A stretch of 49,242 nt of DNA, the filler included, from Sphacelaria rigidula (Eukaryota): assembly GCA_964200075.2 (NCBI GenBank). It is 3 parts of 3 records of this genome, joined end to end, with 100 filler letters (N's around TTAATTAATTAA, not from the genome) between each part and the next. Parts side by side here need not be neighbours in the genome. Positions count along the whole stretch, not along the records: positions 16,451 to 32,796 come from CAXNAA020001391.1; 2 more parts are not named here. One strand, given 5' to 3'. The notes under the pieces were generated by a model that ran no database searches, was not told the DNA's origin, and saw nothing but the letters and a program-made list of their open reading frames with translations. Shown in pieces: positions 1 through 49,242 of this stretch. A program made the position numbers and the translations under genes. How positions within the stretch are numbered: the first letter of the stretch is position 1; each line of letters begins with the position of its first letter.

Positions 1-192
1 CGGGTTTTCGCCGGACCAAGCTTGCACTCAAACCACCAAGCGCGAAGCGCCGTGATGTGTTCGGCGAGCCGACAGGGATCTCACATTGAGCGAAAATACC
101 GCGAAAATGTGAACCACCTCAGGAGTACCAACGCTGTTGACAAAGTTATGAGAACACTCGCGCTACATTACTGCGTCCACAGGCGCCGTTAC

Positions 193-3100
193 CTGGGTTT
201 GTCCAAGCTCACGTACCTCCATAATTCCGCCCGACGCCAAGAATTCAACGACAGCAAGCAGCGCTTCCCCTTCCAGAGAACCAGCCTTGACTTCTCCCCC
301 AGTAAAACTCCTGGTAGATGCGCCATTTCCGCCTGTTGCCTGCTCACGTCCTCCTCGCTCTAACCACGATAACGACCCCGACCCCAACATCGCGCGCGCA
401 ACTACCTCCGCTTCCGCCCGCTGTTCCGAGACCGGTTGCAGCGGAATTCCCGATGATCGCTGTACTGGGCCCACCCCCGCCGCCCCCGTTGTCATCCGTC
501 CGTGCGGCCACTGCAAGCCCCCAGTGTTCACAGCATCATCTCCTGACGGAATCAGCGCCCAGCAACACCTGAGCAACTGTCCGATGGCGTCGCGGGTAAT
601 TATTCCCTCCCAGCCACCGCCACCTCCACCACGGTATGCATTCCCACAGTTGGAGCCTGCGACACTGTTACCGCCGCCGTTGAATAAAACGCGCCCGCCG
701 CCGCCCGCCGCGCCATTTCCGCCGCGATCAATCGAGTAGGTACTGGAGTGTTGACGGTGCTCCAACAGGCTCATGGGGGCGAACTGATATCGCCCTCCGC
801 GCGAGGCACGTGCCCGCTTTTTGCCCTTGCTTTTGCCCCGATCGACCACGCTCAAGTACCCAGCATCATCGCCGGCGCCATACTTACGGCTGTAGCCATG
901 CCTCTCGCCGGTGCTGCTGCCATTGCCACCATCAAGAGCACCATCGCACGCCAGTATGTCGTCTTTATGCACCAGGAAGCGAGATAACCTGTCGGCTAAT
1001 ATCTGTCGAAGCCCACTCAAAATTCTCACATTTACACCCGCCACCGTTGCCGCCGCCGTCGCTGCCATGCCTATTCCTCGCGCTGGCACCCCTGTTGCCG
1101 CACCCGCGAGGCTTACAGGATGGGTGACTGTCAGATTGCCGCTAGTTGCCGTCCTAGCGAAGCTAGGTCTCGCGAATAGGTTGCTGGCAAGAAAATGGAG
1201 AGCCTCTGCACGGGCCGCCTGCGACGTGGGGGCGGAAGAGTCGGAGAATTTTTCGCAGAAAATTCATCAATCAAGAAGTTCAGCCGGTGGATGTCCCCAT
1301 TGCTAGCCTGTACGAGTGCAGAGCAAGGACGCAGGCGGTCTCGACGGGTTGTTAGTCAAACGTGTCAGACGCGACATCTGGAACCCCTTCGCACGACTGT
1401 GTCGCTTCCACCGGATCGACAGGTGACATGCTGAATGAAAAGTATCCTTGCTGTTGCGTCTGCCATTACGTCTGCAGGGACCACAAGCTGAACCAGCCTA
1501 AAAACGGATCCGTAGCAGGGTGTTTCGCAGCGCAACTTGAGAGTGGCGGTTTGAAATTCATCATGGAGATCCCATTGAGCATCATCGAATGAAAAAATGG
1601 GACAGCTAGTTTCTTTTATTAGGAGAGGGCAAAAAGCAATATCCATTTTTGAAAAAACAGTCCTCAACCAAGAAAAAAACTAGTGCCCCATGTTTTATGC
1701 CATCATGCCCCAGCGGTGCTCCGTACCAACTTTCGAGGGACCCTTTTCAAAATTGAGCCGCCATATCCAGATTGAGTGCACTCAGCGAATATAGAATTTA
1801 GTATAAAATCAGTAAACGCTATATCTTCCGATAGATGAATTAAGTGAAAGTGAGGGTATCGATCGTTTCGTGCCCCAAGAAAGCAGCGTCGTCCGCTTAT
1901 TATTCTGTGGCGGGGTTTCATATGGCCTTTAGAATATATATATACCTTTGTACGCTACGGGTATTCGACATGGCGTTGAACCGACGAGGAAGTATCTGAC
2001 CGAGCTGTTGAGTACATGGAAAACTGCCCGTTGACTTTCCGATCAACACGATGTAAGGATCACGGCCTGACTATGACAGCCGAAGTCTGCGTCGATGACA
2101 TATGGCTGTGACAGCCGAAGTCTGTTGTAGGCTGGCCCTGCTGTTCCAGCGTGAGACGCTCAGTTTCAATTAGCAACGGTTGGCTGTTTCTTGCTTCAAA
2201 AGCTCCGTGCTTGTTTCACGCTGTCGTCTGAACTACTGGATATTACTTCAGCTGAAGAGACACAGCATCCAAACCACGCTGTTCTCGCAGATTTAAGCCT
2301 TGTGCACCTCTGCGAAACCAACACTCATCACGACGGCCCTTGCTTACCGTCTGCAGCCCGCCTTCCATCGCCCGCCGAAACATGGCGATCAAATCTTCCT
2401 GCACACCGTCCTCATTCAAACAGCCGTCCCTCGCTACTCCTGCTGCGGTGCCGCGGCGAGCGTTCCAGACAAGGATGCATGATACTCCATGCAGCGCCAA
2501 GCGACGCCCCTGTCCCAGGAGAAATGACGCATATTGCAGGAATCAACACGCAGGTAGCAAGTACGACGCAGAGCACAATAGGACACAGTACCCCTTCTTC
2601 GGGCGAGGTAACACATCGGAAAACGGTGTGACAAGGGCGAGAGAAGAAGTGCATAGTAGATAGCGAGGAGCCGAGAAACGGCAGCATATCAGAAACCGAC
2701 CGCTCCTTCTGGCGGAGGTTGCCCTTTAAGCCACGGCATCATTCATACGCACGAACGCCAACCTCCATTACGAGTACTGTAGAGCGGAAAACATCGATTG
2801 CGGACCTTGGTGCACTGTGTAACTTAATGCTGCCCATTGCGGCCAATTCAAGCTCATCGGGGCATCCAACAGCTGTTGACATTCAATCGGGAGCACGTGG
2901 AAACATTTTGCCGGGTTTCAGTGTATGATGTGCCTTCATAAATCATCGCTCTAAAGAATAGCGAGGCAGCACATGCAGTCAATAGCGAGGCAGCACATGC
3001 AGTCAGAAGGACGACGGTACCTCATCCATCGTCGGCAAGCTGAACAGCCGGCTACACTATCGAATAGTAGGTTGCCAAACGACCACAGGCCTCGAGGGTC

Positions 3101-6100
3101 TACGTCATCGCCATCTCAGTTCATGCTTCGACGGGATTAGTGCACTTTTGAAACGTTCCTACTCCGCCGGGATAGTGTAGGTGACCTGGCTGGCGACGCA
3201 GCACGCAAGGAGTAGCACTTTTGAAACGTTCCTACTCCGCCGGGATAGTGTAGGTGACCTGGCTGGTGACGCAGCACGCAAGGAGTAGCGACGGTAGAGA
3301 AAACAGGACAGCTCCCTTCATATATTTACATTGCTGTACAAAATTCTGCGACTGGCCACCGATGGTTGGAAAAAACAGAGCGTTTCGTTCAACGTGCGAT
3401 GAGCACTTCGCGGTCTGTTGTTTTTCTTTGTTCAACTTTTGTCAGCTCGAATCCCCACGTGTCGGGACAACGGGATTGTTTGCCGTCGAGATTCTCGAAC
3501 CCACGATATTGGCCCAAACTAGTATTAGCGCAGAAGGCCAGCCACCGTTGTGGGCAGGGAACTTTACACATTGCGAGTACATTTCCGCTGCTTCCGACGA
3601 ATCACAGGTCACTGAGCGTCTCATTCGGAAGAAACACCCACTGCAAGACACGAACGCAACCAATAACGTCTGCAGTTTGTCATCTTGTTTGTTCAACGCA
3701 ATATTTTTCTCGGTGCCCCTTTGTAAATACCTTGCTTCCTGTCTGCGTTGCGCACTTGCGGTGAAGGCTGATCAGCGCGGAGGCGTGGCTACGGCACGCG
3801 TCCGCTAGCGGAAGCATCGACTGCAGCACCCGCCGCGCTCGGTCCCGGGGCAGCAGCGTAAGGCGCCCCAAGACGTCCGATACGACTTGGGAATGAGGTG
3901 CCAGACGACGGCACTACATGGCGCGATAACATTTGAGGTAGAGGCGCACCGACGTGAACGGATGAAGATGGAGGAAGATGGGGTAGCAGACAGGAAGGAG
4001 GGTAATATCTGTTTGTTCCCAACTTGATTATTGTTGATTCGGTCTCGGGTTTGCCACGATACGTCGGCAGAATGGCAAACGTGCCGTTTTTGCTACTGTA
4101 CACAGAGCGCTGCAGGAGTGAAAGGGTGTACGAAATACAACAACCAAACCGCTTCGTGTCTTGTCACTGTATCAACACTTGCGTACGGTACACCAGCATA
4201 TGCGTGTCACGTCAGTTCTCCACGCGCTACTGCTCGTTTCGCCGAACACTGACCGCACAGCATGAATGCTCCACCACGATTATGAACATGATTGCATATT
4301 TACTCACGTGCAGCCTCCCTTCCTGCGCCATTACCGTCTCCCACGCGAACAAATAGCTCTCCGCGCAGACCGCACCGCCCTGGCTCCGATCAACCACGCC
4401 ACTCAATAAACTCCTCAGCAGCCTCGGTCTCGCCCCCGGCACTGCGTCGAACACAGTACATATCGTGTCCGCGGCGAGCTCGTCCATACCAATAATACAA
4501 TCAACACCACCGCCGCTGCCGTCCCTCACTTCATCACATTCCTCCAGCCACCGCAGCGCCAGCTCCAACAGTTGCGAGGCCCGCTCCGAGGCCACACTGC
4601 TACTCTCCACTTCGTCCTCACAGCCGTCGCCTACATCGCCACCTCTTCCGCCAACAGCGCCGCCAGTGCTTCCTGCCCCCCCACCCACCCAGCCCGCCTC
4701 CCGCCACAGAACACCCTTCACCATGGCCCGGACGCTGGCTCGTGCTCCCGCACGTCCTTCTCGCACGACGCCACCAGAGTTCCTCCGGCAGGATCCATTG
4801 CTGTTGTCATCACACCAGCTGTACTCAGGATCGCGACGCGCCGCCGAGAGTAGGAGGAAGCGAACTCCGTCTTCCGCTCGCCGACCGCGGTCCGCGCCGT
4901 CGGGTAGCAGGGGTAGGGAGCATGCGCGGAGCGGGGCCGCCTCCCTAAGTAGGAGGAGCAGAAGAGCGAGGTCATGCGTGCTGCTGTTTGAGTCATGGGC
5001 TGAATATGCACCCTCACCTGCACGCGGATTCGAACTCAACCCAGGCGTGCGTTTGTGTTTCCCAATATCGTGTCCCTTGCTCGGCCGCGTGCTGCGGTGG
5101 CGAGACAGTTGCGGCGTGTCAACGGTCGTCCTCGGAACAGTGACATTGCTTCTTGTAAGCTCGGTATCCCTACTGCTTCTCTTGCCAGCACCTCCGCCAC
5201 CATCGCCGACAACCCTTTGTCGGAGAATAGAGTCTAGCAGGCTCTCGGCTACGTCGGGCATCTGATGCAGCGTCTGCTCTAGCACCAGCTCCACGGTGGA
5301 GAGAGAATCCGGCGGAACTGCCGCATAAAGCCACCGTAAGCACGACAGCCAATCCCCATCGATATCGCCACTGCTGCAGTTGTTGTCCCCGATACCCTGC
5401 GGTCGCGTCGTTTCTCGCGACTGTTGGCGATCTTTATTATTTCCACGCTTACCGACGCAAGCCCCCTCCGCAGTTGCCACTGTGCGTATAGTAGCATCAT
5501 CTGAGCACGATATTACCCCGTTCTTGTCTTGGCGAAGGTAACATCGTGGCCGGCAGTCTTTTTGCTCGAAATTCCGACGAATATCTGCTTCGCATAACAT
5601 ACATACCTGCGGATTATGGGCGCACGGCGGAAGGTGTGGCAGTGGAGATAAATGACCAGAACATTACGCGCGTTTTTTTCTTGCTAAGTGACTGTAAAGA
5701 ATTCGGCAACACAACGATGGAAGTCGGTGGGCAGATTACCGAGAAAATGGCAAAATATGCGCTGTATTCCGCAAAAGAGTGGATTACCCGTGAGATATGG
5801 CAAATACGTTCAGCCCCCCACACTGCCCAGGCCATACCCAAGACGTAACATACGTTTTAGACATCCCTCGACGTTAAACAAACATATGCAGAGCAAATGT
5901 CTGTCATCCCACCAGCATTTTTTTCCTGGTTCTCGCTTCTAACCCCTGCCCTCCTCGCGACGAGTCCGTGCTCGCAAGGGATCATCCCATGTCCCCCCCG
6001 GTCTCATAAACATTATATCCCATTTTACAACATTTTTGTTATTGTAGATCGGCATCATTTTGACTTTAAAATGACTGAAAACGATGCCGATTCACGAAAA

Positions 6101-8096
6101 CAAAAATCGTCAATGGGTTCCAAAAGGGTTAACTTACCTGTTGTAAGACTCCCGTAAAATCCGCTCCGTCCAAGCCTCCCGTCCACACGCACTCCAACAA
6201 CCGCGAGCGCACCCCCGTCCACACCCCTGTCTTTCGTCCGTGCGCACTCGCTCCATCCTCGATCCAACGCTCGCTATCGCGGCCCCAGCCTCTGCCGCGT
6301 TGGTCCGCCTCGAGTTCAACGGCAATTCCCACGTGACCATCGTGATCGGCGCACGATTTGTCAAGCGCCTCAACAAGGTCGGAAATTTCTCCGAACATTC
6401 TCAAGAGGGGAAGAGCCGACTGCGGACCCCACGGCTTATCGAGGAGGGCGTTTGTAATCTCCACCACTACTTCTGCCCCGCGCTTCGGCAGGAAGTTGTC
6501 TCCCCTCCCTTGTCCCCCCGCCGTCGCTCGCACCCGCCGCCGCCCGACTCCTGCAGCGACAGAAACATCACCATTGCGATGACGTTGACCTTGGTGTTGC
6601 CGCGTGACGCGGTGTCCACCCTTGCCTCGGCCGCCGATGACTGAATGGTGGTCACTCCTCGTAGGGTTCTTTTTGCCTTTCCCCTTGCGGCTGTTGTCGT
6701 TTGTACGCCCCGAGCATGCTGCAGCAGGCCCAAAATCTTCCGCTGGGGAGTCGACAGCTCTCGCCATGGTGTCAGCGGCCATGTCATCCTCATCCTCGTC
6801 GCTTTCGTTTTCGCTGTCGCTACTATTTGAGTAGAACCCGTGCTCTTCAGCAGCGGCAGCGGCGCAGCACGCGCCGAGGACGGCCGGCAGAGCATCCAAC
6901 ATCATCACGCGCCCGTTGTTCCTGTCGGCGGCGGTGTGTTCGCCGTAGTAGCTACACCCGGTCGCCCGCCGTCGCCGCTGGTGCCCATCTGTTGCTGTCG
7001 TTGACGTCAAATCGGGGTCGAAAATGAAGGACAAGCACACGTCCGCTATTTCGCGTAGCTGGTGCAAGCGTAACGGAGGTAACTGCTGCCGTAAGAGATG
7101 CCCCGAATGGTCGACGGTCTGATTTGCAACGGCCCCTACAGCTGCTGCTCGACCGAAAGCAGAGTCGTCACCATACCCGAGAATATTCGAAGCGCCGTCG
7201 TCGCGGTGATGAATGTCTGCAGCAATGACGCTATTGCTTGCTGTGCTGCTGCTCTGACTGCCAGGCGGAGCGGTGCCGGCGACCATGCACATTCGTAGCT
7301 CGGACAGACAAAGGGAAGCCGCCCGCCCTCGCAAATTTCCCCTGCCCATAGCCTTCCGCGGTAAAAGGAACAATTAGCAGGGGAGGGCAAGTGGAGAGGC
7401 GGAATAGTCGGGAGACAATTCGCCAGCAGAACATATCTCGGAAAAGAGTGAAGGTATGATGCAGATGTGTACTCCTTCTAGGAGTACGTTTCATCCGCCG
7501 ATTCTGCTTGCGGCCAGTGGTGACTAGGCAGTAGCTTTCAGTGGGGATTGGCTACCGGAATTGCGGAACGACGGCTGAACATTAGATACACAAATTGATG
7601 CAGTGAAGTTGTTGAAGGCTGTGAGTAAAATTTGCTGCGTATCAGAGGTCTGCACGAACCTGTGGGGAAAAGCGAAAGTCAGAACAATTATACCCTCAGA
7701 TCGACCGAACATATTTCGCAATATCATCACACACCCTAAAGCCCCCTCACCGTCCAAAAGTTGGGAAGTGAGCAAATCGCAAATCCGGCTACGCGCGTGT
7801 GTACAACGTACATAGCAGAAGCACCACAACCGAAACGCCGTTCCCCCCACCCAACCGTGCACGCGAAAAACGAATAAAGCGAGAAACTATTCATCCACCT
7901 GCAGAGCTGCGTGAAACGAACGCAGGCGCGTGAGGTTTCCTTCGAGTAGCACTTTCAGGAATTCACTCGGCGGCACGCTGTAAGTCAAACTCGAGCTGCC
8001 GCTACTGCTGCTGGATACGTTGAAATGTAGCCCGGCACCGCCGTAGAATTCGGACGAATTGTGCGGAGAATAGATACCGTCACCAGACACGAGCTC
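193..8096 (-). CDS. FANCI: FANCI-like (Fanconi anemia group I) protein, partial multi-exon gene. Proposed exons: 8096-7899, 7352-6138, 5606-4308, 3913-3731, 2509-2348, 1218-193. Start codon not located; 3' end runs off the scaffold.
   Basis: All six exons are bounded by AG/GT and are phase 0 (198, 1215, 1299, 183, 162 and 1026 nt). They splice into about 1361 open codons. Blocks follow the order of the FANCI solenoid as recalled from human FANCI: NGRVMMLDALPAVLGA ~ NGKSLELLPIILTA; GAEVVVEITNALLDKPWGPQSALPLLRMFGEI ~ [39 protein letters not shown]|VCML ~ IPPLVYQLLVL; LAADTICTVFDAVPGARPRLL ~ [51 protein letters not shown] ~ [42 protein letters not shown]|AAR ~ LEIMDSLRRCL..ADVR. The first listed exon is the least certain. 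Confidence 0.8.
1690..1880. repeat. Dispersed repeat in a FANCI intron; diverged inverted copy at ~14790-14985
   Basis: GTGAGGGTATCGATCGTTTC matches the reverse complement of GAAACGATCGGTACCCTCAC. TTTAGTATAAAA and CGCTATATCT blocks are colinear. Confidence 0.6.
3142..3289. repeat. Tandem duplication of 73 bp (2 copies, 1 mismatch) in a FANCI intron; a 24-bp tandem duplication lies at 2957-3004
   Basis: GCACTTTTGAAACGTTCCTACTCCGCCGGG... starts at 3142 and again at 3215. AATAGCGAGGCAGCACATGCAGTC occurs twice. Confidence 0.9.
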
Positions 8097-9879
8097 CTGG
8101 AAACACTGAAGAAGCGATTCTGCCTGCGTGGTTCGAGTGCGAGCGAGTAAAGCAGGATAAGAGCAATAGACGGGGAATCGGGTAAGACAAAATGTAAGTT
8201 AGGTGCCACCATGAACACGCTCCGCACAACAGAGACAGGGGGAAAGATGAATGAATCATCCACACATTCCGCGGGAACATCTACGGCAAGGACGGTCGAT
8301 GGATGCGGAAGGCGTATCCGATCCGTAAACAACACGGCCTGGATTTCATGGGATGCAGGATTAATACTCGCCAAGTGGATTGCCACGGGCAATCTTGCAC
8401 TAACGCGGAGCAGATACCCGGCCTTTTCGTCATATGCCATAGCGGTAACGTTAATACACACTACACTCCACACAAGCGGCCTGCTAGTGATGCGCTGCCT
8501 CGTGCATTGCAATTGCACCGCTGATACGTTGGGGTTTCTCGCACCAGAGTGCATTCCGAAAAATCGAACGGAAAAATGCGGCAGAAGTAGTTGCCAACAG
8601 ACGGATAGAACGGAGCATAGTGATAGAAGTGGGCTTCGTCCCCTGCCGCGGTCGCCAGAGAAGCCGCTGCAGGCCCCGCCGGGTGGAGTACCGCGGTAGT
8701 GGCAGCCGTCGTCACTGTGTTACTGCCTCCTTCGACATGCTGTGCACGTTCAAATCTGAATGCTACGGGGTGTGATGCACGTTCAAATCTGAACTGCCTG
8801 TCACTAGACATGCCACAATGAAAAACCGATACTTTCGCAGAGTGCTGCAGTGCACTGTGCTGCTCTGTTCTCAAGTGTTCTTCAGGGCACCTGTTCTGTG
8901 TAGCGCAGGCTCGTGCCGACGGTTCTCAAGCGGTGCTGCTCACCGCAAGCGACAAGCGGTGGCATGGTCTCCTACGAGAGAACGTAATGCTACTCGCTAT
9001 TATTGGCCTTTGTCAAGTTCCCATCCATACTCTCAAGTTGTCTTTGGTGCGTGTTGGTCGCGAATTTTCGCTCGGAGTTGACTTCCTCTTATCCTCAACC
9101 CAACGAATATGGAGCGAAGAATTTCAGAGAAGAAATGAACCATGAACGAAAATCAACACCGTGGACCTACCAGAACATGTTTTCGTTCTCCCTCTGCATT
9201 TTGTCGGTGTCAAAAACATTCGACACGACACACTCTACAGCAAAGGCAAGCGGGGCGATGCACCCAATTTTTTTCCGGCGTGTTATCGGAGGTGTTCGGT
9301 TGAAGAGGTTAATATGAACCGTCAACTCTCCTGCAATAAACGCTGATATCAAAGCTATGCGTACTGCCTTGAGAATGTACGAAGAGATGTACGCCAAGCT
9401 TACTAGTTTCGCAACAGCATAGAGCTGGTTCACGCAATAGGGGGGGGGGGGGGGGGGGGGGCTGGTTAAAACCAAGGCGGGAAAAACCTCTCGTTTTTTC
9501 TGCCCATCCTTTCTCGCGCCGAAACCAATATTTNNNNNNNNNNGGTGGGGGGGGGGGGGGGGGGGGGTGGGGGGGGGGGGGGGGGGGGGGGGGGGAGAGG
9601 TCGTGAACACTAAAGCAGGGACAAACTCCGCTTTGTCCTGCGCCACCTTGCTTGCTCCGAAGCGTCGATTATCCTTGATCCTCGCACGTGCCATGTATGT
9701 GTTGCAGTCACTCTTGAAACCGATCACTCGCTGCGTGCTGTTATCTGCCCAGATATGATGGGGCTCAATTATGTAGCATACAGCCCGAAAACTCGCGACA
9801 TTCGTCATCAACAACGGAAGAACGGGGTGGGTATACCGGTATAAAAAAAAAGGATAAATGGCCAGCGAAACATCAACAA

Positions 9880-10340
9880 GTAACTCAGTACTTCAAAGGT
9901 CATTAGGGTAGAGTGGGACTCTGAACGTACTCTATGATATCTCGGGATTCGTAATACTCGGAACGCCAGAGTACCCGAAGTATTCATTACTCACACGTAC
10001 TCTACCCACTCGGTAAAAATACTCGGTACTCGGAGTACCTGGAGTACCCGGAGTATCGGCTGCTGATTATACGGAGTACTTTCGAGTACCCAGAGAACCC
10101 ACTACCCCCATACTCGGTGTTCTGCTTAAAATACTCAATACTCCGAGTACCTGGAGCAACCTCCCCTCGAAATTCTGAGTATTCTAGACTCCCCGGGGTA
10201 TAGACTGCCGCAAATATCGGGTATCCAGAGTACCTGGAGTACAGATAGTCGAAATACCAGGTTCCCAAGGGTACCTGCAGTGTGGACCCCCTCAATACCG
10301 GAGTAGCCCAGGATGATTTTGAAAACCAGGTACTGAACAA
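9880..10340. repeat. Degenerate GAGTAC(T/C)C / AATACTC tandem repeat tract, likely transposon-derived
   Basis: Dense recurrence of GGAGTACCTGGAGTACCC and AAAATACTC motifs; same type as 11690-12210. Confidence 0.75.
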
Positions 10341-11689
10341 CTGACGCGTCTCGTGGATACTCATTAAGGTGATTTGATAATATGTGCGGTGCACGAAACT
10401 TCAGCTATGCCGCTAAATTTCGAGTCTTCGAAACTAACATATTAATTTCCTCTCACGCACACATCCCCGTCCCACCCTGTACCAGTACAGTACAGCTCAT
10501 CAACTGGGCAGCCACTTCGCACGCACACTCCTCGAAGCTGCGGACCACGGTATGTGCCCCGTGAACAGGAACAGCACATATAAAGTATTGAGCAAGCTAC
10601 GAGCTGGGCTGGTGGTAAAACGTAAAGCCCCTGGGCACACCACAACTTCTCCGGTGTCCCGAGGCAGCTCGATTTCAGCGTATCGCTGCGTACTACAGAC
10701 GAAGCTGGTAACGCACGGCTCCGCTGCAGCTCAATTGGCGCAGTTTTGGCGATCACGCTGTTGCACTGCTTTGATAAGCGGGTACGTCTCATATCGTAGC
10801 GTGAAGGCGTGTTCCGAGTTTATTTTTTCGTAACACGCGACAGAATTTGGTATGACAACTTTGATACGCACAGTCAAGAGCGCACTGGGAATGCTGCGAG
10901 ATGCCGCCGTCACGGGAGAGGACTTCCGAGCCGATTGATTGGTACATAGAACGGCCATAGACACAAGTATCCAACTCGGGTTGGGCTGCAACGCTTTTTC
11001 TCGATCCAATCCCAGATGGTGATCATTTTCTCTTACGGTTGGAAGAAAAAAGTTGCCATATTTTGGGGGGGAAATGGTCGTATCGGGATTCAAAGTTGAG
11101 ACCTAAGGGCTACTCTGTCGGTTGGACCACCAGGGCGTAGCGGTGTCACACAAAATCATCTACCCGCGGCCCAATTTCAGTTTGAAGTCGAAAATTATCA
11201 GGATGATCTATGCGCACGTGAAATCATCATGCTTCGGCTCACGGTCGGGTTTTTTTCCATGGAGTTATGACATTTTCTACTCTTTGCTGAAATTTCAAAC
11301 CGCTCCATCTTTCCGTTTCTTTGTCCTTCGTATCCTCAAAAAGATTTCGCGTCATGATGATGTCCTGTCAAAATTTCAACGCCTAACTCCTCACAATAAG
11401 CCACGCGTCACATATCACGGGAAAAAAAATATGTTGGCTGGCACAGCTCGTATTCGGCAAAGAAGTACGGAGCGGTACGGACAGGGATGGGCGCACGAAT
11501 GACGGCGGCGGTGCCGCTGCGCCAGAAAGCACGTCTAGCGAGCTCACCACGCTCGTCGCAGCTGCACATACAGGCCTGATCGGTACGCAGGCAGCACCCA
11601 CGACTGCGGCGCCAGTGAGTAATGGAGATGGGGATAGGAGCAGCAACGATGACGAGACGGTGTTGCCGACGATCCTGAATGCCAAAAAA

Positions 11690-12210
11690 AGAGTACCGTA
11701 GACGTCCAGAGTACTAACTGGCGGAAACGCTGAGTACCCCAGAGTACCCGGACTACACCCTTCCCAAAGAATTCAGTATCGTAGCCGGTTTACCCAGCAA
11801 AATGCTGAGTATCCATACTTGAAAAAATCATCAGTACTCGAGTACCAGGAGTACCCCCTCCACAAATACCGGGTATTCTGGAGTTCCAGAAGCTCCGACG
11901 ACTGCCGAAAATACACAAGTATTCGAGAATCCAACTCCAAAATACTTGGTGTCGTACTCGGTGTGCTCAGTAAAATACTCAGAACTCCAAGTACCTGGAG
12001 TAGCCACTCCTCGAAAATGCTGAGTACTCCAGAGTACCAGGAGTACCGACTACCGACAATACTGAATACCTGCAGTGCCCGCAGTCCAAAATACTCGGTG
12101 TTGTAATTGCTTTACTCGGTGACTTAATCAGTATCCTGACTACTCGGCATACTGACTCCCCAAAAACTGAATACTCCGTGAGTGCCCCAAGCACCGACAC
12201 CCCATACTAC
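11690..12210. repeat. Second GAGTAC(T/C)C-rich tract
   Basis: GAGTACCAGGAGTACC and AAAATACTCGGTGTTG motifs are shared with 9880-10340. Confidence 0.75.
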
Positions 12211-12264
12211 TCGTACTTGTATTCTACTTCGTCCCCAAGGTCTTTGCATGGTACCCGAATGATA

Positions 12265-12375
12265 AAAAAAAAACTCCTGGGTTGATCTTCGTCCTGTGTG
12301 ATCCCGGCTGGTGTGCCCACATATACCGAACGTTGTAGACTGGCGTCCAGAATAAATGGGACGACAACACACACA
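12265..12375 (+). mobile_element. 3' end of the SINE family with a (CA)n tail; other 3' fragments at 16275-16350 (minus) and 16885-16992 (plus)
   Basis: Shared TGTGA.CCCGGCTGGTG.GCC.ACATAT...TCCAGAATA.ATGGGACGACAACAC. Confidence 0.75.
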
Positions 12376-12464
12376 CCAAGCATGACACCCCATATTACCA
12401 CCTCACAGCTCTACCCTATTCACCGAAGCACCCCCCAAAGCTTTCACACGTTGGACAACTCAAC

Positions 12465-14530
12465 CTCAACTCGCGCTAACTCATTCTCGTATGAAGCAGT
12501 GGTACGTACCCATTCCCACTGGATGAGTTATACCAAATAACTCATCGATGCCTTTATCCATAGGTGAGTTGTGCGGGATAGCTCGGCGGTACCATTTCCC
12601 ACTGGCCGTGGTGCACTATATAACTCTATGGTTTGTTCTTCTGCTGTCCGAGTTATACTGGAAAGCTCACTGGTACCGTTTTTCACCGGCTGTGATGTAC
12701 GATAAAACTCAGTGATACCGGTGTTGTTCCTTTCAATATTCCGGGGGCATTTTACTGCGATAATAATTCATCATGCGCGGCGTACATTGGAGATGGCCAT
12801 GCTCCAAAGCATAAAATATGCCGAGATAAGAGAAACAGACGTCCTTGGAATAGACGGGTCCACATCAGCGCGGCAAGGTGGCGCTACAGATCTCCGCACG
12901 GGCTGAGGCACCCAGATGGGAAAGGATGCGCATCATTGCGGAGGGAGGAAACACTCAAAACACGAAATGTATTGCGGCATAGTAATACACGACGAAGCTG
13001 ACACTGTGTGCTAGTAGCCGTCAGTGCAACGAGTACTACAGTACTGACTGTACGATGCAAACCACGCCTGAGCAGGGCCGGAATACCCGCCATCCACCCG
13101 TGAATATTGTAACTTGCGCTCTGTCCATATCTGGGACGAAGTGAAATGAAGAAAAAATACGCAGAAGGGCGATCAGATAATTGTCGGAGAAATGTCAAGC
13201 TGTGGACGCGGGAGCGCCTGCACCACGAATTAATGGATGATTCCGCTAGGAGGATACCACACCAACTGCCCTTGTCCTCGTGAGACTGTTGTGGTACTCG
13301 GCAGTCGGACACAGTCGGGAAGGAGACGTCGCCCCCTTCCCGAACAGCTCTGCAGTGATCCTTGGCACATGACAATGTTCTGCTCGGCTCGGCTGTACGG
13401 CCGCGTCTTGCTCGACATGGCGCATAAAAGCCAAGGCCATTGCCCTATAAGATATGGAGAACCTTGACGTACGGTTATATCCTGCCTTGGTGTCAGCCTC
13501 GACCGACAGGGGGCCGACGTAAATAACAACGCTGGCAGGATCTGCCCCTGTCTCCACGCGGATTTCGTATCTTTTCCCTCTAGAAAATTGTCATTAGAAA
13601 GTGATGTAACTTTCGGAATCACCGCAGCATCCATCGTGCATAGTCATCCTTTGAAGCCATACAGCGCACAAAACGTCGGGGGTCGCCAAAACTGCAGCGT
13701 CAACACCTACCCGCGGCTTCAAGCTGGCGATACGTCAAGTTTAAGCATCATCAGACGCTAGGTGTGCGGTGTGTAGGCCCTTATCCCCAAAATGCCGCTT
13801 CCACATTTTTGAATAGGAACAATATCGGGTACATTCTTCTGCCAGCCGAGTTACACGGTATAACCCAGCGGTATCATTTTCCACTCGACGAGTTATACGG
13901 CATGCCTCAGCGGTACCTTATTCGGCAGGCTGACTTGCACGGAATGATAGCGGTGTATGCTGCCGCTTGGGTTAATTCACGCATGAAGGTGTACCGCTTA
14001 CGTGCTTCGCGTTGTTGTACTGTTCCGAGATTTGTCCTCACCACCACACCCACACCCACCCACCCACACGCGCGCCCGCGCTTCACAAATATCAAAGATA
14101 ATTGAGTTACGTGCGACACACGGCACACAACACGAAAGTTTTGTATGGCGTCCGCCATGGGCTCCCTAGGTGCAACAACAGATGAAAATAGCAGGGAACA
14201 CGATGACATGGATCTCATCAGCGAGCCATAGCAGCAGCAGCAGCCGCTTTGACCTTTTCTGCAAGCAGTACTCGAATTTTCCTGAGCAAGGTCCGCGGTC
14301 TTCGTTCCAAGGTAACCGAGAAGCACACGTCGCACCACTAAACTCACCGTAACTCGCGTGAACTTATTTTTGCATAACTTAGCGCGGAGTTACACCATAT
14401 AAATCAGTGATGCCTACTTCCAATGGCTGAGATATACGGTATAACCCAGTGCTACCTATTTCCACTGGCTGAGTCATCAGGTATAACTCAGTGGTACATC
14501 CACTGGTTATGCCGTATGAGCTGGGCAAGC
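12465..14530. repeat. Three clusters (~12465-12780, ~13830-13990, ~14340-14530) of a degenerate 42-bp tandem unit, GAGTTATACGGTATAACTCAGTGGTACC..TTTCCACTGGCT
   Basis: The 42-nt period is visible at GAG starts 14387, 14429, 14471 and 13848, 13890. Each unit has an internal GAGTTATA/TATAACTC dyad. Confidence 0.75.
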
Positions 14531-15289
14531 CTAACAATCTATTTCAGCTCTCACAGCCACATCTCATCGACACAGACAAATTGGGTCGTGATTTGCACAT
14601 CGTATTAATTGTCTCATCAAGGAAAAGATGTCTTCACTCGAAAGCCTGAGCCATTTTTTCTCGTTGAACAAATCACACGTCGAGTATTCCCGTACCGTAC
14701 GAAGACAGGGTCCATACTAGAGATTATGTAAAATGCGAATGATTTATACAGCGGATGGCGACGATTTTTGGTGTGAATATTCCCCGGAGCATGGGGAAAC
14801 GATCGGTACCCTCACCTTCAACTAACCCGTTGTCTGTCTAGAGATATAGCGCACATAAGTTTTTATACTAAACTTCATGTATTACAAGGAGAGGGGCTAA
14901 ATGCACTGGATCTGGACTTCGCGTCTCAGAGTATAGAGTCGTCCTTTGAATTTCGGTGCGGAGAATCGCGAGGGCACAATAAAAAATAAAACAGCTCCTT
15001 GAGATTATTCATGTTTTTCATTTCTTCAGGGCCGTTTTAGTAAAAAAAATGACATGGTTTGTGGCCCTGATCTCAGTTTCTCGGCCCACTTTTTAGAATC
15101 GCAATTTAAAATGGAGAATAAGAATCGCAAGGGCATACTGTAAACGAAAAAAAGTGGGCCTTCATTTTTTATAATTGGTTAGTTGAGGGCGTTCTCGTGA
15201 AAACCTGGTCTTCGCTTTACTAAAACGCTAAAAAGCCGCTGCTTATGGCAAACAAGAACAAGGTCTTGCAACAGTGCTCTCTTGGTCCT

Positions 15290-15625
15290 TCGTCGTTTTA
15301 CGCCCCAAAAGAGAGCTAGGTGGAATTCGACACCTTGGAATGACTTGCTCTACTCGTTGAGACGGTTCCACGACATGTTCGCGGTTTCCGGGGGCCGCAA
15401 ATTGATTCCTGGCCAAATGTGCATTTCTGTCCAAGAACGGTGAAGAGCGACCAAATCTTCAAGAAAATGTCACTCTCCTCTGGACTTGACGGTCTCTGGA
15501 CAAAAATGATCGTTTGGCCAGAAAGCGAAATACGGCCACCAGAAACGCGAAGATGTCCTGGAACCGTCTCAACTAGTAGAGCAAGTTATCCCAAGATGTC
15601 AAACGCTGCGTAGCTCTCTTTCAGG
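15290..15625. mobile_element. Uninterrupted copy of the palindromic MITE family; a further fragment lies at ~20410-20475
   Basis: Self-complementary arms (CTTGCTCTACTCGTTGAGACGGTTCCA / TGGAACCGTCTCAACTAGTAGAGCAAG), colinear with 18980-19297. Confidence 0.8.
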
Positions 15626-15689
15626 CTAATTCTCATTATTCGAAAAAACAAATGTAAAAAAAGCCGTTTTCTGATAATCTACCAGAAAT

Positions 15690-16065
15690 TCACTTTTCAC
15701 AGGCTGGTTCACGGGAAAGACCCCGAAAACACTAATCGGCAACACTTCACGCCGTTTGGGGAGTTAGACCCTAAATTTTTGCACAAATATGCCATGGGTC
15801 ATGACGCAACTCTCGAAGGTTGAGTTTTTGCTTCACTTCTTGGCTTTTTTCACCGGTTTTCGGGGTTCTCAAATGTTTCGAGGAAACTTCGATCTAGTCA
15901 GACCCCTGTGGAACGGTGATAAAAGAGAAAATAAAAAACCTCGCTCATCCGAATTTGCGTCATTGCCCATAGCACATTCGTGCAAAATTTCAGGGTGTAA
16001 CTCCTTAAAACGGTGTGAAGTTTTTCGCGTTCGTGCGATGAACCTTCCCGTGCCACGGTGAAATC
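15690..16065. mobile_element. Second palindromic MITE-like element
   Basis: CTTCACGCCGTTTGGGGAGTTAGACCCTAAATTTTTGCACAAATATGCCATGGGTCATGACGCAA pairs imperfectly with TTGCGTCATTGCCCATAGCACATTCGTGCAAAATTTCAGGGTGTAACTCCTTAAAACGGTGTGAAG. Boundaries are approximate. Confidence 0.7.
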
Positions 16066-16350
16066 GCAAACTACTACCACGTAGTACATTTTAGTATTGA
16101 AATGGGGTTTGGGGGCCTTCTTTGACGTGAACATGAAAAGTCAACCGTCAGTTGATCGAGTTTGGTCACGAAACTTTGTGGGGTTCTTCCTTGGGTTTTG
16201 CGCGACCTTGTGTTTGCGAAGAAAATAACAACGATATCGTAGTGCCAGTTTTCCGGGGTCCCAGAATGGGGATGTGTTGTGTGTGTGTGTGTGTTGTGTT
16301 GTCGTCCCATTTATTCTGGGCACCAGTCTACCTCTTTCGGGATATGTGGG

Positions 16351-16450
16351 NNNNNNNNNNNNNNNNNNNNNNNNNNNNNNNNNNNNNNNNNNNNTTAATT
16401 AATTAANNNNNNNNNNNNNNNNNNNNNNNNNNNNNNNNNNNNNNNNNNNN
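16351..16450. other. Artificial scaffold linker (44 N + TTAATTAATTAA + 44 N)
   Basis: Exactly 100 nt. The palindromic 12-mer gives stop codons in all six frames. Identical to 32797-32896. Confidence 0.97.
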
Positions 16451-18504
16451 ATGCTCCCACTAAAACCCCCTATCAACTTGGCGCAGTACACGCGCCGCCC
16501 TGCTCCTGAGAGCTTCAGCCCTAGGACCCGAAGAGTTGGAGTGGGCGTTGTCATAGCTCGACGTATTGCTATTTTGTTGAGGTATAATGTGTTTGCCTTT
16601 GTTAAATAAGGCATCTCAGACTTGAAACACCTTATCAGGCAACCCCTTTTCGAAAAGGGACTCTAAGGCAGAACGTAAGGCATGCCCCATCGGTCAGGGC
16701 CTAGTTGGGTCATAACTGGGACCCACATCACACTGGAAAATTATACCATTTGTTTTGGCAACCACTCCGCATTTTTTGTACAAACATGAGGATTTGAGCT
16801 CGTCTGCAGACTGCTTAAATCCTCTCGCGATAAAATGTAAAGGCAGGCACCGCAAAAGGAAGGTGAAGAACTAAAACAAACAAACAAAAAACTCCCGTGT
16901 TAGCCTTCCTCCAGTGTGACCCCGGCTGGTGCGCCTACATATTATTGACCGAATGATCTAGATCGGTGTCCAGAATAGATGGGACGACAACACTTCAGGC
17001 GATTTATCCCTGGGATTGATTTTCCGGAACCAAGTACGTTAAGCACGGTTTTTCAGCTGGCTGTGAGGAATTCCCCAATTCCTCGCATCTGAGCAGAAAG
17101 GTGATGAACCAAAACTCAACGTCCAGAGAGACGGGCATTGATCTGGTTTCCTCACGGCTAGCCGAAAAATATTGCGCAACGGACTGGGGTCCGAAAATCA
17201 CTCCACTGGAGAAAATTGCCTGTAGGCTGAAAGCCTCATATTTCCTTATATTTATACAAGTACGGATTGGTTGCCACAAAAAATAGCTTTAGCAAAGACG
17301 CCGAATCCGAGCAAGGGGCCTTACAGACTGGAATTCGTTACGCAGCCCCCCCCCCCCCCAGAGGTGGTCGAGGATGAGAAACTCGAGAAATAGTGTCCAA
17401 AAAACCTTCTTATTCCTGTTTCTTCGCCAGAATACGGAATGTAAGGGTACTCAACCACCACGATGTTGGCTTGTACCCGAGCAGCCCAAAACCGAGGAGT
17501 TCGGGCATATCAGTCGTTCTGGCGGCCGCGGGGAAGAGAACGTGGTGGTTGAATGGTGTCTTTGGGATAGGTGTTAGTATGATGGGGTAATGCTGGAGAA
17601 AGCTGCGTACTCACGACATGAAGCCGATGGCGTTCTGTTTGTCCATCAAGGAAAGTGTACTACGAGTTGAACGTACTGCTGAGGGACACCAAAGGTACGC
17701 ACTACCACTGCGATTTGACTGTATAATTCCAACCGGCATAGAAATGTTGAGATAGTTCTTCCATGGTATCAAACAATTGTAGATGATTCGAGGATAATCA
17801 CCTGGTGTCCGCGTAGGCAGTGCCCGCGGTGGGACAGCTGTGTCGAAGGGTAATCTCTAATGGGCGGTATCCTGCACAGCGACGCAAATGAAAGGGACAA
17901 ATGAGAATCTCGTGAAGATGGTGTCGCTAAAGAAAGCAGTCGACAAGTCACGGTTCTGTAATATTTATTCATGCTGGCATAATGTATTCTAACAGTGTGT
18001 GGGCTTGACAACAACCACGGCTAGCCGCTACGTTTCCAGAACTTTTCACAGATGTATGTATGGCGCCGCATGCTGTCGAGTGGATCATTACGAGAGGATG
18101 CTGTTGCCACGAATAATAATGGACACTTGAACATTACTTACGTCAACGTACACCTACCACCTGCCGTGCAACCGTACCATACATGACTTGTACACAAGCC
18201 TGGCACAAGCTGGGGAAAGCCGTTCATGCGCGTACTGCACCGTACAGTACCTACTATCGTGGTTATTTACCTAATCAGGGGGGTGCCCACCCCTCGAAAA
18301 GGGGGTACCCCCCCCCCCCTCCCCCGTCGCCAAGAATGAGGTTTTCGGGAATTTGAGGCCCTGCGTAACATTCCAGTCTGTAAGGCCCCTTGATCCGAGG
18401 TGCCTTGTGCGACTTCATTGGAGAATGACCAACTCACATCCGGTTTGCCCACTCGGGGTATTCAAAGATATTTCACAAAAAATGTCAACCCGGGGATGGT
18501 ATAT

Positions 18505-18748
18505 GAGTGATTCTGATACACGATGAGGGGCGTTGATTCCACGAAAAAATGCTCATGGGTGTGTCAGTCGACCTGAAACGCTCACTGCGTGATCGTATTT
18601 GGGTGAAGATCGTGTCAAGCAGTATGAAGTACCAATGACTTGTGATTTTTTGGTAACATCCTCGTTTGGATAACTGTTGCTGTTTTCGTAAAAAAATGGC
18701 CCTAAATATCCCCCTCCTCCCTCTCTATCGTACTGTATAGGATGACCC
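18505..18748. mobile_element. Older, diverged copy of the same Sola-like MITE family
   Basis: Ends are GAGTGATTCT..ACGATGAGGGG and CTATCGTA..TAGGATGACCC. Internal blocks are colinear with 31963-32219 (CACGAAAAAA, GCTCATRGGTGTGTCAG, TCGTATTTGG, GTGTCARGCAGTATG). Flanks are ATAT and ATGT. Confidence 0.75.
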
Positions 18749-18939
18749 ATGTACGCTATCGAAATAGCTCAAGGTGAACGTAATTTTCGTCGAATTGAGC
18801 AACGTTGGGCTCCGAAATCGCCAGATTGAGTTTTCAAGTCTTAGCTCTCAATCGCAACACGGCGAAACCCCCTCAGAGGGACTCAGATGAGGTATACCAC
18901 ACTTGGGGTTCAGGCTACTCCTTAGGCCGCTGCTTATAA

Positions 18940-20360
18940 CAAAGAAGAAAGATCTGGAAAAGTGACTTTTTGGAGCTTTCACGTCGTTTTACGCCCTAAA
19001 AGAGAACTAGGCGGAGCTTTACATTTTGGAACTACTTGCTCTCCTCGTTGAGGCGGCTCCAGGACATCTTCGCGTTTTCGGGGGGCGCAGTTTTTATTTT
19101 GGCCACAACAGCATTATTGTGCAAGAACGGTCAAGAACGGTGAAACGTAGGAAAAATCGCCATCTTTCTCGGGACTTGACCGTCTCTGGACAAAAATGCT
19201 TGTTTGGCCGAAATAAAAACTGCAGCCACCAGAACATGCGAACTTGTCCTGGAACCGCCTCAACGAGTGGAGCGAGTAATTCCAAGGTGTCAAACTCCGC
19301 TAAAAGTATATCCACGTATATAGGTGGATCCTTATTTCCACCGTCACCTATTATCATGACCGATCCCGCGTTTTTTTTTTTTTAATTCGGGGGCCCACAT
19401 TTTTTTCATCTGCTGCCCGTCACGGATGTTTGCAAACAAAGGGAAGCCTTGACTTGTAACCTGGCACTACTGTATTGTCTGTGCTTGCAGAGTACAGCCT
19501 GTACTCGGACGTGCAGCAGTACAAGGTTACAAGTACAGCCTACAGCTGTGCCGTGTTTGTGAAGCACAGCCTATACTTGTATTGTCGTACTGTTCGAAAA
19601 ATCCACGGCCTGTCTGTACTTGTGAATACCGGTACTCATGTGCCCTGCTGTAACAGCCTGACACTGCATTGTACTACCGTTATACCGTAAACACTACATC
19701 GTGCAGGATGTATTGTGCCCGTCATCTAAAAAAAAAAACTCATCCACGGCACCACCGGATGATGAACGATCGAATTGGGTGTTTTCAGACGACAGATTTA
19801 CCCAGGATGGTTACTGGGGTTTTCCCGATCTTGCATTACTCAGCTGGCTTGGACGCGAACCCCGGCACTTTTTGCGCTGTAACCTTGTACTACTGCATGC
19901 CCGAGTAGAGGCTGTACTCTGCAAGCACAGGCAATACAGTCGTGCCAGGTTACAAGCATGGGCTGTACTCGCGAGCACAGTAGGTAGCTGTGCTTTGCTA
20001 ATACAGTACAGCACTATCCCGTCTGCACTGTAGGGTTCGAGGCTACATGCAGATGCACGCACATGACAGTGGATGCAGATGCAGAGGATATGGCTACTGA
20101 CTGCTGCCTGCATTCCGGTACACGTGAAGGCTTCACTTTGTTCGCAAACATCCGTAATGGGCAGCAGATGAAAAACACGTGGGTTCTCGAATTGAAAAAA
20201 ACAACGCGGGATCGGTCATGATATTAGGTGACGGTGGAAATGAGGATCCACCTACATAGGTGGATATTCTTTTTGTGGTCAAACTCCGCCTAGCTCTCTT
20301 TTAGGGCGTGAAAAAACGTAGCTCCAGAAAGGCACTGTTCCAGAACTTTGTTTTTGTAAA
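18940..20360. mobile_element. Palindromic MITE of about 430 bp, interrupted by the 19298-20277 insertion
   Basis: Removing the insert and one TSD restores a fold-back: CGCCCTAAAAGAGAACTAGGCGGAG... pairs with ...CTCCGCCTAGCTCTCTTTTAGGGCG. It belongs to the same family as 15290-15625. Confidence 0.8.
19298..20277. mobile_element. Non-autonomous foldback element with long TIRs (about 160 bp) and a 9-bp TSD GTCAAACTC; Mutator (MULE)-like
   Basis: 19298-~19460 is the reverse complement of ~20115-20277. The TSD lies at 19289-19297 and 20278-20286. An extra internal inverted pair lies at ~19452-19530 and ~19878-19957. Confidence 0.85.
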
Positions 20361-21291
20361 AAGGTGAGCGAGACAATCTCCTGTAAAAATGATTTTTTGT
20401 TCTTCCTTGAAGATCGTCGTTTTAGGCCCTGGAAGAGAGCTGGGCGGAGTTCGACACCTTGGGACGACTTGCCCCAACAACTGCGTGTCTTGTGGATGTC
20501 AGGTGTATAGGGCTGGCAGAGACCAATGTGTACCGACTACCCTCGTTGACACCTGTTCGCCACCAGATACTGCCAGATTCTGAGGGCTCAGCGGCAGTTA
20601 TTACCCAACGTGCAGTGTGTACACCGTTCTGCATCCTACCCTGTTGGGTGGTATGCGTTGTTGCAGTTCTGAGGAGAGGAGTGTGACACCGACTCTACAC
20701 GTACATGGGGAGGGAGGGCACACGTGGGACTGCTGTTTTTGGTGTTGGTGTTACTGTTGAAAGACTATTTACGTCGCTGGGTGTGCTGTGAATCTTGAGA
20801 ATAGCACGCGTCTCCACACATGAGGTACAGCCACGTGTTGGTGAGGTGTCTAGGATACGTCTTGGGGTGAGGAGCAGTCAAATAGTGTATGAAATAGTTC
20901 CGGTTTCAAAATGCCCCTCCGAGGCTCCGTCCGCTTTCTGTAATAGCTTTCCACTGAAGTCTTTGACATCCCTGGGTACAATATCGACGTATTGCTGTAT
21001 GCATACGACAGTGTTTCAGGCAAAAAAAAAGCATACACAGAGTGAAAAAGTGGTCACATTAGAACGAATAGTGAGCTGAAGCAACGCTAGACTTCTCTAT
21101 GTCACGAAACATTGTTGTACGTGCGCTGACTATCTGCAAGAGACGCGGACATGGCTCGTATGGTACCAGTTCTATTTTTTTTTACTTCGGTCACTTGGTT
21201 CTGGTTGCCATCTGGGCTATTGTGCATAATTGTACTGTCCCGGTTGTTTGTATCTCAGTTCTCCTCACAAGTTCAAGTCACTTGCTGACTG

Positions 21292-23094
21292 CCAACTAAG
21301 CTTGTGTTCAATCATGGTGTTATTGCTTCCCGTGTCGCTGTGCAGGGTCTGCGGTGAATGATCGCTCGGTGCTTTGCGGATTTTACGACACCAGCGGAGG
21401 CCCCGAGTGGCTCGAAAACTGGAAGACCGCTGAAGACCTATCGCGTTGGACTGGCGTTACCGTCAATGCGGAGGGGCGTGTCATCAAGCTACATCTGTCT
21501 GGGGGCAGGTTGACGGGTAGGCGACTACTATTATAGAATGAAAACGACGTTGTGCGGTCATGCCGGCCGCGATGTGTACGGTCGGCCCCTGACATGACTC
21601 TTCATGCTAACGGTATCAGCACGCGAGTTGAGCACGACGAATATTGTTTCAGTTTCCTCTCGAAAGCCACAACTAAGCTTTTCATCACGCGTATGAAGGT
21701 CGTGTCGTGGACGAGTCCGTTTGAGGTCATCGATAAGCCGAGCATACACGAGGATGTGACATCGGGTGCGACCGGCTTCGTTGGTAGTGTCTTTGCCTCC
21801 TGCAGATAATTAACGTAATTGTTGGCAAGGTCTAATAGATGGATGGCGACAGACGTTCACTTGGCTTACGTGGACGCGGGAGACCTGCCCTGGCTGTTTT
21901 GAACACGTACGATGTATATATCTGGATATTACAGTGCTGTTGGGACTCTCGTTGGAAAATCTGAAGGAAATAAATGAATGATGTGGTACAGCGTGTACGC
22001 CTCGTAGCAAAGCATTATCAACCACGTCGCCCACGTACAGGGCTATAGCAACCGACAGATTCTACACACAGCATGATGCTCAAAATCGCTTCGTCGTGGT
22101 TGAACCAAGAGGCGATCAGTGACGCTTTGAAGTTAAGTCAACAAAGTTACACGAACATTGTACTTTTTTCGTTCCGTTACCCTGTCATAGCATGCTTTGG
22201 TTCCGTCGGGTTGTCTTGCCTTGGCCTGGCTTGCCCTGTTTGGTATGCCGACCTGTGTAGTTACCGTATTTTGACTTCTGGTCTCTGACGGCCCGAGTAC
22301 CTCGTGGCTGATGATTTTTCTTATTTCGGTTTGTCCCTTGGAAGCGTACGTATGCTCTTGTCTTCGTTATATTTTTGCTAGCATTTTTGTAGAACCCCGC
22401 CGTTCGGGGGCTTTGTGCCATGTTATCCTTTTCTTGGGAGTATAATTCATGTTTCCATGTATTCTTTTTTTCGGACATGTCTCTGCGATCGCACGGATGC
22501 TAGTTTTTATTTCAAAAGGCAAAAAACAACTGTCCGCGGTTTGAGGCAGAAGAGTTGTCCAACCACTATCTAATTGTATGCTCCGCGATTTCTCAATCGC
22601 TTGGGTCAGATACCTGTTTTTTTAACAAATTTGCTGGCTAACCTTCGACGTCGGTGACCCCGACTACACTACACTAGCTGAGCAGCTCCCATATTCTTGA
22701 GAGTAGCATCCACAATGACTCTGTACCGTGGATCCCGTGGTGGCCAACCCCTGACTCACGGCTGTTGTCCCACTGACGCCTGTTGCTTTTGCACATAATT
22801 CCCAGTGGTTGATGTTTCAGGGTGATCCGCACGCAACGTACTACTAAAACCTGCAGTACAGAAGTTCTAGGTCAATCCCCGCCGACGAAACAGGGAAATA
22901 TTCTACATCCTTTGATGTCTGAATCGCCACAGCACGAGCAGGCCACCATGAAGTGTTCGGCTCGTATGGACTTGGATGAACACAAGGTTGGCCTCCCCAC
23001 GGCGGATAGCGGAGCACCGGGTCGGTTTTCGTAGATAATGGGGGCTTCGTCCAGGGCTCCACCATTTGGTTCTACTCGTCCACCCTCACACCGG
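21292..23094. repeat. Left arm of a long inverted duplication (partner 30733-32796)
   Basis: Near-identical reverse complement of the right arm. The mirrored ORFs show it (MVEPWTKPPL... at 22844-23065 minus and 30762-30974 plus). The outer limit is unknown because the partner ends at the scaffold edge. Confidence 0.95.
21346..21516 (+). CDS. LRR N-terminal cap exon (171 nt, phase 1-1) of an LRR protein of the brown-algal LRR/ROCO type; isolated exon, left arm of the inverted duplication
   Basis: Splice sites are ctgtgcag|GG...ACG G|gtagg. The translation SAVNDRSVLCGFYDTSGGPEWLENWKTAEDLSRWTGVTVNAEGRVIKLHLSGGRLTG fits the DRxxLxxxxxxTGGxxW..NW......W.GV......RV..L.L....L.G cap pattern. Confidence 0.8.
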
Positions 23095-23341
23095 TGTTCA
23101 TGTTAGCTTCAATGCCTGAACACAACTACTCGCTACTTCTCCTAAATACAAACACTCTGAGGTGCTTCGGGCTCCTCGACTGAAGCGGAGCGCAACTGAA
23201 GTTTGAGGAAGTTTGTTTTAAACCGGGTTGCATGGCTGTTCCTCTGAAAATTTGAAATTCTCAACTTCAAACGTGAAAAGGCAACGGCCGTGCCCTCTCT
23301 GAATCCAAGTATCCTTGCATACAAAAGTTAAGCGAGGCTAG

Positions 23342-23452
23342 TACACCGGCGGGGGACAACGGGACCACGTGGGGAGCCCTACTGTTCAAAGTTTAAAATC
23401 GATGTTCACGTCAAATCGGTCTCCCCACGTTGTTCCGTCGTCCCTCACCGTA
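23342..23452. mobile_element. Very short TIR element (about 110 bp)
   Basis: GGGGACAACGGGACCACGTGGGGAG pairs imperfectly with CTCCCCACGTTGTTCCGTCGTCCCT. Confidence 0.55.
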
Positions 23453-24674
23453 GTACCAGCCTGGCTTCACTTTTGACGTGAACGTGCAATGTGCAACGTG
23501 TGTGTAGTGTGTATGGTGTGCTCGTTGTTCGCTTGAATGAGTTTGTTTTGAGGCGCTGTTTGAATTGTGTGGATGCAGTTCATAATAATCAAACTCTTTA
23601 GCTTGCACAGATGTTGCGACTTCGGTGCAGTTTGGTACCGTGACCACCTCTGAGCAGACGGGAGTACGCGCGGTGGAGCAACGAAAGGTAGCTATGGTCA
23701 GGTTTTTCTGCCGTATTGCCGACAGCGTCGCGCGAAAGCCACAAGACCCTTGCTGTCGGCGGTTGATGGCGTGGGTCTCGAATGCAACGACATGCGGTTG
23801 ATCGTAGAGCACTTTCGTCTCTCCTCCAAGTTGTGATAATCCATTATCTCCTGATATCGGAATAATTATTACTTGTGGGAAGCTACTCGTACTGTACCGA
23901 GCTGTTCACGCGACCAGCGTGTGCTGCAGATTCCCCATGCGCCACGCTAGCAACAGTTAAGTCACCACCATAAGTATCTTCCTTCACTCCGCATGTAAAT
24001 AAAGTCTCTACAAGTGTTTGGTCTCTCATACACCCCCCCCTCAACTGGCGTGTGGCACGCCCTTCTGCTCGGGCACCCGGTTGGAGGAGGTCGGCCAAAA
24101 TCAACGATGAATAACACCCCCTACGTTCATATTGGATTTATCTGCCATTGCCGCAGCACCGCTCCTTGCTAGCATGTGTGTGACAGAGAACAGTAGTAGC
24201 GGTGACGGGAACATTGCCCCTATTTTTCAACCACATGTTTTTCAGGGCACAGAGGCGCGTCCTGTCCAAAACGAGAGGTGGAGAGAAATCGACCTTCGCG
24301 TTGGCGACAGGCAAGAAGAGACGACGGAATCTCTCCGCACGTCGATGTTCTGGCACATGAAAAAATTGGAACATGCTGGTGTAATAAGATGATGCCACTT
24401 TCTCAAGCGATTGGTAATGGCCGAGCGAGGACACACAAAGGACATGGGCGAGGAGCTTCCTCTCTGTCGTTGCTTCTCTCTCTGGTGATATCGTCATCGA
24501 CAAGCGTGTACACCGCATTCGTTAGGTGCACCTCGCCACAGCTGCTCAACTGCTGCGGACATCTGGGGGGGAAGATGGCTTCGCTCGGTCGCAAGTGTTT
24601 CGCTTCTTCCCTGCCAAAGAGAAATGCCACTTCAACCTCATATTTTGTATGAACCCCATTTTCTAGGATCCACT

Positions 24675-24990
24675 GTTTATTCTGGACGCCGGTCTACACC
24701 TTTCAGTATATGTGGGCGCACCAGCGGGGGTCACACAGGAGGACCGTCAACACAGGGAGTTTCTTGTTTTTTGTGTGTTTTCAGTACTCCACCTTCCTTG
24801 TGCGACGCTTGTCTTTTACTTTATCGTGCCTATCTCTCGTCGACCGTGAATTCGAGTTTCGTGTACCCACAACATAGTCGCTCTCCTCTGTTGGGCATTG
24901 TGTGAGAAACGAAACCCTGATCGCTCCGAGATTAAAACCCAAGGCCCACCTGCCATAAGGTGTCGATGTCATCAACTGAGCCACCGGGGG
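24675..24990 (-). mobile_element. Near full-length tRNA-derived SINE
   Basis: The minus strand begins CCCCGGTGGCTCAGTTGATG (A-box-like) ... GGGTTTTAATCTCG (B-box-like). Its 5' half matches 37105-37310. Its 3' part matches 12265-12375, 16275-16350 and 16885-16992. Confidence 0.75.
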
Positions 24991-27799
24991 AACCGTCTCG
25001 TACAGGACAACGCATATTTTACAGCAGCGTAGGGTAATACCACCCCACGGAACGTACTGCAGAAAGACTTGCTCGACACTACCACATCCTCATGTTTCCG
25101 ACAGGTACAGTAGGATATTTCGACCAACATGGGAATATGTCCCAAGTTTCTTTCGTGGAATCATGACGTTCTGTGTTTAGACTACAACAGAGCGGCTTGG
25201 TACACAACGTCTGCAACATGGGCCACAAATGTGGCAATTGTAGACAAAAGGACGTTGTTCTACGCCGCCATAGCCCGTGTGATCCAGCACACATACCACC
25301 TATGGCATGATACCTGAACCACGTACTTGCATCGTGCGTACGAGGGACGACGGGACAGTCAAATATCAAACCGGCACGTGACAGTCGTCGAAAGTCCTGC
25401 TTCGAACACCGAGCACATACACATTAACAAACCTGCAAAGCAACACGGCTTTCGTCGTGGCACTTACTCGGCTTTTGACTCACCAGTCAGACTGTTTGTT
25501 CTCAGGTTCAGCTTCCGAAGACGACCTAGGCGAGCCAACTCCCGCGGGATATTGCCTGACCAGAGTAAAAGATCATATCAAGGACAGAACACAACCACAT
25601 CACATACGGTCACCAACCAACAGTGACATGGCCACTTAAGTGCGAATGCAAAACAGACCACGTGTCGATCAAGTGCCGAACCGCCATCTGCAAAAAGCCG
25701 GGAGAAGCGGATCTCGGTATAGCCACACCAACGATCGACACGGGTGGCGACCAGTCGTGAATACAAATGCTCTAGTGCTCACGTGGAAATCTTACCAAGA
25801 TCAGCCGCAATATCGCCATTGACATAGACTACATGCAGCAGGTACATGTCCCAGTTGGGAGACACCGAGTCGACATATACAACGTGCGAGATGTGTTTGC
25901 CCCCGCAACAGTAAACGGTACACCCAAGGCACAGCAGGTGCACAGCAGCATCATCGGGGAAGATGTCGTCGCTGGCGGGTTGATCCTCGTTAGTGCATGT
26001 CATGTCGCCTCATTGTCTAGTGTGCCGTTGTGGATGTGCTGTGCTGTGGAGTAGAGACAGGGTACCTATATCATCAAACGGTAGGTTGGGATCGCGAAAA
26101 AAAGCGATCAAACCCCTGCTACATGGCCGGGTGAGCGAGTCGTACAGAAAAATGAAGTGTTGAATCAGGTTAGGCGTCCGCTATCCGGACACCACACTTC
26201 GCGGGTACAAAGTCTCACCCGCAAACTCTGCGGGAGAGAGACACCAACAAAAACACGACCCGAATATATCTACTTCACAAAAAATTGAAGCGAAAAAGAG
26301 AGGACGCCCGGAATCAAACGCAAGTATGAAACCGGAAAATCGCTAATTTCGCCAGCAAGGAAAGTCAATCAACAGACAGGACCGGACAGGAATGTGTATC
26401 AGTTTCCGTCAAGTATGCCCAAAGACAACAAGTGTTGATTGATCGTTCCACGCTCACTGGTTTCCTACGAACACAGCCATGGTCAGACGTTGAACATACC
26501 CGAACGGAGTAAACTCAACAGCGACGAACAGAAGACAAACGCGAACACGAAGACGAGGAAATAATAGCAAGAACAGGAAGGAGAGGAGAACAGAGATGAT
26601 CCCATGATACATTTCAGAAAGGACTGGTCCTGCGAAAACCATTGAAACGAGGAAGAGAATACCCGCTGTGTCTGCATGGCTTCAGGTCAGGAGGCCGTAC
26701 TAAATTAACAAAACCAAAATCAACGAAACGGGGAAAGAAACAAGGCTGTGGACGCAGGTTGCAAGCTGTCAGGAAACACTGTTTACCACGAATTTTCAAA
26801 CCAAAGGTGAACGGGCGCAAAATGCGTCTAAATATGAACGGGGTTGAGACAGATGTCAATGCCGGTGCCTTCAACGTGCCACGCTGGTGAGCCAAGTCTG
26901 CACCTTTATGATTCGCGAGCGTGTCTTCGTGTGCGGCTGAAGCCTGAAGTCCAAACGTTTTGACATTGGCTTGAAGCGTAGTCGAATAACCCACTGCAGG
27001 TTTGAGGGTACATCTCCAAGTCCTTTCAAACACAAACTTTGGAGCGGAATGCGGAGTGCATTCGCCTAAAATAAACAGGACATAAATAAGCAAGAGGATC
27101 CAGCATGATAAGACTATGTTGGGATGCCTTTGCTGTTGTGATCGCAGCGCAGCCGTTTACTGTGCGAGTTGAAGGAGCGCGTCCACAACCTGACGCGCTC
27201 CCCGGTGAACACGACGGCTGACGTATCTTCATTTCAAATACAACATTGCGCCACCTGTACGTGTATGTGTTTTCAAAAGTGGTTCAGCGGGGTGATAGGG
27301 TGACGACTTATCTCCCCCTCCCCCTTAACCGTCGTTAGTTGTGCTGAAACTGAAAGCGCTTGCGTCCTTTTTTCACAAAAACGACCTGATAATACGAGGA
27401 CGTCAGTGTCAGCGCTAGCTCACTTCAAGAAACATGGAATACGGTTTCGCCCTAGAATGCAAACCTCACGGCATATTTTGCGTCTCTACGTCTCCATGTC
27501 ATTGCGGCCAAAGTGACTTGCTAAGTATTGGTTCGCTCGATGGATTATGGAACAAATATTCAACCTCGATTTCTCAGCAGAACGGTGAAAACGAATGGAA
27601 CCCTCAATTTCAAGCTTAGCAAGCTGGCACTTCATCATTTGCGTCATTCCCACTCCTACATTCCAACATCAACAATGCAAATGATCGGAAGTATGAACCT
27701 TGACCATGAGTAGAATCCTCTGATTAGTTTTCCTCCAAAAAATGAACTCCGCATCGAAGGGAACTTGGATAATTTTGTCGTCAAACTGTGAAATCCTCC

Positions 27800-27953
27800 A
27801 TTTTGGGACGAGTCCGTTGTCTATACTAAACGAATCAACCCGACCTTGGTTCGTTACACGCTCATTTTTTGTTCTTTTAGATTGTCGCATTTTAAACCCT
27901 TCCTCGTCCTTGGGACGAGCTATCTCAAGGTGTCGACCCATATCTCCCCGGTA
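27800..27953. mobile_element. Terminus of a dispersed DNA-transposon family; other copies at ~45895-45953 and ~48093-48144
   Basis: Shared GGGA(C/T)(G/A)AGTCCGT...TC(A/G)AC(C/T)C.T.TCTCCCCGGT(A) terminal motif, seen on two different scaffolds. Confidence 0.6.
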
Positions 27954-27989
27954 CCCGCCTAATGGTACCTGAATGTTGGAGGTGGTTTA

Positions 27990-28090
27990 TTAGGAGTAGG
28001 AACGGTGCTCTGTCTCGAGAGGGGTGCATGGTCAATGGTCAAACGACGAAGCCAAGAAACCCATGAGTATGCCTCCCCCCTCCCCCCCGC
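27990..28090. repeat. Dispersed repeat; second copy at ~36730-36825
   Basis: Shared GGAGTAGGAAC...ATGGTCAAACGAC...GCAAG/CCAAG..AC..ATGAGTA followed by a C run. Confidence 0.65.
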
Positions 28091-28252
28091 TACATTCCGT
28101 ATAATTTGGCCTCGCTTATAGTTGTCAGCGCTCCTGCACCGCGTCAACTCCCGTCAAATCAACTGAGTCAACTGTACCCATTACTCATTACTCTCGTACT
28201 ATTGATGACGCTTCCGACGATGGAAATCGGATACCTGCAAGGAAAAACCCCA

Positions 28253-28330
28253 CGCATCGGGATTCGAACCCTCGTTCTTTCTACCCTAACGGTGACAGTC
28301 GGACCTTTCTAATTTACACCACCCGGGGCA
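28253..28330 (-). mobile_element. tRNA-like head, probably of a second SINE family (Asp-like anticodon loop)
   Basis: The minus strand reads GCCCCGGGTGGTGTAAATTAG...CCGACTGTCACCG...GAGGGTTCGAATCCCG, with a B-box GGTTCGAATCC and a CTGTCAC loop. The stems do not form a proper cloverleaf. Confidence 0.5.
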
Positions 28331-28334
28331 CTGT

Positions 28335-28744
28335 NNNNNNNNNNNNNNNNNNNNNNNNNNNNNNNNNNNNNNNNNNNNNNNNNNNNNNNNNNNNNNNNNN
28401 NNNNNNNNNNNNNNNNNNNNNNNNNNNNNNNNNNNNNNNNNNNNNNNNNNNNNNNNNNNNNNNNNNNNNNNNNNNNNNNNNNNNNNNNNNNNNNNNNNNN
28501 NNNNNNNNNNNNNNNNNNNNNNNNNNNNNNNNNNNNNNNNNNNNNNNNNNNNNNNNNNNNNNNNNNNNNNNNNNNNNNNNNNNNNNNNNNNNNNNNNNNN
28601 NNNNNNNNNNNNNNNNNNNNNNNNNNNNNNNNNNNNNNNNNNNNNNNNNNNNNNNNNNNNNNNNNNNNNNNNNNNNNNNNNNNNNNNNNNNNNNNNNNNN
28701 NNNNNNNNNNNNNNNNNNNNNNNNNNNNNNNNNNNNNNNNNNNN
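28335..28744. other. Assembly gap (410 N) inside scaffold 2, between the two arms of the inverted duplication
   Basis: Run of N. Confidence 0.98.
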
Positions 28745-28857
28745 GTAGTCCGAATGGTCGCCTGCGGCACTGGATCTCATGGGGTTAGTATGGTTTTGTT
28801 CCGCAGTACCGTTTCTCCGTTAAGGTCTTGAGGTCCTATTTGATCTTCACTTTATTC

Positions 28858-29114
28858 CACACGTCGGACAGAACATGATCTGTCTGAAACAACTTATCAA
28901 ACAAGACTCTCGAATACGTTGGTCCTAAAACACAATATGTGACCGCGGAGTCAGAAAAGCAAAACCGCAACCTTTGCGCTGCTCGGCGTGCTCGGCGCCC
29001 GGCGCTGTAAGGGGCAAACGTAGAAAAGGGGGGCCAAGTGATCTGGATCATGATCTGGATCAGTATACTGAGAAAAAGTAATTTTCAGACAGATCATGAT
29101 CTGTCCGACGTGTG
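28858..29114. mobile_element. MITE with 32-bp TIRs (CACACGTCGGACAGA.CATGATCTGTCTGAAA)
   Basis: TIRs at 28858-28889 and 29083-29114 differ by one mismatch. GATCATGATC subrepeats lie inside. No clean TSD. Confidence 0.8.
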
Positions 29115-29207
29115 TTGTATTCCCTCATCTCGACTATTTTTGATAGATGGCCTGTGACCACGAGAGGCGTCCGCATCACATGACCAGTACGGAAGTAAAG
29201 AATACAG

Positions 29208-29241
<34 letters not shown>
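29208..29241. repeat. (AAC)n microsatellite
   Basis: Directly visible. Confidence 0.95.
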
Positions 29242-29242
<1 letters not shown>

Positions 29243-30355
29243 GACAATAAGACATGATGTAACAGAGGAAATAATTCCAGATTATGATACCCACCTCAAC
29301 ATAGTGTATTTCCTGGAAAATATGTTCCAAAAAAAATGCTTCCAACAATTCTCGTCAGAATCATGTTTCTTCAACCGATTTTGACGGTGAGGATACATTA
29401 TAAATCAACTCATGAGAACATCATTTCGAGACACTCCAGCATACTACATTTCAAACGTCCCCATTTGTAGGGAACAACAATTGCAACTTTGCCACCAAGA
29501 ATTTGAAGCCAAGGTGTAAAAAAGGATAGCATTACTCCCGAATAATATATCAACACAGACTTGTTCAGAGTCAACATCCGAGATTCTTTCATCAGCGAAG
29601 GCTTTCGGAGTGTGCATTCAATAGTTGCACATACGGCATCATTGTGACCAACATGAACAACTCAATAGGGTAACCTAGTCGGAATTTTGTTCAAGGTCAG
29701 AAGGGCGTCGTCAAGAGACGAAAAGGTATCTGGACCAATCAGCGACCTATCCTCTGTTTGAAGGGTTCTGTCGAACGACCGCATTGAAGAGAGCTTCCTC
29801 GACTGAGACACAAAACTGGATGCAGCCCGGTGGCAAATACCGAACGACTCAAATCGCGTTCATCACGCCAAGAGTAAGGTCCTGCTACTGAATTTTGCTT
29901 TGTTGCGCCAAACAGCGACTATCTGGACAGAAAATGAGGGAGGATTAGAAAAGTACAAACAGTTAAACGGAAACCACGATTTTTTCGGGTAACAGCGGGT
30001 CCGATCAGACAAACCACGGTTCTTTCACCAGACTGCCCCCTACACCGCTCACAACGTACGTACGCGTCGGAAAACCACAAAAACTGTCGCTCTCGAGATA
30101 TGAACAAAGGGGAAGGCCAACACCGACCTCGTAGTATGTGGAAGGTTGGTTATTCCGGAGCAATTGTCATGCTGTGCCCGTCACATCTCGATCTCGGAGG
30201 CCGAGTACAAGATAGTTTACTATGTTCACGCCCCTGGTCCCCTCAGCACACACATGATAGATTGCAATCGTCACCTTCGCATTTCCAACCATTGCGTGTG
30301 TATCTTCTCTACTTCTGGGCAGAGACGATAACAGTAACTTCATCTAGACTCTCAC

Positions 30356-30424
30356 CCATTAAATTGCAGGATCTCACGACTAGCTCCTCGAGAGCGCCGA
30401 GCTCTGCAAGCGCAACTAGTGAAC
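30356..30424 (-). CDS. Single leucine-rich-repeat exon (69 nt, phase 1-1), downstream of the right-arm N-cap exon
   Basis: Splice sites are gatgtgcag|GT TCA...ATG G|gtgag. It encodes (G)SLVALAELGALEELVVRSCNLM(G), which fits LxxLxxLxxLxVxxCxL, and is phase-compatible with exon 32742-32572. Confidence 0.7.
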
Positions 30425-31962
30425 CTGCACATCACGAAAGCGAGGAGCATATGGAGCTGCCTGCGTTCAGATATCCAGGTACAGCACACTCGTTGCAACG
30501 CTCCGCAGTCATCTGTAGCGATTGTAAATCCAGTCAGGGGGGATTCAATCTTACGCACGGGAGGAATCTCCAGCACCCGGCTACTCATGGAATCAAGCAC
30601 GTTCTCACAGTTTGTGCGCTATACAGTACTATACATCTGTGCCGAACGACGTGGCGTGTGAGCACTTCAGAGTGTTCGTATCCAGGACAAGTAGCGAGTA
30701 GTTATATTGAGGCTTTGACGCTCAAATAGAGGCCGGTGTGAGGGTGGACGAGTAGAACCAAATGGTGGAGCCCTGGACGAAGCCCCCATTATCTACGAAA
30801 ACCGACCCGGTGCTCCGCTATCCGCCGTGGGGAGGCCAACCTTGTGTTCATCCAAGTCCATACGAGCCGAACACTTCATGGTGGCCTGCTCGTGCTGTGG
30901 CGATTCAGACATCAAAGGATGTAGAATATTTTCCTGTTTCGCCGGCGGGGATTGACCTAGAACTTCTGCACTGAAGGCTTTATTAGTACGTTGCGTGCGG
31001 ATCACCCTCTAACATCAACCACTGGGAATTATGTGCAAAAGCAACAGGCGTCAGTGGGACAACAGCCGTGAGTCAGGGGTTGACCACCACGGGATTCACG
31101 GTACAGAGTCATTATGGATGCTACTCTCAAGAATATGGGAGCTGCTCAGCTAGTGTAGTGTGGTCGGGGTCACCGACGTCGAAGGTTAGCCAGAAAATTT
31201 GTTCAGAAAACAGGTATCTGACCCAAGCGATTGAGAAATCGCGGAGCATACAATTAGATAGTGGTTGGACAACTCTTCTGCCTCAAACCGCGGACAGTTG
31301 TTTTTTGCCTTTTGAAATAAAAACTAGCATCCGTGCGATCGCAGAGACATGTCCGAAAAAAAAGAATACATGGAAACATGAATTATACTCCCAAGAAAAG
31401 GATAACATGGCACAAAGCCCCCGAACGGCGGGGTTCTACAAAAATGCCAGCAAAAATATAACGAAGACAAGAGCATACGTACGCTTCCAAGGGACAAACC
31501 GAAATAAGAAAAATCATCAGCCACGAGGTACTCGGGCCGTCAGAGACCAGAAGTCAAAATACGGTAACTACACAGGTCGGCATACCAAACAGGGCAAGCC
31601 AGGCCAAGGCAAGACAACCCGACGGAACCAAAGCATGCTAGGACAGGGTAACGGAACGAAAAAAGTACAATATTCGTGTAACTTTGTTGACTTCACTTCA
31701 AAGCGTCACTGAACGCCTCTTGGTTCAACCACGACGAAGCGATTTTGAGCATCATGCTGTGTGTAGAATCTGTCGGTTGCTATAGCCCTGTACGTGGGCG
31801 ACGTGGTTGATAATGGTTCGCTATGAGGCGTACACGCTGTACCACATCATTCATTTATTTCCTTCAATTTTTCAACCGAGAGTCCCAACAGCACTGTAAT
31901 ATCCAGATATATACATCGTACGTGTTCAAAACAGCCAGGGCAGGTCGCCCGCGTCTACGTAA

Positions 31963-32219
31963 GAGTCATCCTACGATAGGGGGGGGGGGGTATTTGGTTG
32001 CACGAAAAAAGAGGCTCATAGGTGTGTCAGACATCCTTCCACACTTGCGTTGCGTTCGTATTTGGTTCTAAACGGTGTCAGGCAGTATGGATGAGCGTTA
32101 TTGATCCACAACAAGCTTGTTCCAACAACCGTTGCTGCTTTCAACGACGATCTGACTCGAACTTCCGAGCAACGAATGGCCCAAAATACCCCCCCCCCCC
32201 CCCTATCGTAGGATGACTC
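31963..32219. mobile_element. Young non-autonomous DNA transposon (MITE), Sola-like: GAG..CTC termini and 4-bp TSD GTAA
   Basis: TIRs are GAGTCATCCTACGATAG(G)nTATTT and AAATA(C)nTATCGTAGGATGACTC. GTAA flanks both ends (31959-31962 and 32220-32223). The other arm has the empty site with a single GTAA (plus-strand TTAC at 21866-21869). Confidence 0.9.
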
Positions 32220-32571
32220 GTAAGCCAAGTGAACGTCTGTCGCCATCCATCTATTAGACCTGGCCAACAATTACGTTAATTATCTGCAGGAGGCAAAGAC
32301 ACTACCAACGAAGCCGGTCGCACCCGATCTCACGTCCTCGTGTATGCTCGGCCTATCGATGACCTCGAACGGACTCGTCCACGACACGACCTCATACGCG
32401 TGATGAAAAGCTTAGTTGTGGCTTTCGAGAGGGAACTGAAACAGTGTTCCTCGTGCTCAACTCGCGTGCTGCCACCGTTACCATGATGGGTCATGTCAGG
32501 GGCCGACCGTACACATCGCGGCCGGCATGACCGCACAACATCGTTTTCATTCTATAATAGTAGTGGCCTAC

Positions 32572-32742
32572 CCGTCAACCTGCCCCCAGACAGATGTAGC
32601 TTGATGACACGCCCCTCCGCATTGACGGTAACGCCAGTCCAACGCGATAGGTCTTCAGCGGTCTTCCAGTTTTCGAGCCACTCGGGGCCTCCGCTGGTGT
32701 CGTAAAATCCGCAAAGCACCGAGCGATCATTCACCGCAGACC
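32572..32742 (-). CDS. LRR N-terminal cap exon, second copy (right arm of the inverted duplication)
   Basis: Reverse complement of 21346-21516 with the same splice sites and the same translation. Confidence 0.8.
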
Positions 32743-32796
32743 CTGCACAGCGACACGGGAAGCAATAACACCATGATTGAACACAAGCTTAGTTGG

Positions 32797-32896
32797 NNNN
32801 NNNNNNNNNNNNNNNNNNNNNNNNNNNNNNNNNNNNNNNNTTAATTAATTAANNNNNNNNNNNNNNNNNNNNNNNNNNNNNNNNNNNNNNNNNNNN
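32797..32896. other. Artificial scaffold linker (44 N + TTAATTAATTAA + 44 N)
   Basis: Same structure as 16351-16450. Confidence 0.97.
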
Positions 32897-33375
32897 TGTG
32901 GCTCCCACGTCCTCCGCGCACACATGTACTTCCATTTCTCCACTACTTCCATGCTCTACCACTATATATTGCAAAGGGGCCGATCAAAGACCATATCTCC
33001 TTGATGATGTAGTTAACAGGTGTTTTAGAGTGGGTGTGAAGTCAACTCGCCATTATGCAGTATTGGGTTCGTCAACGTTGTTGCACTACGATGTCGCCGC
33101 GGATTCAGGAGCACTCTTGAGTTGAATGAAAATATCTCTGAAGACAACATCGCGAGACGTTGGTTGACGCACTCGCTTTGTTTCACACAAGCGTTACACG
33201 TTGCTAGTATCTTCGAAAGCTGCTTTAGTTTTCGTGCCCGCAGTCTGTTCCAGCCGTAAAGGATTGCGCGTGTAGGTTCAAGGGCCGCTTCACGACCACG
33301 TATACGATGTATTTACTCGGGGGTTGTGGAGGTGAAGTGATTTCATTCTTCGGGGCTGTGTTCATTTCTACTTAG

Positions 33376-36300
33376 GGTACCTACAGCAAAAAGGCGTCAG
33401 CGGATCTACGAGGACTGTCTACGAAGAGGCTTGCTCGGAGATGTCGAAGATTAACAGGTGGGTGAGAGAGGTATAGTAATGTTTTAACCCTTGGGCTGCG
33501 AACCTCGCATCGAAACAAATTTGCCGGGTGACAGTAAACGAACATCCAGAGGTTTTCAGCAGGCAGAAGGATGGTTTTCAAGGAGGGTGCGTGCCTGTTC
33601 CACAACAACCGAAAAGTCGCGAAGTCAATCATGCGTGTTAGGAAGTTTCCAGGGGAAAATCCCAAGCTGGAAACGAAGCCCGAGAAGAGAGGAGTGATCA
33701 TTTCGACGCGTTGTGCTTGATCAATCTGGTCACTTCGTTCCGCAACATGTGACATACCTACTATAAGCTACCTCGGTGAAGCCAAATTTGACCATTTGGA
33801 TAACAACCACTCAACCATAAAAAAAGCAGGGGCAAAGGGTGTGTTGTTTGCTCTACTCGTAGTTTTTGGCCCCTGGCACCTCTTGAACTGTCAAAATAAC
33901 CCCACATTGTCTGTAGTGTGGTTGTTGAACACTGTGCAGAGATAGCAGCAGCGCGCAGTAGACTGTGTTCAGTGGAGAGCAGTAACACACAGACCGTTGT
34001 ATACCGTCATGCCCAGCCACTGATGATGGGAAAAGATTGCATACACAGTAGAGTGGCAGCTGCGCAAAGAACGTGAAAAAATGTGAAGCAGTGCGACGAT
34101 GTGACACGCTTGCAAGTTCAAAATACGCTCGAGGTGGGCCATTCCTCCTCCGAGAGTACCACACCCGCTGCGAAAGCATAGATAGGAGGAGGGGATGCAT
34201 ATTGTTCGCATTCATGGCAGCAGCAGTGGCTGCCAGAGTGCGTCACCTTCAAACCATGAAAACTACGCACCCCACGAAAACAGCTCAGTGGAGACATACA
34301 CATGAACATGCACGTGACCTCTGCATCAAGACCGATCAGAGGTTCTCTAGCACTCTTGATGATTCCCTTGTATACGCCCAACATCCGCATGCTCATGAAA
34401 AAATAATCTTGTCTTTTGAGAAAGCTGCTGGTTTGAACCCCGAATGCGCCATAGGTCATCTGAGATCATCTACGAGCGGGTCGTAGCCTAAATTCTAAAA
34501 CTCCACAATGGAATGTAAACATAGCTGTATTCGATGTATGATCATAGCTACGGTGCTTGGACCGTTCTCGCGTGGTATGGTCACAAGCCAAAATCGCCCG
34601 CTTTACATCTACTCCGTCCTCAGTTTTAACCAACCCGAGTGGTCCTCTGTCATTGCGACTTTTCACGCCAAACCCGCCTGCGAATGGCGGCATAATGCTA
34701 CCTGACAGACGACGTTTTCGTGCGGAAATATGAACAAAAGCCTACTCCATCCACCCAAGTATGTCGGGGTCTTTTCGGTTGACGTCGTTGAAGCCTTCGC
34801 ACGTCGCTAGGCCAGTTGGCAGCACTTGTTGGAAACACCGTGCTTTGTTCACTTTGCACGGGGTGATGAGTGACGGCGAAAGAGGAAAAAACCTGTCATG
34901 GCGCGGGTCCAATGCTGTACCGCCTCAATTCTAACGGTCGATAATCTGCCTCTTCCTTCGTAAAAAAAAAATGTGCCAAGTAAAAAAAACAGTCTGCAAC
35001 AAACCTCGCCTAGAATAGTGCCACCTTCAACGAGGTTCACCACCGAAATGATCATTGCTGGATTGTAGACACAGTGCCAAGTGTAAGGGTACGAGGGCTG
35101 CTCTCCAGCATATCATAGTCTTCAGAGAGCATATTGTATACGGGTGTGTTCGCTCGTCTTTTTGGCGATGTTCCCCCTGAGGCTACTGGACGGCCGTTTC
35201 GTTTCTTGCATCGTTTTTGGCGTTGAAGTGGAGTATGATGCAGTGGTGATGCGAAAATCGAAGCGCGCCACACGACATGAAAATTCTTGCTTGTTTTCAT
35301 TCAATTCCTGTGTCGTACGTGCAGCGCGCGAGGCGAGATGGAGGCGGCAGAGGCAGCCGTCACGGCTGACCCTGCTGACCAAGATGCCCTGGATAAGCTG
35401 CTGCAAGCGCAAGCTACTTTCGAAGCCGTGGGGGGATTGACACAGGACAGAACGGTAGCTCAGGTGTGATGCCTTGACCACACTGCAGGGTATGCTGTCT
35501 AGACGTCGTAGCCGTGCTAGCGTGTGGCGACCCTTTGCTTATTGCCGGGTGGTGTCACGGTCGATTGCTCATGCCTCACCCTCCCCGGCCTCCACTCGTT
35601 CCGGCTGCGAGTGTCTAGTGTCTTCTCCGCCGCTCATGCGTTTCTGCTGCGTCCATGCTGTGTTCTTCTTGGTATCAGATATTGGGTGGTTTGGGGTTTA
35701 GCTCTGCAGATCAACAGCGGCCGTGCTCCACATTTAGCGGAGGATGGCAGATGCGAATCGCTCTGGCTAAGCTGCTGCTGTCAGAGCCCGACCTGCTGCT
35801 GCTCGACGAACCCACTAACCACCTCGATGCATCCGCAAAGGTTAGAAATGTCTCGACTTTGGTATCGGTCTGAATTCGGCGCCGATTTGCCCCACACAGC
35901 AGTAGAGCAGGGACTAGGGCCGTGCCCACTGCAATGACGCTTTTGACACGAGTATATTTTTTCTACTCTGGTGTAGAAGATGGCAGCACTGGGCATGAGT
36001 TGGACAATGAAAATCACTGTAGACCATCCTATTGTTTTGATGTTTTGATGTTGACCCGATCAGTCAAGTCTAAGTCAAGTAGAGCCCGGGAGTCTCTCCT
36101 TGCAGCTGAGCCCACTGCATGACCACATGGAGTATTGTATAGTATACTGTCTCCATTGTATTGTTCATAATATATTCAAAATACATACGAAGTACATAGA
36201 CTGGTTTTACAAAGCGTTGATGAGTAAATTGTCCCCAGGAGAAGGAAGAATGAATGATTCATGTCGCAGGTTCTGCGGATGTCTGTTGGTTGTATCTGTC

Positions 36301-39300
36301 TTGATCTACACTTCTTCCCGCAATCTCACCATTGCACCGGTGTCACCCACGAGATCTCGCCACCCACTTTGTTGACCGATTTCGTATCTGCCCCCCCGGC
36401 GTGGTCATCTACGAACTACCGTGCTCGATTTGCAGCAATGGTTAGCGAGGTTCTTGTCGCGGTACACGGGCACGTTGATTACTGTTTCGCACGACGATGC
36501 TCTTCTGGAGGGGGTGAAGCTATCCGTGGTGGCCGAGGTGGCAAATCAAAGAGTCGAGGTGTTCAAGGGCTGCGGATACAAGAAGTTCCTCGTCGAGCGG
36601 GAGGAACGCATGAAGTGGGTTGCGTTGTTGACAAGAGAAAAAAACCATACCTGTTCAGTTGAAGAATTAACTACATTCGGAAATTGATTTTGCAAGCTGT
36701 GAGTAGCCCATCCTCCCCCCTCCCCATATTGGGAGTAGGAACAGGGCTCCGTCGGGAAAGGGATGGATGCGTGATCGATGGTCAAACGACTGAGGCAAGC
36801 AACAAATGAGTACCCCCCCCCCCCGACCGTCTACTATAATCCTCAACGGGTTGACTATAGAGATACATTAGTATGCTCCGGACACGAGATGTTACGGTGC
36901 GACACGAGGTCATGGCCCACATCTTGACGTGGGACGATTCCCAACCTCAAATGTGACCCCATACACAGCTGTGTCAGGACTCCTGCTATTCACCTCCCAA
37001 CCAAGGCAGTGTATATATCAGTGACAATGGTTATTGAGGGCGCGATGAATGCAGAGTGAACAATTGATTGTTGGTTCACTGGAGCTTTCCTCTTCGGTGC
37101 TCGCCTTACTTCCTATCGCGAGAAGGGTTCAGTAGGCCTTTTCCCTCGTCGACCGTGGAGTCGAATCTTGTGTACCCACGACATAGTCGCTCTCCAGTGT
37201 CTCGCCTGATATGGGAAAAATCCCAGGTCTTCTGACTTTTATCGAGATTCAAACCCACGTCCCAACCGTCAGAAGATATCGAGGTTACCAACTGAGCTAG
37301 CTACCGGGACAATCCTTTGACAAGACGCAGCTGATAGCTACCAATCACGTCGAGGGCATGCTATGAGTCACTTTTACTGCACTTTCAGTGTGAGGCCTCT
37401 TGCATCGATTCTTGGACCCAAGAAAAGTGGTCTGGCTGCCATCGTAAAAACTTCCATTGCTTTTCACCTGTCGAAAGGCTGAGCACTATGTGCATCGGCA
37501 GCAGCCCGAGTCCACCAATTGGACTTGATCGTGCTGAGCTCCGGAAGGTAAATGGCGAGTACAGGGTAAGCTCACCGCAGTTTGGTGTATTGTCTTACGC
37601 GGCACGGTTGTGCTTGTCTGTGCTTGTTGCCTTGACGTAATAGGGCCGCGAAAGCCAAGTACGAGCTGGAGCAGAAGGAGATGGCTCGGTTACAGGGATT
37701 CATCGACCGGTTTGGTGCACAGGCAAGTAAGTCTAGGCAAGTGTATGGGGTCGAGTCAATCTCTCCACCTTGCTCGCGCCCCTTGATTGACCCCTGCACC
37801 GTGTGGCATGTAACACTGTGTTACAATATGCTTACTGTGAGTTAGGTTTGCAAGTGACCCTATCAGGACGAAATCTGAGTTGAAGGCAACCCCGCCATCA
37901 TGACATAAAGGACAGGCGCTCACGTTGGCCATTCGTGCATTCGGATAATTTTTCTTTGCTTTTTTTGTTCCTGAAGGCCGGCAGGCTAACTGTCTGACGA
38001 CGCAAGACACCCGTCGACGTTAACATGAGATGGTGCCAATGTTCACATATTTATATTACTGCAGGCCACGAAGGCATCTGCGGCCCAGTCCCGAGTGAAA
38101 ATGCTGGAGAAGATGAGCAAGAACGCTACTCCCGCACCAGAAGGGAAAAGGGCCTTCAAGGCTAAGATGAAGCTGCCGACCCCCCCACCGTGCCACGCTA
38201 ATCAGGTGCATGTCATTTGTTGATTTTTACGATCACCTCCTCTGTGCATGTTGATGCCATCTGTTCTACTCACAGTGTCCTCTTGAAAATCATGTGCTCT
38301 GCTTGTGAGCTCTAGCTGGTGTTGCGTTGTTGTCTGCTTGCTGCTGTGTGGCTGCTGTGCCGCTGTGCTATTGCTCACTTCAATGTCGCTGCTGTCATTG
38401 ACATCATGGCAATTTCTGTTCGGCCCTTTGGGGCGATTTTTTGGCAGGTGCAACTAGTGGACGCCAGCTTTGGATGGGGAGATGCCCCGCCAACCGCAAC
38501 GGACGTCAATATGAAACTCGAGAAGGTGTGGTAGAAACAGCTCTCACTGGCTACATAGATCTCCAGCTGCGTGTACCGAGCAACTTCAGTTATTCCAATC
38601 ATCATCATGATCGAACAGCGCGTCAACCCCTGGAACGTAGTGTTAGTCGAGCTGAAGCCCCCCTTCCTTCCGCCTGGAGGTCCTAATATTTCTGCTGGTG
38701 ATTCAACTCCATAATCCACGTGGCATTCCTTGGTCCATTGGTCGTGTCATGCCTCAAATGCGCGCATGCCATAAGCTTGTCGTATTGCAGTGCAATTTGG
38801 CTGACTGCCGGATCAAAGCGTTGCGTGTGTCGAGCAACGAACCTAACAACCGCGCGTCGCTCTCGACCCATTGCTGCTGTCGCCTTTGCCTGTGCTCTCT
38901 TTCGTTCTCCCGTTTCCCCCAACAGGGTCAAACTCTGGCTATCCTTGGACCAAACGGTGCCGGGAAAAGCACTCTTCTCAAGGCCCTTTGCGGGATGCTC
39001 CCGCTTAGTGCAGGAGCCCGAAATGAGGGAGACGGGGTAAAGCTGGGAGTGTTCACACAGGTACAGTATAACAATCAGGCGTGGCAAGCTTGACCGTGGT
39101 GAAGGTGTTGGACGCTGGGACATGATTCGTTCGAGCAGTTTTGCGCACCGCCCATATCTCTTCCCGATCATTACTCTCGGTACGTGATACGCTATGACAC
39201 TGCAGTGCACGGCGTGGTCTGTGTTGAAGAAGCAGTTTCGTACTGTTCTGTTTTATATTCATCATCAATGCGTGCTGCATGTCCTGTACTACAGGTGGCA

Positions 39301-42300
39301 TTCTAGTAGCGGACATCCTGGTGGTGACACGCGTCGTCTCATGTTGGTGTGTTGGTCTGTTGATGTGACCAAACGTTGAGAGTGTGCCTACCGCTCATGT
39401 AGCATTGCCGCTAGTGCCGCACTTCAAAAGCTTTTACTCCGTGCAGCTGTTCCATGTACGCTACTTGGATACATTGGTACGTGTTGGACCGATTGTTCTC
39501 GAGCCGTCATACCTCATGCTGTCGACGTCCCAACAAACACACGCAGGACTTGGCCCAGGACCTTCCCCAAGATGCTGTGGCTTTGGAGCTAGTGTTGGAA
39601 AGAGTGAGGGAGCACGACGCCACTGTGTCAGATGAGCAGGCTCGCACCATCCTGGTGAGAGATGACGTACAAGGTGTTTTTCGGAGTGATGAAGTGATGC
39701 TGTACCACCATGACCACGCGACTGCCCCCTGTGTAGCTTCGCACACGTTGTCCGTTGTATTTCTGTTTCAGGTAGACGTCCAAGATGGGTAGCATCGCAT
39801 CTCGCGCTTGTGTGTTGGTTGGTCTAGTCGTTCATGTTTGATGCAATTGTATGACGCGAATCGAAGTGATTGCTCTTGAATTATGTACTGTAAATCGAGG
39901 GCGCAGTTAAGTAGCCAAGAACAGCGTGGTAGTGCTGACTCGTGGTTTCAATCGAGTTCCATTATCAAAACGGAACCTTGACGAAGGCGGCATGACCGGC
40001 TTCGGCATTCAGATGAGCCCCCGCTCTCTATCTAAAATCAGGAAGGAAGTGACGGCTTATGAGTACTATCCCTCTTGGCAAATTCGAGGGTGCCACTCGC
40101 GCACAACGTGTCAGTTCGCTGTTCTCGATGTTCTTCTTTACGGCTCCAGTCTCACTGTGGCGCTGGATGCGGATGCCTTGGTCAACCACTTGTCACGTAT
40201 GTATAATCGGGTACAGGATGGTGTTGATATATTCACGCGGAAGTCGACATCATCATGGACTATCCGTTCTCGTTGATGATGCTTTTCCGTCCGGCCGGTC
40301 GTTTTGTGCTCGACTCGACTACTTGTCAGGGATCGTTGGGACTCATGGGCCCCAAAGCGCTGCGGAAGATCGGCGTTTTGTCGGGTGGAGAAAAGGCGAG
40401 GGTGGCCCTGGCTATCTTTGTCATGATTCCCTACAACGTGCTCATGCTGGACGAACCCTCCAACCACCTGGGTGAGTCGCGGAAGCTGGCAAGAATTGCT
40501 GAGCGACACATAACAGCGGGTGTTACCTGCCTTTTTTTTGCGTTGCTGAAACCATACATACATACATACATACATACATACATACATACATACATACATA
40601 CATACATACATACATGCACACATACGTGCATACGTGCATACATTGCGGCCCAGTTTTTGACAGTATTTCTGCCCCCCAAGTAAGATTAACAAGGTTTGAG
40701 TGATATATACGATAAAAAAAATGACATATCTCGACTTGCTTCTGGTGTGATCTCGTCTATGGAAGAGTGACAGCGGACAATACGATTGGTAGCCGCAACG
40801 CTCTGACCGCCGACACTTGCATCACCGCCTGGACGATTCTGCATGTAGAGGCAACAACTGTGGCACCCTGTAACACAACGAGCGTGGGTAGCATGGGGGT
40901 ACCGGAGATGATGGCCTGGAATTAGCCCCAACAAGCGAATGTGGAGGATTGACAGCATGATGCCCAAAACCTTGCGATCGTAATTGTAAATACACACATT
41001 GACTTATTTGGGATTCTGCGATGTGCTTCTCGTTTGATGGTAACTATGCGTGGCCAACCTCGAAAGTAGTGCATGTATGGCATCCCCAGGTGGTTGTTAC
41101 GGCTCATGTGCATAACGGCTACTGTCTGTCGCGAGTGCATGTGGAGCTTCATAGCTAGGCATTGTCGAGTAATCAACGCATGCGTTTTCGTTATGCGTCA
41201 TGGGTTATGGCTGATCCACTGATTGATTCCCTGGCTTGCTGCTACGCTCGTGTATTTGTTTCGCTATTTTCATAAACCGTCCACACATGGATGGTATTCC
41301 GGCTTTGTGACGCGGCGCAGATGCTGAAACATTGGATTCCCTCGTGGACGCCATTCGGGTGAGGAACACAGCACACCAGCAACAACTCCCGTCGTATCTT
41401 TGCACCACCGCATGATGGGTTGTTTATGATTAGTGCCGGTGGATCGCAGTACTGGCAAAAATAATGGCAGCTAAGTCCTTCCTACTCCACTTTGTGGCAC
41501 TATAGTGAAGCATCTCTTGCTCGCATGGCAGTCACTACGTTCCTGGCGATTTTATGTGCACCGTGTGTAAGAGTCACGAGCAAAGTCACCGTATTGAAGG
41601 GGACTTGAAATTTGCACGAGATATTGCACACACCTGTCTAGCTCGTCTAGATTATCACGGACTAACGGCCCGGAACATTCCTGCACTCATCGTATGCTAC
41701 TTACCATGGCTTACTCTGTATCTCGTAGCTCATCGTGTCTGCTCTGACAGACGGAGCAGCTAGCGCTTCACAAGTTTTTGGTGAAGGTTCACAGGTGACT
41801 TCGATCGTTTGCCGCTGTTTCGACTTGCCCAACAACGCTCACGGACGCATGTTGTGCGCATGTGTATACTGTCGTAACCTCGTCCTGCAACCGTTTGTGT
41901 GTGGTGTGTTGCGTACTATGGCGCGGAAGGGGTGGAAGGGCACGGTAGTGGTGGTGTCTCACAACAGGGACTTCGTCATGAGCCTGGCCACCACACATAC
42001 GGCCGTGGTTGAAGACGGAAAGGTGAAGGTTATGGATAGGCCGCCAAGACCGGAAGACTGGGAGCACGATGCTGAGGGCCAGGGCTGGAAGTAAGCGGTG
42101 TAACTTATCACATGCACGTACTGCAAAGTAGAACCGAGAACATGTCTGCATACGTACAATGAGCAACACATCGATATTGAAGTACTTCCGTACGTGATAC
42201 TACTAAAAGCACCCACACACACACACCGCGGTACTGCAAGTCAGTTTTCGAGCACAGTACAGTACAGTGTTATTCTCTGCGCCAGTCACTCGTCTTGAAA

Positions 42301-45300
42301 TATTGACCTGTACTGTGTACGTGTGATATTTACCCGCAGCCACCGGTGACCTGTGATGAAGACTGTTGTGTGTATCGAGTAGGCTTAATGTGGTGGGAAG
42401 CCAAGGCACCCTTGGTGTGATGCCGTAACTATCGTTGGTGTATCAAAAGTCAGTATTTTTGGCAGGTATGTGCATGATATGGGGTCCGTAGAGATGGGGT
42501 CGTGCAGTTCAGTGCAGTCCAATGTGGTGCACCGCAGGACGTCCCAGTGCAAAGTGCAGTGTAGTACGCTATTCATTAGGCTGGTGCGTCGCTTGATTCG
42601 ACAGTTGGGTGAGGGCATCATCATGCAGTAAATCATAACACATGAAATCATCAATCATCACCTACGGTACAGTACCACATACGTTACATGTGTCATGTGT
42701 CACAGATATGCAAGGGGATGCACGTGTATTATGTATTCCACTCGTGGTTTCGTCACAGAGGTCATGGTATGTACTTTGCGTTACTGTACGCACCGCGCGA
42801 GATATATACGGTAACGGTATGTACTCACGCATCCGTGGCCCCGAAATGTGTCATTTTCTATATTATAGCACTTAGTTCCAGCACTTGGAGAGGATCTCTC
42901 TGCAAAATGTCTTCAGCAACAACAACAACAACGACGACGACGACGACGACGCTCTGAGTCTAAGCTTGTGAAACCTGCATATCGAACGTCCATGGCACGC
43001 TGTGATTGAGCAGAGCGGAAAAGTCTCAGGCCGAGATGACGCCAGAGGAGAAGGCTGAGCACAAGCGGCAACGAGCGGCGGCAGATAAACTTCGGAAGAG
43101 GAAGGTCAACGCACCTGGGAGGATAAGCAAGATACAGGTGTGAGGTGTGAACCGCATGAACCACGAGAACTCCGTGTTGTGCAACACCGAGTGGGGCCAA
43201 AGTACGTTGGCGTGCAGGGGTGGATCATATGTCGCTGCCAACGATCACATGTTCAATTGTGCGCACCAGATCCCCAAACGTAATTGACATCCCTATTAGT
43301 GGTCACCCACGTCAGTTGGGATATTGAGTCTCACAGGTTATCGGTGTCCAAACACAACGGTCATGCTGTTTGTCAGGTTACACAGGGGATGACTCGTTGG
43401 TCCGCTTTATTTTGACGCTTTTTGTAAAGACGTGCGTTCCGTGTGAAATGTCCTTTTCTGCCCCAACCGTTCTTGTACACTACTATACACCATCTGTCCC
43501 CCGTTGCAAACTTGTGGGTACACTTGACGTCAGCATGCCAGCTGCATGGTCTGAAACGTCCTCGCTCGTGCCGATGTCGTTGGTATGCCCTTGGCTTTTC
43601 GCTCTCATGTGTCGATTGAATGCTCCAAGGTTATGCTGGAAGAGCTGGATGGCAAGGTAGATACGCTGACAAATAAATTGTACGAGGAGGGAAACGACAA
43701 GGCAACGGTAGACAAAATTTTGCAGGAGAAGGAAGCCGCAGAGGCTAGGATATCCAGTCTATACGAGGAGGTGAGATCTCCAGTCAATGTGGTTGTACAC
43801 CTGCGTGTGTTAGTGCATCTGAGTGGTGACTCTCGGTCGTTCTATTTTTTTTTCTGATGACCCAGGTTAATAACGACCTGACCCCCTGACATGTGAAGGA
43901 CGAGTGTGGAGCATTCTGGGGGCAATACTAACAGACGGAAGCTTTCTGTATGAACAGGATAGGATAAAATAGGGGGCGATTGACCCGGTGTCATGGATAT
44001 ACAATGATGCCTGTACTTCCAGGTGCCTTCCGGGTGCCCATGTACCTTAGAATATCTACCCTCGTCTGATTTTGTAGCCCACTCCCTACGGGACAAGGGC
44101 TAGGTAGCATTGTGGCGAAACGAACCTGGATCCAAGTCACCGTTTGTCTCGTAGAGGGGGGGAGGATAGATGCGATCACAGTATGGCTTGCGCTAGAAAC
44201 CCGAAGTTGAGTCCTATGATCGCTTCATTTTTTCAGTTAGAAAACATGGCAGTGTTTTAGGGAAACGATCGTTTTTCGAGGCCGCATTTTGTTTTGTAAG
44301 AATCCAACTGACCCACATGAACATGTTCAAGGTTGTGTTCTGTAGGGTACGGTTTTCTGTATACCCGTGGTATTTTGCTGGGTATTTACCTTACCCGACA
44401 GTTCTTTGGCTTCTGTAAGACTTCCATACCCTTACCCGATAGTTCTGTAATCTCTGTATTACTATCATACCTTTGCCCGATAGTTCTGTAATCTCTGTCG
44501 GACTCCAGTACCGTTCCCGAGGGGCACAGGTACGCTCTTGATAAGACACCCGATTGCGAATATGGTTTTCTGTGCAACGTCCATACCCTACCCGACAGTT
44601 TCTGTGAGTTCTATAAGCCTCCCATACCCTCACCCGACAGTTCTCTGGGTTCTGTGCAGAACGATTACCCGTAACCCGCAGCGCGGGTATGCTCTTGAAG
44701 AAATACCCGATTGCCGGTACGATTTTTCGGTAAGCCTCCCGTACCGTACCCGACAAGTTCTATGAAGTCTGTACTGTATGACTTTCATACCCTTACCCGA
44801 TAGTTCTGTGAGTTCTGTAAACCTCCCGTAGCCTTACCCGACAGTTACCCGTACCCGGAGCGCGGATATGTTCTCGGAGAAATCCCCGACTACCGCTACG
44901 GTTTTCCGGTAAGCCTCCCCTACCGTGCCCGACAGGTTCTGTAATTTCTGTAAGACTTTCAAACCAGTACCCGACAGTTTTGTAATTCCTGTGATCCTCT
45001 CATACCGGTACCCGATATTTCTGTAGTGTCTGTAAGGAACCCCATGCTCTACATAACATACCCGTACCCTACAGAACACAACCTTGGAAATTTTTATGTT
45101 CTGATACCGCTGTGCCGTGTGCCATAGCCAATATCTGACCGGTCACAACTTCCCACACACAGCGACCATTGGAGCCAGCCCTCTTACATACCATACCGAC
45201 ACGCTTAACTGGAACAGCACACGAGTCCTGGGAAATGCTGTACACCGTGACCGTCATGCTGCTCGCAGTGATGATGTAGATCAAACTTCCTTATCGTTTG

Positions 45301-46648
45301 CTGCCCGATCAGATTGCAATAGTCGCAATAGTCGATACTGTACGCGGTACAATTTTCCACGATGGAATCTTTCATCCAGCGTGTGCATATCTTCAGTTTG
45401 TCGCCATGCCCTCCACCCGATTCCCCCCCGTCACAACTGGAAGCTGCATGAACACCATGATCTACGCGATTTCTCGAAACTTGTGCTGCTCCATTCAGTG
45501 AAAGTCTCGATACGGTGTTCGGAAGAGCAGGTCCCACAGGTCGCCGTGTGCGCGAAGTTGTGATCGGTCAGATATTAGCTTTGACAGCGGTATGAAAACA
45601 CACAAGGGTCGCTATGTGAGTCAGTTCGATATTTGCGAAAAAAAAAAAATCACAATCAAGGATGGCGTGGCACAAGTTGTCCGCGCAATATCCTCGGCAG
45701 AGAACATGCGAGGAACACAAACACACAAACAAGGATACTTGAGCAGTACAGTACCGGCTACGGATACCTTGAGCTGTACTGTACTGTGCTGTTCTGCACT
45801 TCAATATACTCACACAGAAGCAGGCAGTACCGTTTCACAAAAGTGCATGGTGAGGCATTTTTTGTGTATCGTTCTCACTCCTAACTCCTACCCTTCCTCG
45901 GGACGAGTCCGTGGTCTAATGAACTCAAGGGATCAACCCATCTCTCCCCGGTTCAGGGCTCACATACTCCGTAAGATTGTCAGCAGCTGTATCACCCCTC
46001 TTCCGCGGCAGGTACCAAGTCGACCCGCGAGGGGACAATCTGCATTTGACGCGGGGCAGGTCGCCTGGCACCGAAGAACACGGGAACGAGAACATGAGGC
46101 TTGCCTGCGGAATGGTCATGAAGCGGTCAGAAGTAGCGGAGGTTCGAGCCCCAGATAATTGATCTCGAACGCGCTGCGAGGAGTCGGGTTGACGCCCACC
46201 GCTGTGGAGTACTGAAGCCGTTTTTGTCGTGAAGTGAATCAAGCTGATCAGGAAACGGAATCGAATCGAAAATCATGTAGCTTTTCGTCATACCACACGG
46301 TGTACGTGAGGCTTCTTCGACGTTCCATATTTCGGCTGCTTGTCTTTCCACCCGTACAGTATAATGTGCTGTTGCGCACTGGGCATGTCAGGAGTGTACT
46401 CTACCCCCTGCGCTAATTTGTTTTGCTCGTTGCTCCCCCTGCTCCGTCTCCACATGTTCGTTTCCGGCCGCCCCCTACATGATCTCTACTACACGCGACG
46501 TGGCGCGATGCATGGGTTGACGCATCTGTGCTGGATCATTTTATCCGTATGCGGGGCATCTTGTGTCTATTCACGCGTTGATCATGTCTGTTCCTGCTTC
46601 ATGGTTTTTTAGTGGGAAGAGCTCGATGTGTTGTTGAAAGAGGAGTAA
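33376..46648 (+). CDS. ABC-F family ATPase (two NBDs, no membrane domain) with a C-terminal coiled-coil domain; 5'-truncated. Exons: 33376-33457, 35325-35463, 35679-35840, 36436-36614, 37644-37722, 38065-38205, 38448-38525, 38926-39060, 39547-39654, 40330-40471, 41321-41358, 41930-42090, 43014-43137, 43630-43770, 46613-46648 (TAA).
   Basis: The exon phases chain into one open frame of 1745 nt ending in TAA. NBD1 motifs: Q-loop [42 protein letters not shown]. Linker: [27 protein letters not shown]2 motifs: [38 protein letters not shown]-terminal domain: [10 protein letters not shown]...LYEEWEELD. The exon(s) with NBD1 Walker A are missing and presumably lie beyond the scaffold edge. Confidence 0.93.
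37105..37310 (-). mobile_element. 5' half of the same SINE family, in an ABC-F intron
   Basis: The minus strand reads TAGCTCAGTTGGTAACC...GGGTTTGAATCTCG. It shares TCGTCGACCGTG..TCGA...GTGTACCCAC.ACATAGTCGCTCTCC with 24838-24885. Confidence 0.7.
40553..40614. repeat. (CATA)n microsatellite
   Basis: Directly visible; intronic in the ABC-F gene. Confidence 0.95.
42917..42951. repeat. Compound (CAA)n(CGA)n microsatellite
   Basis: Directly visible. Confidence 0.9.
44328..45086. mobile_element. TIR element filled with degenerate tandem TACCCGACAGTTCTGT(A/G)A units, in the last ABC-F intron
   Basis: Perfect 25-bp inverted termini CAAGGTTGTGTTCTGTAGGGTACGG / CCGTACCCTACAGAACACAACCTTG, which may extend imperfectly about 15 bp outward. 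Many internal TACCCGA(C/T)AGTTCTGT repeats. Confidence 0.85.
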
Positions 46649-48434
46649 TACATGGTATATTTCATAGAGGTATCGTACATGATAAAATGTGACAGATGTG
46701 CTAGTCGGCCCGATTTTTTATCCTTGTGCTGTGGGGAAGGGAATGTAGTCATAATCTTGCATGCCGTGATCATGAGGTAATTGACCTCGCATCCCTACAA
46801 GCCGGGGCGGAACATGGCGCCGGCGGCGGGGGGGGAAGGCGACCACCGGTAATGCGTTCAATACACAGCGGGGATTTTTTCAAGTTGAGGCTGTGATGAT
46901 TCGATGGTTTATCGGGCGTTGCGTAATACGATGTTACTAATGAGCACTGCCGCTGCGTCTTGTGCATGATCGATGGATGATCTGCGGTTGGGTTTGTCGT
47001 GCATGCTACGTTTCGCCTCTTCAAGGATGTTCCTCGTATGCACCTACCGGTGCTTGTGACTCTCTAGGCACGAATGCTACGATTGTGGATAGCTTTGTTT
47101 AGTCTGGCAGCAGAGTGCCTAGCACTTTAGTGTATATCATGACTTACGATGCGATCGGCTCGGAATTGAAAACGATCATTCGAGCAGTTACCCATGTACC
47201 GTAATGTATGCGACGATCAGGTTGTTGCGTGCTGAGTCGCACACGATCCCGGCTTTACAGGTATTCACACCACGAGGACAGTAGGCCGCAGTGTACGTGG
47301 GCTGTCCACCGTGCCTTCAAGCATCTCCATCGTCTCCAAAGCTGTGCACTGTAGAGCCTATCCGTGCGTTCGTTTGTTCTGGCCTATCAATCGGTTGGTC
47401 ATGCTCGTGCTGTGTGTGGTGGACCTCTGTGTGTCTTTGTGGTTCCTTTGTGGGTTTTATCGGTTCGGTGTTCGGTTGAGTTTTACTTCCCATCGGCAAA
47501 GAGGGTCCGCCTCGGTGTATGAACGTTGATGTTTGACTTCAGAATGCATTTATACGAATGATTCAGGTACTACCGGTCTGTGGGGATGAATCTGTCGTCC
47601 GTGTGTTCTTGTTTTCGTGCTGTATCTTGATGGGTACCGGTGCTGTGTTCGCAAGATTCAGCTTCTTCCGTTATTGCCGATGAGTTGCTCAGAGAGGAAT
47701 ATTCCTTCCTGTAATCCGTTTCATTTGTCACCTGTACGCTGCGTCACAATGGAGTGCTCTAATGGTGCTGGCTGTTTTTATTTCATGTGCAGTATAATAT
47801 CCTGAGTTGAAAGTCCAACAACTCAGCACGATTGTATTTCTGACTCATCCGTTTCTGTCGCCCGAGATAAACCGCGCGCTACCTCAGCCCCTTCGTACCC
47901 TCTCAGAAGATCACAAGTGTCTTTTTCTGTTCAACCCTAAATAAGGACTGAAATTTGCTTCCACCACGGGATAGAAGCTCATTCAGTTCCCCGTCTCGCA
48001 TGAACAGATGTAGCACCCAATATTCCGATTTTGGATGTAAGGTAGACTGGCTTCATGTACTTCTTCTCCTTCACACTTTAAATTCCTCCCGTTTCTCGGG
48101 ATAAGTCCGTGACCTCAGGGGGTCAACTCGTCTCTCCCCCGGTACGTCTTCCACTTGAGTATTGTCGCGGGTTAGATGAGCGCTCCTGCGCCGCGTCGTC
48201 GATTCTCGTCAGATATCAGGTAGACTTTCTTCGACACTCACTTCCTCACGTTTTGGAGCATGGAAATCAGACGCCACAGCACAGACTACAGACTGGAGTA
48301 CGTCACTTGGAAAAATAATGCTTGCATTCGCCGGGAGTCGAACCGAAGTGTCTTTCACGCTTCGCTTGTGTCGCTTGTAACAGCATATGGCAGTGTCACA
48401 TATCGATAATTTTTTCATCATTTCAGAGGAATGC

Positions 48435-48708
48435 CACGGCAGGGGTGCACTTTTAGCGCAAAATTTTGTCTGCTCAAGGGGCTCCTAACGATTCTAGATG
48501 TACAAGAATAAGGGTCAGGGCATCCCAGTTTGCAAATCCATTAATGATATCCTTCGGGTGAATCTAACCCTAACCCTAGCCCTTGTCACATCGGAACAAC
48601 AATTATATTACTGGCGTACTCTCACATATTTCATAAGTCGTGTTTTGGATTAAATAAAGGGCCCCTAACGATTTTAACCTAAAAAAATATTAATGCGCCC
48701 CTACCGTA
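48435..48708. mobile_element. Small MITE with ~18-bp imperfect TIRs and an internal CTAACCCTAACCCTAGCCC
   Basis: CACGGCAGGGGTGCACTT versus the reverse complement TACGGTAGGGGCGCATTA. Internal direct repeat AAGGG..CCTAACGATT. Confidence 0.6.
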
Positions 48709-49242
48709 GCATCACACTTCATGTCATGAATATAAAAGGGGAGGTATATATTTTCTTTCCAACACCACATACATTCAGATGTTTTCTGGCACTTTCTACG
48801 ATAGCCCTCCCCAAAACCAGCCCAAAAGTGTCACGATAAAAATGGTCATACTGCGCCTGATGCTCGGATTCAGGCTGCATGAAGCGCCTCACATTGGCAA
48901 CATTGGTGAGAAACGAACCCAAGCGTGGGAATTCCCAGCTGCTCGTTGTGCTCGGCTTTTTTCATTTCGATTTACGTCAAGATTTTGCCTCCCCAAAACC
49001 ATGCACTTTTGGGGGGGGGCTATCGTAAAAAGTGTCTTCTGTTGTACAAGGCCAAATTTTGAAAAATATCTTGGTTCGTTCATCTCGTCAGAAGTGTATT
49101 TCACAAGTCGGAGAAATCAAGGATTTACACTGTCAGACTTTCGTTCGACAAATTGTTCCCGAAACGTCCCTTTCCCCCCCTCCCCCCCCTGCCATGAGGC
49201 AGAGTTATAGCCGTGGCTGTCTCTGGAAGTGGCGATACCAGA

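What the first reader, a model, noticed from the sequence alone, without database searches (positions are those of the whole stretch)
21292..32796. Palindromic LRR locus: two convergent arms with identical N-cap exons around a ~7.6-kb spacer
Seen: inverted arms of at least 1.8 kb. The 171-nt LRR N-cap exon and its splice sites look identical in both arms, while the neighbouring intron has many substitutions. Known: brown-algal LRR genes (ROCO LRR-GTPases, LRR kinases) are built from symmetric single-repeat exons and are proposed to diversify by exon shuffling. Inference: recombination between the arms would flip the spacer. That would swap which 5' gene half is joined to which downstream exons, giving a possible inversion-based switch for receptor diversification.
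Basis: partly seen in the sequence, partly recalled or inferred. Interest (0 to 1): 0.75.

Follow-up and report, generated by a model that had tools for sequence, protein, structure and literature searches.

The report
Inverted duplicate of LRR gene start
Two inverted, 97 % identical copies of the start of a leucine-rich-repeat gene really are in the sequence, but they sit on a small, repeat-rich, gapped scaffold, and nothing shows that they act as a flipping switch.

Summary
Arms 21292-23166 and 30661-32796 are inverted copies: 61 substitutions in 1,874 aligned columns, 96.7 % identity. Each carries an identical 171-nt exon (21346-21516 +, 32572-32742 -) with AG/GT sites. The exon encodes an LRR cap plus first repeat and has 3,317 homologues.

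The context weakens the interpretation. The window is three records glued by artificial linkers, and the locus is a stand-alone 16,346-nt scaffold (16451-32796). The right arm lies in a 4-kb terminal contig, joined only across the 410-N gap and cut off by the scaffold end. No listed public contig bridges the gap.

The only further LRR exons (30356-30424 and 25484-25555) lie on the minus strand, in phase with the right copy. Because the two cap exons are identical, flipping the spacer would give the same exon order. It could swap only unseen 5' and 3' flanks, so it would not diversify the repeats.

No other domain or recombinase appears in the 107 ORFs tested. The spacer is largely high-copy repeat. 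A 249-nt MITE with a 6-nt target duplication marks the right arm as a separate copy.

Best reading: an inverted partial duplication in a brown-alga-type LRR exon-shuffling locus, kept patchily identical by gene conversion or selection. Interest is low to moderate.

The parts
16451..32796 (.). Stand-alone 16,346-nt scaffold that holds the whole finding. It is bounded by artificial 100-nt linkers at 16351-16450 and 32797-32896.
   Evidence: N runs and TTAATTAATTAA motifs. The ORF protein P0040 of the right arm is on record from one NCBI contig of 16,346 nt.
21292..23166 (+). Left arm of the inverted repeat (1,875 nt).
   Evidence: Its inner junction to the spacer is seen as a joint (23200 with 30661, opposite strands) in contigs of 3 of 4 runs.
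30661..32796 (-). Right arm of the inverted repeat (2,136 nt including a 255-nt insertion). It is cut off by the scaffold end.
21346..21516 (+). 171-nt exon encoding an LRR N-terminal cap plus the first repeat, phase 1-1, with AG acceptor and GT donor.
   Evidence: Sequence. 3,317 homologues at E<=1e-3. Weak Pfam LRR_10 hit, E 0.0077, below cut-off.
32572..32742 (-). Identical twin of the cap exon, in the right arm.
   Evidence: Exact identity of the exon, acceptor and first 6 nt of the donor.
30356..30424 (-). Candidate 69-nt degenerate LRR exon with AG/GT sites, phase 1-1, in frame after the right cap exon.
   Evidence: tblastn support is only E 0.2-0.6, so this exon is weak.
25484..25555 (-). 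Canonical 72-nt 'type I' LRR exon (G NIPRELARLGRLRKLNLRTNSLT) with AG/GTGAG sites, phase 1-1.
   Evidence: tblastn E 1.6e-5 to 5.5e-5. It fits GxxPxxLxxxxxLxxLxLxxNxLx as printed in PMC3341825 section 15.
28335..28744 (.). 410-N assembly gap. It separates contig 16451-28334 from the 4,052-nt terminal contig 28745-32796.
   Evidence: No bridging contig is listed.
31964..32218 (.). Insertion in the right arm only: a 249-nt element with perfect terminal inverted repeats plus a 6-nt target-site duplication (CTTACG). The left arm keeps the empty site at 21865-21870. High copy.
   Evidence: Summed contig depth is 1e5-1e6 in bin 31840-32159.
22896..23094 (.). Second block identical in both arms (twin 30733-30931). 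It is not an LRR exon, and the last 72 nt of the arms that follow are only about 78-82 % identical.
   Evidence: No Pfam hit in 4 frames. No Rfam hit. Fold z-scores +0.96 and -0.51.
23520..25119 (.). High-copy repeat inside the spacer. Further high-copy stretches lie at 27680-28319 and 28960-29279, beside the gap.
   Evidence: Summed contig depth is 1e4-1e6, against 1e1-1e2 to 1e3 in neighbouring bins, in all 4 runs.
21099..21296 (+). ATG-started ORF just upstream of the left cap exon. It is in the same frame, has a hydrophobic stretch, and has several phase-1 GT sites. It is a possible first exon of the left copy (inference only).
   Evidence: tblastn alignments run into it.

Best explanation
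The locus is an inverted partial duplication inside a brown-alga-type LRR gene locus, lying on a small, transposon-rich, unplaced scaffold. The duplicated unit is the cap exon plus about 1.65 kb of the following intron.

The copy with a coherent gene structure is the right one, on the minus strand. Its cap exon (32742-32572) is followed by a degenerate LRR exon (30424-30356) and then a canonical 72-nt LRR exon (25555-25484). All three are phase 1-1. No further exon is detectable, so it is probably a truncated or LRR-only gene.

The left arm is a reverse-oriented copy of the gene start, possibly with its own ATG exon, and it has no downstream LRR exon on its strand.

The patchwork of 0 %, 0.7 %, 4-8 % and 22 % divergence along the arms is best explained by gene conversion between the copies and with further paralogues, plus purifying selection on the cap exon.

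What is shown: the repeat, the exons, their phases, the MITE insertion and the assembly context. What is inferred: the splicing, the gene conversion, and that the two arms are physically linked as scaffolded. I see no programmed inversion.
For: Arms and their statistics.

The two copies are distinct sequences. There are 61 substitutions, and a transposon with a target-site duplication sits in one arm against an empty site in the other.

The cap exon has 3,317 homologues. In 4 of 4 long homologues tested, LRR_1, LRR_4 and LRR_8 score above Pfam cut-offs; in P0117 and P0139 the module matching the exon lies N-terminal to the LRR matches listed.

LRR exons occur only on the minus strand of the spacer, all phase 1-1.

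Divergence is heterogeneous, P = 0.0002 for the two longest identical runs.

At 32733, 6, 7, 9 and 1 contigs carry a letter that neither arm has, which points to further paralogues.

PMC3341825 (sections 12, 14 and 15 read) describes the same kind of locus in Ectocarpus: a conserved cap-like N-terminus of about 45 residues, 72-nt LRR exons, intact LRR exons on the non-coding strand with conserved splice sites, recombination hot spots, clusters and many pseudogenes.
Against: Linkage of the arms depends on one gap-spanning scaffold join that I could not verify.

The 30356-30424 exon is weak (E 0.2-0.6).

No RNA evidence for any splice was obtained.

At three arm-diagnostic sites (32433, 32446, 32450), X1 and X5 show only left-type letters, X4 shows only right-type letters and X2 shows both. 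Fixed paralogues should appear together in every sample, so alleles, presence/absence polymorphism or strain mosaics are not excluded.

The second identical block is unexplained.

The organism was not identified. 'Brown alga' rests on the exon architecture and on a run labelled 'algae metagenome'.
Confidence: 0.55

Rival explanations
1. Assembly artefact of linkage. The two arms are real but unlinked (or differently oriented) paralogues of a multi-copy LRR gene start, and the 4-kb terminal contig was joined wrongly across the gap. In that case there is no palindrome.
For: The right arm lies in a 4,052-nt contig attached only by 410 N, and both gap flanks are high-copy repeats. The arm runs into the scaffold end. 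The scaffold is a 16-kb unplaced record. No listed contig of 4 runs bridges the gap. Parts of the arms attract several contigs per run.
Against: Single-copy stretches (25120-27679 and 29280-30559) lie within about 1.6 kb of each other across the gap, so unique mate pairs could have supported the join (inference). The minus-strand 72-nt LRR exon left of the gap has the strand and phase expected for the right-hand gene.
Confidence: 0.25
2. One reading: a functional inversion switch. Homologous recombination between the arms flips the 7.5-kb spacer, somatically or between strains, and re-pairs the gene halves.
For: The geometry allows it: 1.9-kb arms at 97 %, with a shared phase 1-1 cap exon on both sides. 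The left copy may have its own start exon. Somatic recombination has been hypothesised for such genes (PMC3341825 section 27).
Against: A flip gives the same cap exon and the same order of the two spacer exons, so the repeat domain is not diversified. No recombinase or other domain was found in 107 ORFs. PMC11378527 (passages only) states that somatic recombinant ROCO loci have not been reported in brown algae. Linkage itself is unverified.
Confidence: 0.05
3. The arms are two haplotypes (alleles) of one locus that the assembler placed head to head.
For: Across the four runs the left-type and right-type letters at 32433-32450 occur singly in X1, X4 and X5 and together only in X2. Divergence of 3 % is in a range possible for alleles.
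Against: Homology ends sharply at 23166/30661 with unrelated sequence beyond, so one haplotype would need a rearrangement. X4 shows left-type at 30666 but right-type at 32433-32450, a mosaic that does not fit two clean haplotypes. The ploidy of the sequenced material is unknown to me.
Confidence: 0.07

Closest known systems
Ectocarpus 'type I LRR exon' loci (ROCO LRR-GTPases and other LRR genes) with exon shuffling and reverse-strand LRR exons (Zambounis et al. 2012, PMC3341825)
   Same: A cap-like N-terminal module. A 72-nt phase-symmetric LRR exon that fits GxxPxxLxxxxxLxxLxLxxNxLx. An intact exon copy in reverse orientation with conserved splice sites. Signs of recombination or conversion. 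A fragmentary gene.
   Different: Here the inverted copy is the cap exon together with about 1.7 kb of intron, a 1.9-kb inverted repeat rather than a single 72-nt exon. Only two LRR exons are present. There is no ROC-COR, kinase or other domain on the scaffold. Transposons are abundant, whereas the paper saw no role for them.
Inversions mediated by inverted repeats through non-allelic homologous recombination (for example human polymorphic inversions; PMC7263195 and PMC4576756 seen in a search listing only)
   Same: The geometry: two inverted, highly similar arms around a unique spacer. Patchy identity is as expected from conversion between arms.
   Different: No evidence that both orientations exist. 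The arms are short (1.9 kb) and 3 % diverged.
Site-specific DNA invertase switches (Hin/Gin, shufflons; recalled, not tested against a paper)
   Same: The idea of coupling alternative gene ends by flipping a segment.
   Different: Those use short recombination sites and a nearby recombinase gene. Here the repeats are kilobase-long and no recombinase domain was found in 107 ORFs.
Lamprey VLR loci (recalled from general knowledge)
   Same: An incomplete LRR gene with a cap-encoding part and LRR cassettes nearby in either orientation.
   Different: VLR assembly is copy-choice/gene conversion from many cassettes with cytidine deaminases. Nothing comparable was seen or tested here.

Membership tests
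Brown-algal type I LRR-exon genes (Zambounis et al. 2012) | Each repeat is encoded by one 72-nt exon fitting GxxPxxLxxxxxLxxLxLxxNxLx. | tested here: met
   25484-25555 (-) has AG/GT sites, is 72 nt and fits the motif. tblastn E 1.6e-5. It is the only such exon. 30356-30424 is 69 nt and degenerate.
Brown-algal type I LRR-exon genes (Zambounis et al. 2012) | A conserved cap-like region at the N-terminus, related to the caps of LRR proteins of many organisms. | tested here: met
   3,317 homologues at E<=1e-3, 817 at E<=1e-10. 4 of 4 long homologues tested are LRR proteins by Pfam; in P0117 and P0139 the matching module lies ahead of the listed LRR matches.
ROCO LRR-GTPases | ROC GTPase and COR domains downstream of the LRRs. 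| tested here: not met
   0 of 107 ORFs of 62 aa or more on the scaffold match Roc, COR or any family except the weak LRR_10 hit. Short exons could be missed and the scaffold is only 16 kb, so the gene may continue off-scaffold.
LRR receptor kinases | A protein kinase domain. | tested here: not met
   No Pkinase match in 107 ORFs, with the same caveat as for ROC-COR.
Pfam LRRNT_2 (PF08263) | A match to the profile at or above the gathering score. | tested here: not met
   With max E 10 only LRR_10 was listed: 16.4 bits against a cut-off of 30, E 0.0077.
Programmed DNA inversion switch | Both orientations of the invertible segment occur in one organism or population. | not testable with these tools
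   Only short contigs of 4 runs were available. A flip inside the arms leaves all short junctions unchanged.
Programmed DNA inversion switch | A dedicated recombinase encoded nearby. | tested here: not met
   No recombinase, transposase or integrase family in 107 ORFs.
Programmed DNA inversion switch | The two orientations give different products. | tested here: not met
   The cap exons are identical and both spacer exons are on one strand, so the exon order is the same in either orientation. The flanks beyond the scaffold are unknown.

The most novel reading that the evidence does not exclude
The palindrome is real, and the spacer flips by homologous recombination between the arms, in somatic cells or between strains. 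One shared LRR exon cassette is then alternately driven from two different gene starts or promoters: the left one with its own hydrophobic leader exon, the right one unknown. Gene conversion keeps the cap exon and splice sites identical so that both states splice correctly. This would be the first physical example of the DNA rearrangement long hypothesised for brown-algal candidate immune receptors.
Probability: 0.05. Interest if true: 0.65.

Novelty: new member of a known kind. Interest (0 to 1): 0.28.

Why it matters
Brown-algal LRR genes built from one-repeat exons have been proposed since 2012 to be reshuffled by recombination, perhaps somatically. According to the 2024 paper, no recombinant locus has been reported.

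A verified inverted repeat that carries an intact cap exon would be a convenient place to look for such events with long reads or PCR. As it stands, the locus mainly illustrates birth-and-death and conversion dynamics that are already described. It also shows how assembly context (concatenated records, scaffold ends, gaps in repeats) can make such a locus look more designed than the evidence allows.

Tried and rejected
- Whole-genome search of the window's own assembly: none is held.
- Word-indexed protein search with the 78-aa ORF, longer proteins: 73 candidates, none at E<=1e-3. The exhaustive search was used instead.
- Names for 6 hits: none carried a name.
- Pfam on the four frames of the 199-nt identical block, on both short LRR exons and on 12 spacer or upstream ORFs: nothing.
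- Rfam at gathering scores and ARAGORN on the scaffold: 0 hits each. RNA folding of the identical block on both strands gave z = +0.96 and -0.51, so no structure signal.
- Search for homology beyond the inner arm ends: none. The score was 1.0 against a shuffled mean of 1.9 and a maximum of 6.
- Sequencing runs: no RNA holder was listed, so nothing can be said on expression.
- Laying contigs of X1, X2, X4 and X5 on 23200-32796. I laid one arm only, to avoid a long internal repeat. No listed contig bridges the gap or crosses 30661 from the spacer into the right arm: X1's 1,149-nt contig stops at 30661, X2's at 30626 and X4's at 30490. Of 197 joints only 15 were shown, and only 24 of more than 3,400 loose ends, so absence from the list proves nothing. 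The tool warns that depth figures are not copy numbers.
- JGI metagenome scan with the cap peptide: 597 pattern matches, 0 confirmed.
- Literature: 'brown alga / LRR / inverted repeat / inversion' gave 171 papers holding at least 3 of the 4 terms. Of the 10 listed, none by its title or abstract start concerns an LRR inversion locus in brown algae. 'Ectocarpus / somatic recombination / long-read' gave 0 papers.
- I considered that the arms are a transposon carrying a captured exon. I rejected this for lack of terminal repeats, target duplication or a transposase, and because mid-arm depth is only about 2-3 times that of single-contig bins.
Full report
**1. Assembly context**

The window is not one molecule. 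It contains two 100-nt blocks made of 44 N, TTAATTAATTAA and 44 N, at 16351-16450 and 32797-32896. It also has a 10-N run at 9534-9543 and a 410-N run at 28335-28744.

The three pieces between the linkers are 16,350, 16,346 and 16,346 nt long. The ORF protein of the right arm (P0040, 64 aa, 100 % identical) is on record from a single NCBI contig of 16,346 nt.

The finding therefore lies in a stand-alone 16.3-kb scaffold, window 16451-32796. That scaffold consists of two contigs, 16451-28334 and 28745-32796. The right arm sits in the 4,052-nt terminal contig and ends exactly at the scaffold end. The arms are 'at least' 1.9 kb only because the sequence stops there.

**2. The repeat**

- The repeat finder reports four collinear inverted pairs covering 21292-23166 and 30661-32796.
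- blastn gives 96.5 % over 1,304 nt and 97.1 % over 579 nt.
- A re-alignment has 1,874 aligned columns, 61 substitutions (96.74 %) and 3 indels.
- Homology stops sharply at 23166/30661. A sensitive blastn and a global alignment of the next 234 nt find nothing above shuffled controls.
- The last 72 nt of the arms are only about 78-82 % identical.

Divergence along the arms is very uneven. In 125-nt windows from 21292 the difference counts are 0, 1, 10, 5, 4, 7, 3, 1, 1, 1, 4, 3, 8, 0 and 16. The longest identical runs are 231 nt (21292-21522) and 199 nt (22896-23094). The chance of a longest run of 231 or more is 0.013, and of both runs together 0.0002.

The right arm alone carries a 255-nt insertion at 31964-32218. 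It is a 249-nt element with perfect terminal inverted repeats, flanked by a duplicated CTTACG. The left arm has the empty site with one CTTACG. In public contigs this element has an enormous summed depth, so it is a high-copy MITE. The arms are therefore two separately evolving copies, not one sequence assembled twice.

**3. The exon**

21346-21516 (+) is preceded by a pyrimidine-rich tract ending in CAG and followed by GTAGGC. It is 171 nt long and open in one frame, with one base of a split codon at its end and two at its start (phase 1-1). The twin at 32572-32742 (-) is identical, as are 20 nt before the acceptor and 6 nt of the donor.

Its 56 residues find 3,317 proteins at E<=1e-3, 817 at E<=1e-10 and 43 at E<=1e-30 in the exhaustive search. 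Many hits contain the module several times. Four of four long homologues tested are LRR proteins by Pfam, with LRR_1, LRR_4 and LRR_8 above cut-offs. In P0117 the matching module sits at residues 25-79, just ahead of an LRR_8 match at 67-126.

Pfam itself gives the exon only LRR_10 at E 0.0077, below the cut-off, and no LRRNT_2 match. 'Cap plus first repeat' is therefore supported by homology and position, not by a curated family match.

**4. Other exons**

A motif-score scan of all six frames, an AG/GT exon scan and tblastn with 150 LRR proteins agree. Besides the two cap exons, the scaffold has one clear LRR exon at 25484-25555 (-). It is 72 nt, with AG and GTGAG sites, in phase 1-1, and encodes G-NIPRELARLGRLRKLNLRTNSLT (E 1.6e-5). 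It fits the 'type I LRR exon' GxxPxxLxxxxxLxxLxLxxNxLx of Ectocarpus (PMC3341825 section 15).

It is not significant by tblastn (E 0.2-0.6).

Both exons are on the minus strand, downstream of the right cap exon. No plus-strand LRR exon follows the left cap exon. None of 107 ORFs of 62 aa or more matches any other Pfam family: no ROC, COR, kinase, transposase or recombinase.

Upstream of the left cap exon, an ATG-started ORF (21099-21296) lies in the same frame. It has a hydrophobic stretch and several phase-1 GT sites, so it could be a first exon. This is inference only.

**5. Public reads**

Six of ten listed runs hold part of the stretch, and none is on record as RNA. I laid contigs of four runs (X1, X2, X4 and X5; four samples, two studies) on 23200-32796 at 90 % likeness or more.

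(a) High-copy repeats lie at 23520-25119, 27680-28319, 28960-29279 and 31840-32479. Both flanks of the gap are therefore repetitive.

(b) A joint between 23200 and 30661 on opposite strands appears in X1, X2 and X5. The arm-side lengths are 95, 85 and 102 nt. That is what a contig of the left copy, crossing from the arm into the spacer, should look like, so the left contig's junction is corroborated in 3 of 4 runs.

(c) No listed contig crosses from the spacer into the right arm. X1's contig stops at 30661, X2's at 30626 and X4's at 30490. None bridges the gap. Most joints and loose ends were not shown, so this is no evidence of absence.

(d) Summed contig depth in mid-arm bins (31200-31839) is about 2-3 times that of single-contig spacer bins. 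In the cap-exon bin and the inner block it is about 3-9 times. At 32733, 6, 7, 9 and 1 contigs carry a letter that neither arm has. The cap exon and the inner block thus seem to belong to larger families. The tool warns that these depths are not copy numbers.

(e) At arm-diagnostic sites the runs are mosaics. At 32433, 32446 and 32450, X1 and X5 show only left-type letters and X4 only right-type. X2 shows none, part and part at the three sites respectively. At 30666, X1 and X4 show only left-type, while X2 and X5 show both, with the right-type at about single-contig depth. This fits neither clean fixed paralogues nor two clean haplotypes. Strain differences and conversion are likely.

**6. What a flip would do**

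If the arms are linked as scaffolded, crossing-over within them would invert 23167-30660. Read from the left cap exon, the exon order would then be cap, 30424 exon, 25555 exon. That is the same as now from the right cap exon, and the cap exons are identical. Only the upstream part (promoter and start exon) and whatever lies downstream would change. The repeat domain would not be diversified.

**7. Comparison with what is known**

Zambounis et al. (PMC3341825; abstract, sections 12, 15 and 27, and passages read) describe the following for Ectocarpus:
- a conserved N-terminal region of about 45 residues shared by ROCO and other LRR proteins;
- one 72-nt exon per repeat;
- intact LRR exons on the non-coding strand with conserved splice sites;
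- recombination hot spots, gene clusters and many pseudogenes;
- a hypothesis of somatic recombination.

The 2024 ROCO paper (PMC11378527, passages only) states that somatic recombinant ROCO loci have not been reported. My two literature searches found no description of an inversion locus of this kind. Supplementary tables of these papers, which list LRR loci, were not opened and might list this locus.

**8. Verdict**

The 'switch' is an untested idea that the exon geometry makes less attractive. The palindrome itself hangs on one unverified scaffold join.

My estimates for the competing readings are:
- About 0.55: a real inverted partial duplication in an LRR exon-shuffling locus, homogenised in patches by conversion or selection, without programmed inversion.
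- About 0.25: unlinked paralogues joined wrongly.
- About 0.07: alleles.
- About 0.05: a working flip-flop.

The 199-nt identical block and the 22 %-diverged inner 72 nt remain unexplained.

Noticed in passing
window 16351-16450 and 32797-32896: Artificial linkers (44 N, then TTAATTAATTAA, which has stops in all six frames, then 44 N) join three separate records of 16,350, 16,346 and 16,346 nt. Features must not be read across them.
   Followed up: yes
window 31964-32218: A 249-nt MITE with perfect terminal inverted repeats (starting AGTCATCCTACGATAG followed by a G run) and a 6-nt target duplication CTTACG. The copy number in public contigs is extremely high.
   Followed up: yes
window 28858-29114: A second 257-nt element with 32-nt terminal inverted repeats, just right of the gap. 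Contigs show hairpin-type joints at 28935/28936 with 29083, and a variant that skips 28777-29153.
   Followed up: partly
window 19011-20278: A nest of inverted repeats (19297-19531 against 19878-20278 at 85-92 %; 19011-19145 against 19165-19300 at 74-76 %). It looks like a foldback-type element upstream of the left arm.
   Followed up: no
window 22896-23094 and 30733-30931: A 199-nt block identical in both arms, open in three frames of one strand. It has no Pfam or Rfam hit and no fold signal. Several contigs per run match it with variants that neither arm has. Its nature is unknown.
   Followed up: partly
window 29198-29253: A trinucleotide microsatellite (it reads as a run of asparagine or leucine/valine codons). 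The read-laying tool skipped it as a repeat.
   Followed up: no
window 35760-35828, 38911-38979, 40378-40473 (third record): Plus-strand ORF pieces with ABC-ATPase motifs ([37 protein letters not shown]). They suggest a multi-exon ABC-F-type gene. The motif names are recalled, not tested.
   Followed up: no
window 28250-28334: The left edge of the gap contains a GGGATTCGAACCC-like stretch reminiscent of a tRNA T-arm, and it lies in a high-copy repeat. ARAGORN and Rfam call nothing there. It may be a tRNA-derived SINE (recalled resemblance).
   Followed up: partly
P0148 (protein from a 1,996-nt contig of a public run): A 64-aa ORF about 81 % identical to the cap exon, with a two-residue insertion. 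This is a close paralogue or orthologue in other data.
   Followed up: no
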